A DNA stretch of 64,000 nucleotides from Cellvibrionales bacterium UBA1969. Lineage in GTDB: Bacteria; Pseudomonadota; Gammaproteobacteria; Pseudomonadales; UBA7434. The DNA is taken from NCBI GenBank assembly GCA_002339085.1, contig DDDX01000082.1, positions 4,058 through 68,057 of the forward strand. The letters are read 5' to 3'. Made by a program: the position numbers and the translations under genes. The notes beneath the pieces were generated by a model. It did not search any database, was not told the origin of the DNA, and was given only the letters and a program-made list of their open reading frames with translations. Positions 1 to 64,000 of this stretch are shown piece by piece. Within the stretch, counting starts at the first letter, position 1. Each line of letters starts with the position of its first letter.

Positions 1-582
1 ATCACGTAAAATTAATTGGCCCTGCACTTTTTCTTTATAGGCAGTACCGTATTTAGTGAAGACCTTCACCACATGCGGCGGAAAATCATAGGACTCTGGC
101 TGGTCATCCACAGCGCGCGAGCACTTTATCCACCATTCATTTAACTCAAACTCTGGGCCGTTATCTTCAACGCCAACCACCTCACCTTTAAATTCAGCAA
201 AGGTATGGCCCTGATGAGTGGTCTTAGCCGACACGTAATTCATCAAGCGATAGTAACTCGTCTCGGCTGGAAATTTGGGCTGGCCAGTCTTTTCACGGCT
301 AATAAAAATCGCTTGTTCTTGGTCAATACCAAAGCCAAGACAATATTCGCCCGCTACGCCGTCGTAATCGGCGTCAACATTAATCACGATACCGTACTCA
401 GGCTCGCCCTGAACGGGAAAATTATAAAAGGTTAATCGTACAATTGGCTCGGCCCCGACTGATAGCCCAGGTGGCAATAATTTAGCAATGCATTCGGCAT
501 CGGTGCGATAGTTCACCTTAAGCATGGGCCAGTTTAAAATATCGCCGGGATTGCCTTGCGGGGCAGTGGTAGGATCAGCCAT
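1..582 (-). CDS. acetoacetate decarboxylase (ADC) family protein, first 194 codons; 3' end lies outside the window
   Basis: Absent from the ORF track because it is open at the window edge. Manual minus-strand translation from ATG 582-580 (GGAG 8 nt upstream) gives 194 stop-free codons: MADPTTAPQGNPGDILNWPMLKVNYRTDAECIAKLLPPGL...ISREKTGQPKF...LILRD. The LLPPGL start region and the RExxGxPK-like lysine block recall the ADC family. Confidence 0.6.
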   Translation of the reverse strand, partial: MADPTTAPQGNPGDILNWPMLKVNYRTDAECIAKLLPPGLSVGAEPIVRLTFYNFPVQGEPEYGIVINVDADYDGVAGEYCLGFGIDQEQAIFISREKTGQPKFPAETSYYRLMNYVSAKTTHQGHTFAEFKGEVVGVEDNGPEFELNEWWIKCSRAVDDQPESYDFPPHVVKVFTKYGTAYKEKVQGQLILRD

Positions 583-874
583 CTGTTGTTCTCCAGTAGT
601 GTCGTTACTTACCTAATTTTCAAGCTATAAATTAAGCTCACTATTAAAAAGGCAGTTTATTTTTAGCCGTGCGGCTTCGCAATGACTTTTACCCTCGGTG
701 AGGGAAATGTAATGTCTTTAACGTTCAATTATGGGGCCTTAGCCTGTGATTGCTGGTGCTGAAAAAAGGCATGTGCAAATTTGAAAAAAATTTAAGTAAC
801 AATCACCGCCGAAATAGCGAATGATGCGCTTCTTAATCCACCTATTTTCAATCAGTTAATAAAGGTCACATGCG

Positions 875-1867
875 ATGAGCCTCGACACAGCCATTCAGCA
901 CCACCAAGCCACCATTAACGGTATTAGCATGCATTATGTAGAGCAGGGCCAAGGCCTACCGGTGATTCTCTGTCATGGCTTCCCGCACACTTGGTATAGC
1001 TGGCGACACCAAATACCCGCAATCGCTGATGCTGGCTTTCGCGTGATAGCACCCGATTTGCGAGGCATGGGCGGCACCGAGGGCCCCGCTCAGCCTGAAG
1101 AATACGGCTTACCGCAAATCAACGCTGACTTAATGGGCCTTTTGGCGCATATTGGTGAACCTAAAGCCATATTTGTGGGCTTAGATTTTGGCGCGTTTGC
1201 CATTTATGACCTAGCACTGATGCACCCGGACAAGGTGATTGCCGTGATAGGCCTAGAAAACCCGGCCGCACCGCATAATCCTGAGGTACCACCGCTCACC
1301 GAGTATGCCGCTATGGCCAAAAACCATTTTTTGCACATTGAATACTTTCGCGAGCCGGATGCGGCCGATATTGACCTGCATGCCCATACTCGGGCGTTTT
1401 TATCTCAGGTTTACTATGCCTTAAGCGGTGACTATGATTTTGGCCAAGTCATGGCGCATCCGCCGGGTATCTCCTATCGAGAAGCATTACCCACACCACC
1501 CCCACTGCCTTGGTCATGGCTGACTGAGGCCGATATGGATGTTTATGAGGCCGCTTATTTAGCTTCCGGCTTTACTGGTGGCTTAAACTGGTACCGCTCA
1601 ATGGATATTAAGTGGCAACAACGCAAAGCTTTGGAAGGCGTTACCAGCGAGGTGCCCGCCTACTTTATTGGTAGCGAAAATGATGTGGATTTAGAGCATT
1701 TTCATGGTGACCACCCGATTGAGAAAATGCGCGCGCAATTCCCTGACCTTCGGCTGGTAAAAATGATCCCCGAAGCGGGGCATTTGATGCAAATGGAGTG
1801 CGGCGAGGAGACAAACCGCATTCTAAAACTCTACTTAGAGGATATAACATCAAAGTTGGATATTTAA
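875..1867 (+). CDS. alpha/beta-fold hydrolase, epoxide-hydrolase-like
   Basis: 330-aa ORF. HGFPHTWYSWRHQIP (HGxP oxyanion motif as in epoxide hydrolases), Asp nucleophile elbow VGLDFGAFA, C-terminal EAGHLMQME histidine. Confidence 0.8.
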   Translation: MSLDTAIQHHQATINGISMHYVEQGQGLPVILCHGFPHTWYSWRHQIPAIADAGFRVIAPDLRGMGGTEGPAQPEEYGLPQINADLMGLLAHIGEPKAIFVGLDFGAFAIYDLALMHPDKVIAVIGLENPAAPHNPEVPPLTEYAAMAKNHFLHIEYFREPDAADIDLHAHTRAFLSQVYYALSGDYDFGQVMAHPPGISYREALPTPPPLPWSWLTEADMDVYEAAYLASGFTGGLNWYRSMDIKWQQRKALEGVTSEVPAYFIGSENDVDLEHFHGDHPIEKMRAQFPDLRLVKMIPEAGHLMQMECGEETNRILKLYLEDITSKLDI

Positions 1868-2141
1868 ATTATTGATTTTATTGTGATTTTCAAGAGGCAT
1901 CAAAATAAAGACTTATAAATAGCCTAAGCTACTGTTTAATATATAAAAATAATTCTAACAAAATTTAAATGCTTAATTGAGCCATTTATAATCAAAAAAA
2001 TATTGACCTGCGCACAAAATAAGCGTATTTTCATTTTGTGATAGTAGGATACAAACTCAAATGTACCCCTTGTAATCACACTTGATAATAAAAAATGAAG
2101 CTTTGCGAAAAAAATAATAAGCAAGGTTCCTGGAGATGTTA

Positions 2142-3110
2142 ATGAAAATTTTTAAACGGCTTTTAGCTGCTTCTACTCTTGCGGCTGTCTTATTTGCTTC
2201 TAATCAAGCAAATGCAACCTTCACTCAAATGATTTCCTTTGGCGATAGTTTCTCTGATACGGGTAATAGGTACATAGCTTCAAATTGTCCCTCTTCAACC
2301 TGCCAAGTGCCCTCCCCTCCTTTTTTTAACGGCAGAGAAAGTGATGGCCCTGTATATAATGAACTACTAGCTGGTATGCTTGGTATAACTGCTCCTACGC
2401 CATCCCTTAATGGTGGCACAAATTACTCTATTAGTGGTGCGAGAGTACTTCAAGATACAGAGTGGCTAGGTGTTCAAAAACCTTCTATTCAATCTCAGGT
2501 GAATCAGTATTTATCTGATAATAATGGTGTTGCTGATCCAAACGCTATCTTCACAATTGCTGGCGGTGCAAATGATTTGCAGGCAATCATTACCGGAGAG
2601 AGAACTGTAGCCGACCTACAAGCTGCAGCAGCGGGTTTTGTTAGCATAACTCAACAATTAGTTGATGCTGGGGCTAACTATATAGCTGCAATCAACCTTC
2701 CAGATATTGGCATGGCTCCTATTGCTGAAGGTAATGAATTTACTGCTTCCTATCTAACTGCTGTATCTTTCAACATGTTGATGGAGCCCGGATTAAATGC
2801 TATCTCACAAGTGAATCTTCTTGATGTATTTGCGGCTCTTAATTCAGCTGCTGCAGATCCAGGTGCTTATGGTTTTACCAATGTAGAAGACAATTGTCAG
2901 CTAGATATTGCTGCAGGCATTACCAATGATTGTAGCGGATATGTTTTCATGGACGAATGGCACCCATCAGCAAGTGCCCACCAGTTCTTGGCAGATAACC
3001 TATATGCGGATGCAGCTTTAGCCTCAGCTTCGGCGGTACCAATACCGGCTGCTTTGCCGTTATTTGCATCAGCTATAGCAGGTCTTGGAATTTTTAGAAG
3101 AAAAGCCTAA
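2142..3110 (+). CDS. secreted SGNH/GDSL-family lipase/esterase with a C-terminal VPxPA-CTERM (PEP-CTERM-type) sorting signal
   Basis: Signal peptide (LAASTLAAVLFASNQANA), block I FGDSFSDTGN, late DEWHPS block. C-terminus is VPIPAALPLFASAIAGLGIFRRKA (VPxPA + TM helix + basic tail). ATG 2142 has better GGAG spacing than the ORF-track ATG 2136. Confidence 0.8.
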   Translation: MKIFKRLLAASTLAAVLFASNQANATFTQMISFGDSFSDTGNRYIASNCPSSTCQVPSPPFFNGRESDGPVYNELLAGMLGITAPTPSLNGGTNYSISGARVLQDTEWLGVQKPSIQSQVNQYLSDNNGVADPNAIFTIAGGANDLQAIITGERTVADLQAAAAGFVSITQQLVDAGANYIAAINLPDIGMAPIAEGNEFTASYLTAVSFNMLMEPGLNAISQVNLLDVFAALNSAAADPGAYGFTNVEDNCQLDIAAGITNDCSGYVFMDEWHPSASAHQFLADNLYADAALASASAVPIPAALPLFASAIAGLGIFRRKA

Positions 3111-3245
3111 TGCTGGCTTAAAGCACTGTTTTTAATGAAAATATTTTACATTTTAAAAATAAATATTATTGATTAAATCTTGACTTGTTTGAATTTTAAT
3201 CGTAACATTATTATGAATATAAAAATTAGAACCCTGGAGAAAATT

Positions 3246-3818
3246 ATGCTTATCAAGACTATTAAAACTTTAACCCTTACTGTATTGGCTTCTGTAGCCA
3301 TTTCAGTTCAAGCTGCAACAGTTCAACTTACAGGCACTATTAATAACTGTGCCGGCCTTTGTGCAGTGCTCTCTGCCTCAGGTAATGAAGTAACGGCTTC
3401 ATTCGACGATACTTTTGCTTCAGCGCCCAGCCTTACAATTGAAGGACAAGGTGGCGGTGTACTAACCTTTATCAACCAAATGTATGCCCCAAACATTTCT
3501 ATGATGCCTCTAGGTGCTTTAAGCATTCCAACTCCTGCCCTTACTCATGGCGTTGATCTTTCTAGCAATGCTGACCAAGTATCTGTATTTGGATTAGGTT
3601 CGACTACTGGCGCACCTGTTTGGGGTGTTTTTGACTTAGTCAACAGTACTTTTGAGTCATATCTTTTCACTCCTGATAGCGATGGTGCAGGCCCCCCAGC
3701 CGTTCTATTCTTAGCCGACGGTACATTTACTACTGTACCCGTTCCTGCAGCTGCATGGTTTATGTTATCTGGCCTAGTTGGATTATTTGGGGCTAAGAGA
3801 GTTCAAGACAAAAAATAA
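3246..3818 (+). CDS. secreted protein of unknown function with a VPxPA-CTERM sorting signal
   Basis: Start moved to ATG 3246 (GGAG 6 nt upstream), giving signal peptide MLIKTIKTLTLTVLASVAISVQA. C-terminus VPVPAAAWFMLSGLVGLFGAKRVQDKK. No recognisable catalytic motifs. Confidence 0.6.
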   Translation: MLIKTIKTLTLTVLASVAISVQAATVQLTGTINNCAGLCAVLSASGNEVTASFDDTFASAPSLTIEGQGGGVLTFINQMYAPNISMMPLGALSIPTPALTHGVDLSSNADQVSVFGLGSTTGAPVWGVFDLVNSTFESYLFTPDSDGAGPPAVLFLADGTFTTVPVPAAAWFMLSGLVGLFGAKRVQDKK

Positions 3819-3838
3819 TAAAATCTATAAAGATCTGT

Positions 3839-3879
3839 AAAAGCCACATAGCCATTAATGGTAATGTGGCTTTTTTTTT
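3839..3879 (+). terminator. rho-independent terminator
   Basis: AAAGCCACAT ... ATGTGGCTTT stem with an internally pairing loop (CCATTAATGG), followed by a T9 run. Lies 21 nt after the stop at 3818. Confidence 0.75.
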
Positions 3880-3917
3880 CAAAGGCAAAAATTTTCATAT
3901 AACTTAAAAACACGGGG

Positions 3918-5177
3918 ATGATCATGAAATATTCTAACCTTCTGACTAACGGAGCATTAAGCCTCGTGCTGTCTCTGATTTCACTGGGTGCGGCAGCCAA
4001 CAATATTGGCTCAGCACAAATTACTGGCATCCACAGTACTACTTTTGATGGGCCTATTAGCGCGTCAAACCCCTCTAAGCTTAATGGCGGAAGTGCAGTA
4101 GTATTTAACGCCGTAGGAACTACTCATGGTGGTGTGACTGAAACAGGCGTAGGAATTTTGAAATTCAATGGAGACACTCTTTACCTTGGCTCTGTAGTTC
4201 TTCCAGATATGGACGTAGTTATTACCTCGGGTGGAGTAACCAATGTACAAGTTTCGGGTGCATCAATGAACTTATCTGCGCCTAAGTTTGATGCGACTTC
4301 TGGTTCATTCTCTGTCGATGGAGGCGCTAACGTAGTAGCAGATGTTTCTGCCTTTACTGATGCGACGGTTTCTTGCGCAGGTCCTGGCTGCCCAGCGATT
4401 CCGTTTTTGAATTTAGACGGCTTGAATTACACCTTAGATGGGAGTTTGACTCCAGCAGGCGGTGATACCTTAACCTTAACTTTAGAAACCAATAACGGTT
4501 CATTATTGAGTGTCGAAGTCGTCACTGAACCTTTAGAAGTTACAGCTAATGTTGCTAGCGTTGAAGTGCTTGGCATCCACAGTACTACTTTTGATGGGCC
4601 AATAAGCGCTTCAAACCCATCAAAGCTAACCGGAGGTAGTGCAGTTAGCTTCAACAATGTTGGTACAGCAAATGGAGGGATTACAGAAACCGGTACTGGC
4701 GTAATATACTTCGATGGAGATAAGCTTTCCTTAGGATCTTTCCTATTTCCCGACCAAGACATTATCATTAACTCAGGCGGTATTACCAATGTTTCTACAA
4801 TGGGCGGATCTATCAGTTTAAGCACCCCTAAAGTTGACAGTACACCTGGATCATTTGCAGTTGATGGTGGTACCAATATTGTTGCAGATTTTTCTTCATT
4901 TAGTGATGCAACAGTTTCTTGCGCAGGTCCTGGTTGCCCAGCCATTCCATTTTTGAATCTTGATGGCTTAAATTATACATTAACTGGTAACGTCACCCCC
5001 GAAGGAGGAGATGTGCTAGTTCTTACATTGGAAACTAATAATGGCTCATTATTAGCTGTGCAAATTACTACCGAAGTAGCTGGTCCTGAAGGAGCGAATG
5101 TACCCTTCCCAGTTTACGGCCTAATGTTACTTGCATTAGCTTTGGTGGGATCCGGAATCCGCAAAAAAGTAAGCTAA
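3918..5177 (+). CDS. secreted two-repeat protein of unknown function with a PEP-CTERM-like anchor
   Basis: 419-aa ORF (alternative ATG 3924). Signal peptide ...LISLGAAA, two 182-aa tandem repeats each carrying a CAGPGCPAIPFLNLDGLNYTL block, C-terminus VPFPVYGLMLLALALVGSGIRKKVS. Confidence 0.6.
   Translation: MIMKYSNLLTNGALSLVLSLISLGAAANNIGSAQITGIHSTTFDGPISASNPSKLNGGSAVVFNAVGTTHGGVTETGVGILKFNGDTLYLGSVVLPDMDVVITSGGVTNVQVSGASMNLSAPKFDATSGSFSVDGGANVVADVSAFTDATVSCAGPGCPAIPFLNLDGLNYTLDGSLTPAGGDTLTLTLETNNGSLLSVEVVTEPLEVTANVASVEVLGIHSTTFDGPISASNPSKLTGGSAVSFNNVGTANGGITETGTGVIYFDGDKLSLGSFLFPDQDIIINSGGITNVSTMGGSISLSTPKVDSTPGSFAVDGGTNIVADFSSFSDATVSCAGPGCPAIPFLNLDGLNYTLTGNVTPEGGDVLVLTLETNNGSLLAVQITTEVAGPEGANVPFPVYGLMLLALALVGSGIRKKVS
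4008..5099 (+). repeat. in-frame tandem duplication, 2 x 546 nt (2 x 182 codons)
   Basis: GGCATCCACAGTACTACTTTTGATGGGCC occurs at 4026 and 4572, an offset of 546 nt. The two protein copies align end to end (ITGIHSTTFDGPISASNPSKL... / VLGIHSTTFDGPISASNPSKL...). Confidence 0.85.
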
Positions 5178-5216
5178 TAAATTTTCACAAGGTATAATTT
5201 TTAGTTATACCAATTA

Positions 5217-5250
5217 AACGATAGCTCTTATCGAGTTATCGTTTTTTTTT
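5217..5250 (+). terminator. rho-independent terminator
   Basis: AACGATAGCTC / GAGTTATCGTT stem (11 bp including one G-U pair), 5-nt loop, then a T9 run. Lies 40 nt after the stop at 5177. Confidence 0.8.
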
Positions 5251-5307
5251 GTCTTGGAATCTTGTACCATGCTCGATTACCCAAAGAATTATAATAAGGC
5301 CTACAAA

Positions 5308-8058
5308 ATGTTGTGCAATTCTCTTAACCACAAGAAACTCTGCCGTTACAAGACATGTCTGGCTATTTTTTGCTCTTTTCTATCTTTGCTATTAATTGCT
5401 CCACTTAGCTACTCACAAGTACTTGAAGAAATAATTGTGACATCGCAAAAACGTGCAGAAAGCTTGCAGGATGTCTCTGTCTCAGTTACCGCATTATCAG
5501 GTGAAAAGCTGGCTGACGGGGCAATAGCCCGCTTAGAGGAAGTAACGGCTTTCGTACCCAACTTCACCCTGACAGAAACAGGTATTGGCACCAATATATA
5601 CATTCGCGGTATTGGGTCTGGTATCAACCAAGGTTTCGAGCAATCGGTTGGCATGTACTACGATGGGATCTACTACGGTCGAGCGCAGTTGGCTCGCTCG
5701 CCTATCTTTGACCTTGAGCGGCTTGAAGTTCTGAAAGGGCCACAGGTTACCCTATTTGGCAACAATAGTATTGGTGGCGCCGTAAGCCTCAACTCTGCCA
5801 AACCAACCGATTACTTTGAAGGTTCTGCTAAAGCTTTATATTCTCCAGGCCATGGAGAAGAAGAGCTAAATCTAATCCTATCAGGACCTGTTAACGACAA
5901 TCTTAATGCACGTTTAGCCATTCGCAAATATGACATGGAAGGCTATGTTTTCAATGAAAACCGGAATAGAAAAGAGCCGCAGCGTGACTACTTGACCTCG
6001 AGATTAAGTTTTCAATTTTTCCCTGAAAACGGAGCCTTTGAGGCAAACCTTAAGCTAGAACACTCTACTTTCGATGTTGAAGGTCGTCAAATTGCTATTA
6101 TACGAGATGAGCCAACTAATTTTAGGGGTACAAGCCAATATGCCTTAGTTAGGCAACCGCGCTTTGGTGGCAATCCTTCCGCAACAAACCAAGACCCCAG
6201 CAATCTCGGATACCCTAACTGGTTAGACCTAGCTGAATTAGCTAATGGTAATTTTGTTATTAATGATTTTGGGGAAGCCCCAAATTTAGCTCAAATTTAT
6301 AGTAGTGCCATCGATTATCCGAATCTTGCTACTCCAACTTATGATGACGATTTAATTTATCAAAGCCTTAATGGCCAGGATGTAGCCTTTCCATATCAAC
6401 TAGAACGCCGAGGCTCAAACAAAGACTTCAGCAAAAACTCCATCGATAACGCTACTTTAAACATTGACATCCCACTAGAGGAAGGAGATTTAAAACTTAT
6501 AACTGGTTATTTGGATTACAACTATGACGAGCTCTGCGATTGCGATTTTACTGGTGCCGACCTGATTGAATATGAATCCAATGAAAGTTACGAGCAATTC
6601 AGCCAAGAGATTCGTTACACTTCAAGTACCGGCGATTTTGTTGATTATATTATTGGCGCCTACTACCAGAAAGATAGTCTAGAGTTTAATGATTATGTTG
6701 TGGTGCTAGATGAAAGCGCGCTAGAGGAAACACTCACCTTCATCTTTTCACAAACAGATCCCGATAAAGTAGATGACCTTGTTGGCGTTTCAGTACCAAG
6801 AGAATTTAATGTCGACAGCGAATTAATTGCTGGATTCGGCCAAGCCACTTTTCACTTCAGTGATGCTACACGGCTTATGCTAGGGCTTCGAGAATCAAAA
6901 GTTACCAAACATGGTTTCCGTGAGCTCACATACAAGCAACAAGATTTGGTAACACCACTTGATGACACATTAGATCAGTTTGGTAACAGTCAATATGATA
7001 GCGTTAGTTTTGTATTCGATGCAGCGCTGACAGTCAATGCTCATCGATCAAGTAGTAAGCGCGTTGAGAAACGTACCTCCTGGGCCATAATATTGGAACA
7101 AGACCTCAATGAAGATAACATGGTTTATTTGTCCGCAGTTAAGGGGTTTAAGGGTGGCGGTTTTGATACCCGCTCAAACAACCCAGACAACGCATTCGAT
7201 TTTATTGACCGAGATGGTAATAAAATCGACATGTTAGACCCTGCCAACAATATACCAACATTTTATTCACCAGGAACATTTGAATTTGAAGATGAAGAAG
7301 CGCTAGCATATGAACTTGGACTAAAATCTCGTATTGGAGATCGCGCCGAAATCAATGTTGCCTATTTTTATACTGATATAAAAGGTTTACAACTCAGTAT
7401 TTTTGATGGTGGTGTTGGTTTTAATGTTTCCAATGCTGGGCACGCTGTTACGCAAGGAGTTGAAATCGAAAGCCGTATTTCACTAACCGAGCATTGGTTT
7501 ATGAATGCAAGCCTTGCTTGGATGGAATTTGATTATAAAGATTATAAAGATGGACTCTGTACATCTAGTGATATACTTTCTTTTGAAGATGACGATCCTA
7601 CCACACAGCCAATCAACTGTACGAAAGTTCAAACATTTGTGCCTGGTACAACAACACCAATATTTATACCGCAGGCTGACCTTACTGGCTCTACTAATCA
7701 ATATGTAGCTAGCTACGCTGGATCAGTAACTGTTGAGTACCAAAATAACCTAACTGATAAATTGCTTTTTAAAGGTAGTTTAGATGTCAACTTCACTGAC
7801 GAATACAGCCCAGCTCAAAATCTTGACCCTGATCTACAACAAGACGGCTATGAGATCTATAATATTCGACTAGCAATAATCGATGATATTGATGATAAAT
7901 GGGAAGTCGCCTTGATGGGACGAAATATTACCGATGAGAAAATTGTAAGTTATGCAAATGATGTCCCATTAGCGACAGGTATATTCGGAACTAAAACCTC
8001 TTATGGATTTATTCAACGAACCGAATCATGGGCCATACAGGCAAAATATAATTTCTAA
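5308..8058 (+). CDS. TonB-dependent outer-membrane receptor
   Basis: Plug region EEIIVTSQKRAESLQDVSVSVTALSGEKL, then LEVLKGPQVTLFGNNSIGGAV. Long beta-barrel and terminal ...AKYNF. ATG 5308 gives a sensible signal peptide; the ORF track starts at 5254. Confidence 0.85.
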   Translation: MLCNSLNHKKLCRYKTCLAIFCSFLSLLLIAPLSYSQVLEEIIVTSQKRAESLQDVSVSVTALSGEKLADGAIARLEEVTAFVPNFTLTETGIGTNIYIRGIGSGINQGFEQSVGMYYDGIYYGRAQLARSPIFDLERLEVLKGPQVTLFGNNSIGGAVSLNSAKPTDYFEGSAKALYSPGHGEEELNLILSGPVNDNLNARLAIRKYDMEGYVFNENRNRKEPQRDYLTSRLSFQFFPENGAFEANLKLEHSTFDVEGRQIAIIRDEPTNFRGTSQYALVRQPRFGGNPSATNQDPSNLGYPNWLDLAELANGNFVINDFGEAPNLAQIYSSAIDYPNLATPTYDDDLIYQSLNGQDVAFPYQLERRGSNKDFSKNSIDNATLNIDIPLEEGDLKLITGYLDYNYDELCDCDFTGADLIEYESNESYEQFSQEIRYTSSTGDFVDYIIGAYYQKDSLEFNDYVVVLDESALEETLTFIFSQTDPDKVDDLVGVSVPREFNVDSELIAGFGQATFHFSDATRLMLGLRESKVTKHGFRELTYKQQDLVTPLDDTLDQFGNSQYDSVSFVFDAALTVNAHRSSSKRVEKRTSWAIILEQDLNEDNMVYLSAVKGFKGGGFDTRSNNPDNAFDFIDRDGNKIDMLDPANNIPTFYSPGTFEFEDEEALAYELGLKSRIGDRAEINVAYFYTDIKGLQLSIFDGGVGFNVSNAGHAVTQGVEIESRISLTEHWFMNASLAWMEFDYKDYKDGLCTSSDILSFEDDDPTTQPINCTKVQTFVPGTTTPIFIPQADLTGSTNQYVASYAGSVTVEYQNNLTDKLLFKGSLDVNFTDEYSPAQNLDPDLQQDGYEIYNIRLAIIDDIDDKWEVALMGRNITDEKIVSYANDVPLATGIFGTKTSYGFIQRTESWAIQAKYNF

Positions 8059-8086
8059 ATAAAAACCACGTTGGGATAATAAAAAA

Positions 8087-8114
8087 CCCCCTAAGCAAGC
8101 TTAGGAGGTTTTAA
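8087..8114 (+). terminator. rho-independent terminator
   Basis: CCCCCTAAG-CAAG-CTTAGGAGG hairpin (one mismatch) followed by TTTT. Lies 29 nt after the receptor stop. Confidence 0.6.
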
Positions 8115-8234
8115 TATAAATCTATCACTCAGAAGCAAATTATTCAAAAAAATAACCCTAGTATATTTTCTGAAAATAAGCTACTGGCTAAGAAAAAATT
8201 TACACTTTAACAATTCTGCCCTAAGACAAAAAAT

Positions 8235-8444
8235 TTATAAAGGTGTAACGTTTTCAGCTTGTGGACCTTTCTGGCCGGTAGTGATAGTGAATTCTACTTT
8301 TTGACCATCAACTAAAGATTTAAAACCTTCAGCTTGAATTGCACTAAAGTGAACAAAAACGTCTGGTCCAGACTCTTGCTCAATAAATCCGAATCCTTTA
8401 GATTCATTAAACCATTTAACTGTTCCGCTGACTTTATCTGACAT
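8235..8444 (-). CDS. cold-shock protein, CspA family
   Basis: 69 aa. [15 protein letters not shown] (RNP1) and DVFVHFSAI (RNP2). Confidence 0.95.
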
Positions 8445-8791
8445 GGTGTTTCCTCGTTAATACTTTTCTTACTGTTACGTTTAGCCTCTAAAAAGCTTTA
8501 ATAACACTACTGATTTTAAGTGCCTGAGCAACAAGGCCCAAGCGGTTACGCTATCACTTTTTTCTAAAGTCTTAATCAGTACGAGCTAAACGCGGGGCGA
8601 AAAAAACGTCGAAAGGATTACAAACCATGAAAACTGTTTAAGCTATGCACACTATACGACAGTTTTTCAGGGGGTCAAGTTAGAAAACATTAAAAAAGCG
8701 AATAAGTACTGCGATTGAACAAAAATAGGCCATTTTTTCTAAAATTGGCTATATTCAACGTGATATATCGTCAAATATGGCCGTTTAGCTA

Positions 8792-9718
8792 TTATTGTGG
8801 CGGGACAGAAAAGCCGTCTAGCACCGGCGTATAGCCCTCACCAAATTCACTTTCTAAACTGCTATGCAGGCCATCTAGGCTCCATTTTTGTTGCCCTTCT
8901 GGATTGATATGCGCTTCTCCGAATTCAGGTCGCTTCAAGCGATTGACTTGATTACCCCAAACCACAAACACTTCGCCAGCGATATGGCCCGCTTCAGGAG
9001 ATGCTAAATAGCCAACCAGCGGCGCAACATTCGCAGGGTCAAAGGCATGAAAGCCCTCTTCTGGGGGGGCAAACATCGCAGCTGTGGGACCTTGCATGGT
9101 CATATCAGTCGATGCTCTGGGCATAATTACATTACAAGGAATACCGTAGCGAATCATTAACTGCGCCGTGCCCATGGTCATCGCCACGATACCGGCTTTA
9201 GCGGCCGAGTAGTTGGGCTGGCCGACTGAGCCAAAAATCGCTGCCTCAGAGGCCGTGCTAATCATTCGGCCGAAGACTTGCTCTCCCGCCTTGGCCTTGC
9301 CACGCCAATACGCCGCTACATTACGCATATTTACAAAATGACCACGCAAGTGAACTCTTACCACGCTATCGAACTCTTCATCACTCATACCAAAGATGGT
9401 TTTGTCACGGCAGTAGCCGGCATTATTGACCATAATATTAATATCGCCGTAAGTCTCTAGCGCAACTTTCATTAAGTTGTCGGCATCGGCCGTTTCAGCA
9501 CAATCACCAAATACTGCAACGGCCTCGCCACCAGCGGCTTTAATTTCATCAACCGTGTCATGCGCAGCCTGCTCGGCATCAGGGCGATCAATATCATTAA
9601 TCACGACGCGTGCCCCCTGGCTGGCAAGTTGAATCGCTTCCTCACGACCTAGACCTCGACCAGCACCAGTAATAATTGCGACTTTGCCTTCAAGATTTCC
9701 TGTATTTACTTCAGACAT
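8792..9718 (-). CDS. short-chain dehydrogenase/reductase (SDR), probably acting on 3-hydroxyacyl-CoA-type substrates
   Basis: TGAGRGLGRE cofactor motif, NNAG, YSAAK catalytic motif. Sits with thiolase and MaoC hydratase genes. Confidence 0.8.
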   Translation of the reverse strand: MSEVNTGNLEGKVAIITGAGRGLGREEAIQLASQGARVVINDIDRPDAEQAAHDTVDEIKAAGGEAVAVFGDCAETADADNLMKVALETYGDINIMVNNAGYCRDKTIFGMSDEEFDSVVRVHLRGHFVNMRNVAAYWRGKAKAGEQVFGRMISTASEAAIFGSVGQPNYSAAKAGIVAMTMGTAQLMIRYGIPCNVIMPRASTDMTMQGPTAAMFAPPEEGFHAFDPANVAPLVGYLASPEAGHIAGEVFVVWGNQVNRLKRPEFGEAHINPEGQQKWSLDGLHSSLESEFGEGYTPVLDGFSVPPQ

Positions 9719-9797
9719 TCAATGCTCCCAAAAATAATGAAATTGGCCGTTGATGCGCGCAAAACAGCCTTACTGTTAGTGATAATTATAAGCGTTT

Positions 9798-10973
9798 TTA
9801 CAACCGCTCAATAATCGTGCCTGTGCCGATCGCCGAACCACAGCACATAGCGATTAATGCCGTATTTTTATCTTGTCGCTCTAACTCATGGAGGGCCGTA
9901 CAAATTAAACGCGCACCGGTTGAGCCAACTGGATGACCGATCGCGATTGCGCCACCATTAACGTTCACTTTACTCATATCGGCATCAAACACCTGCGCCC
10001 ATGACAAGACGACTGCGGCAAACGCTTCATTGATTTCAAACAAATCAATGTCGCTCATATTCATGCCTGTCTTTTTAAACATGTGCTGAGTCGCATCCAC
10101 TGGGCCATCTAATAAATAGTAAGGATCGGTGCCCACCGTGCAATCAGTGATAATCCGCGCACGTGGCTTAAAGCCTCGCGCCTTGGCTTCTTCAGCGCTC
10201 ATCCATAATACTGCGGCAGAACCATCGGAGATTTGCGAGGCATTGCCGGCGGTATGAATACCACCCTCTAAAATAGGCTTTAATTGCGATAAACCTTCTA
10301 TAGTTGTATCACGCAAACCTTGGTCACGGCTGACAGTCTTTGTCTCGTCAGTAGGCGTGCCATCATCAGCTAAACACGGCGCATCGACTGGGCAGATTTG
10401 ACTATCGAAGCGCCCCTCGTCCCAGGCCACTTTGGCTTTTTGCTGTGAGCTTAAGGCAAACTCATCGACCATTTGACGGGTTAGTCCTCGATTTTTAGCG
10501 ATACGCTCAACCATCGTAAATTGATCTGGCGCCGTATCCCATGGCCAATTAGGCGGCTGATAATAACCGGGACCATTATAGACATTTTGACCTAAACCAA
10601 CGCGGCTCATCGCTTCAACACCGCAGCCAATACCAATATCAATCCGACCCGTTTGCACCATAGCCGCAATCGCATGATTGGTTGTTTGCGCAGAGCCGCA
10701 TTGATTATCAAAGGTGGTGCCACCCGCGGTATAATCTTTACCCAGCGAAAGCCAGGCATTGCGGGCAATATTACCCGCTTGCTCGCCAGCCTGGGTCACG
10801 CACCCCCCCGCTACGTAATCCACATCACTGTAATCTATCCCAGATCGCTTAACTAAGGCATCTAATGATAAAGCTAGCAAATCAACGGCATGAAAACCAT
10901 GCAAATCACCCACAATGGGCTTGCCTCGACTAATGGGGGTTCTGACGGCTTCTACGATAACGGCTTCTGACAT
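9798..10973 (-). CDS. thiolase (acetyl-CoA C-acyltransferase family)
   Basis: 391 aa. Active-site Cys context NQCGSAQ, GHPVGSTGARL, C-terminal CCGSAIGTG. Confidence 0.85.
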   Translation of the reverse strand: MSEAVIVEAVRTPISRGKPIVGDLHGFHAVDLLALSLDALVKRSGIDYSDVDYVAGGCVTQAGEQAGNIARNAWLSLGKDYTAGGTTFDNQCGSAQTTNHAIAAMVQTGRIDIGIGCGVEAMSRVGLGQNVYNGPGYYQPPNWPWDTAPDQFTMVERIAKNRGLTRQMVDEFALSSQQKAKVAWDEGRFDSQICPVDAPCLADDGTPTDETKTVSRDQGLRDTTIEGLSQLKPILEGGIHTAGNASQISDGSAAVLWMSAEEAKARGFKPRARIITDCTVGTDPYYLLDGPVDATQHMFKKTGMNMSDIDLFEINEAFAAVVLSWAQVFDADMSKVNVNGGAIAIGHPVGSTGARLICTALHELERQDKNTALIAMCCGSAIGTGTIIERL

Positions 10974-11025
10974 GATATTCCTCGCCTCTTTGGACTCATT
11001 TATAGTGATTATATTTTTCTACTTC

Positions 11026-11493
11026 TTACATAAGGACCATGGTTAATTCATAAATTAATGCTGGCCGCTCCTCACCAACAACATGTACATGTTGCTCAAG
11101 CGTAATACGTGTATTTTTTTCGGTGACCTCGATCGCTTTAATCCGACTACGGGAGTGAATAGTGCTACCCACTGTGACTGCGCCAGAAAAACGTAAACGG
11201 TCAGAGCCGTAGTTCATCATAAAACTATAACCGCTAATGTCACCGATCAAACTCTTTTCATTCGGCATTTTAGGCAGCAGTGACAGAATCAAAAAACCAT
11301 GAGCGATGGTGCAACCGTAGGGGCTTTCTTTCGCGCATTTCTCTTCGTCGACATGCATCCACATGTCATCACCCGTCATTTCAGCAAAATCACTAATTAA
11401 TTGTTGGTCGATGGTAAAGCTGCCACTCCAATCACTGAAGTCACTGGTGACCAAGCTTTGCAGCGCGTCGTTATCTTTAAAATCGATTGTCAT
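11026..11493 (-). CDS. MaoC-like (R)-specific enoyl-CoA hydratase/dehydratase, hot-dog fold
   Basis: 155 aa. Hydratase-2-like block FAEMTGDDMWMHVDEE and typical size. Confidence 0.7.
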   Translation of the reverse strand: MTIDFKDNDALQSLVTSDFSDWSGSFTIDQQLISDFAEMTGDDMWMHVDEEKCAKESPYGCTIAHGFLILSLLPKMPNEKSLIGDISGYSFMMNYGSDRLRFSGAVTVGSTIHSRSRIKAIEVTEKNTRITLEQHVHVVGEERPALIYELTMVLM

Positions 11494-11575
11494 AATGACC
11501 TCTCTGACTTAATCATGTACGGTGCTATTTTTTGTCTATCTACTATTATCTATCCAGCGAGTATTCCCTAATCAT

Positions 11576-12316
11576 TTAAGCAGAATGCGTCGAGCCATCG
11601 ACGCTTGGCCCTGTTAGGTTAGCTGCATTCATCTCATGACTTTCTGTTTCAGCCTTTACTTTTTGTAAATAATCTTTAGGCATACGAATAAACAGGCCTT
11701 CGCAGCTCGCGGTTAATGTATCGCCGGCATACATCTCACCACGGAGAATATTTTTTCTGCCCTCAACGCGATGAACCCTTCCATAGAGACGTAATTCCTG
11801 TGCTAGCGGTGTTGGCTTAATATAGCGCACTGACAGCGTGCCGGTAAAACCCGGCTGATCCGTTAACTTTTGGCCCATGCCTAAAAAGTCATCGAACAAA
11901 GCCGCGACAAATCCACCGTGGACAAAGCCGGGCGGGCCTTCAAACTGCCAGCCCATCGTCACTTTGCCATGCACTTCGTCACCAGCGATCCAAAGATGCA
12001 GAGGCGCCGTAATCGGATTACATAAACCAGTGATGGAACTGATCTCGTGACTGACAATACTGCCCTCTTGAAAGTGGTCTTGGTCAGGGTCCATGTGTGC
12101 TAATTTACCCAGTCGCTGCGGTGTTTCCGCCAAGCGATCGGCCTGCTCATTGATTAATGCGGTCATCGTCTCTAAGGTGTTGATGTCGGCAGAACTAGTC
12201 ACAGCCAACTCATTGATTCGCCTTAGAGCTGTGCCTAAATCGCGTCGAGCGGCCCATTGCGGCGTCGGTGCTACTGGCGGCTCTTCATAATCATAAGGGC
12301 CTAAATAAATTGCCAT
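11576..12316 (-). CDS. PaaI/4HBT-type hot-dog thioesterase with an N-terminal extension
   Basis: 246 aa. HGGFVAALFDDFLG block typical of PaaI-type thioesterases, preceded by about 110 aa of unassigned sequence. Confidence 0.6.
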   Translation of the reverse strand: MAIYLGPYDYEEPPVAPTPQWAARRDLGTALRRINELAVTSSADINTLETMTALINEQADRLAETPQRLGKLAHMDPDQDHFQEGSIVSHEISSITGLCNPITAPLHLWIAGDEVHGKVTMGWQFEGPPGFVHGGFVAALFDDFLGMGQKLTDQPGFTGTLSVRYIKPTPLAQELRLYGRVHRVEGRKNILRGEMYAGDTLTASCEGLFIRMPKDYLQKVKAETESHEMNAANLTGPSVDGSTHSA

Positions 12317-12711
12317 AAAATCTCACTGCATATTGGAGGTGCAAAGGTTAGATCCAAAAAATTTTCCCGGTTTTGCACCAGTCAATCGGTTCTCCATGGT
12401 AGACTAAACATGACCAACATCGATTGATCAAACTTGAGGCTGGACGACATTATCAACTTTACTCTCCTCCTAAAAACGTCGATTAATAAGCCAATTTTTA
12501 TGAAAGAGTACGGTATCAATGATTTAATTAGTGGACAACCTTATCGCTAACCACAATCCGTTGACAATGACCGCTTCAGCCAATCATCCAAAGTAGCGAC
12601 CGGTTCGCTCAAAAGGGTCAATAAAATGAGCATAATTAAGATATCAGCACTTATTGATCAAGTCGCAAAGCGTCTATAACCAGACATTCTGTAATCGAAA
12701 GGAGTAAACCC

Positions 12712-13719
12712 TTGGTCCAATATCACAGCATTATAGATATGATAGGCAACACACCTCTGGTGCGATTAAAACAAGCCTCGGAGATGACCGGCTGTGAAAT
12801 TCTCGGCAAGGCTGAATTTTTAAATCCTGGTGGTTCAATCAAAGACCGAACGGCCCTAGGAATTATCCGCGACGCTGAACGATCAGGCGCACTCAAGCCT
12901 GGCGGCACGATTGTCGAAGGGACTGCAGGAAACACCGGTATTGGCTTAACTATTTTGGCTAATGCGCTAGGTTACAAGAGCGTGGTCGTGATGCCCATGA
13001 CACAAAGTAAAGAAAAAATTGATTCGCTGGAATTATTTGGTGCTGAATTACACCTCGTGCCGGCTACTGCTTACAGCGACCCTAACCACTATACGCACTC
13101 TGCTGGCAGATTGGCAGAAGATCTAAATAGAGACAAACCTGAGGGAGTAATCTGGGCCAACCAATTCGGAAATACTGCAAATCGTGATATTCACTACACC
13201 ACCACGGGTGAGGAGATTTGGCAGCAAACGAATGGGCAGGTTGATGGCTTTATATGTGCAGCAGGCACCGGCGGCACGTTAGCGGGCGTCGCCAAAAAAC
13301 TGCGCGAGCATCGAAAAGATGTCCATATAGGCATTGCAGATCCGATGGGCTCATCGTTATATGAGTATTTTAAGTATGGTGAGTTAAAAGCTGAGGGCAG
13401 CTCAATCACAGAAGGGATTGGGATTAGTCACGTGACTAATAACCTGGGTGAAACGGATATAGACCACGCCTACCAAATTACTGATCAAGAGGCCCTACCC
13501 TTAGTATTTGATCTATTAGCGAACGAAGGGCTTTGCTTAGGAGGTTCTTCGGGGATCAATATAGCTGGCGCTATTGAGCTGGCAAAAACACTGGGGCCTG
13601 GCCACACGATAGTCACAATACTTTGTGACTATGGCACTCGCTATCAGAGTAAATTATTTAACCCTGTGTTTTTAGAAAATAAAGGTTTACCCGTGCCTGA
13701 GTGGTTGAAAATAGGATAA
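12712..13719 (+). CDS. PLP-dependent cysteine synthase / cystathionine beta-synthase family protein
   Basis: IGNTPLVRL, PLP-lysine context GGSIKDRTA, GTGGTLAG loop. TTG start at 12712 (alternative ATG 12739). Confidence 0.85.
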   Translation: MVQYHSIIDMIGNTPLVRLKQASEMTGCEILGKAEFLNPGGSIKDRTALGIIRDAERSGALKPGGTIVEGTAGNTGIGLTILANALGYKSVVVMPMTQSKEKIDSLELFGAELHLVPATAYSDPNHYTHSAGRLAEDLNRDKPEGVIWANQFGNTANRDIHYTTTGEEIWQQTNGQVDGFICAAGTGGTLAGVAKKLREHRKDVHIGIADPMGSSLYEYFKYGELKAEGSSITEGIGISHVTNNLGETDIDHAYQITDQEALPLVFDLLANEGLCLGGSSGINIAGAIELAKTLGPGHTIVTILCDYGTRYQSKLFNPVFLENKGLPVPEWLKIG

Positions 13720-13737
13720 GGCTTTCATTACCTATTA

Positions 13738-14427
13738 CTAAAACTCATAGGCAATTCTCGCATAGGTCTCGGTATCTAAGTGATCCTTGCCTAAAGGTAC
13801 CTGCTCCGTATACTTAGCGTCCATACCGACATTGAGAGCAACACTCGATATCAACTGTGATTTGATATTAACTCCTAATCGACTAATCGTATTTTTATCA
13901 CCACCTTCAATATTTAAGTATTGCAAGAATGTAGCCGTCTCGCTCATTTTCCATTGATAGTATCCACCAACACGCAGCGTCCATTCTTTTTCATTAGATT
14001 GTGTTTCAAATCCATTCACGCGATAACCCGGACCGACTTCCAGGCGCAAGTCATGCTCGCTTGTTTCAACTATCTGCTGACCATAACCCAAACCAATACT
14101 GGTCTGATAATCAAAACCACTAAATCGGTCATCCTCACTAACCAATAAAATAAAAAGAGATTTACCTTCAGGAAGCTTTTTATCCGCCTGAAGATCAACA
14201 CTATACTTCTCGGCACTGGTATTTTGATTGCTAGAACTAGACAAAGTGGCTAACGTGCTCTTATAAGTCCAACTTGCCGTGTCTTTTAAGAAGGTTAACT
14301 GGCTATTTATCGTCTGGCCTTCCGAGTTACCAGAGGTGCTTAATAAACCGAACTCCAATTCCACCACTATAGAATCAGAATGAGCGTGCATAGAAATGAG
14401 TAATAATATAGGAAAGAATAGTCGCAT
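13738..14427 (-). CDS. DUF481-type (YdiY-like) outer-membrane beta-barrel protein
   Basis: Signal peptide, alternating beta-strand pattern, LSTSGNSEGQT block, C-terminal ...RIAYEF. Confidence 0.5.
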   Translation of the reverse strand: MRLFFPILLLISMHAHSDSIVVELEFGLLSTSGNSEGQTINSQLTFLKDTASWTYKSTLATLSSSSNQNTSAEKYSVDLQADKKLPEGKSLFILLVSEDDRFSGFDYQTSIGLGYGQQIVETSEHDLRLEVGPGYRVNGFETQSNEKEWTLRVGGYYQWKMSETATFLQYLNIEGGDKNTISRLGVNIKSQLISSVALNVGMDAKYTEQVPLGKDHLDTETYARIAYEF

Positions 14428-14439
14428 TTATAATTGGCT

Positions 14440-14700
14440 CTATTCTAGAACAAGCCAAGCAATGAATCGACTAAGAAAACCCAAACCGATAACAACGGAA
14501 ATTAACATAAACATCATTAGGCTAACACTAAAGGGCTTTCTTTCCACAGAATGAATTGGAGCAGATAAATACTTTTCAACGCGGGCAAGGTCTTTTTCTG
14601 ACAATTGAGCCTGATCAAACTCAACAGAATCGGCATCTTGCAATGCCTTTTCTATATTTGAAACTGGCTCTTGAGGGGTAAAACTTTGGTCTTTGCTCAT
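14440..14700 (-). CDS. small membrane protein, unknown function
   Basis: ATG at 14700 (the ORF track extends to a TTG at 14730). Acidic N-terminal half and one C-terminal TM helix (MMFMLISVVIGLGFLSRFIAWLVL). Sits 41 nt downstream of bioD on the same strand. Confidence 0.4.
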   Translation of the reverse strand: MSKDQSFTPQEPVSNIEKALQDADSVEFDQAQLSEKDLARVEKYLSAPIHSVERKPFSVSLMMFMLISVVIGLGFLSRFIAWLVLE

Positions 14701-14740
14701 ATCTAATAACCTAAAGACTGAATAATCCAAATACTATAAT

Positions 14741-15439
14741 TTAAGACTCTGTTTCTTCAAGTAGAGTCGGTATATCAATATATACGGCCGAACTCTCTGT
14801 GTCGATCGCTGATAAGAAGGGTATTTCAGCCACAAGTGGCGCTACTATTTTTTCCTTCAAAGTTGCAATATTTTCATGGTTATAGGGCATATCCGATGAA
14901 AGATGATTTGCCACCCATCCAGCCAGTTTCAGGCCACTTGCTTCAATAGATGCAACTGTTAACAGTGCATGATTAAGACATCCTAACTTTAGACCAACCA
15001 CGAGAATTATCTCACACCCCAATGGTTCGGCTAAATCAGCAACCGTCTTTTGATCATTGAGAGGCACCAACCAACCACCAGCGCCCTCTACAACTACAAT
15101 ATCAGCTGGGGAGTCAATGATTGATCTGCAACGCTCAACACACTCAGAAAAACCAATTTTTCGCCCCTCATTCGCCGCTGCTATGTGAGGTGCTATGGGT
15201 TGTTCAAAGAGATACGGGTTGACGTCTTTATAACTGTCTTTTTGACTAGCGGCGACTTGTAGCATCAGTGCATCTTCATTAAAAAATCCATCCTTCAAAT
15301 GGATCCCTCCTGCCGCAACAGGTTTAAGTGCCGCAGTCAAAAATCCTGCATCCGTGCATGCACTCAATAATCCTGTTGCAAAAACTGTTTTGCCCGCATC
15401 TGTATCGGTCCCCGTAATAAACCACCGCTTTTTTGTCAC
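14741..15439 (-). CDS. bioD: dethiobiotin synthetase
   Basis: WFITGTDTDAGKTVFATGLL P-loop start closely resembles E. coli BioD. Last gene of the bio operon. Confidence 0.9.
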   Translation of the reverse strand: MTKKRWFITGTDTDAGKTVFATGLLSACTDAGFLTAALKPVAAGGIHLKDGFFNEDALMLQVAASQKDSYKDVNPYLFEQPIAPHIAAANEGRKIGFSECVERCRSIIDSPADIVVVEGAGGWLVPLNDQKTVADLAEPLGCEIILVVGLKLGCLNHALLTVASIEASGLKLAGWVANHLSSDMPYNHENIATLKEKIVAPLVAEIPFLSAIDTESSAVYIDIPTLLEETES

Positions 15440-15470
15440 TGTGATAATTTCCTTAATATACTAAAAATTT

Positions 15471-17105
15471 CTATGGTCGCTTAGTAAGTTCCAAGTATAC
15501 AACTCGATAAGTTAGTGGGTATTGATTTTTATTCGTCTTAAAACTTTGATAGGCTTCAGAAAATCTTTTATATTTATTTTTACCCAGAAAACCCTGCGCG
15601 CGCTGGGAATTCATATTATGCGCGCCAATTTTTTTAACGCTTTCAAGTAAGTCTCTTAAATCATCAAAATATTGAACCTGGTCAACCTCATGACAATTAT
15701 CTAAGGCCAATCCAGCTAGCTCACAACTCTGCTGTAATTTTGATAAACTCTCAAATCGGTTCACATGAACACCACGATCTACCATAGACCAAGCATACTT
15801 TAGCTCAAATAAAGTACCTTGAATTAACGTGCTAAAAAAAGCCTTACCTCCAATAACCAGAGTTCTAGCGCATTCATTAAAAAACTCATCGACATCATCG
15901 CACCACTGTACCGATAAGTTTGAAAAAATCAGGTCAACGCTAGATTTTTGAATTGGCAAATTTTCAATATCGCCTTGGACTTGTAAAGCTTTTATAGGTA
16001 ATTTTTTTTCTGGTGATTCTGCGGCTTGAAACCTTTTTGAGTAAGCAAGCATAGCGCCAGAAAGATCAAGCTCAAAAATTTGAGCGGCAGGATAATTATC
16101 ACGCAGTGAGCCAGAGTGAAAACCAGTGCCTGAGCCCAAATCAACTAACCGATCAATTTCCTTATCGGGTAATAGCTCTAGCAGTTTTAATCCCGTTTCA
16201 TGCTGAAATTTAGCCAGCTCATCATAGCCTTCGGCAGCGCTGGAAAAGGAATCAGCAATCAATTCCTTACTAATTATCTGATTTTGTAGGGCCCGCAAGA
16301 GAAACTGGCTCGTATCTAATTGCCATTTCTCTGACTCCGATATAAACGGTAGGTGGGCTGAGTCAAAAAAAATTTGATATTCATGGTGCTTATGATTTTC
16401 AGCTATTGATCTACAGGAAGAGGCAGGCACAAGGCTGTCATATTGGCCAAACTGATGCATCACGGGTATCGATAAAATTTGCCAGCAATCATATAAATCA
16501 AAATTTTCGAGCACAGATAAACCAAGTTCAAGTCCGTCTATTGAAAATTCAACTCCGTCTATAAGCGATCTTATGCAACGGCAGTCATGCTTTGCAGTTT
16601 CAATGCCCTGGGCCTGCATGACTTGAAAACGAGTTATTTGATTCTGTAAAGATGCTGACGATAATGCATCGCTGAATGCGGAAAAATCCAATCTTTCCAT
16701 GCCAGATGGCGATTTAGGATTGGCGAGAAATGATTGATTTGTTGCGATCGTAACGAGCGCTGTTACTCTCTCTGTTAACCTTTGTGCCAAAAGCGATCCA
16801 ACGATCCCACCCAGTGACCAACCGATAATCGAAAAATTTTTAACCGGAATGCATGCCTCTAGTTCGCTAACAAATTCATCGATAGAATTAAAACTAAGCT
16901 CTACATGCTCTCCATGGCCAGGGAGGTCAACAGTTAAAAGATTAAATGATAAGGCAAGCTTTTCAGTCGAGTTAGCCCATATTCCACTGCTTGACCCCCA
17001 CCCATGGATCAAGAGAATGGAGGGAAGCTCCTCATCATAACTATTAAGATAGTTAATCTTTAATTCACTTTGGCCATCAGAATTTAAAATCTTTTTATTC
17101 ATCAT
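15471..17105 (-). CDS. bioH-bioC: fusion protein: BioH-like pimeloyl-ACP methyl ester esterase (N-terminal) + BioC malonyl-ACP O-methyltransferase (C-terminal)
   Basis: N-terminal half: LLIHGWGSSSGIW, GWSLGG nucleophile elbow, SAHLPFISE histidine block (BioH signatures). C-terminal half: VDLGSGTG SAM motif and GDIENLP...DLIFSNLSVQWCDD (BioC signature). ATG 17105 forms an ATGA overlap with the bioF stop; the ORF track starts at 17114. Confidence 0.8.
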   Translation of the reverse strand: MMNKKILNSDGQSELKINYLNSYDEELPSILLIHGWGSSSGIWANSTEKLALSFNLLTVDLPGHGEHVELSFNSIDEFVSELEACIPVKNFSIIGWSLGGIVGSLLAQRLTERVTALVTIATNQSFLANPKSPSGMERLDFSAFSDALSSASLQNQITRFQVMQAQGIETAKHDCRCIRSLIDGVEFSIDGLELGLSVLENFDLYDCWQILSIPVMHQFGQYDSLVPASSCRSIAENHKHHEYQIFFDSAHLPFISESEKWQLDTSQFLLRALQNQIISKELIADSFSSAAEGYDELAKFQHETGLKLLELLPDKEIDRLVDLGSGTGFHSGSLRDNYPAAQIFELDLSGAMLAYSKRFQAAESPEKKLPIKALQVQGDIENLPIQKSSVDLIFSNLSVQWCDDVDEFFNECARTLVIGGKAFFSTLIQGTLFELKYAWSMVDRGVHVNRFESLSKLQQSCELAGLALDNCHEVDQVQYFDDLRDLLESVKKIGAHNMNSQRAQGFLGKNKYKRFSEAYQSFKTNKNQYPLTYRVVYLELTKRP

Positions 17106-18268
17106 GGCTGACAATCTTCAAGTACCTGAATTAATTGATCCAGCTGTGAAAAAGTGTGAGCTGCCGATAAGGTAATGCGCAACCGCGCAGACTCTGCTGG
17201 AACTGTCGGCGGGCGGATAGCCGAGATCATCATGCCCTCTTCCATTAACCTCTCACTTAGGGCTAATGCACGTGAATTATCACCAACAACTAACGCCTGT
17301 ATCGCCGATGAAGACGGTAGGAATTGAAAATTCAAGTTAGCAGTCTTTTCTTTGAAATAATCAATTAATGTTTTTAGATGAGCTCTTCTCTGAGGTTCAT
17401 CTTTATTAACTTTCAAAGATTGAAGAATTGCTTCTGCACATGCTGGCGGTAAAGCCGTCGTATAGATATAGCTTCGAGAGAGCTGTATAAGGCTCTCGAT
17501 CAAGGCATTACTCCCGGCAACAAACGCGCCTGCTACTCCAATTGCCTTACCTAACGTACCCATTAGTATGGGTAAATCATCTTGATCTAGATCGAAATGC
17601 TCACTGATTCCTGCACCATTCTCACCAAGCCATCCAAACCCATGCGCATCATCAACCATCAATGCGGCATCGTATTTTTTACAGATCGATGATAGGTCCT
17701 TAAGGGGCGACATATCACCATCCATACTAAAGACACCATCTACAGCCAATATTTTTCGAGGGCACTCGGTAGTCTTTTCAAGTTGTACTTCAAGATGTTC
17801 CAAATCATTATGTCTAAAGCGAAGAAAGTTTGCGCTACTTAGCCGAGCGCCATCTATCAGAGAGGCATGGTTAAGCTTGTCTTGGATAACTGCATCACCC
17901 TTAGACAAAAGACCACTCAAAATACCAAGATTAGCCATATAGCCAGAGGAGAATACAAGCGCCCTGTCCCTGCCGGTGAATTCTGCTAGTGCCTTCTCGA
18001 GATTATGATGAGGCAGTTGATGGCCGACAACTAGATGAGAGGCGCCAGCGCCAGCCCCATAGTCCTTGATGGCAGTTTGGAACCTAGATACTACGTCAGG
18101 GTGATTGGCTAAACCGAGATAATCATTGCTTGAAAAATTAATATAATCACGTCCCGCGATACTTATGACAGCTCCCTGGGGAGAATCAACTGTATTTCGA
18201 TATCTATATAGATTTTCTTCCTCTCGCTTTGCTAAGGGCGTAATTAAATTATCTATCCAATGAGTCAT
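17102..18268 (-). CDS. bioF: 8-amino-7-oxononanoate synthase
   Basis: 388 aa, class II aminotransferase. PLP-lysine block MGTLGKAIGVAGA. Located between bioB and the bioH-bioC fusion. Confidence 0.9.
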   Translation of the reverse strand: MTHWIDNLITPLAKREEENLYRYRNTVDSPQGAVISIAGRDYINFSSNDYLGLANHPDVVSRFQTAIKDYGAGAGASHLVVGHQLPHHNLEKALAEFTGRDRALVFSSGYMANLGILSGLLSKGDAVIQDKLNHASLIDGARLSSANFLRFRHNDLEHLEVQLEKTTECPRKILAVDGVFSMDGDMSPLKDLSSICKKYDAALMVDDAHGFGWLGENGAGISEHFDLDQDDLPILMGTLGKAIGVAGAFVAGSNALIESLIQLSRSYIYTTALPPACAEAILQSLKVNKDEPQRRAHLKTLIDYFKEKTANLNFQFLPSSSAIQALVVGDNSRALALSERLMEEGMMISAIRPPTVPAESARLRITLSAAHTFSQLDQLIQVLEDCQP

Positions 18269-18303
18269 TGGTTAACCTAGTAGGAATTAAAGAGGCTGGA
18301 TAC

Positions 18304-19371
18304 CTAATTAGATGCGGCGTTGTAGTATAAATCAGATTTATCCTTGGCCGACTCTTCTGCTAGTTGCGTTGGATCAATCTGCTTACCCTCGGGCGATATA
18401 CCTAAACGCTCAAATAAGTCGAGATCCTTATTAGCTTCGGGGTTTGGTGTGGTTAACAGTTTCTCACCATAGAATATTGAGTTGGCGCCTGCAAAATAAA
18501 CGAGTGCGTGCATTTCCTCGTTCATCGTCTCTCGACCGGCAGATAGGCGGACGTAAGATTTTGGCATCATGATTCGAGCTACGGCAATAGTTCGGATAAA
18601 ATCGAAGTTATCGAAATCTTCCTCATTAGCCATGGGCGTCCCTTCAACGCGTACCAATCTATTAATGGGTACACTCTGAGGGTGCTCTGGCATATTGGCC
18701 AACTCAATTAATAGACCTACCCGATCATTAATCGACTCGCCCATCCCGACGATGCCACCTGAGCAGACATTAATGCCGGCTTCTCTGACATGATGAAGAG
18801 TATCTAAACGGTCCTGATATGTTCGGGTAGTAATGATATCGCCATAGTACTCCGGCGATGTGTCTAGGTTATGGTTATAGTAATCGAGCCCTGCATCTGA
18901 TAACGCTGTGGCTTGATGAGGTTTTAGCATGCCCAGTGTCATACACGTCTCAAGGCCCATTGCCTTCACACCTTCAACCATCGCAAGAACCTTAGTCATA
19001 TCCCTGTCTTTAGGTGAACGCCATGCAGCGCCCATACAGAAACGAGTTGAACCAGCAGCCTTAGCGGCGCTAGCCTCTTTCAAAACTTTTTCGACTTCCA
19101 TCAACTGTTCAACTTCAAGCCCAGTGTCATAACGTGTGCTCTGTGGGCAGTACTTACAGTCCTCTGGACACGCACCCGTTTTGATAGATAGCAAGGTGCT
19201 GACTTGTACTTCATTCGGATCAAAGTTTACGCGATGAATAGACTGCGCCTTGAAAAGTAAATCGTTGAATGGCAAAGCAAAGAGCTCGGCAACCTCCGAA
19301 CGACGCCAGTCGTGCCTTAAAGCTGGAACTGAAGGCTGCGCAACGGCAAGAGAAGCGTTATTTTCGGACAT
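18304..19371 (-). CDS. bioB: biotin synthase (radical SAM)
   Basis: [11 protein letters not shown] radical-SAM cluster motif. Full-length similarity pattern to BioB. Confidence 0.95.
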
Positions 19372-19473
19372 CGACGGTTTACCTTATCTATTTAATGGTT
19401 GATTAACTCGGCTATTTTGGCTATTTACTGGCTGATAAGCGAATATGGGTCAATATTACGGCCCTAGGATATG

Positions 19474-19506
19474 CTGTCAACTGTATTTTAGATATTTAGT
19501 TTACAG
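19474..19506. promoter_or_regulatory. candidate BirA operator (bioO) upstream of bioB
   Basis: cTGTCAACt-N15-aGTTTACAg. These are inverted TGTMAAC half-sites with the 15-nt spacing I recall for the gammaproteobacterial BirA operator (TGTAAACC-N15-GGTTTACA). Lies 104-135 nt upstream of the bioB ATG. Confidence 0.55.
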
Positions 19507-19616
19507 TGTATTGCAAAATTTTTCAAGCTATTGATTTTATTGGTATTAAAGCTCCATAAGTAACCATCGACGTATTATCCGGGTTAATTTAGAATGTCTT
19601 AAAAATTAGGCCTCAT

Positions 19617-20474
19617 ATGACTCTTAAAAATAATTTTCCAGGAATCCTACTGATGGTGTTAACCATTGGGCTGGCTTATTTTTCCTGGCTATTATTAAAA
19701 CCCGATAACGCTAGTGGCGACATTGAAAAGAAGTCTAACACTCAAACGGTCAATATAGCGGTTGCGGCAAACTACAAAAAAATATTATCTAATTCGATCA
19801 ATAAGTATCAGTCAGATAATCAAATAACAAAAGACTTCACCATAAATATAATTAGTGGGTCTACTGGCGCTCTATTCACACAAATTAAAAATGGAGCGCC
19901 CTTCGATCTATTTCTTGCAGCTGATATGGAGCGACCACAAACGCTAGTAAAAGCAAATTTAACCATTGAGGATAAGCCATTTATTTATACTACCGGTACG
20001 CTGGCTATTGCCTATCAATCGACGGGTGGTAAAGAATTTAATTGTGGGGACAATAATCTTGATCAGAGCCAGCTTGATCAACTAATAGATCATTTATTAA
20101 AAGAAGGTGAAGACAGTAAGACTATTGCTATCGCTAACCCAATTACCGCACCTTACGGGAAAGCCGCTGAAAAACTATTAGAAAAATTAAAGAGCATAGG
20201 AAAAGAAAATAGGGTTAAAATTATTCGAGGCAAGGATATCATTCACGCACAGCAAATATTATTGAGCGGACATGCTGATATGGCTTTTCTTGCTTCCCAT
20301 ATGGAGGAAGGGATAAATAAAGCTGGGTTTTCATATTGCTCGATCGATCGGTCATTGTACCCCCCGATTGAGCAGGGTATGGTATCTATAAAGCCTAAAG
20401 GAATGAATTATACACATCAATTAATCATAAATGAAATAATTGTCCACATTAAAAATATATCTGACAAAATCTAA
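19617..20474 (+). CDS. modA: molybdate ABC transporter, periplasmic binding protein
   Basis: SGSTGALFTQIKNGAPFDLFLAAD block typical of ModA. Followed by modB and modC. Confidence 0.8.
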   Translation: MTLKNNFPGILLMVLTIGLAYFSWLLLKPDNASGDIEKKSNTQTVNIAVAANYKKILSNSINKYQSDNQITKDFTINIISGSTGALFTQIKNGAPFDLFLAADMERPQTLVKANLTIEDKPFIYTTGTLAIAYQSTGGKEFNCGDNNLDQSQLDQLIDHLLKEGEDSKTIAIANPITAPYGKAAEKLLEKLKSIGKENRVKIIRGKDIIHAQQILLSGHADMAFLASHMEEGINKAGFSYCSIDRSLYPPIEQGMVSIKPKGMNYTHQLIINEIIVHIKNISDKI

Positions 20475-20476
20475 AT

Positions 20477-21166
20477 ATGCTTTTTGAAAATAATGACATC
20501 ACGGCAATATTTCTTACGCTGCAATTAGCCAGTATTAGCACATTCATTCTATTGATAATTGGTTTGCCATTAGCTTGGTGGTTAGCTCGAACCCATCATC
20601 GCGCAAAAATCCTTATTGAGACATTTATAGCAATGCCACTTATCCTACCGCCCACTGTTATTGGATTCTACCTTCTCCTCGCTTTTTCTCCTGATAATAT
20701 ACTCTCTCAGACTTGGGAAAACCTATTTAGCAGCTCGCTGGCATTCAGTTTTAGTGGTTTGGTTGTTGGGTCAGTCATCTACTCTCTTCCCTTTATTGTC
20801 CAGCCGATGCAAAGTGCCTACGAGCGGATACCTGATCTTACTCTAAAAACCGCCGCCTCTCTTGGAGCAAGTAAATTTGATCAATCCCTAAGTATTATTT
20901 TACCAATGACAAAGCGAGCAACAATTGCATCAGCTGCCTTAGCTTTCGCTCACACAATGGGAGAGTTTGGCATCGTGCTTATGATTGGAGGAAATATTCC
21001 TGGTGAGACGCAAGTGGTAAGTATTGCTTTATTTGAACATGTTGAATCGATGGCATATGAAGAAGCGCATAATTTAGCGCTTTTACTACTGGCATTCTCT
21101 TTTACTACCCTAGTTATGATAAATACGCTTAGCGGAAAGACTAAGCCAAGAGTACGACATGCTTAA
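20477..21166 (+). CDS. modB: molybdate ABC transporter permease
   Basis: 229 aa, 5-6 TM helices. EAA-like loop TAASLGASKFDQSLSIILPMTKRA. Starts 2 nt after modA. Confidence 0.85.
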   Translation: MLFENNDITAIFLTLQLASISTFILLIIGLPLAWWLARTHHRAKILIETFIAMPLILPPTVIGFYLLLAFSPDNILSQTWENLFSSSLAFSFSGLVVGSVIYSLPFIVQPMQSAYERIPDLTLKTAASLGASKFDQSLSIILPMTKRATIASAALAFAHTMGEFGIVLMIGGNIPGETQVVSIALFEHVESMAYEEAHNLALLLLAFSFTTLVMINTLSGKTKPRVRHA

Positions 21167-22274
21167 GTGTGATTTAAAAACGAGGCTCGGTGATTTTTTA
21201 CTTCAACTAAAATTTTCATTACCTAGCGATGGCATCACTGTTATTTTTGGTCAATCTGGCAGCGGCAAAAGTAGCCTCTTAAACATGATTGCAGGGTTTG
21301 ATCAGCCAACTGAGTATGGAAGCATTCACTTTAATGATCAAAACTGGTTGGCTCTATCACCTAGCGGCCAGATCGAAAAAACATCCATTCAACATCGAAA
21401 AATAGCCTACGTCACCCAAGCACCCTGCTTATTTGAACATTTATCTATTAAGCAAAGCCTTCAATATGCGATTGATCGACAACACCGAAATACAGTCAAT
21501 GACCAAGATAGCTATCCATCACTTACAGATATCAGCCAATATTTTAATATCAATTACCTATGGGAAAAGTTTCCTGAGCAATTATCTGGCGGGGAAAAAC
21601 AAAGGGTGGCTATCGCAAGAGCAATTTTATCTGCGCCACAGTTGATTTTATTTGATGAACCCCTAAATGGCTTAGATGAAAATCACCGCGAGCAGATATT
21701 AGGTCATCTAGAGAAGCTTCAACAAAAAATTTCATTGCCAATTTTGTATGTCACACATAATATGGAAGAGCTTATGCGTCTTGCGGACCGCGTGCTTGTT
21801 TTAGAGCAAGGCTCGCTGTTGGCACTCAAAAAAATTAGTGACATCCTCTCTGACTTAACACTCCCCTTTAGTCAACATCAGCAAGCAGGTGTTGTCATAT
21901 CTGCAAAGGTTCATTCTTACGATGAAATTAACCACCTAATCGAATTAGACCTGGGAGATAATCAATTTTTGTGGGTTACTAGCCCATCAACCAATCATTT
22001 AGCGGATGAAGAAATTCGTCTACGTGTTTATGCAAAAGACATTAGTCTAACCCGGCAACCAGCCAAAGATTCCAGTATTTTAAACATCATTCCTGTCAAA
22101 ATTATTGGCATCTCTGAATCAGGAGCTGGCCAATCGATTATTAAATTGAGCTGTCGCCAGCAGAATTTTCTAGCAAGGCTAACAAATAAATCCATCCAGA
22201 AGCTCTCGCTAAAGATTGGCGATGAAGTTTTTGCGCAAATCAAAGGGATTGCTATACTAGGCTCCAGAATCTAG
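21159..22274 (+). CDS. modC: molybdate ABC transporter ATPase with C-terminal TOBE/Mop domain
   Basis: Walker A GQSGSGKSS, signature LSGGEKQRV, Walker B LILFDEP, and about 130 aa of C-terminal extension. 8-nt overlap with modB. Confidence 0.85.
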   Translation: MLKCDLKTRLGDFLLQLKFSLPSDGITVIFGQSGSGKSSLLNMIAGFDQPTEYGSIHFNDQNWLALSPSGQIEKTSIQHRKIAYVTQAPCLFEHLSIKQSLQYAIDRQHRNTVNDQDSYPSLTDISQYFNINYLWEKFPEQLSGGEKQRVAIARAILSAPQLILFDEPLNGLDENHREQILGHLEKLQQKISLPILYVTHNMEELMRLADRVLVLEQGSLLALKKISDILSDLTLPFSQHQQAGVVISAKVHSYDEINHLIELDLGDNQFLWVTSPSTNHLADEEIRLRVYAKDISLTRQPAKDSSILNIIPVKIIGISESGAGQSIIKLSCRQQNFLARLTNKSIQKLSLKIGDEVFAQIKGIAILGSRI

Positions 22275-22311
22275 TTTCCTACTTTATGACAGCTTGGACT
22301 CAACTTTTTAA

Positions 22312-23682
22312 ATGAAAAAAATATACGGCCTAGCTCGATCCATCTTCATCACGACCCTGATAGTATTTACTATATTTTTTATCAGCATATTCACGATTTA
22401 TTATATTACCTTAGACGCCGAGCCGAAGCTCAGCAGCTTTGAGTCAATAACCTTAAGCGACATCAAACGAGTAAAAGTCATTGCCCAGCAAGTGACGGGC
22501 AATATGCAAAAGGAGTCAAGTGAGCAACAGATTACTCTCTCTGAACGCGATCTCAACCTAGCAATCGGTCATTTCGGGCCAAGCTTCGTTGAAATTCCCG
22601 ACTCAGTCTATGCCAAGATTAATCTATCAAACACAAGACAAAGTCTGCAATTGACCTTACCACTGGACTACTTGCTTGCATTAGGAAAAACTGAGCTAGA
22701 AGAACGATACAGCAACCTATTAACTTGGTTAAGCGACAGGACAAGCTATTTTCTCAAGAGCAATTGGATAAATATTGAGTGGGATATAACGACCGACAAC
22801 ATGGCTGAAAAAGGGTATTGGTTAAGTCCCGGGCAGCTTAGTATCGGCAAACTGACTCTTAGCCAGACGCAAAGTGATAAAATCGCTAAGCATATTATGA
22901 GAAGCCTTTTGAATAATCCTAATAGTGAGCCAGTACGCGAAGCATGGGAAAATATTAAAAATATAAACCATGAAGACGATCAAGTTGTGGTTAGCTATAT
23001 ATTCCCCAGCAGCGGTACTTCGTCTTTACGTAGCTATCAGTCATTAATTCTTAATCCTCGAGAGCAGGCACAAGTCAATATCTATTCACAAAAAATTAAT
23101 ACTCTCCCTAAAAAAACCCCATTGATACGGTTATTAAGCGCGATGTTTACTCTCGCCGCTGAACGTACAACCGACTTAGGTGATCCTGTCGGTGAGAATC
23201 GTGCTTTACTATTATCATTAGCCAAGCTCTATGGCGTCGATGATTTAAATGCTATCTTACAAGGCAATAATCTGGGTCAATTCAATCGCAAACGACTCAA
23301 TTACACTATTTATGGCCGCCGTGATTTAGCCCAACATTTAATTTTATCCGCAGGGATTTCATTGCTTGCGGATGAAGATTTAGCCAACCTTATTGGCCTT
23401 GATAAAGAGATTTCTGACTACCAAGCTGGTAAAACAATCAGTGCTTGGGACTTATTAGCAGACCAAGCCGGCATTCGTTTAGCAGATAATGCTACCCGAT
23501 CAGAGCAATCGGCAAGGCAGGTACAGCAGCTTCTGTCTGATGCCAACTCTGATAAAGACTTACTGCCTGATCTAGGCCCTGATTTCTCTTATGCAAAAGA
23601 TCAATTCGAAGTCGGCGACCTCGATGAACTGAATCAACTAACAAGTTTAATCCTTGATGAATTAGTCATTTTTAAAAAATAA
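22312..23682 (+). CDS. membrane-anchored hypothetical protein
   Basis: 456 aa. One N-terminal TM helix (IFITTLIVFTIFFISIFTIYYI) and no motif I recognise. Confidence 0.5.
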   Translation: MKKIYGLARSIFITTLIVFTIFFISIFTIYYITLDAEPKLSSFESITLSDIKRVKVIAQQVTGNMQKESSEQQITLSERDLNLAIGHFGPSFVEIPDSVYAKINLSNTRQSLQLTLPLDYLLALGKTELEERYSNLLTWLSDRTSYFLKSNWINIEWDITTDNMAEKGYWLSPGQLSIGKLTLSQTQSDKIAKHIMRSLLNNPNSEPVREAWENIKNINHEDDQVVVSYIFPSSGTSSLRSYQSLILNPREQAQVNIYSQKINTLPKKTPLIRLLSAMFTLAAERTTDLGDPVGENRALLLSLAKLYGVDDLNAILQGNNLGQFNRKRLNYTIYGRRDLAQHLILSAGISLLADEDLANLIGLDKEISDYQAGKTISAWDLLADQAGIRLADNATRSEQSARQVQQLLSDANSDKDLLPDLGPDFSYAKDQFEVGDLDELNQLTSLILDELVIFKK

Positions 23683-23834
23683 TCATAAATTACTGATATA
23701 TATCATAATAATAAAATGCTTTGTGCTGGCATTAGCCGTTAAGCAAACTATACTTGATTAATAAGCAACCTTTTTTACTATCATCGATGGCAGTGAGGTC
23801 CACCCTTCCCTCACTGCTTTGAAAAGGACCCGTT

Positions 23835-26348
23835 ATGGCGTCAATCCCAACGCGTAAAGCCTTGGTCATCAACCCTGATCCCAGCTTGCGTAAGACAATG
23901 GCTCAGCAATTACAGCAATATCATTTTGCTGTGATTGTTGAAGCCGGTAATGGGCTCGAGGCTATCAATATCTTAGGCGAGCAAGCCGTTGATTTAGTCG
24001 TTACTGACATCGCCATTGGTCAAGTCGATGCCTGGCGACTGACTCGCCTCATCCGCTCCAATATGCTTGCCTCATCGGCCCAAACTAAAGTGATTGTCGT
24101 GTCTTCCACCTACAGTGAGCGTATTGCTGAAGCAACTGCCAAAGAGTTTGAAATTAATTGCTTCATACCTATGAGCCGACTCTCTGACTTAGGAAAGATC
24201 GCTGATAACTTACTACATAACGACAATGCTGTTGTTTCGAAAGCGCGCATTCTGGTGATAGAAGATTATCAAGATACCGCTGAATTAGTTGAACGGGTAC
24301 TAAGTAATCGTTTTGAGATAACTCATGCCGCGGATGGCGAAATCGGTCTACAACTTTGGCAGCAATATCAACATGATATTGTTTTATTAGATTTAATGCT
24401 GCCTAAATTATCTGGCGAGGAAGTACTACGAAAAATTATTAAACAAAAACCCAGTCAATCTATTGTCATGATGACGGCTCATGGCGATGCCAAGAAAGCC
24501 GGTGAATTGATTATTGCGGGAGCCATCGACTTTATTGCAAAGCCATTTCGAGCAGAACAATTACGGCATGTTTGCAGTATTGCCGCTCATCGCGAAGATT
24601 TTATTATTAGCAATGAGCAATTCAAGGAAAAACAAAATGCCTTGATCGCAGAAAAAAGTCGTGCCCAGATCACACTTGAATCTATTGCCGACGGTGTCAT
24701 TACCACCGATAGCTCAGGTAATATTGACTACGCTAACCCTGTCGCAGAAAAATTATTAAATGAATCGCTCGACGATCTTATTGGCCGATCGATTGATACC
24801 GTGTTTCACACCTACCATGAAGTATCACGAATTCCAACTGCAAACCTTGTTAAGCGGGCAATTGCTGAAAACGCAATTATCAATTCAGTTGCTAACCATA
24901 TTCTAAAAACTAAGGATAACCAAGAAAGAATTATTGAGCAGCAAGCGGCGCCTATTAGAGACTCTAAAGACTGCGCTATTGGCGCGACATTAGTGTTTCG
25001 AGACAAGACAGAAGCAAAAAATATTGAAAAACAACTATCATTTCATGCCAGTCATGACCCCCTGACTGGCTTAAATAATCGCGCTACCTTTGATCAAGAA
25101 GTCAAATTAGCCGTTCATGAAGTGGCAGACAATGAGCTTCATCACGCCCTTTGTCATTTATCAATATCACAATTTAATATCATTAATGAAACCTGCGGCC
25201 ATCATGCAGGCGATCAATTGCTTCAGCAAATCGCTCGTACACTCCGACAAAAAGTCCGCTCACCTAGCGATGCCATAGCACGGGTTGGCGGCGATGAATT
25301 TGGCATTCTTCTTAGGCATTGCCCCATTGATGCCGCACAGCGCATTTGTGAAGTTATTACCTGTGAATTTTCAAATCAAAAGTTTAACTATGAAGATAAG
25401 TCATTTGACATAAATGTTGGCATTGGCATCGTTTCTATTAATAATGAAACTACTGATCTAACTGAGCTTATTTCAGCATCCAGCGCTGCATGTAACAAAG
25501 CGAAAGAAAGCGGAAAGAACCGTGTAGCCAGCTACAGTGGAAAAGATGAAACAATTTATGCCAAACGAACGGAAGCCTTTCTAGCGACCGAGCTTATGGA
25601 AGCAATACAAGAGGGACGTACCTGCTTATTTCAGCAGCGCATCAGCAACCGAGCCACACAAGGACAAGACAGTTATGAAATTCTTCTGAGAATTCGCGAC
25701 AAGGATGATCATCTTATCAGTCCCGAACCCTATTTAGAGGCCGCCGAACGCTATAACTTCAGTCCTAACGTCGACCGCTGGGTCATTAGCCAGGCCTTTG
25801 AGTGGCTGGGCAATCATCCATCGACACTGCATAATATCGAATATATATCGATTAATCTTTCAGGCCTGTCTATCTGTGACGACAGTTTTTCAGAATTTAT
25901 TTCAGACTGTTTTAGAAACTCATCAGTGCCACCTGAAAAAATCTGCTTTGAAATCACTGAAACAGCAGCTATTTCAAACTTCCTGAATGCGCTTGAATTT
26001 ATTGGTGCGGTTAGAGACCTTGGGTGTCAGTTTGCATTAGATGATTTTGGAAGTGGCATGTCTTCCTTTGCTTACTTGAAAAAATTACCGGTTGATATTT
26101 TAAAAATCGATGGCTTATTTATTAAAGATATCCTTAACAACCCAGTTGATATGGCAATGGTTAAATCGATCAATGAGGTAGGCCATGTGATGGGGCTTAA
26201 AACCATTGGCGAATACGTTGAAAACCGTGCCATACTAGAGGTGTTAACCGTACTAGAGGTTGATGCGTTTCAAGGCTTCGAAGTAGCCAAGCCAGCTCCC
26301 ATAGAGGAACTCGCTAAAATACCAGCTATTAAAAAAACCGGCTCTTAG
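23835..26348 (+). CDS. response regulator with REC(degenerate)-REC-PAS-GGDEF-EAL architecture (c-di-GMP turnover)
   Basis: REC2 is canonical (VIEDY, LLDLMLP, MMTAHG, IAKPF). PAS region (ITLESIADGVITTD). GGDEF motif RVGGDEFGILL. EAL-domain blocks YEILLR, CFEITE, DDFGSGMSS, LKIDG. Confidence 0.85.
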   Translation: MASIPTRKALVINPDPSLRKTMAQQLQQYHFAVIVEAGNGLEAINILGEQAVDLVVTDIAIGQVDAWRLTRLIRSNMLASSAQTKVIVVSSTYSERIAEATAKEFEINCFIPMSRLSDLGKIADNLLHNDNAVVSKARILVIEDYQDTAELVERVLSNRFEITHAADGEIGLQLWQQYQHDIVLLDLMLPKLSGEEVLRKIIKQKPSQSIVMMTAHGDAKKAGELIIAGAIDFIAKPFRAEQLRHVCSIAAHREDFIISNEQFKEKQNALIAEKSRAQITLESIADGVITTDSSGNIDYANPVAEKLLNESLDDLIGRSIDTVFHTYHEVSRIPTANLVKRAIAENAIINSVANHILKTKDNQERIIEQQAAPIRDSKDCAIGATLVFRDKTEAKNIEKQLSFHASHDPLTGLNNRATFDQEVKLAVHEVADNELHHALCHLSISQFNIINETCGHHAGDQLLQQIARTLRQKVRSPSDAIARVGGDEFGILLRHCPIDAAQRICEVITCEFSNQKFNYEDKSFDINVGIGIVSINNETTDLTELISASSAACNKAKESGKNRVASYSGKDETIYAKRTEAFLATELMEAIQEGRTCLFQQRISNRATQGQDSYEILLRIRDKDDHLISPEPYLEAAERYNFSPNVDRWVISQAFEWLGNHPSTLHNIEYISINLSGLSICDDSFSEFISDCFRNSSVPPEKICFEITETAAISNFLNALEFIGAVRDLGCQFALDDFGSGMSSFAYLKKLPVDILKIDGLFIKDILNNPVDMAMVKSINEVGHVMGLKTIGEYVENRAILEVLTVLEVDAFQGFEVAKPAPIEELAKIPAIKKTGS

Positions 26349-27202
26349 CTTTTTTCATGTGACATATCCGGTAATGCTCTTTTGGCCGGTCCAGTATATT
26401 CTACATCATCACACCTTAGCGGCAAAAAACTGTCTGCCGGTTTTTTAGCCTCTTCACAAAAACTGGCGGTAACACCATTGACAACTATCAATGCAAAAAT
26501 TCTATGGACTTGCTCTGCTGAGTAACCTAAATCCGACATAAAGGCACACAAATAACCGGTAAAATTCATCGTCTCTGAGTAACGATCATACAATAGCTCC
26601 TCTATAGCTAACGCTAATTGCATATGCGGCCCATCTTGAAATGCAAGATTTTTTGCAGTCCTTCGCATCGCAACTACTCTTTCATCACCTGACGCTAATG
26701 GCCGAGCAAAACCCATAATATTAACCTTACCGCCCTTACGCTCAATCTCCTGATCAACAATTTCCTCAACTGATTTTCTTTCATTAATATGCTGCGAATA
26801 AAAGCGCTGTATTAAACGAGTTCCTATAGGCAATGTACCTTGGCCATACATCACGGAGTCAGCAGCAAGGTTTCCAAAACTGCTAGCTGCATTTACGGTA
26901 GCTCTCGCCATCGCAGCATAAGCACCAATTTGATTGCACCAAATGCGCGGATCAGGCCAGCTGACACAGATATGTGCTGCATGTAGCCATTTAGCAAACC
27001 GGTCTTCTGGTAATTGGCCAGTAATGTTAAGGACCAAACTCTGAAAAAAATCTACCTGCCCCACCAAATCGTCCATCATATCATAACCGCGACAATAGAC
27101 TGCAGTACCTGGAACCCAACCGCCTGTCCGATTAGGTAATTTACCCCGTAAGCGATCGTAATCTTCTACTTTAAGTGTCGACAATGTGATAATCCTCATC
27201 AC
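26345..27202 (-). CDS. citrate-synthase/citryl-CoA-lyase-fold protein, paralogue B, catalytic residues apparently substituted
   Basis: 285 aa. CS-like blocks VYCRGYDMMDDLVGQVDFFQSLVLNITGQLP, MGFARPLASGDERV (where GFGHxVxxxxDPR is expected), MNFTGYLCAF (where NVDFYSG is expected). Overlaps the upstream paralogue by about 30 nt. Confidence 0.55.
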   Translation of the reverse strand: MMRIITLSTLKVEDYDRLRGKLPNRTGGWVPGTAVYCRGYDMMDDLVGQVDFFQSLVLNITGQLPEDRFAKWLHAAHICVSWPDPRIWCNQIGAYAAMARATVNAASSFGNLAADSVMYGQGTLPIGTRLIQRFYSQHINERKSVEEIVDQEIERKGGKVNIMGFARPLASGDERVVAMRRTAKNLAFQDGPHMQLALAIEELLYDRYSETMNFTGYLCAFMSDLGYSAEQVHRIFALIVVNGVTASFCEEAKKPADSFLPLRCDDVEYTGPAKRALPDMSHEKS

Positions 27203-27992
27203 TAACGAATGGAAACTCTGTGCGGGACTTAGGGTAAGCTTCTAACCCATGGGCAAGTAAACCAGGGGCTTGTATGAGTTGAAATAGGCCCGCGCCAGCA
27301 TAGGCTGGAAAGCCTAAATCGCAGAGCACTGCCGCAACAATGCCGGTTTGCAACCAGCCTATATCGTATAACTTTAATCCATCAACAAGTTCAGCGCACC
27401 AAGTTAAATGAGGCCCTGAAAAAGATTTCCCTAAAAACTTATTTGCTAATCGAGTGGCATATGGATCAACATCACCATACTGCTGGCCAAAACCATAGAT
27501 AATCCGCCCTTCAGCCAATAACAATTTATCCGCTAGAGCTAAAGTGGCTTGCTGCTCCTCAAGCCATTTTTTAGGTAAAGTCTGGTAGTTATTCTGGATA
27601 AAGTGCATACAAAGTTGCACTTGGCGGCCACCTAAGTATTCACCTCCTGCAATACCTAGTGATGCAGGAAGAATGTGCTGAGGAAAGGTTTTTCCTCCGC
27701 CCAAACTCATAGCCGACCTTGAAGCCGGATGTCTTGGGCTTGGGCTAATAAAGGTAGTTAACAGCAATTGCAGTAATTGCTTTTGATTTTTGTTAGGTAG
27801 ATCACCTAAAAAAAGCAAGTAGAATGTATCAATAAAATCACATTGCTCTGTGATTTCATCAAAACTATATCCTCTCAGATGAGTTTTACTAACAAGATAA
27901 GGATTAGACTCATCAGCATCTTCTTTCCAAATGCTGGTTGAGGCTTTTTTTGAAAAAGGTTCCTTTCGACTTTTAACCGAACGGTTGACCAT
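27171..27992 (-). CDS. citrate-synthase/citryl-CoA-lyase-fold protein, paralogue A, catalytic residues apparently substituted
   Basis: 273 aa. HLRGYSFDEITEQCDFIDTFYLLFLGDLPNKNQ (classic CS small-domain block), YGFGQQYGDVDPYA, LQTGIVAAVLCDLGFP, GLLAHGLEA. Starts 10 nt after the TonB-receptor stop. Confidence 0.6.
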   Translation of the reverse strand: MVNRSVKSRKEPFSKKASTSIWKEDADESNPYLVSKTHLRGYSFDEITEQCDFIDTFYLLFLGDLPNKNQKQLLQLLLTTFISPSPRHPASRSAMSLGGGKTFPQHILPASLGIAGGEYLGGRQVQLCMHFIQNNYQTLPKKWLEEQQATLALADKLLLAEGRIIYGFGQQYGDVDPYATRLANKFLGKSFSGPHLTWCAELVDGLKLYDIGWLQTGIVAAVLCDLGFPAYAGAGLFQLIQAPGLLAHGLEAYPKSRTEFPFVSDEDYHIVDT

Positions 27993-28002
27993 ACTATACG
28001 CA

Positions 28003-37644: not shown

Positions 37645-38718
37645 CTACTGATGATAATACGGGGAAAACTGCTTAACCGCTTCGATAAAGGCGGCCGCAT
37701 GTTCGGGTTCAACGTCTGGCGTAATGCCATGCCCGAGATTAAAAACGTGGCCAGAGTCTGCGTCATGCTGCCCGTAAGACGCGAGCAATCTTTTGACTTC
37801 TTCTTCAATAACCGAGATAGGCGCCAATAATATATTAGGATCCATATTACCTTGCAACGCTACTTGCGATCCTACTTTAGCTTTTGCAATACCGAGATCC
37901 ACTGTCCAATCAAGGCCAACCGCATGGCAGCCGCATTGGCTAATAGCCTCCAACCAAGGTGCTCCACCTTTAGTGAAAGCAATAACAGGCACCACCGTAC
38001 CATCCGGTCGATTAACCTTTAAACCAGCAATGATCTTCTGAATATAATCCAGCGAGAATTCCAAATAGCTGGCGTGACTAAGGACACCGCCCCAAGTATC
38101 AAATATTTGTACTGCTTGCGCACCGGCATCAATCTGGGCGTTCAAGTAATTAGTCACTACTATCGCCAACTTATCTAACAACAGGTGCATAGCCGTTGGA
38201 TTGGCATAAAGTAAACGCTTAATCTTTTTAAATTCGCGGGTCGAGCCACCTTCAACCATATACGTGGCTAGTGTCCAGGGGCTGCCGGTAAAGCCAATTA
38301 ATGGCACGGCCCCATCCAAGGCTTGGCGAATCATAGTGACCGCATCCATCACGTAACGTAGATCACTCAACACATCGACTGATAGATTTTCAATATCGGT
38401 CTGCGAACTAATAGGACGCTGGAATTTAGGCCCTTCTCCTTCGGCAAAATAGAGGCCCAACCCCATCGCATCAGGAATCGTTAAAATATCAGAAAATAAA
38501 ATAGCGGCATCTAAAGGAAAACGCTGCAATGGTTGCAAGGTCACTTCCGTTGCCAGCTCTGTGTTTTTACACAGCGACAAAAAATCACCTGCTTTAGCCC
38601 TTGTAGCACGGTATTCCGGCAAATAGCGCCCTGCCTGACGCATCATCCAAACCGGTGTCGCATCTACCGGTTGACGAAGCAGTGCGCGAATAAAACGATC
38701 GTTTTTTAATGCAGACAT
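37645..38718 (-). CDS. hemE: uroporphyrinogen decarboxylase
   Basis: [16 protein letters not shown] signature. 357 aa. Confidence 0.95.
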
Positions 38719-38748
38719 GATAGGTCGCTGACTAAAACAGCTGTTAAC

Positions 38749-40506
38749 TTAATAGACATCACGTAAATAACGCTTTTCACGCTTAAGGTTATTCACATAA
38801 TCGGTGGCTTTTTCAGTATTCATTGTGCCGTGTTGCGCAATCACATCGGCAAGCGCTTGATCAACATCACGCGCCATTCGGGTTGCATCACCACAAACAT
38901 AAAAGTAACCGCCCTGCTCTAACCATGAAAACAGTTCGGCGCCATGTTGTTTCATTTTATGCTGCACATAAATCTTCTCGGCCTGATCTCTAGAAAAAGC
39001 TAAGTCGAGACGAGTTAACACACCCTGTTCTTGCATAGCGGCCAATTCATCTTGATAAATAAAATCAAATTCACGAGTTTGATCGCCAAAGAAAAGCCAA
39101 TTTGGCCCGGTTGCTTGACGCTCCTGCCGCTCCTCTAAAAAAGCTCTAAATGGGGCAATACCGGTTCCTGGCCCAACCATAATCATTGGCGCAGCGTCGT
39201 CAGCGGGAATACGAAATGACTTATTAGTAGAAATAAAAATGCCCGCTTTATCACCTTCAGCAACTCGATCAGCAAGAAACGTTGAACAAACTCCCAAATG
39301 CTGCCTAGATTCATATGACCATCGAACCGCCGCTACAGTTAAATGAACAGAACCGGGGTGTTTATTAACACTGGAGGATATCGAATACGCTCGATGCTGT
39401 AACGGCTTAAGTAAAACCAAGAGTTCGTCAGCAGTAAAACTCACTTTTTCTGTTAATTGCAGTAAATCAAGAATGTCCTTCGCCCACAAAAAATCAGCCA
39501 ACGCTTCTTTGTCACCATTCTTAAATACATGACTAAAGGCATCGTGATCGGCAATTTTTTCTACTGCAGCGATGAGCTCTTTAGAAGGGGTTGAAATCTC
39601 GTACTTATAAGTCAGCAACTCACCAAGCGTGCGCTCCTGACCTTCGAGCACGGTATCAGCAGACAATGAAAAATAAGCCAACAAAGATTTAACTAAGCCA
39701 GCATCATTAACCGGCATCACATTAAGCGCGTCACCAACTTCATAGCTCAAATCGCTATCGCCAAGGTCAATTTCAAAATGACGAATCTCTTTAGCCGAGC
39801 CTTCGGCCGATAACAATAGATTTTTTGTAACGGTAGCCGGATAAGGGTTTTTTCGATTCCAAATTGATTTTACCACCGCTGATTCCGCCTGAAGCGGAAT
39901 AGTCGTTACAACGGCATCACCATCATTCGCTAACGGTATGGTGGTATTAATCCACTCTTCAGCCATATCTTCAAAATCAACATCACAGTCAACGCGATCA
40001 ACTAAGCGGGTAGCCCCTAATTGTTCCAAACGCATATCAATAAGCTTACCGGCCTGACAAAACTCATCGTAACCCGTGTCACCTAAAGCTAATACGCCAA
40101 ACTTCATATCAGGTAATTTCGGCATATCACTAGCAGACAGTGACTGCCAAAATAATTCGGCGTTATCAGGCATTTCACCCTCGCCGTAAGTCGCGACTGA
40201 AAAAATGACTTTTCCCATCTGAGCAAAATCTTCTATACTCACGTCATCCATACCCTGAACCACAGGATTAAATCCTTGACTTCTAGCCACATTAGCAGCA
40301 TCCATAGCAATACCTTCAGCATTACCAGTTTGACTGCCGTATAAAATATCCAGCCGTGGTGCAACTTGACCAGCAGTCGCAGTTAAAGATGCATTTTGCT
40401 GATCTGCCATCTGCTTAGCAGATTGTAAGCCCGCTAAAAAACCGGCCAACCAAGATTTTTGGTCACCCGTAAAAGGGGCATCATCGGGTATAAAGGGAGG
40501 TTTCAT
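38749..40506 (-). CDS. CysJ-type diflavin reductase (flavodoxin FMN domain + FAD/NADPH FNR domain)
   Basis: 585 aa. YGSQTGNAEGIA (FMN), RAYSISSS (FAD), GPGTGIAPFRAF and YVCGD (NADPH), C-terminal RYLRDVY. Starts 9 nt after the gltB stop. No cysI is adjacent. Confidence 0.85.
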   Translation of the reverse strand: MKPPFIPDDAPFTGDQKSWLAGFLAGLQSAKQMADQQNASLTATAGQVAPRLDILYGSQTGNAEGIAMDAANVARSQGFNPVVQGMDDVSIEDFAQMGKVIFSVATYGEGEMPDNAELFWQSLSASDMPKLPDMKFGVLALGDTGYDEFCQAGKLIDMRLEQLGATRLVDRVDCDVDFEDMAEEWINTTIPLANDGDAVVTTIPLQAESAVVKSIWNRKNPYPATVTKNLLLSAEGSAKEIRHFEIDLGDSDLSYEVGDALNVMPVNDAGLVKSLLAYFSLSADTVLEGQERTLGELLTYKYEISTPSKELIAAVEKIADHDAFSHVFKNGDKEALADFLWAKDILDLLQLTEKVSFTADELLVLLKPLQHRAYSISSSVNKHPGSVHLTVAAVRWSYESRQHLGVCSTFLADRVAEGDKAGIFISTNKSFRIPADDAAPMIMVGPGTGIAPFRAFLEERQERQATGPNWLFFGDQTREFDFIYQDELAAMQEQGVLTRLDLAFSRDQAEKIYVQHKMKQHGAELFSWLEQGGYFYVCGDATRMARDVDQALADVIAQHGTMNTEKATDYVNNLKREKRYLRDVY

Positions 40507-40515
40507 GCACGGTTC

Positions 40516-43500
40516 TCATAATTGACTCACATTAGGTAATAAATCATTCATCGCGTTGAAGGCAAATAGCTCTTCAAAGCTTGGAATTCGACCTAATGCT
40601 GTTTTGTTTTTCTGTTGCTGATGGATAATCCAGCCATAAGTAGCTGGGCTGTCCATCGATATAATATTACGCAAACTTAGCGTCTGTTTAAAATCGTTTA
40701 ATCGTTTATTAGCAATCATTGCTGCCAGCTCACTATCACTATAACCAGCAATCGCTTGGCGAGAGTGACGCAATAAACCATTCATTAAAGCAAAATCTTC
40801 AGTCAAAATCAGATTGCGCGTAGCTTTAACCGCTTCAGGATGCTGAACATCATTGATAGAGGGCAATTTTTTAAGCGCTAATTTTTGTGCTGTATCTAAC
40901 ACGGAATAGGTATTCAATAATTCATATTTCTTGTCACCATCATCGCCAAGTTGCGTGTCTGGCACGAAACCATGAAAGACGGGCTGCCCTGAGCGCCAAG
41001 CACGTTTAAGCTTATTGACTTGGTGAGCTGCAAGCGCTGTCGCCAACTCTTCAAGTAACTCTTTACGTGGTTTAGCCGCTAAAATAGCCTCAGAGTCTTG
41101 ATACTGCAGTAATGCACGCGGAATGATGTAGGAAAAATTCTTTTTCTCAACATCCCAATTGGCCAGCAATTGCTTTGCCTTTTGCGAGTTGGTTGCCTCT
41201 ACGTGCCAAACTAATAATGTCTTAACCGCTTGCGCATGAATGTCCGATTGCTCAGAGCTTTCTGATAATGAACCCAGTAGTACTGAGTCATGGCTAATAC
41301 TGTCAGCAAAAAGACAGTCAGGATCATATTGGTAGGCAAAACCGCCGGACATACCATTACCAAACCCTTTAGAAAAACCACCTAAGTTTAATACTGCACC
41401 GTTGGTCATATACTCGCAACAAAAATCACCCACGCCTTCTACAACTGCTGTCGATCCAGAATTTCTCACCGCAAATCGATCACCCGCTTGACCTTCAATA
41501 AAGACTCTTCCGCCTGTTGCGCCAAATAAAGCAAAATTGCCTATCAAAACATTATTACCCATGGCTTGATTTTCGCTGGCAGGCGCATGCACCACAATCT
41601 GGCCACCACACGCGGTTTTACCCACGCCATCATTACAGGTGCCCGTATGCTCCAACACCATGCCGTCATTACAGAAAGCACCGTAAGACTGACCAGCGGA
41701 ACCATGTGTGGCAATATTAACGCTTGCTTCGCGAAGGTAGCGTCGGCCACGCTGGTCTTGTAATACTGCGGGCAAATCGATATCAGCCAATTCATGATTC
41801 AGGATGCGTTCTAAGTCAATTGCCAACTGACCACCGACACTTTTATTGCAGTTGTTTAAATGACGGCTATCAGGAACAGTAACCGATAATTGTTTGTTAT
41901 CGATTAAGGCTTGTCTAACATGGACAAGAAATTGATCGTCGACAGCAAAATCTCGTTCCATATAAATAGGATTATCAACTTTAAACTCATCGACCACTGT
42001 CAACATAGCTCTTAAATCTAATTGGCCAACCGAGGAAGGGTGATCTAACAGATGCATTAAATCACTTCGACCTCTCGCCTCGCGTAAAGACCGCAAGCCA
42101 AGCTGGGCAAGAATTTCTCTCACCTCATGAGCAATATTCAATAAATATTGACCCAGTGCACGAGGATCGCCATCAAACACTTCTGGGTTAGTAGTCAAAC
42201 CTGCAGGGCATTTGATGTTGCAGTTTTTTGCCATTACACACTTCAGCATCATCAATGCCGTGGTGCCAAACTCAAAACTGTCGCCGCCCATTAAAGCAGA
42301 CTTCACTACGTCAGATCCGGTTTGATGGGCACCAGAGCAGCGGAGGATGACCTTGCTGCGAAGACCGTTTGCAGACAACGCTTGATGTACTTCAGCGATA
42401 CCGATTTCTGCCGCACGGCCCGTGTATTTGAGCGATGTGACTGACGCTGCACCCGTGCCGCCGGTATTACCCGCAACATTAATAACGTCAGCGCCTGCCT
42501 TGGCAACACCAACAGCAATGGTGCCTATACCATCGGATGATACGAGCTTAACAATCACACGTACTCGTGCCGCTTTGGCATCGTGAATCAGTTGAGCCAA
42601 ATCCTCGATTGAATACGTGTCGTGGTGCGGTGGTGGCGAAATTAACTCGACACCGGGCACACCACCGCGAGCAGCGGCAATTTCAACATTTACTTTTGGT
42701 GCAGGCAATTGACCGCCCTCACCTGGCTTAGCGCCCTGACCAATTTTAATTTCAACTTCCTCAAGCATGGGGTCAGCTAGATACCCTGCCCATACACCAA
42801 ATCGGCCCGACGCAAACTGCTTAATCCTTGAAGCGCGAATAGTACCGTATCGAGATAGATGCTCCCCCCCCTCACCACTATTCGACATACCCCCGACCAT
42901 GTTTGTGCCGTGCGCAACTGCCTCGTGAGCAGTCGCGACTAAAGCACCATGACTCATTGCACCAGAGGCTAAAAATGGGGTTATCTCACTGGCGGCCTGC
43001 ACCTCTTCAAGTGGTAGAGCGGGCAGTGCCGAGCGCAAACGCGTGAGGTAATCGAGCGCTTCGTGGCTTGCAGTTATGAGCAGACGTTGCCCTTTAATTT
43101 GATGGCTTATAATATTATCACCAAAGCGATCGATAAACGAAATGGCTAATTGCTCAAGTCGCTTAGCATCATTAGCTTTGCTGCCGGTTAATTGTAAAGC
43201 AAAGTCAGTCTCACTAAGTGGTTCGCAATCCAGGCCACGAATAACAAAATCATTATTACCAGCACGGTTAAATCGCATCAATTCTTCGCGAAAATCATCT
43301 GCCTTATCGATAAAACTAATATCGGCAGGAAACGCCAAAACATCGCGCAAAGCGGCAGGTCGCCGAGCTCTTTCTTCTGCCATAGAGCGTGAGAATTCAC
43401 GGTATCCGGGCGTGATCTCAAAGTTATTAACTTCATCGTTAGTTAATCGATCAAAGCTAGTGTTGGTATAGCCTTCCTCACTGATGCCAAATGCACTCTC

Positions 43501-46002
43501 CATGCGATTTAAGGTTAATAAACGTAAGGTATCTTTAGTGTCTTTATCGTCTTGATCCCCAAAAGTAATTTTTTCTTCGGTTAAATCAACAAAACCCCTG
43601 ACAGCCGTAATGCCGTAACTGTGGCCTGCGCCTTCTGCCCGCTCTTTAAATAAGCCAAGCATCGGGATATCATTTTCGGAATGACAGTCTAGCGCATGCT
43701 GATGCCAGTCTGTCATTGCTTGAGCTACTTCGATAAAGCCCACACCCCCAACTGGCGATTTCATGTTAGGGAAGTAGCGACGAAAAATTGGATCGTCGGT
43801 ATTTAGAAAGTTTGGCTCAAAGAATTCACCGCCTGAATAGCTCTCGACGGTACAAAGCCCTACTTTGCCCATTGTCTTCATTAGTGCTTTTTCTGCCGCC
43901 TTAACGAACTTATTATAAGCAAGGTCAGGGTCTTCAGAGAATTTTTCTTCTGCACGCAGCTGAACACCCAATGGATAGACGGCTGCCGCACCAAAGCCTA
44001 ATGCACAGCAAATATGATGAGAAGATTTTATCTGGCCACTCTCAACAATTATTGAAACAGTCAATCGCAGACCTGCTTCAATTAAACGTTGATTAACTGC
44101 CGAGACCATCAAAGTCACTGCAACAGGGGCAAAATTACTTGATATTTCTCGATCACTTAAAATTACAATTCCACCATGATCACTAGCAAATTGTTCAACT
44201 TGATCACATAAGTTATCTATAGACCCTACCAGAGATAACTGATTTGCATCACGATCATTGAAGACAGGTTCGTACAGCATACTAAATCGCTTAACTGGTG
44301 TTTTTCCCTGATCACAAATGCGACCAATTTGATCAAAATTCAAAATTGGTGATTCAATAATAATTTGATGAGTAGCTTTGTCGCCAATATTTGGTTTTGC
44401 GCCAAGCGCAACTCTTAGAGTCATGCCTTCAGCTTCGCGTATAGAATCAAGTGGTGGATTTGTAACTTGCGCAAACCGCTGAGAAAAATATTTAACTAGA
44501 CCACCTTCATTATCTGACAGAGCATTAATCGCATTGCCGTATCCCATGGCTGATACTTTTTCAACGCCGGTCGCTAACATTGGGTCCATTAAAAATCTAA
44601 AACTTTCTTGATTGTGTGAGTATGAAACATATCTTCCAGGCAAAGTTAAATCACCATAATAATCTAACATTGACTCTAAACCAGATTCTTCTGGTTCTGG
44701 TAATACTTCAATATGAGTGCGTGCTCCACTCACAAGCTGAATATAATCACGCCGCTCAGCCAACATCTCAAGGGCTTGGTTGGTATTAAACGAGCGTTTT
44801 TGATGGTGGTCATAATACAACATACCCCCCGCTTCTATTCGGCCTCTGCTCAAAACAGCATCGTCTTTAAAATCAATCTGACCTGCCTCAGACATAACTG
44901 CCAAATAATTTTCTGTCTCAATACTTCGAAGTGGTCGAAGACCAAGACGATCGAGACGCGCACCAATAATGCTGCCATCGCCAAAAATCAACGCAGCAGG
45001 GCCGTCGTTTTTCTCTTCATATAAAGAAAAATATTCCAACATCGCTCTGACAGCTGGCGATAAGGTTTGGTCGTTCTCCCAAGCGGGCGGCATCATCGAC
45101 ACTACGGCTGTGACTAAATCTAAACCATCTTCAATCACTCTAGACTGCAGAGTTTGATCTAACCGACAACTATCAGACTGACCTTTGGGACGAATAATAT
45201 TGTTTTCTTTTGCCCTAGCAATGGCCGCCTCTGATAAACGATTCTTTTTATCGGTGTTCAACTCGCCATTATGTGCCATCAACCGAAAAGGTTGCGCCAT
45301 GGATGGATGCGGATCTGTGTTAGTGGAAAAACGAGTATGAAAATACAGCGTATGGATGCTTTGCTGGCTATTATTCAAATCGCAGAAATAAGGGATAATT
45401 TCGTTTGAGTTAACACGCCCTTTCAAAACCTGCATCTGCGCTGATAAAGACAAAGGATAAAGCCCACTTAGCTTAGGCTCGGTATAAGCTCGTGATTCTA
45501 CTGTCAATAAAACTTGGTGAATCTTTCGATTAAAACTATCGCCTTCAATACCCTCGGGAGCTAAAAATACCCACTGTATAATCGGCAATTGATACTGCAC
45601 AGCTGCAGGACGCAACACGTCATTATTAACTGGCACATCGCGGGTGATAAGTGTCGTCATGCCTGCAGCGCTGAGCGCATCATCAATTAATTGCTTTGCT
45701 AATTCATGCTGGCTGACATCGCTTGGCATAAAAAAATTGCCCACCCCAAACTGACCCAAACATAAATCATGCCCGGTGACGCGGTTAAAAAATTCCAATG
45801 ATAAATCGATTGATACACCGGCACCATCGCCTACACCTTCAGCCGACATGCCGCCTCGATGTGGCACAGCACAAAGTGCCTCATGGCCTTTCACTAAAAG
45901 GTCATGGGTCTGCTTGCCGTCTTTTCGGGTTAGGAAGCCAACGCCACAGCTACTCTTATCTAACGAGCTGTCGTAAAGGCCGAACCTAGTGTTATCAGTC
46001 AT
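40516..46002 (-). CDS. gltB: glutamate synthase large subunit, unusually long (1828 aa)
   Basis: Short propeptide then CGVGF (Ntn amidotransferase Cys). FMN-domain blocks (GAMSHGAL, KIGQGAKPGEGGQLP, ISPPPHHD). Cys cluster CVMAKNCNIKCP. GXGXG domain (GATGGRVFIEGQAGDRFAVRNSG). Extra sequence both internally and at the C-terminus. Confidence 0.9.
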   Translation of the reverse strand: MTDNTRFGLYDSSLDKSSCGVGFLTRKDGKQTHDLLVKGHEALCAVPHRGGMSAEGVGDGAGVSIDLSLEFFNRVTGHDLCLGQFGVGNFFMPSDVSQHELAKQLIDDALSAAGMTTLITRDVPVNNDVLRPAAVQYQLPIIQWVFLAPEGIEGDSFNRKIHQVLLTVESRAYTEPKLSGLYPLSLSAQMQVLKGRVNSNEIIPYFCDLNNSQQSIHTLYFHTRFSTNTDPHPSMAQPFRLMAHNGELNTDKKNRLSEAAIARAKENNIIRPKGQSDSCRLDQTLQSRVIEDGLDLVTAVVSMMPPAWENDQTLSPAVRAMLEYFSLYEEKNDGPAALIFGDGSIIGARLDRLGLRPLRSIETENYLAVMSEAGQIDFKDDAVLSRGRIEAGGMLYYDHHQKRSFNTNQALEMLAERRDYIQLVSGARTHIEVLPEPEESGLESMLDYYGDLTLPGRYVSYSHNQESFRFLMDPMLATGVEKVSAMGYGNAINALSDNEGGLVKYFSQRFAQVTNPPLDSIREAEGMTLRVALGAKPNIGDKATHQIIIESPILNFDQIGRICDQGKTPVKRFSMLYEPVFNDRDANQLSLVGSIDNLCDQVEQFASDHGGIVILSDREISSNFAPVAVTLMVSAVNQRLIEAGLRLTVSIIVESGQIKSSHHICCALGFGAAAVYPLGVQLRAEEKFSEDPDLAYNKFVKAAEKALMKTMGKVGLCTVESYSGGEFFEPNFLNTDDPIFRRYFPNMKSPVGGVGFIEVAQAMTDWHQHALDCHSENDIPMLGLFKERAEGAGHSYGITAVRGFVDLTEEKITFGDQDDKDTKDTLRLLTLNRMESAFGISEEGYTNTSFDRLTNDEVNNFEITPGYREFSRSMAEERARRPAALRDVLAFPADISFIDKADDFREELMRFNRAGNNDFVIRGLDCEPLSETDFALQLTGSKANDAKRLEQLAISFIDRFGDNIISHQIKGQRLLITASHEALDYLTRLRSALPALPLEEVQAASEITPFLASGAMSHGALVATAHEAVAHGTNMVGGMSNSGEGGEHLSRYGTIRASRIKQFASGRFGVWAGYLADPMLEEVEIKIGQGAKPGEGGQLPAPKVNVEIAAARGGVPGVELISPPPHHDTYSIEDLAQLIHDAKAARVRVIVKLVSSDGIGTIAVGVAKAGADVINVAGNTGGTGAASVTSLKYTGRAAEIGIAEVHQALSANGLRSKVILRCSGAHQTGSDVVKSALMGGDSFEFGTTALMMLKCVMAKNCNIKCPAGLTTNPEVFDGDPRALGQYLLNIAHEVREILAQLGLRSLREARGRSDLMHLLDHPSSVGQLDLRAMLTVVDEFKVDNPIYMERDFAVDDQFLVHVRQALIDNKQLSVTVPDSRHLNNCNKSVGGQLAIDLERILNHELADIDLPAVLQDQRGRRYLREASVNIATHGSAGQSYGAFCNDGMVLEHTGTCNDGVGKTACGGQIVVHAPASENQAMGNNVLIGNFALFGATGGRVFIEGQAGDRFAVRNSGSTAVVEGVGDFCCEYMTNGAVLNLGGFSKGFGNGMSGGFAYQYDPDCLFADSISHDSVLLGSLSESSEQSDIHAQAVKTLLVWHVEATNSQKAKQLLANWDVEKKNFSYIIPRALLQYQDSEAILAAKPRKELLEELATALAAHQVNKLKRAWRSGQPVFHGFVPDTQLGDDGDKKYELLNTYSVLDTAQKLALKKLPSINDVQHPEAVKATRNLILTEDFALMNGLLRHSRQAIAGYSDSELAAMIANKRLNDFKQTLSLRNIISMDSPATYGWIIHQQQKNKTALGRIPSFEELFAFNAMNDLLPNVSQL

Positions 46003-46326
46003 AAGTTTGAATCGCTTATTTAAATCAAAAAATCGAAAATTTTAAAATATTGAGAGCCACCACAATAACCTCTCATCTTGGTTAGATGCAAAAAGAGGCG
46101 AAACTATCCAATCCCCTTTTGGTTAAAAATATTGTTAATTCTCAATGTGTTACTGAAAAAATCAGAGCCAAATATTGGCCATCAGGCTAAAAAAAGGGAG
46201 TGTATTCTACACGTAAGTACGACTATGAACAATTATCCATTTATCGGCTTTGAAATTAGCTATTAAACTATAAGAAACAATAGCTTAGGATTATCGTCAA
46301 CGATACAGATAGTTCTATTTAGTATT

Positions 46327-47967
46327 CTACTCTTCTTCAGGGTCAATGACAGCACTAAATCGCTGAATATCGGATTGAATACTAGCGATATTACGTGGCC
46401 AAGGTCTTAATCGCTGTAATCCGGAAGCTAGATCTTGAATAGCTTGTTTGGCTTCATTACGGCCTGTATAGGGGCCACTGACCACGACAAACCATGGCTT
46501 ACCGCTGTAGCGCGTCTCGTACACAAATAGCGATAATTGCTCAGCATATTGCTCAACCAGTTGCTTGGCACGTTTAGGATTGTGGGTGCCAAAAATTTGA
46601 AGCGCGTAACCGGTATCAGGCCAATCTACGATAGTAAGCCGTCTGTTTTCTGGCTGAAAATTACCCCTTTTCTTTTTTAAATCAATCTGTTGAGTAGCAA
46701 TATCACGTGTGACCCCAACATCTTCCACTGCCGTTGAGGGCGTTATAGTAACAACTTCGTACGAGCCACTCATCACATCCGTATTTTTTGCTGACGGTAG
46801 GTCGTTTGCCAGCGCTTGCAAACTAGTCCTAACTTGATCAGCCGTTTTTACCGTGAAGGCATCTTTAACGGTTGGGTGTGGTTCATCTTCAATAGAAGAT
46901 TGAAAATTACTTTCCGGCTCTTGAGTTAATTCTGACTGAGCACCGACTAACACAATTGGCTCAAAATTTTTGACTGAAGCCGGCTCTTCAATATTCGAGT
47001 TGTAAATAAATACGATCAAAATTGTTAGAAAGATCAATGCGAATGCATGGCTTAATGGAAAGGGTTTACGAGATGGGATTTGGCTAGCTTTACCTGCCAT
47101 TAGCATACTACGCACCACTTGATGCAACTGTCGCACGCTACCCTGACTCCTATAGGTTAGCGCTTGAAGCTGCATCTGGCTTAGCGGAAACTCACCTTTA
47201 AACCCAACCGCTTCAAGCCGATAAAAAACATAATCATAAACCTCAGACTGACTAAAGGGTGTTAGCTCAATTCGATTAATCAGTAAATCTTCCGTTTCTG
47301 CCGCTGACTCCAATAAACTCAGGACCTGCTGCTGGCCGACGAGAATAGCCGCTAATTTACCTTCTGCCGCAGCAAGCAAAGTAAATATCGACGCCAGTGC
47401 CTCATGGCCTAAATCCTCAACATTATCAATACAAATAAGAGATTGTCGATCAATCGCCGTATTGCTCTCAAAAAATGCCAGCAAGTTCTGACCCAACCAC
47501 TCCACATCGTCAGCACTATCATGATAGATATCAATACCAAGACCAGTTGCTAAAGCAGTGAAGACTTGCGCGGTACTCATCATTAATTCAGCTCGAATGC
47601 TTGCTATATCAACATCGCCTTTTAACTCACGCACAGCCGCGCTTAAAGTCGCGGTCTTACCAGCACCTGTGGGACCCGTAAGGAAAACGGGCGTACTACC
47701 ATAACGCGAGAAATGTAACAAAGATTGGACCGCCTGCTGACGACCAGATCCCGGATAAAACAACCCACTATTATCTTGATCAATAAAAGGATCGCGCTCA
47801 AATCGATACCTTGCTAAATACGCATTAAATTGAGCGCGTTTTTTCTCATCACGATATATTTCAGAGGCAGCTGGGGAGGTAGCAGGAGTAACTTTGCCAG
47901 AATCAACTGCAAGGCCTTGTTGTGAGTCAACTTGTGAGTCGGAGTCTCTATTGATTTCCATCACCAT
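46327..47967 (-). CDS. AAA+ (ExeA-like) ATPase with TM helix and C-terminal SPOR domain (DamX-like)
   Basis: Walker A GPTGAGKT, TM FALIFLTILIVFIY, C-terminal SPOR-like YALQIFGTHNPKRAKQLV...WFVVVSGPYTGRNEAKQA. Conserved position between aroB and gltB. Confidence 0.75.
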   Translation of the reverse strand: MVMEINRDSDSQVDSQQGLAVDSGKVTPATSPAASEIYRDEKKRAQFNAYLARYRFERDPFIDQDNSGLFYPGSGRQQAVQSLLHFSRYGSTPVFLTGPTGAGKTATLSAAVRELKGDVDIASIRAELMMSTAQVFTALATGLGIDIYHDSADDVEWLGQNLLAFFESNTAIDRQSLICIDNVEDLGHEALASIFTLLAAAEGKLAAILVGQQQVLSLLESAAETEDLLINRIELTPFSQSEVYDYVFYRLEAVGFKGEFPLSQMQLQALTYRSQGSVRQLHQVVRSMLMAGKASQIPSRKPFPLSHAFALIFLTILIVFIYNSNIEEPASVKNFEPIVLVGAQSELTQEPESNFQSSIEDEPHPTVKDAFTVKTADQVRTSLQALANDLPSAKNTDVMSGSYEVVTITPSTAVEDVGVTRDIATQQIDLKKKRGNFQPENRRLTIVDWPDTGYALQIFGTHNPKRAKQLVEQYAEQLSLFVYETRYSGKPWFVVVSGPYTGRNEAKQAIQDLASGLQRLRPWPRNIASIQSDIQRFSAVIDPEEE

Positions 47968-47991
47968 AGCGTAAAACGCAAGAGATTTCTC

Positions 47992-49071
47992 TTACAAATA
48001 ATGTTGTAACGTTTGTTTAAGTAAATCAGCATCAAAATCATTGCTGACAAAAGCATCGCCAATAGCGCGCAATAGTACTAGACGTAAGTGCCCATCAAGC
48101 ACTTTTTTATCCATGCCCATTAAGCCTAATATCGCATCGCTAGTCGGTAAATTAGCCGGCGCTGATACCGGCAGCCCCGCAGCCCCTATGAGTGCTATCG
48201 TACGCTCTAATACAGAAGCGTTAATTAAGCCTAAGCGTGTAGAAAGATCGAGAGCCATAATCATCCCGAAACCAACGGCTTCACCATGTAACCAAGCTTT
48301 ATACTCTGTTGCGGTCTCAATCGCGTGGCCAAACGTATGACCTAAATTAAGAATCGCACGAAAACCACCTTCACGCTCGTCGGCAGCCACTACTTTCGCT
48401 TTATTTTCGCAAGATCGTGCAATTGCATATTGCAAAGCCGCTTGGTCTCGCACAATTAATGCTGGCATATTTTGTTCGAGCCAAATAAAAAAATCAGCAT
48501 CACAGATTAAACCGTACTTAATTACCTCGGCTAAACCAGCTTGATATTCTCGTATAGGTAAGCTAGACAAAGTATCGGTATCAATTAATACGGCTGTAGG
48601 CTGATGAAAAGCACCAATCATATTTTTACCTAGAGCATGATTAACCCCAGTTTTACCCCCCACGGAAGAATCCACTTGGGCTAGCAAAGTGGTTGGCATC
48701 TGAATAAACTTGACGCCTCGCTGATAACAAGCTGCAGCGAAACCCGTCATATCACCGACGACACCGCCACCGAGCGCGAGCAACGTCGTCGTTCGATTAT
48801 GACGTTGGTTTAATAAGGCTTCAAAGACGCGCTCCACCGTTGCCAATTGCTTGAACTGTTCACCGTCTGGAAGGATTATCGTGTCTGCATTAGGTATCTT
48901 AGTCAGCAATGAGTCTAAATAAAGCGGCGCGATGGTTTCATTGGTTACTACCATCAATTGACCCGAGCCAATATACTGCTGTAATAATGCCTCGTCTTTT
49001 AAAAATCCCGCACCAATAATAATGGGATAACTTCGCTCGGCCAAGTCAACTTGAAGAGTAATAGATGTCAC
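47992..49071 (-). CDS. aroB: 3-dehydroquinate synthase
   Basis: [37 protein letters not shown] blocks. Confidence 0.95.
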
Positions 49072-49227
49072 GTTTGCGAACCTTTTTCAGTGAATATCTG
49101 ATATTTAACCATTAACAACGATAAAGTCAAAGATCTGCCTCTTAGACAAAAAATTCAGCTATTCATCCATTGAGCCAACCGCTTTGAGATGGCCATAAAA
49201 AACATGATTTATAGCGCTAGTTCTTAC

Positions 49228-49752
49228 TTAGAGTACGGGAAGATTCAAGCGCTTAACAATCGATTGCGCCGTTAAGCGCGGCTTGTTATTTTCAGTCGCA
49301 ATAATAATATCAGCCACTTCTCGATAGAGGGGCTCACGAATTATCATCAAATTTTTAAGCGTCTGGGCTGGATCGCCCTCATTCAATAAAGGCCTTGAGC
49401 GGTCATTTCCTGTCCGTCTCAACTGCTGACTAACACTAGTTTGCAAAAAAACTGAGGTGCCAGATTGATTCAACAATTGCCGATTTTCCTCGCGCATAAC
49501 AATACCGCCACCGGTAGCAATAACAGCAGGTGAAGATTGGCAGATATGATAGAGCACTTTATGCTCTCGGTCGCGAAACCCCTGCTCACCTTCAACATCA
49601 AATATCCATGGGATATCAGCGCCACTTCGCTGCTCTATCTCGTGATCGGTATCGATGAAAGGTAATTGCAAAGCACTTGCCAAATAACGACCGATGGTCG
49701 TTTTCCCAGCGCCCATTGGGCCAACCAGAAATATTCTCGTTGCGTCTGACAT
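49228..49752 (-). CDS. aroK: shikimate kinase
   Basis: IFLVGPMGAGKTTIGR Walker A, FRDREH, GGG loop. 174 aa. Confidence 0.95.
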   Translation of the reverse strand: MSDATRIFLVGPMGAGKTTIGRYLASALQLPFIDTDHEIEQRSGADIPWIFDVEGEQGFRDREHKVLYHICQSSPAVIATGGGIVMREENRQLLNQSGTSVFLQTSVSQQLRRTGNDRSRPLLNEGDPAQTLKNLMIIREPLYREVADIIIATENNKPRLTAQSIVKRLNLPVL

Positions 49753-49792
49753 ACAGCACCGACTTCTTTCGCTTTGTGTTTAAAGAAGCTAT

Positions 49793-50462
49793 TTATAGCA
49801 CAGCGCAACTAAACAAGTCTAACATGCTATCAGTTAATATTTTAGGTGTTATTAAAATCAGCGACTTATTTTTTTGATAGCCAAAGATAGCTCGCTTGAA
49901 CAGTCTGTACAAAAGGGGAATATCACCCAGCAAAGACACTTTAGTTTCTTGCTCTAGCTGGCTTTTTCTAAAAATGCCGCCTAAAAATATGGGCTTATCA
50001 TTATCCATTAAGGCATGAGTTCTAATTTGATTTTTCAAAAAAATAGGCACTTGTGAATTATTTTAGCCATACACTTTGTTTTCACTGCGGGGGCATTGTT
50101 TAATCACTAAGTCCAAGATTAAAGGTTATCGGTGGTAATTCTGGGCCTTAAACGTAAACTTAAAACGCCTCTTTAAATTTAATTATAGAGCAACCACTAG
50201 CCGAATATTCTTCATTAGGAATTTCTTTACCTGACTTAATTTCAGCCTCTTGTTTATCGCTAGCAATAATTCTTGGCTGCGAAATGATTTTGCCGCGACC
50301 TTCAACGGCAATGACCCTTAACTCAACATTAAGTGCGAAATTATCACTGAGAAAACCAATGGCAAAGGACTGTGAGTGTCCAAGCGCTTCAATAACACCT
50401 AGGTCAACAAATTCTGCCCCAGGAAAATGAAGGCTAACATTACCATTGGCAAAATCAAACAC
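49793..50462 (-). pseudogene. pilQ: decayed 3' remnant of the type IV pilus secretin gene pilQ
   Basis: Three colinear minus-strand pieces match the C-terminal secretin domain. (1) 50462-50160: ...VELRVIAVEGRGKIISQPRIIASDKQEAEIKSGKEIP. (2) My translation of 50159-50051: FTFKAQNYHR*PLILDLVIKQ. (3) 50050-49793: ...KPIFLGGIF...VSLLGDIPLLYRLFK...SLILITPKIL. They are broken by stops or frame changes, and the N-terminal two thirds is absent. Confidence 0.75.
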
Positions 50463-50588
50463 ACTACTTTAGAAATTTATTTAAGTTTTATCGCTACTAA
50501 AGGAGATTTTTACCTATTTTATTTTCTCTGTTTTCGTTATCCTGTCAGTCTTTGAATAGCTTTGTTTACCAAGGTCAAACAGACAGTT

Positions 50589-53138
50589 ATGCAAGCGCGA
50601 AAGTTCCTATTTAAAACTTTTTTTACATTAGCGTTACTAAGCGCGCTCTCTGGTTTGATTGTTATTTGTGCGACATACCTCTATCTTAGTCCTAAGTTAC
50701 CTTCGGTTGATGTTCTTCAAGAAGCAAAAATGCAAGTCCCTTTGCGAATCTATTCACAAAATGGAAAATTAATGGGTGAGTTTGGTGAGAAACTTCGAAC
50801 TCCAATCCGCAAAGAGGATGTGCCTCCCCAGTTTATCAATGCCATTCTTTCAGCTGAAGATGATAGATTTTTACAACACCAAGGCGTCGATCTTGCCGGA
50901 TTACTACGGGCAGCACTTCAACTTTTTGCCTCCGGTAAAATTCAAAGTGGCGGCAGCACCATTACCATGCAAGTTGCACGCAATTTTTTCTTGAGCAGTG
51001 AAAAAACATTCTTGCGTAAATTCAACGAGATTTTTTTAGCGATCCAAATCGAACAGAGTCTTACAAAAGATCAAATTCTTGAGCTCTATATGAATAAAAT
51101 TTTTTTAGGTAAGCGAGCATACGGCATAGAAGCTGCTGCGCAGGTCTATTACGGTAAGTCGATTAATGAATTAGACTTAGCGCAACTCGCCATGATTGCC
51201 GGTTTGCCCAAAGCACCTTCGGCCTACAACCCGATTAATAACTCACAACGTGCCAAAATAAGGCGAGATTGGATTCTTGGTAGGATGAACAAATTAGGTT
51301 TTATTACCGCTGCTGAGTTCGCAATGCATTCCGCTCAGCCTGTCACCGCTCGCTATCATGGCACTACGCTAGAGTTAAATGCTGGCCATGCTGCAGAAAT
51401 AGCTCGTAATCTTGCCATAGAAAAGCTTGGCCTTAAGGCTTATACCGACGGTTTCACCATCACAACAACCATCGACAGCCACCAACAGGAAGCGGCGCAG
51501 CAAGCCATAGAAAACGGCTTATTTAATTACGATTTAAGGCATGGCCACCGTGGGCCTGAACAGACTTTTCCTATAGAGGAGCGTGATCAGTGGTCTGCAA
51601 TGATCAATCAACTACGGCCGATCAATGGGCTAGAGCCCGCAGTGATTACGGCTTTTTCTGACCAGCCCATCCTGGCTCAAGGAAACCCTCAACAACTGCC
51701 CAACCCGAAGCAGGCTGATAATGACGACCCGTTAATTCAACCGCAAGCTTATGTTCATCTTTTACTCTCTGATAATCGTGAAATCGCTTTCAAGTGGAAT
51801 AAAAAAGCCAATCCCATCAGACCTTACATCACTGAAAATAAACGAGGAGTAGGTATAAAATCCTTAACTGAATTATTTGAGCCAGGTGATGTTATTCGAA
51901 TAAAAATATCGCCCGAAAGTAATGAAGTTTTTTTGACACAACTGCCCGATGTAAATGCTAGCTTAGTGGCTATTCGTCCTAATCAAGGAGCAATTAGTGC
52001 ACTCATTGGCGGCTTTGACTTTCAGTCAAGTAAATTTAATCGCGCCACTCAAGCCCATCGTCAGACTGGCTCCAATTTAAAGCCTTTCATCTATGCTGCC
52101 GCTATCGAAAATGGCTTTACTGCAGCCAGTCTTATTAACGATGCACCAATCGTATTTTCAGATCAACAACTTGAAAGTGACTGGCGACCACAAAACTCAG
52201 GTGGCACCTTCTCTGGGCCAACGACCCTCCGAGAAGCGCTTTATCAATCAAAAAATTTGGTTTCAATCCGACTACTTCAGGAGCTAGGTATTCGTAAAGC
52301 AATCACTTATTTAGAGCGCTTTAACTTTAACGAACGAGCTTTGCCGAGAGATCTTTCCCTTGCATTAGGCAGTTACGCAATGACGCCCTTGCAACTCGCA
52401 ACCGCTTATTCAAGCATTGCTAACGGTGGTTTTAAAGTGACTCCTTTTCTTGTTGACGAAATCATCGACCGCAATGGAAAGGTCGTTTTTAAATCGCCTC
52501 GCGTAGAGGTTTGCTCAAACTGTGACAACTCAACAAGTTCGACAAAAAAATCGAGCAAAATAGAAAACCAAGATTTTATCGAGGCTGACTCGCTGGACGC
52601 CCTACTAGAACAGGAACTTCAAGCAGAGAAGGCTAAAGAAACTAAACAAGCCGACCGTATTATGGACTCCCGTGTGGTCTATATCATCGATAGCATTTTA
52701 AAGGACGCCATACAGAAAGGCACAGCAATAAAAGCTAGGGGCTTAGGACGCAAAGATTTAGCGGGAAAAACGGGAACAACCAACGGCCCTACCGACGCCT
52801 GGTTCTCTGGCTATCATCCTGATTTAGCCGTTACGACTTGGCTGGGGTTTGACAGCAACAAGAATATTGGCACCCGCGAATACGGTGGTTCAGCAGCGCT
52901 ACCTATTTGGATAGACTTTATGCAAGAAAATCTTAATCGCCTGGAGACAACAACACCTATTCGCCCAAGTGGCATGGTATCGGTTAAAATCGATAGCCGT
53001 ACAGGCAAGGCGGCAAATGACTCGTCAAAAAATACCCGCTTTGAATTATTCCTAGAGGAACACTCGCCACAGCAATCATCAACAAGGCAAAATTCAACTA
53101 AGCCCAAAGAAACACAACTTAACGAAGAGTTGTTTTAG
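50589..53138 (+). CDS. mrcA: penicillin-binding protein 1A (bifunctional transglycosylase/transpeptidase)
   Basis: EDDRFLQHQGVD and GGSTITMQVARN (GT51). GSNLKPFIYAAA (SxxK), SKN, KTGTTN (transpeptidase). ATG 50589 gives a typical N-terminal TM anchor; the ORF track uses TTG 50562. Confidence 0.9.
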   Translation: MQARKFLFKTFFTLALLSALSGLIVICATYLYLSPKLPSVDVLQEAKMQVPLRIYSQNGKLMGEFGEKLRTPIRKEDVPPQFINAILSAEDDRFLQHQGVDLAGLLRAALQLFASGKIQSGGSTITMQVARNFFLSSEKTFLRKFNEIFLAIQIEQSLTKDQILELYMNKIFLGKRAYGIEAAAQVYYGKSINELDLAQLAMIAGLPKAPSAYNPINNSQRAKIRRDWILGRMNKLGFITAAEFAMHSAQPVTARYHGTTLELNAGHAAEIARNLAIEKLGLKAYTDGFTITTTIDSHQQEAAQQAIENGLFNYDLRHGHRGPEQTFPIEERDQWSAMINQLRPINGLEPAVITAFSDQPILAQGNPQQLPNPKQADNDDPLIQPQAYVHLLLSDNREIAFKWNKKANPIRPYITENKRGVGIKSLTELFEPGDVIRIKISPESNEVFLTQLPDVNASLVAIRPNQGAISALIGGFDFQSSKFNRATQAHRQTGSNLKPFIYAAAIENGFTAASLINDAPIVFSDQQLESDWRPQNSGGTFSGPTTLREALYQSKNLVSIRLLQELGIRKAITYLERFNFNERALPRDLSLALGSYAMTPLQLATAYSSIANGGFKVTPFLVDEIIDRNGKVVFKSPRVEVCSNCDNSTSSTKKSSKIENQDFIEADSLDALLEQELQAEKAKETKQADRIMDSRVVYIIDSILKDAIQKGTAIKARGLGRKDLAGKTGTTNGPTDAWFSGYHPDLAVTTWLGFDSNKNIGTREYGGSAALPIWIDFMQENLNRLETTTPIRPSGMVSVKIDSRTGKAANDSSKNTRFELFLEEHSPQQSSTRQNSTKPKETQLNEELF

Positions 53139-54400
53139 CTATATTTCTTTTCGTCGAATGGCAATTGTGCCACACCACTCTCAACTGCCGCTTGAGCGAC
53201 AGCCGCAGACACTTGGTTTAATAAGCGCGGATCAAGGGGTTTGGGAATGATATATTCTTTGCCGTAACTTAATGTCAGTAAACCACAGGCTTTCGCTACC
53301 GCCGAAGGCACAGCCTCTCTTGCTAGATCCTTGAGCGCATGCACTGCCGCAATCTTCATCGCTTCATTAATTTCACTCGCTCTGACATCAAGCGCCCCCC
53401 TAAATATATAGGGAAAGCCTAAGACATTATTAACCTGATTCGGTAAATCAGAACGCCCCGTCGCCATGATAATATCGTCGCGAGTCGCATGCGCAAGTGC
53501 AGGTGAAATTTCTGGATCAGGATTAGAACAAGCAAAAATAACCGGATTAGCCGCCATCGTTAATAATGCTTCTGGCTTCAGTAAATTCGAGCCCGAAAGA
53601 CCAATAAAAACATCGGCGTCAATACAGGCGTCATCGAGCGTTCTCGCCTCAGTCTGCAAAGCAAATTCGGCTTTAAATTCATTCACCTCTTTTCGGCCTT
53701 GATAGATAACGCCTAAGCGATCCAACATAACAATGTTTTCGGCGTTGGCACCTAAACTAACTAATAATCGCATGCCCGCAATGGCCGCCGAACCAGCACC
53801 CAAACAAACAATTTTCGCACTAGCCAGCGTTTTACCTTGTAGCTCAAGGGCATTGATTAATGCCGCGGCTGTCACAATCGCTGTGCCATGTTGATCGTCA
53901 TGAAACACGGGAATATCGCAAAGCTCTTGTAAGCGCCTTTCAATCTCAAAGCATTCAGGTGCTTTAATATCTTCAAGATTAATGCCACCAAAGGTTTTAG
54001 AAATATTTCTGACAGTTTCAATAAAACTTTCAGTGTCCTCGGTATCAACCTCAACATCAATAGAATCAATTTTTCCAAAACGCTTAAACAATAAAGCCTT
54101 GCCTTCCATTACCGGCTTGCTAGCCAACGCGCCCAAATTACCTAAACCAAGAATAGCGCTGCCATTACTGATCACGGCAACCAAGTTGGCCTTAATGGTG
54201 AAGTTGTATGCGAGTTCTGGATTTTCGGCAATTGCCCTGACTGGCTCAGCCACGCCTGGACTATAAGCAAGGGCAAGATCGTCTTGCGTCTCTGCCGAGG
54301 TCGTTAATGCAATTGAAATCTTGCCAGGCGCTGGGAATGCGTGATAATCGAGAGCCGCTTGCCGAGGGGCATCTTTAGAAAAGCGAGTTGTCATAATCAA
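53135..54400 (-). CDS. NAD(P)-dependent malic enzyme (short form, no PTA domain)
   Basis: 421 aa. LALAYSPGVAEP, FHDDQHGTAIV, GAGSAAIA dinucleotide motif. Confidence 0.9.
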   Translation of the reverse strand: MIMTTRFSKDAPRQAALDYHAFPAPGKISIALTTSAETQDDLALAYSPGVAEPVRAIAENPELAYNFTIKANLVAVISNGSAILGLGNLGALASKPVMEGKALLFKRFGKIDSIDVEVDTEDTESFIETVRNISKTFGGINLEDIKAPECFEIERRLQELCDIPVFHDDQHGTAIVTAAALINALELQGKTLASAKIVCLGAGSAAIAGMRLLVSLGANAENIVMLDRLGVIYQGRKEVNEFKAEFALQTEARTLDDACIDADVFIGLSGSNLLKPEALLTMAANPVIFACSNPDPEISPALAHATRDDIIMATGRSDLPNQVNNVLGFPYIFRGALDVRASEINEAMKIAAVHALKDLAREAVPSAVAKACGLLTLSYGKEYIIPKPLDPRLLNQVSAAVAQAAVESGVAQLPFDEKKYS

Positions 54401-54611
54401 CCATCAATATAGCCAAAGAAAAGGCCGGTCACCATGATTAAAATACTGTATCAAACAGGGACAGACACAAAGTAAAGACAGAGTAAGGCGCTTAGGCAAG
54501 CATGGAAAGTAAAAGGATAGTGAATTTTATAAATTAGCGGGGATTCATCCTGCCTAGGAAACCGATAATGACGCTTTTCATCAATAACTTAATTATACTG
54601 AATGGCTATGC

Positions 54612-54635
54612 CAGCTACAGAAAACACTGTAGCTG
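54612..54635 (-). terminator. possible terminator hairpin downstream of the L31 gene
   Basis: Perfect 9-bp inverted repeat CAGCTACAG-aaaaca-CTGTAGCTG, 26 nt beyond the stop at 54661. There is no clean U-tract, hence the low confidence. Confidence 0.3.
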
Positions 54636-54660
54636 ATGAGAGAAAATAAACCAGAGCTTA

Positions 54661-54918
54661 CTACTTCTTAGTCGAACGATTACCGAAGCGTTTATTAAAG
54701 CGATCAACACGACCACCGGTATCCAATATCTTTTGTTGGCCGGTATAAAACGGGTGCGATGCCGATGAAGTATCTACCGTACAGTAGGGATAGGTTTTTC
54801 CATCCTTCCATTCTATTGTCTGGCTGGTTTTCAGTGTTGAGCGAGTCATAAAGTACTCATCGACACTGGTGTCATGAAAAATAACGGTTTGGTATTCTGG
54901 ATGTATATCTGCTTTCAT
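54661..54918 (-). CDS. rpmE2: 50S ribosomal protein L31, type B (zinc-independent form)
   Basis: [23 protein letters not shown]...[18 protein letters not shown] is near-identical in pattern to E. coli YkgM and lacks the CxxC pairs of type A L31. ATG 54918 has an AGGA RBS; the ORF track extends to 54975. Confidence 0.85.
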
Positions 54919-55320
54919 GGGTTTTCCTTGATCAGTGCGTGATACCGCTCTCCGATTCACTTGCGACTCTATCATTTCTAGGCCAGCAATCGGTACCGTA
55001 TCGACTAGTATCAGTTAGACAGCGCGGGATTCTACCAGAATCATACCAGCACGCAAGCGAATTGGGGGGGTATTCTCTGCCCTAGCTCTGATCATTTTGT
55101 ATACTCAACCAACCTTTGATCGATTAAAAATATACCTTCTTACCCAAAAAATAAAAATAATACATTATAATCAATAACTTAATGATATGTTCGCCAATCG
55201 TTTTCTCTGGGTGGTTTACTGCCGTAACTATAGAGCCTATTACGGCGAAACAGAGTAAACTAGATACCAGTCAAAACGACCCAAATACAATTTCTGATGG
55301 CCCAGGATTTCAACCCCTCG

Positions 55321-57561
55321 ATGAGCAGCAACCCAGCACGGATTATTCAAGTTGTGATTGCCTCTCCATTACGGCAATTTTTTGATTATTTGCCTGCCGA
55401 AGGAAAACTCGCTAAAGACTACTTAGTGGGCAGTCGCGTGCAAGTCCCTTTTGGAAGAAGGAATATTACCGGCATCGTGATCGGCCATAGCGACTCATCG
55501 GCTATTGCCGCCAATAAACTTAAAGCCATTCTTAGCTCACTTGATAGCGTTGCCTTGCTCGATCAAGAGATGCTGACACTGGGTCGGTGGATGAGTCAGT
55601 ATTATCATCACCCGCTAGGCGATGCTATTCTCAATTTGTTGCCCACTAAGCTACGTAAGGGCGGTGCTTATGACGCTTACACTCAGCAATATTGGCAAAT
55701 TAGCCAACATGGCTTAGGGCTCGATGATCAAGCACTAAGTCGCGCACCCAAACAGCAGTCGCTGCTGAACCGACTCCGCCAACAGGCACTTGACGAGCAT
55801 TCGCATGCCGCTATTCCCGAGCAACAAATAACCGCAGAGGGGCACTCTCGCACTACGGCATTGGCATTGGCAAAAAAAGCACTCATCCTTCAGTCTTCAC
55901 GAGGCTATTACCCTAGAGACTGCCAAAGTTTACTGCAGGGCGAAGGCAATGATGTACTGCCGACACTCAACACAGAGCAACGCAATGCCGACCAACTGAT
56001 TGAACAGCAACTTAATCACTTTGCCACTGTTTTATTAGAGGGAATTACGGGCAGTGGTAAAACCGAGGTTTACCTTCGCGCCATTGCAAAAGTATTGACT
56101 CAACAACACCAGGCTTTGGTGCTAGTCCCTGAAATCGGCCTAACACCTCAGACTATTCAACGTTTTGTGGCACGCTTTAAAGTCCCTATCGCAATTTTTC
56201 ATTCAGGCCTCAATGACCGCGAACGACTGGCTGCCTGGACAGCTAGTAAAGAAGGTCGTGCAAGAATTATTATTGGCACACGCTCAGCCATTTTCACACC
56301 TACTCAGAACTTAGGTATTATCATCATTGATGAAGAACACGACAATTCCTATAAACAACAAGACGGTATTCGTTACTCGGCTAGGGATATCGCAATTATT
56401 TTGGCACAAAAACAAAAATTGCCGGTTATCTTGGGCTCTGCTACGCCATCTTTAGAGACTTATGCCAATGTCAATGCCAATAAATATCGCCATGTTGTCC
56501 TTCAGCAACGGGCAGGAAACGCCCAACCACCGGCTATTGAACTGGTTGATATTCGACGACAAGCCTTGCATCAAGGCTTGAGCGATCAGGCCATTAGCGC
56601 AATCAATAGTACACTTGCGGAAGGCAAGCAAGCGATGGTGTTTATCAATCGCCGCGGTTTTGCACAGTTATTAATGTGCCATGATTGTGGCTGGCAAGCA
56701 CAATGCAGTCAGTGCGATGCCCGGCTAACTCTCCATCAACGGCCGGCCACCCTTCGCTGCCATCATTGCGATTTCAGATCTGCAGTCCCCAGCCACTGCC
56801 CGCAATGTCAGTCAAAAAATCTGATGGATGTTGGTCAAGGCACCCAACGCAGTGCTGAAGCACTGTCTGATTTATTTCCACAGCATACAATTCTGCGTGT
56901 TGACCGTGACAGCACACAAGGAAAGCAAGCCATGGGAGCGCAAATCGAGCGCATTAATCGTGGTCAGGCAGCCATATTGGTGGGTACTCAGATGCTTGCC
57001 AAGGGTCATCACTTTGCCGCGTTAAGCTTGGTGTTGGTCTTAGATGTCGATCAAGGCCTTTATAGTCCTGACTTTCGAAGCGCTGAAAAAACCCTTCAGT
57101 TACTGACACAAGTAGCAGGTCGTGCCGGCCGAAGTGACACATTGGGACGGGTATTAATCCAAACGCATTTACCTGACCACCCTTTGTTAATAAATTGGCA
57201 GCAACACAGCTACCAAGGGGTAAAGGCGACGTTAATGGCCGAGCGAGAACTTTACTCACTGCCGCCTATCACGCATATGGCGATACTAAGAGCAGACAGC
57301 ACTAAGCCCCAACAAGCAATGCAAGTTCTTTCTCAGTTGTTACGCGATCATCCTGCCAATAATCACTGTCAAATATTAGGCCCATTAGCAAACATTATGG
57401 AAAAACGAGCCGGTCGACATCGCGCCCAATTAATTATCAAGTCACCGCAGAGAAAAGCCCTACACAACACTATCGAACAATTTGTACAGCAGTTTGAAGC
57501 CGCAAAATTGCCCAGCAGCCTTCGATGGAGTGTCGATATTGATCCGCAAGATGTCATCTAA
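55321..57561 (+). CDS. priA: primosomal replication protein N' (PriA helicase)
   Basis: GITGSGKTEVY, DEEHD, four CxxC zinc motifs (CHDCG..CSQCD..CHHCD..CPQC). ATG 55321 best matches usual PriA N-termini; the ORF track starts at 55297. Confidence 0.9.
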   Translation: MSSNPARIIQVVIASPLRQFFDYLPAEGKLAKDYLVGSRVQVPFGRRNITGIVIGHSDSSAIAANKLKAILSSLDSVALLDQEMLTLGRWMSQYYHHPLGDAILNLLPTKLRKGGAYDAYTQQYWQISQHGLGLDDQALSRAPKQQSLLNRLRQQALDEHSHAAIPEQQITAEGHSRTTALALAKKALILQSSRGYYPRDCQSLLQGEGNDVLPTLNTEQRNADQLIEQQLNHFATVLLEGITGSGKTEVYLRAIAKVLTQQHQALVLVPEIGLTPQTIQRFVARFKVPIAIFHSGLNDRERLAAWTASKEGRARIIIGTRSAIFTPTQNLGIIIIDEEHDNSYKQQDGIRYSARDIAIILAQKQKLPVILGSATPSLETYANVNANKYRHVVLQQRAGNAQPPAIELVDIRRQALHQGLSDQAISAINSTLAEGKQAMVFINRRGFAQLLMCHDCGWQAQCSQCDARLTLHQRPATLRCHHCDFRSAVPSHCPQCQSKNLMDVGQGTQRSAEALSDLFPQHTILRVDRDSTQGKQAMGAQIERINRGQAAILVGTQMLAKGHHFAALSLVLVLDVDQGLYSPDFRSAEKTLQLLTQVAGRAGRSDTLGRVLIQTHLPDHPLLINWQQHSYQGVKATLMAERELYSLPPITHMAILRADSTKPQQAMQVLSQLLRDHPANNHCQILGPLANIMEKRAGRHRAQLIIKSPQRKALHNTIEQFVQQFEAAKLPSSLRWSVDIDPQDVI

Positions 57562-57703
57562 ATACACGCCGACCTTGTCGGATGAGATCGGACTCGCCAT
57601 AATAGCAGGCAGCTGCTATTGCACCCGAATAAAGGACATTGCTGTTTACATTCAGGAAGCGACTAGCCTTGCACCGCTATAAGAAACTGAGACCACTGTA
57701 TTC

Positions 57704-59410
57704 ATGAAAGACATTATTCAGCAACTGATTCAGCAAGCCATCGACAATATGATTAGCAGTGAAGTGCTGCCGTCAATTGCCTTGCCGGCAATAAAGGTTG
57801 AACGCACTCGGGATTCAAGCCACGGCGATTTAGCCTGCAATATCGCTTTAGCGCTGGCAAAATCCAGCGGCCTTGCACCGCGCGAACTGGCAGCATTGAT
57901 CTGTGAAAACCTACCTGATAATGAGCTGGTACTAAGTACTGACATAGCTGGGCCGGGTTTTATTAATTTCTTTTTAGTCAAAACAACCCAAACGGATGTT
58001 GTGCTAAATATAATCGAGCAAGGCGAGCGCTTTGGCCAGAATCAAAACGGGCATGATAGCAAAGGACAGCCCAAGGCGGTTCAAGTAGAGTTTGTTTCGG
58101 CCAACCCAACCGGGCCATTACATGTCGGCCATGGTCGTGGCGCAGCGGTCGGCGACAGTATTTGTCGGCTTCTTAGCGCGAGTGGTTGGAATGTTACGCG
58201 CGAGTTTTACTACAACGATGCAGGCCAACAAATTAATAATTTAGCCGCCTCAGTACAATCGCGCTGCCAAGGTATTGGCCCCAACGACCCGCAATGGCCA
58301 GAAGACGGTTATCGAGGTGAATATATCACAGAGCTGGCCGCCTACTACATGGCCGGTAAGATGGTCAATGGTATCGCTGGTTTGGCCGATGCTGACAATC
58401 ATTCAGCCATTCGTGACTATGCCGTCGCTTACCTTCGCAATGAACAAGATATCGACTTGCAAGCCTTTCGCGTCGAGTTTGATGTATTTTCGCTGGAGTC
58501 AGACTTATATACCGACGGTAAAGTCGAGTCGACGGTAAAGACATTAATCGCTAACGGCTTCACTTATGAATCAGAAGGTGCACTTTGGCTTAAGACCACC
58601 GAATTTGGCGATGATAAAGACCGCGTAATGCGCAAGTCCGATGGCGGCTACACATACTTTGTACCGGATGTAGCCTACCATCTTGAGAAATGGCAGCGAG
58701 GCTTTACCACAGTGATCAATGAGCAAGGCGCAGATCACCATAGCACCATTACCCGTGTTAGAGCCGGCTTACAAGCTTTACAGGTTGGCATTCCACAGGG
58801 CTGGCCAGATTATGTTTTACACCAAATGGTTACCGTCATGCGTGATGGCGAAGAAGTTAAAATCTCAAAGCGCGCGGGTAGCTATGTCACCTTAAGTGAT
58901 TTAATTGAGCAAGTGGGCTGTGATACAACGCGTTATTTCTTAGTCGCTCGCCGTGCCGATTCACAGCTGACTTTTGATATTGACTTGGCCCTGCAAAAAA
59001 CTAATGATAACCCGGTTTTTTATATTCAATACGCGCACGCTCGAGTCTGCAGCGTCATGCGACAAGCCGCTGATAAGTCTCTGCCTTTTGATTTAACATT
59101 AGGCAAAGCAAACCTTGAGTTACTCGTTACCGATACCGAACTGGCCTTACTAAAAACCCTGGCCGCCTATCCTGATTGTGTCGCTAATAGTGCGCGCGAC
59201 TTCGCACCTCACAATATTGCCAGCTACTTGCGTGACTTAGCGGCCAATCTTCATGCCTGGTATGCCAGTGGTTCGCAACAAAAAGAATGGCAGTTATTAG
59301 TCGCAGATGACAAACTGCGCAACGCACGCTTAACACTAGCTGAGGCCAGTCGTCAGGTCATCGAAAACGGCCTAAACTTACTCGGCGTGAGTGCGCCCAC
59401 AAAAATGTAA
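57704..59410 (+). CDS. argS: arginine--tRNA ligase
   Basis: ANPTGPLHVGHGR (HIGH) and KISKRAGS (KMSKS-like). 568 aa. Confidence 0.95.
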   Translation: MKDIIQQLIQQAIDNMISSEVLPSIALPAIKVERTRDSSHGDLACNIALALAKSSGLAPRELAALICENLPDNELVLSTDIAGPGFINFFLVKTTQTDVVLNIIEQGERFGQNQNGHDSKGQPKAVQVEFVSANPTGPLHVGHGRGAAVGDSICRLLSASGWNVTREFYYNDAGQQINNLAASVQSRCQGIGPNDPQWPEDGYRGEYITELAAYYMAGKMVNGIAGLADADNHSAIRDYAVAYLRNEQDIDLQAFRVEFDVFSLESDLYTDGKVESTVKTLIANGFTYESEGALWLKTTEFGDDKDRVMRKSDGGYTYFVPDVAYHLEKWQRGFTTVINEQGADHHSTITRVRAGLQALQVGIPQGWPDYVLHQMVTVMRDGEEVKISKRAGSYVTLSDLIEQVGCDTTRYFLVARRADSQLTFDIDLALQKTNDNPVFYIQYAHARVCSVMRQAADKSLPFDLTLGKANLELLVTDTELALLKTLAAYPDCVANSARDFAPHNIASYLRDLAANLHAWYASGSQQKEWQLLVADDKLRNARLTLAEASRQVIENGLNLLGVSAPTKM

Positions 59411-59478
59411 AATGAAGACATCGTCTCACATAGCGTTAGTTAAACAGGCATCCTCCCCAGCCAAGGATACTATCGACC

Positions 59479-60033
59479 ATGGTCAATAAAAAAAGTAACG
59501 TAAAACCAAAAAAGAACAGGCCTCGCACAGGCCAGAAAAACTCAATTTCTAAGCTACGCATCGCATCGACCATCATTGTTACGCTAACATTTGCTAGTGG
59601 CTTGTATTTGATCAGCGGAATAAAAGTCAACAATATCAGTAATAAGCAATCATCCACCGATCAAACCATTCCAGAGCAAGAAAAATCGTTGAATAGGAAA
59701 CAGCAGGCATTTACTTTTTACGAAAGGCTGAAAGGCAATGCCGTCAATATCAAACAGCCCGAATCTTCTAGCAATGATACCAATGTAAAAAAAGAGACTG
59801 TTTATAGTATTCAAGCCGGCTCATTTAAAACAGAACAACAAGCCGAACAGCGGTTAGTCGAATTAACCTTATTAGGATTTGAACCTACCATTAGCGCATC
59901 TATTAATGCGTCAGGAAACCGCTGGCACCGAGTGATGATTGGGCCTTTTACGTCGCGTCGCGAAATGGCTGCAGCTCGATCACAGTTAATGACTAATAAA
60001 TTTGAAGCGATGGTAAGAGAAGAATCGCGATAA
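59479..60033 (+). CDS. SPOR-domain membrane protein (FtsN/DedD-like)
   Basis: N-terminal basic region plus TM (IASTIIVTLTFASGLYLI). C-terminal SPOR YSIQAGSFKTEQQAEQ...WHRVMIGPFTSRREMAAA. Confidence 0.75.
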   Translation: MVNKKSNVKPKKNRPRTGQKNSISKLRIASTIIVTLTFASGLYLISGIKVNNISNKQSSTDQTIPEQEKSLNRKQQAFTFYERLKGNAVNIKQPESSSNDTNVKKETVYSIQAGSFKTEQQAEQRLVELTLLGFEPTISASINASGNRWHRVMIGPFTSRREMAAARSQLMTNKFEAMVREESR

Positions 60034-60071
60034 CTTACCGTACAATGACCCACTAAATTTTAAAGGTACTA

Positions 60072-60620
60072 ATGATGGAGCAATACAGAGGAACCACGAT
60101 ATTATCAGTGCGACGCAACGGCCATGTTGTTATCGGTGGCGATGGCCAAGTCTCTATGGGGAACACCGTCATGAAAGGCAATGCTCGCAAGGTTAGGCGT
60201 TTATATCGCGGTGGCGTTATTGCTGGATTTGCCGGCGGCACCGCTGATGCCTTCGCCTTATTTGAACGATTTGAAGCACAACTCGAAAAATACCAAGGCC
60301 ACCTAACAAGAGCCGCCGTCGAGCTGGCCAAGGATTGGCGAACCGATCGCGCGCTCAGGCGCCTAGAAGCACTGTTGGCTGTTGCCGATGCCAAAACCTC
60401 ACTCATGATTACCGGCAACGGCGATGTTATTGAGCCGGAGGACAGCCTGATAGCCATTGGCTCAGGGGGACCTTTTGCTCAAAGTGCCGCTCGGGCATTA
60501 CTCGATAATACTGATCTAAGTGCTGAAGATATTGTCAAAAAAGGGTTAACGATAGCCGGTGATATCTGTATTTATACCAACCACAACCACACCATTGAAA
60601 GCCTAGAGGCTGAACAGTAA
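60072..60620 (+). CDS. hslV: ATP-dependent protease subunit HslV
   Basis: [22 protein letters not shown]-terminal Thr protease signature. Confidence 0.95.
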
Positions 60621-60656
60621 TAATTTTTGCCGCGGATAAAGAGGATAATCAGTTAG

Positions 60657-61973
60657 ATGTCGATGACACCAAGAGAAATTGTTCATGAACTCGATAGACA
60701 TATTGTTGGACAAGACGCAGCCAAACGAGCGGTCTCCATTGCTCTGCGTAATCGATGGCGGAGAATGCAATTAGCTGAAGATTTTCGCGGCGAAATAACC
60801 CCTAAAAATATTTTGATGATTGGTCCAACGGGTGTCGGTAAAACTGAAATAGCCCGCCGTCTCGCTAGACTCGCTAATGCGCCCTTTATTAAAGTTGAAG
60901 CCACAAAATTTACCGAAGTTGGCTATGTCGGACGCGATGTTGAATCCATTATTCGTGATCTTGTCGATGCTGCCATTAAAAACCGTCGTGAAAGCGCCGT
61001 GGCTAAAGTTGACTACCGTGCTAGCGAAGCAGCAGAAGAACGCATTTTAGACGTACTGCTTCCTCCGGCACGGGATATCGATAAAAACGACAAACAGACC
61101 CAGACCCGCCAACTCTTTCGAAAGAAATTGCGTGAAGGTGAACTGGATGAAAAAGAAATTAACATCGAGCTCAGTGATAGTCCTGTCGGTATTGAAATCA
61201 TGGCACCACCTGGCATGGAAGATATGACTAACCAACTACAGGGTATGTTTTCTAACTTTTCTAAAGATAAAAAAACCACTCGAAAGCTCATGGTTAAAGA
61301 TGCTTTTAAGCAATTGAAAGATGAAGAAGCTAATAAACTGATCAATCAAGATGAGCTTAAAGCCGATGCGATTCAAGCAGCAGAGCAAACTGGCATTGTC
61401 TTTATTGATGAAATTGATAAGGTAGCTAAACGGCAAGAAGCTAGTGGCGGTGATGTTTCTCGCGAAGGTGTGCAACGTGATCTTTTGCCTTTAATCGAAG
61501 GCAGCACTATCAGCACTAAGCACGGTTCGATAAAAACTGATCATATTTTGTTTATTGCCTCTGGCGCTTTTCACTTGTCAAAACCTTCTGACTTAATCCC
61601 TGAATTGCAAGGTCGTTTACCCATTAGAGTCGAGCTCGACCCACTGTCAGCAGATGATTTTGAAAAAATATTAATCGAGCCCCACGCCTCTTTAACCGAA
61701 CAGTATCAAGCGCTATTAGGAACCGAGGGCTTAAACCTTGAGTTTACTCCAGATGGGATTAGTCGGATTGCGAAAACTGCGTGGCAAGTTAATGAAAAAA
61801 CTGAAAACATTGGTGCACGTCGACTGCATACTATCCTTGAACGACTACTTGAAAGCGCGTCATTTGAAGCCAGCGACCTTAATGGTCAAAAGATAACTAT
61901 CGATCAAGATTATGTCGATCAACAACTTCAGGCGCTCGCTGCAGATGAAGATCTGAGCCGATTTATTTTATAA
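60657..61973 (+). CDS. hslU: ATP-dependent protease ATPase subunit HslU
   Basis: [48 protein letters not shown]. Confidence 0.95.
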
Positions 61974-62006
61974 ATCAGAAGATCACTAACTTAGCGAACA
62001 GAGTTC

Positions 62007-62390
62007 ATGGTGAAACCAGAAAAAATTCATTTACACAAACGCTCTAAACAACTTAAGCTTGTCTATGCTGATGAGCAACATTTTACCTTGAATGCTGAGT
62101 ACCTTAGAGTCTTCTCACCTTCGGCAGAGGTCAGAGGACACCACCCGAACCAAGCAACACTTCAAGTCGGAAAAAAAGACGTCGCCATCATATCAATTGT
62201 CGCTGTTGGTAATTACGCTATACAGATCTTTTTCGACGATCAACACAGCAGCGGTATTTATTCCTGGGAATACCTAAACCAACTCTGCATTCATCATGAT
62301 GAATATTGGCAACGCTACCTTGATCAATTGAAACAACAACAAAAATATCGCGAAGCCAATACTGAGATCATTAACGCCACCAAGCTTTAA
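62007..62390 (+). CDS. DUF971 (gamma-butyrobetaine hydroxylase-like N-terminal domain) protein
   Basis: 127 aa. LRVFSPSAEVRGH...VGNYAIQIFFDDQHSSGIYSWEYL pattern. Conserved position after hslU. Confidence 0.6.
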   Translation: MVKPEKIHLHKRSKQLKLVYADEQHFTLNAEYLRVFSPSAEVRGHHPNQATLQVGKKDVAIISIVAVGNYAIQIFFDDQHSSGIYSWEYLNQLCIHHDEYWQRYLDQLKQQQKYREANTEIINATKL

Positions 62391-62413
62391 TCATACCGGG
62401 CAGTATTATCGAT

Positions 62414-62875
62414 TTATTTTTTCATCCGAGAAGAAAAATCCCAAGCCGTTAGCCAATTAGGTGAAATGCATAGCACATATTCATCATTACTTCGGCTTAA
62501 CAGCCATTTTGCTAGATAGGACTCTGGATCAATCGCGTAGCGTTGAATAAGCCTCTCTAATAACTGTTCAGTATTGCCTAAGGTCATACTCACGGTGCCT
62601 TGGCCGCGGACACCACTATAAGGCATGCTGTCGGCGGCCACTTCAAAACCACATTTACTATTCAGCAAGAATCGTTTTGCTAATAGTGATGATTTGTGAG
62701 TGGCGCAAAAAAAACAGTTGTCCTGATACAAGAACCACAAAGACGAAACCAAAGGAAAACCATCAGTCCCAACGCTGGATATTCGTAAAGGTATTTTGCT
62801 GTTTAATAAGAAAAATTCAATTTCAGCTAAACTCATCTGGCTAGAATCCTTAACGACTACAGATTGCTCAGTCAT
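62414..62875 (-). CDS. pyridoxamine 5'-phosphate oxidase-like FMN-binding family protein (tentative)
   Basis: ATG 62875 with an AAGGG RBS (the ORF track uses TTG 62914). The split-barrel-like pattern PLRISSVGTDGFPLVSSLWFLYQDNCFFCATHKSS is only a weak family recall. Confidence 0.4.
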   Translation of the reverse strand: MTEQSVVVKDSSQMSLAEIEFFLLNSKIPLRISSVGTDGFPLVSSLWFLYQDNCFFCATHKSSLLAKRFLLNSKCGFEVAADSMPYSGVRGQGTVSMTLGNTEQLLERLIQRYAIDPESYLAKWLLSRSNDEYVLCISPNWLTAWDFSSRMKK

Positions 62876-63044
62876 TGCTACGCCCTTTTTTAAACGACAC
62901 CTACGCCTAATCAAATAAAACTAACGCCCATAGAATACAACTTACTGTTTCGCTTAGCTATCAAAAATGTAAGGCATAAAAATCCGCCTTTATACTATAT
63001 TCCTTCGGGATCTCTTTCTATCAGACTCACTAAAAGGAAAAAAC

Positions 63045-63431
63045 ATGAGCACAATCGTTAATATCTTATTTGCTGTAGCAATAATGCCCATTATTCTCAA
63101 TTTTATCAGTCATTATTTTAAGCATAAAGAATTCGGCGTAGTTGATAATAATAACCCTCGGCAACAGGCGGCCAGCCTCAGCGGTCCTGGCAGCAGAAGC
63201 ATTGCCGCACAACAAAATGCTTGGGAGGCATTAGCACTTTTTTCGGCGGCTATTTTAGGTGCCTATCTCATGGGCGCCAGCGCTGAGCAGATGTTAATGC
63301 CTGCTTATATCTTTCTTGCGATGCGAATCGCCCACGCTCTCTGTTACTTGGCTGACTGGGCAATCTTACGCTCTATTGTCTGGATTATCGGCTTGATTAG
63401 CTGCATTTGGATCATTCAACTTGGCAGCTAA
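63045..63431 (+). CDS. MAPEG-family membrane protein
   Basis: 128 aa, 3-4 TM helices. QQNAWEALALF and MRIAHALCYL...LRS blocks typical of MAPEG. Confidence 0.5.
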   Translation: MSTIVNILFAVAIMPIILNFISHYFKHKEFGVVDNNNPRQQAASLSGPGSRSIAAQQNAWEALALFSAAILGAYLMGASAEQMLMPAYIFLAMRIAHALCYLADWAILRSIVWIIGLISCIWIIQLGS

Positions 63432-63581
63432 GCGCAGGGCTTTATGATGGCGGCTCATGACCTTGAAGTGACTGCCTGGTAAACCGGTCTGTTTTCTTGC
63501 CGTCTAGAAGGGTACAATACTGCCGACCAGCTAGTCGAATATTAGCTTTAGGTATTCAGCTCGGCAAAGAAAGAGGCAGCA

Positions 63582-64000
63582 ATGAGCAACTCACACCCTG
63601 ACAATCATTCATCGGTTGATACTAAGGAATCAACCACTACCCACTTTGGCTTTCAGCAAGTAGATAAAGACCAAAAAGCTGGATTAGTCGGGGAGGTATT
63701 CACCTCGGTCGCTAGTCGCTATGACATCATGAATGATTTGATGTCAGCTGGTATTCACCGCCTCTGGAAACGTTTTACCGTTGAAGTCTCCGCCGTTCGA
63801 AAAGGCCATCGAGTCCTTGACCTCGCCGGCGGCACGGGTGACCTCGCAGCCAAATTCAGTCGCCTAGTCGGCGATCAGGGTGAAGTCATTCTGTCTGACA
63901 TCAATCAATCAATGCTGGCAACTGGACGCGATAAACAAACTGATTTAGGCAACACTGGCAATATCAGCTATGTACTAGGCGATGCCCAATATCTGCCATT
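63582..64000 (+). CDS. ubiE: ubiquinone/menaquinone C-methyltransferase UbiE, N-terminal part; continues beyond the window
   Basis: Manual translation from ATG 63582: MSNSH...[47 protein letters not shown]...[20 protein letters not shown]. Near-colinear with E. coli UbiE. Absent from the ORF track because it is open at the window edge. Confidence 0.9.

Follow-up and report, generated by a model that had tools for sequence, protein, structure and literature searches.

Paired citrate-synthase-fold proteins lacking the catalytic triad are linked to a ThDP-dependent enzyme in a conserved gene module

Two overlapping genes of the window (the whole 64,000-nucleotide stretch of DNA analyzed) encode proteins A and B, which have the fold of citrate synthase (CS) and citryl-CoA lyase (CCL), have lost the His/His/Asp catalytic triad and are under purifying selection. 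Homologues of the pair are linked, and in some cases fused, to each other or to a ThDP-dependent enzyme. The explanation we favor, at about even chances, is that A and B form a heteromer with a remodelled pocket that binds a ligand as a non-canonical partner to the ThDP enzyme within a conserved module; we infer the geometry of the heteromer, its contact with the ThDP enzyme, the class of ligand and the direction of the pathway (synthesis or breakdown of the compound).

Genes and fold

The two genes are located as follows:
27171-27992, minus strand: ORF of protein A (273 aa), a triad-less CCL-fold protein of the A family
26345-27202, minus strand: ORF of protein B (285 aa), a second triad-less CCL-fold protein, of the B family
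27171-27202, minus strand: overlap of the A and B genes, 14-32 nt depending on the B start codon, read directly from the sequence

Both ORFs were found where the initial annotation had placed them. The stop codon of A is TAA (27173-27171) and B has three candidate starts (GTG at 27202, ATG at 27199 and TTG at 27184), so the overlap spans 14-32 nt, where the annotation had given roughly 30 nt.

Pfam Citrate_synt (PF00285) scored 29.2 bits for A and 33.1 bits for B, barely above its cut-off of 27 bits and with each protein matching part of the model only. The best PDB match of both was the CCL of Hydrogenobacter thermophilus (6hxp), found with single sequences (E 2e-14 for A and 4e-13 for B) and with family profiles (E 4e-27 and 9e-15 respectively). 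For AF2 models of A and B (pLDDT 89.9 and 81.3), the top Foldseek matches were 6hxp and the CCL modules of ACLY; the probability was 1.0 against CS, CCL and ACLY structures, and TM-scores were ~0.65-0.73 to the roughly 260-aa CCL modules and 0.36-0.48 to full CS (by target length). The small (acetyl-CoA-binding) domain of CS is absent from both proteins. Thus profile matches to 6hxp and the Foldseek results bear out the proposed CS/CCL fold. On the other hand, A and B are 21% identical and stand about as far from CCL as from each other; they are not recent paralogues, and are best read as ancient paralogues of the short CS/CCL fold.

Loss of the catalytic residues

In CS, His274, His320 and Asp375 are catalytic, while His238 and Arg401 bind substrate (bioRxiv 10.1101/2024.11.06.622199). 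In pig CS numbering of the triad, the corresponding segments of A and B are:
27708-27749, minus strand: A residues 82-95, ISPSPRHPASRSAM, a remodelled loop in place of the CS His238 loop
27483-27494, minus strand: A residues 167-170, GFGQ, with Gln as the His320-equivalent
27345-27347, minus strand: A T216, the Asp375-equivalent
26933-26962, minus strand: B residues 81-90, SWPDPRIWCN, an unbroken run of ten invariant residues where CS has its His238 loop
26678-26716, minus strand: B residues 163-175, MGFARPLASGDER, with invariant Arg167 (His320-equivalent) and invariant Arg175 (Arg329-equivalent)
26558-26560, minus strand: B T215, the Asp375-equivalent
From the A family alignment: hallmark loop N-P-G-P-R-H, which reads SPSPRHPA in the window protein
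From the B family alignment: the invariant SWPDPRIWCN loop, G-[FY]-A-R-P...G-D-E-R and the FLPLRC tail

In phmmer, profile HMM and MAFFT alignments, GYGH is changed to GFGQ in A (Q170 at the His320 position) and to GFAR in B (R167, invariant), while NVDG becomes LQTG in A and NFTG in B. The His274 region of A reads GGEYLGG, without His, and B has no His at residues 110-125 or 160-175. Neither protein carries a His within ~8 residues of either His position or an Asp in the NVD loop, so a shift by a few residues cannot bring the triad back. Moreover, a regular-expression search of A and B with a PROSITE-type CS signature, G-[FYA]-[GA]-H-x-[IV]-x(1,2)-[RKT]-x(2)-D-[PS]-R, returned no match. The HMM alignment to the CS family, suggested as a check in the initial annotation, placed no His/His/Asp at the catalytic positions of either protein. 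Thus the claimed loss of all three residues was confirmed by all three alignment methods.

The positions that bind oxaloacetate/citrate in CS are also altered: His238, Arg329, Arg401 and Arg421' are replaced in A by P84, Y178, Q241 and Y268. In B, the His238 column falls in a gap and V240 is the Arg401-equivalent, but Arg329, lost in A, is kept as R175 of the invariant DER, and an Arg (R263) is found two positions ahead of the Arg421' column.

That A and B are an ordinary CS or CCL, with catalytic residues hidden by a misaligned manual register, is therefore very improbable. Pfam Citrate_synt does score just over its gathering threshold and homologues are named "citrate synthase" by NCBI and JGI, but the triad is missing in every alignment, which refutes this reading at the sequence level. 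Scores against the NCBIfam models for CCL and CS fall short of the cut-offs by 3- to 20-fold: CCL models gave 47-80 bits for A and B against cut-offs of 193-261, the best (PRK06224 models) being 75.1 bits for A and 80.5 bits for B against 212 and 245.

The manner of the replacement differed from the initial description, in which the residues had changed in parallel and in the same way in both proteins. First, the register at His274 is ambiguous: the equivalent residue in A is Leu120 by phmmer, Gly121 by profile and Tyr119 by MAFFT, and in B these methods gave Thr122, Met118 and Tyr119, the last as initially annotated. Second, a survey of the families did not uphold Tyr/Thr as a clade marker: i) the A-family column containing Y119 holds H 104, Y 66 and F 11, so that about half of the A homologues keep His; and ii) the Asp375 column is T 131 and P 41 in the A family, whereas in the B family (203 members) it is N 154 and T 8. 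The shared Thr is thus a trait of this lineage and not of the clade. The His320-equivalent varies among S/Q/T/R/N/K within the A family.

Conservation and selection

The species-representative genome set yielded 215 stretches with a confirmed, intact B-type gene, and clustering at 50% identity gave 166 clusters of homologues with E<1e-30. The dN/dS ratios (0.21 and 0.13 for A; 0.11 and 0.055 for B) resembled those of neighboring genes, and mean column identity in the A and B family alignments was 56-65% across phyla. Decay into sporadic, pseudogene-like CCL copies, for which the disappearance of all catalytic residues might speak, is refuted by these data and has next to no probability left; the initial preference for a conserved alternative state over decay is upheld, by dN/dS of 0.05-0.21, hundreds of homologues and invariant residues in the former active-site loops.

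Most invariant residues of A and B fall within the six segments that form the lining of the active site in CS. In B, these include R167, D173-E174-R175, N213 and C264 in active-site-equivalent loops; in A, which comprises at least two divergent subfamilies, R87 is conserved in both. The motifs shared across subfamilies are all found in the window proteins: W-x-E, N-P-[YF], the N-P-G-P-R loop, P-G-F and P-G-x-x-A-H-x-x-E in A; S-x-P-x-P-R-x-W-x-N, Y-G, G-Y-[AG]-R-P...D-E-R and the F-x-P tail in B. From the alignments, the best reading is that both pockets are strongly conserved and remodelled, and that the acid-base machinery for Claisen/retro-Claisen chemistry has been lost. Such conservation would fit true catalysis as well as binding.

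Gene pairing and the surrounding module

The neighboring genes in the window are:
23835-26348, plus strand: REC-REC-PAS-GGDEF-EAL response regulator, convergent with B (4-nt overlap)
28003-30036, minus strand: TonB-dependent receptor (Plug and barrel), 10 nt upstream of A
30294-32192, minus strand: ThDP-dependent enzyme of the acetolactate-synthase (ALS) superfamily with three TPP domains, two genes upstream of the A/B pair
32544-33557, plus strand: PF04392-type substrate-binding protein, divergent from the ThDP gene
33529-35187, plus strand: sensor histidine kinase, sCache_4-HAMP-HisKA-HATPase by domain search

All seven genes lie within ~12 kb (23835-35187). The ThDP enzyme retains both the GDG...N motif and the activating Glu and looks catalytically intact. 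The substrate-binding protein is presumably periplasmic; no ABC permease was found near its gene, and no STN or other extra domain was detected in the receptor.

The same seven-gene set recurs in L004, L005 and many other loci. Among the 48 loci with at least 7 kb on both sides of B, a TonB-dependent receptor was found around B in 46, an ALS-like ThDP enzyme in 44 (within 10 kb, though gene order is shuffled) and a REC-PAS-GGDEF-EAL regulator in 43; the module has no conserved inner-membrane transporter or exporter. Thus A/B, the ThDP enzyme, the receptor and the c-di-GMP signaling pair constitute a widespread gene module; the libraries searched yielded no description of it or of the A/B family pair. 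The second A subfamily typically shows the order ThDP->A->B, with ORF calls that abut or overlap in most of ~50 metagenome contigs (>=6 kb). An SDR gene recurs in 25 loci, for example as ThDP-A-B-SDR in L095, an order that recalls ALS-decarboxylase-reductase operons.

A lies directly upstream of B in the window and in the species-representative loci, where the two are adjacent in 80 of 80 cases with mostly overlapping ORF calls. Natural A-B fusions occur in four clusters (P0248, P0337, P0351, which is on 5 contigs, and P0384). These independent fusions and the invariable adjacency support the 1:1 heteromer envisaged in the initial annotation, which is likely. The ThDP enzyme is likewise a likely physical partner of the pair, judging from linkage and from an 885-aa ThDP-A fusion (P0367; a single cluster on one contig, L084) that is followed by a B-like gene. 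No receptor or signaling genes were found beside these two genes in L084, so the ThDP-A-B trio can stand alone. Neither this partner nor the module context had been noticed in the initial annotation. In L086 and P0356, an extra ~130-aa domain, instead of ThDP, is fused to B or A.

Function of the pair

In the mechanism we favor, A and B would pair in the manner of a CS dimer, with the C-terminal tail of each protein completing the pocket of the other. The substrate or product that the heteromer may bind, present or capture would be of carboxylate or CoA type; one example is a tertiary 2-hydroxy acid such as ThDP carboligases make and the CS pocket evolved to accommodate. Within the module, the ThDP enzyme, A and B would then be the cytoplasmic enzyme core, while the receptor, the periplasmic binding protein/histidine kinase and the REC-PAS-GGDEF-EAL regulator may take up and detect a related compound and control the c-di-GMP level. 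Several observations count against this mechanism: the ThDP-A fusion comes from one cluster, the module conserves no inner-membrane transporter or exporter, and in some distant relatives (L086, L089-L091) A/B neighbor histidine kinases while the contig shows no full-length ThDP gene, an extra domain being fused instead in L086 and P0356.

A less probable but serious alternative is that the remodelled pocket of A/B has catalytic activity of its own and performs, without His/His/Asp, a separate step on the product or substrate of the ThDP enzyme: decarboxylation, retro-aldol cleavage, isomerization or thioester hydrolysis, via conserved Arg, His, Asp, Cys or Asn. Consistent with this, SWPDPRIWCN, R87-H88 of A and the B residues listed above are invariant in active-site-equivalent loops, the ThDP-A-B-SDR loci parallel the ALS/acetolactate decarboxylase/reductase arrangement, and the trio is found alone in L084. 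However, several candidate catalytic residues differ between subfamilies, H88 of A being His in one and Asp in the other. We know of no CS-fold enzyme that works without the triad.

Rather unlikely, in our view, is the broader proposal that the seven genes form an undescribed small-molecule circuit, in which the ThDP carboligase and a CS-fold heterodimer with new chemistry would make a secreted hydroxy-acid/acyloin-type signal or metallophore. The TonB-dependent receptor would re-import the compound, the periplasmic binding protein and histidine kinase would sense it, and the GGDEF-EAL regulator would give a c-di-GMP output. If so, A and B would be the first CS-fold proteins shown to function without the triad.

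Still less likely, A/B may be a cytoplasmic sensor or adaptor that binds a metabolite or c-di-GMP and talks to the histidine kinase or the GGDEF-EAL regulator; its link to ThDP would then be secondary. The regulator, which abuts B in the window, is as frequent as noted above, and distant A/B pairs and fusions lie beside histidine kinases on contigs where no full-length ThDP gene was detected (L086, L089 and L091, and less clearly L090, which has a weak ThDP-like ORF of 212 bits). However, these contigs are short (5-15 kb) and the ThDP gene may lie outside them, which counts against the sensor; so do the ThDP-A fusion, the trio without signaling genes in L084 and a ThDP linkage (44/48) as strong as that of the regulator (43/48). 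No known c-di-GMP-binding motif was noticed either.

Comparison with known systems

Several known systems resemble A/B in some respects. The CCL of H. thermophilus and the CCL modules of ACLY have, like A and B, a short CS fold; at ~260-285 aa, all are too short to accommodate the CS small domain. ACLY joins its CCL module to a succinyl-CoA-synthetase-like one, which resembles the ThDP-A fusion of P0367, although the partners differ. CCL (6hxp), however, keeps SAHGG, GYGH..DPR and NVDG, which A and B do not, and CCL and ACLY are homo-oligomers whereas A and B are two diverged, paired paralogues. The large-domain fold of CS and 2-methylcitrate synthase (PF00285) is homologous to that of A and B, which retain the N-terminal RGY...(L/F)L..GELP block and the GxxAHxxE helix. 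Both proteins, however, lack His274, His320, Asp375, His238 and Arg401, and A also lacks Arg329.

Among solved structures, BbmA and CsmA (PDB 8x3x, 8x3z; E 1e-86 and 6e-73, against 1e-49 for ALS) are the nearest relatives of the ThDP enzyme and share its C-terminal PP(G)MK.R.D.L tail; among the PDB matches of A and B there was no solved structure of a CS-fold partner of BbmA/CsmA. AHAS (IlvB/IlvN type) offers a functional analogy only, in that an ALS-family ThDP subunit stands beside small, translationally coupled non-ThDP partner(s). Its small subunits are ACT-domain proteins (IlvN/IlvH), whereas A and B have a CS fold and are paired, and AHAS belongs to an amino-acid operon, A/B to a receptor/c-di-GMP module.

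Finally, in the AdoMetDC/prozyme system of T. brucei, a catalytically dead paralogue is partnered with an active enzyme (PMC5201418). Like such pseudoenzymes, A and B have lost their catalytic residues in a conserved manner, evolve under purifying selection and are obligately paired with a partner; unlike prozyme, both A and B are without the triad, and the active partner has an unrelated fold.

Gene organization around proteins A and B

In the window, proteins A and B, a pair with the citrate-synthase/citryl-CoA-lyase fold, are encoded by the last two of four consecutive minus-strand genes, which begin with an acetolactate-synthase-like thiamine (ThDP) enzyme and meet plus-strand genes at both ends:

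30294-32192, minus strand: ThDP enzyme, 632 aa, first of the four
28003-30036, minus strand: TonB-dependent receptor, 677 aa, between ThDP enzyme and A
27171-27992, minus strand: protein A, 273 aa
26345-27202, minus strand: protein B, 285 aa
32544-33557, plus strand: PF04392 substrate-binding protein, upstream and divergent
33529-35187, plus strand: sCache_4-HAMP histidine kinase, upstream and divergent
23835-26348, plus strand: REC-REC-PAS-GGDEF-EAL protein, convergent with B

Just 10 nt separate the stop codon of the receptor gene from the start codon of A. The stop codon of A is TAA (27173-27171) and B has three candidate starts (GTG 27202, ATG 27199 and TTG 27184), so that A and B overlap by 14-32 nt. 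B and the convergent REC-REC-PAS-GGDEF-EAL gene share a 4-nt end overlap (26345-26348), as they do in L004, a marine Cellvibrionales-type MAG. Inspection of the sequences by eye revealed no obvious signal-peptide-like N-terminus in A or B. Clues to the receptor cargo were sought in two ways: i) an Rfam search of the window for riboswitches or other RNAs gave no matches; ii) comparison with solved structures returned generic CirA/BtuB plug-domain matches only. The PF04392 binding protein matched no solved structure, no ABC permease was found near these genes, and promoter and terminator scans gave signals no higher than shuffled background. The locus shows no sign of defence or phage functions.

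Several other genes lie nearby. A 456-aa protein without Pfam match (22312-23682, plus strand) is encoded just upstream of the GGDEF-EAL gene, and its homologues adjoin the A/B gene module in seven related Cellvibrionales-type loci (e.g., L050, 14101-15498). Three consecutive ABC-importer-like genes at 19617-22274 (plus strand; SBP_bac_11 binding protein, 229-aa ORF and ATPase-like ORF) are possibly of the molybdate/sulfate type, the Pfam scan there having covered the first gene (SBP_bac_11) only. A very large ORF (1828 aa; 40516-46002, minus strand) lies downstream of genes for a flavodoxin/FAD/NAD reductase (38749-40506) and uroporphyrinogen decarboxylase (37645-38718). A 91-aa ORF antisense within the ThDP gene (30417-30692, plus strand) is most likely spurious.

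A and B adopt a citryl-CoA-lyase-type fold

Against the Pfam Citrate_synt model (cut-off 27 bits), A and B scored 29.2 and 33.1 bits respectively, each covering part of the model, while their scores against the NCBIfam "citryl-CoA lyase" models (75 and 80 bits) were far under the curated cut-offs (212-261 bits). The top solved relative of both was the citryl-CoA lyase (CCL) of Hydrogenobacter thermophilus (6hxp), with E-values of 2e-14 (A) and 4e-13 (B) for single sequences and 4e-27 (A) and 9e-15 (B) for family profiles. AF2 models built from the family alignments were confident (pLDDT of 89.9 for A and 81.3 for B), low confidence falling in the C-terminal tails of the monomers. The top Foldseek matches were 6hxp and the ATP-citrate lyase CCL modules (TM ~0.65-0.73), with full citrate synthases behind. 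Thus the assignment to a CCL-type fold is sound; moreover, both proteins are so short that the small domain of citrate synthase (CS) cannot fit. A and B are distant paralogues of each other (hhalign probability 97%, 21% identity).

The catalytic triad is missing from both proteins

In CS (pig numbering), His274 and Asp375 touch the acetyl group and are catalytic, and oxaloacetate/citrate is held by His320, Arg329, Arg401, Arg421' and His238 (bioRxiv 10.1101/2024.11.06.622199). According to the initial annotation, the triad of His274, His320 and Asp375 appeared to be missing from A and B and to have been replaced in the same way in both, with the reservation that a proper profile alignment could restore it. 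Residues at the three positions, together with column counts over ~200 homologues of each protein, are as follows.

Table. Motifs at the triad positions in 6hxp, A and B, and residues in the corresponding family columns
His274: 6hxp SAHGG; A GGEYLGG, without His; B DSVMYGQGT, without His; A family H 104, Y 66, F 11 (Y119 column); B family S 64, M 50, T 35, A 30
His320: 6hxp GYGH...DPR; A GFGQ (Q170); B GFAR (R167); A family variable (S/Q/T/R/N/K); B family invariant R
Asp375: 6hxp NVDG; A LQTG (T216); B NFTG (T215); A family T 131, P 41; B family N 154, T 8

An error of register could in principle conceal a triad, and the register at His274 does depend on method (Leu120, Gly121 or Tyr119 in A; Thr122, Met118 or Tyr119 in B). 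All three independent alignment methods nevertheless placed no triad in either protein. Moreover, the positions of all histidines (38, 88, 106, 130, 195, 248 and 269 in A; 74, 77, 138, 193, 233 and 282 in B) mean that a small register shift cannot bring it back. Alignments and residue census together rule out such an error and uphold the absence of the triad; a PROSITE-type CS signature likewise matched neither protein.

The notion of parallel replacement did not hold, since the family columns differ between A and B, and the counts also rule out Tyr/Thr as a clade marker. The Thr common to A and B at Asp375 is a peculiarity of the window lineage. The Arg329-equivalent is kept in B (in an invariant D-E-R) and absent from A, and two oxaloacetate-binding arginines, or neighbours of them, remain in B.

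A and B belong to a widespread family under constraint

Relatives at ~40-53% identity comprised 171 (A) and 654 (B) 90%-identity database clusters, with Desulfobulbaceae and cable bacteria among the protein-database matches. In a pattern scan that took a single genome for each species, 215 stretches were confirmed to hold B-type genes; they come from taxa including Cellvibrionaceae, Gallionellaceae/Sideroxydans, Desulfuromonadales, Chromatiales, Colwellia, Paraglaciecola, Teredinibacter and Motiliproteus. Carriers in culture include Cellvibrio mixtus J3-8, Teredinibacter waterburyi Bs02, Colwellia sp. RE-S-Sl-9 and Pseudomaricurvus alkylphenolicus. An exhaustive profile search yielded 166 clusters (50% identity) with E<1e-30, among whose ~150 best representatives the triad was absent throughout and a hallmark loop, P-G-P-R-[HD], was present throughout. 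Between the window and two marine Cellvibrionales-type MAGs (L004 and L005; ~94% identity), dN/dS was 0.21 and 0.13 for A and 0.11 and 0.055 for B respectively, with similar values for neighbouring genes.

The invariant residues of both proteins cluster in segments lining the CS active site. Those of A are N83-P-G85-P-R87, G117/G121, G167-F168, P243-G244...E251 and, in the tail, P261. Those of B include ten in a row in the loop (SWPDPRIWCN, 81-90), followed by Y119-G120, G164...R167-P168, D173-E174-R175, N213 and C247, and by F259-x-P261...G271...R275 in the tail. An Arg occupies the equivalent loop position in both (R87 in A, R86 in B).

Pseudogene decay, under which homologues would be sporadic degenerate variants, is ruled out by the 215 genome stretches, the 166 clusters and the dN/dS values. 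Wide distribution, low dN/dS and pocket invariants support the earlier proposal of a conserved alternative function, and we regard loss of the triad combined with such a function as nearly certain.

A and B reside in a conserved module with a ThDP enzyme

A was directly upstream of B, usually with overlap, in all 83 loci from other genomes. Across the 48 loci with at least 7 kb on either side of B, A was found in 48/48, the TonB-dependent receptor in 46/48, the ThDP enzyme in 44/48, a REC-PAS-GGDEF-EAL regulator in 43/48, a histidine kinase in 32/48 and the PF04392 binding protein in 23/48. The order and strand of these genes are shuffled across clades, which argues that the linkage is functional rather than inherited. 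With another A subfamily, divergent from the first (alignment A3), as query, 80 metagenome loci were retrieved; most of the ~50 contigs of at least 6 kb carried the module gene set, typically ordered ThDP enzyme, A, B, receptor and binding protein, with ORF calls that abut or overlap. A-B adjacency is obligate, linkage to the ThDP enzyme is tight, and the pair is embedded in a conserved module of receptor, binding-protein/kinase and c-di-GMP genes.

Three further genes recur beside the module: one for an SDR in 25 loci (e.g., ThDP-A-B-SDR in L095), one for a YfiR/DUF4154-like periplasmic protein in 14 and one for a single-domain receiver in 11. The SDR gene lies within or beside the module, at times right after B (L095, 2104-2862; L085, 8749-9495), and is absent near the module in the window. 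Variants in which no ThDP gene was found on the contig (L086, 7218-8531; P0356) carry an extra ~130-aa domain (CGSHGG...DAGxGKDxAG...ARIGxGxD) fused to the C-terminus of a B-like or the N-terminus of an A-like protein; its match to DUF1805 is weak (E about 2e-3, under the cut-off).

A-B fusions, with A first, occurred in four protein clusters (P0248, P0337, P0351 and P0384), that of P0351 on five contigs; in locus L085 a ThDP gene precedes the fusion and receptor, SDR and kinase genes follow. These fusions support a contact between A and B. In P0367 (885 aa), all three TPP domains are followed by an A-like domain, with a B-like gene next; a ThDP-A contact is backed more weakly because this is the one fusion case. 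The P0367 locus (L084) is without receptor or signalling genes, which shows that the ThDP-A-B trio can stand as a unit by itself. In L084 (Logan contig SRR33375164_26334) the ThDP-A fusion and B-like gene occupy 10001-13542, surrounded by genes for a SET-domain protein, an NMN transporter, a MatE pump and glycolytic enzymes.

The ThDP enzyme retains three TPP domains, the activating Glu (ARHETGA) and the GDG...N motif, and therefore should be active. Its nearest solved structures were BbmA (E 1e-86) and CsmA (6e-73), far ahead of acetolactate synthases (1e-49). When a fragment of BbmA was used as query for clues to function, the only matches were unnamed "thiamine pyrophosphate-binding protein" entries (at most 61% identity). 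A basic insertion of ~25 residues, HKGEIPQTSVHHSRALERKRSRSVSGP, at residues ~58-85 of the N-terminal ThDP domain is missing in BbmA and CsmA and shorter in P0367.

Discussion

We propose that A and B would assemble as a CS-like heterodimer or A2B2, in which the C-terminal tail of each may complete the pocket of its partner, by analogy with CS dimers. The heteromer could dock onto the ThDP enzyme and hold in its pockets a substrate or product of the carboxylate or CoA type; tertiary 2-hydroxy acids made by ThDP carboligases resemble the citrate-type ligands for which the CS pocket evolved. The receptor might admit a related compound to the periplasm, there to be sensed by binding protein and kinase, with the GGDEF-EAL regulator setting c-di-GMP. 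An A-B heteromer is very likely, and A and B probably form a functional unit with the ThDP enzyme; for their specific role as ligand-binding partners, we hold the chances to be evenly balanced.

The CS fold is generally taken as a one-mechanism fold. Here a large, strongly constrained and phylogenetically broad family has dropped the CS mechanism and kept the pocket, so that it represents either a novel chemistry or a novel type of partner subunit for enzymes. The ThDP enzyme, A and B offer a testable functional unit coupled to a receptor in the outer membrane and to signalling through c-di-GMP, carried by environmentally important biofilm and sediment bacteria. Moreover, A-family clusters (P0009, P0018, P0020, P0049, P0066, P0067 and others) are named "citrate synthase" or "citrate/2-methylcitrate synthase" by NCBI/JGI despite the absence of the catalytic residues; the label is almost certainly wrong and the misannotation probably systematic, and it could skew reconstructed TCA or reverse-TCA metabolism.

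Pfam and NCBIfam hold no model specific to A or B, and full-text literature searches, mostly outside subscription journals, found no description of the family, the module or triad-less CS proteins. A and B lack the catalytic features that define CS and CCL and fall below the curated NCBIfam cut-offs. Their setting recalls three known arrangements, though they belong to none of them: i) ATP-citrate lyase, where the CCL module is fused to its partner; ii) acetohydroxyacid synthase with its small subunits; and iii) the pairing of active enzymes with dead paralogues.
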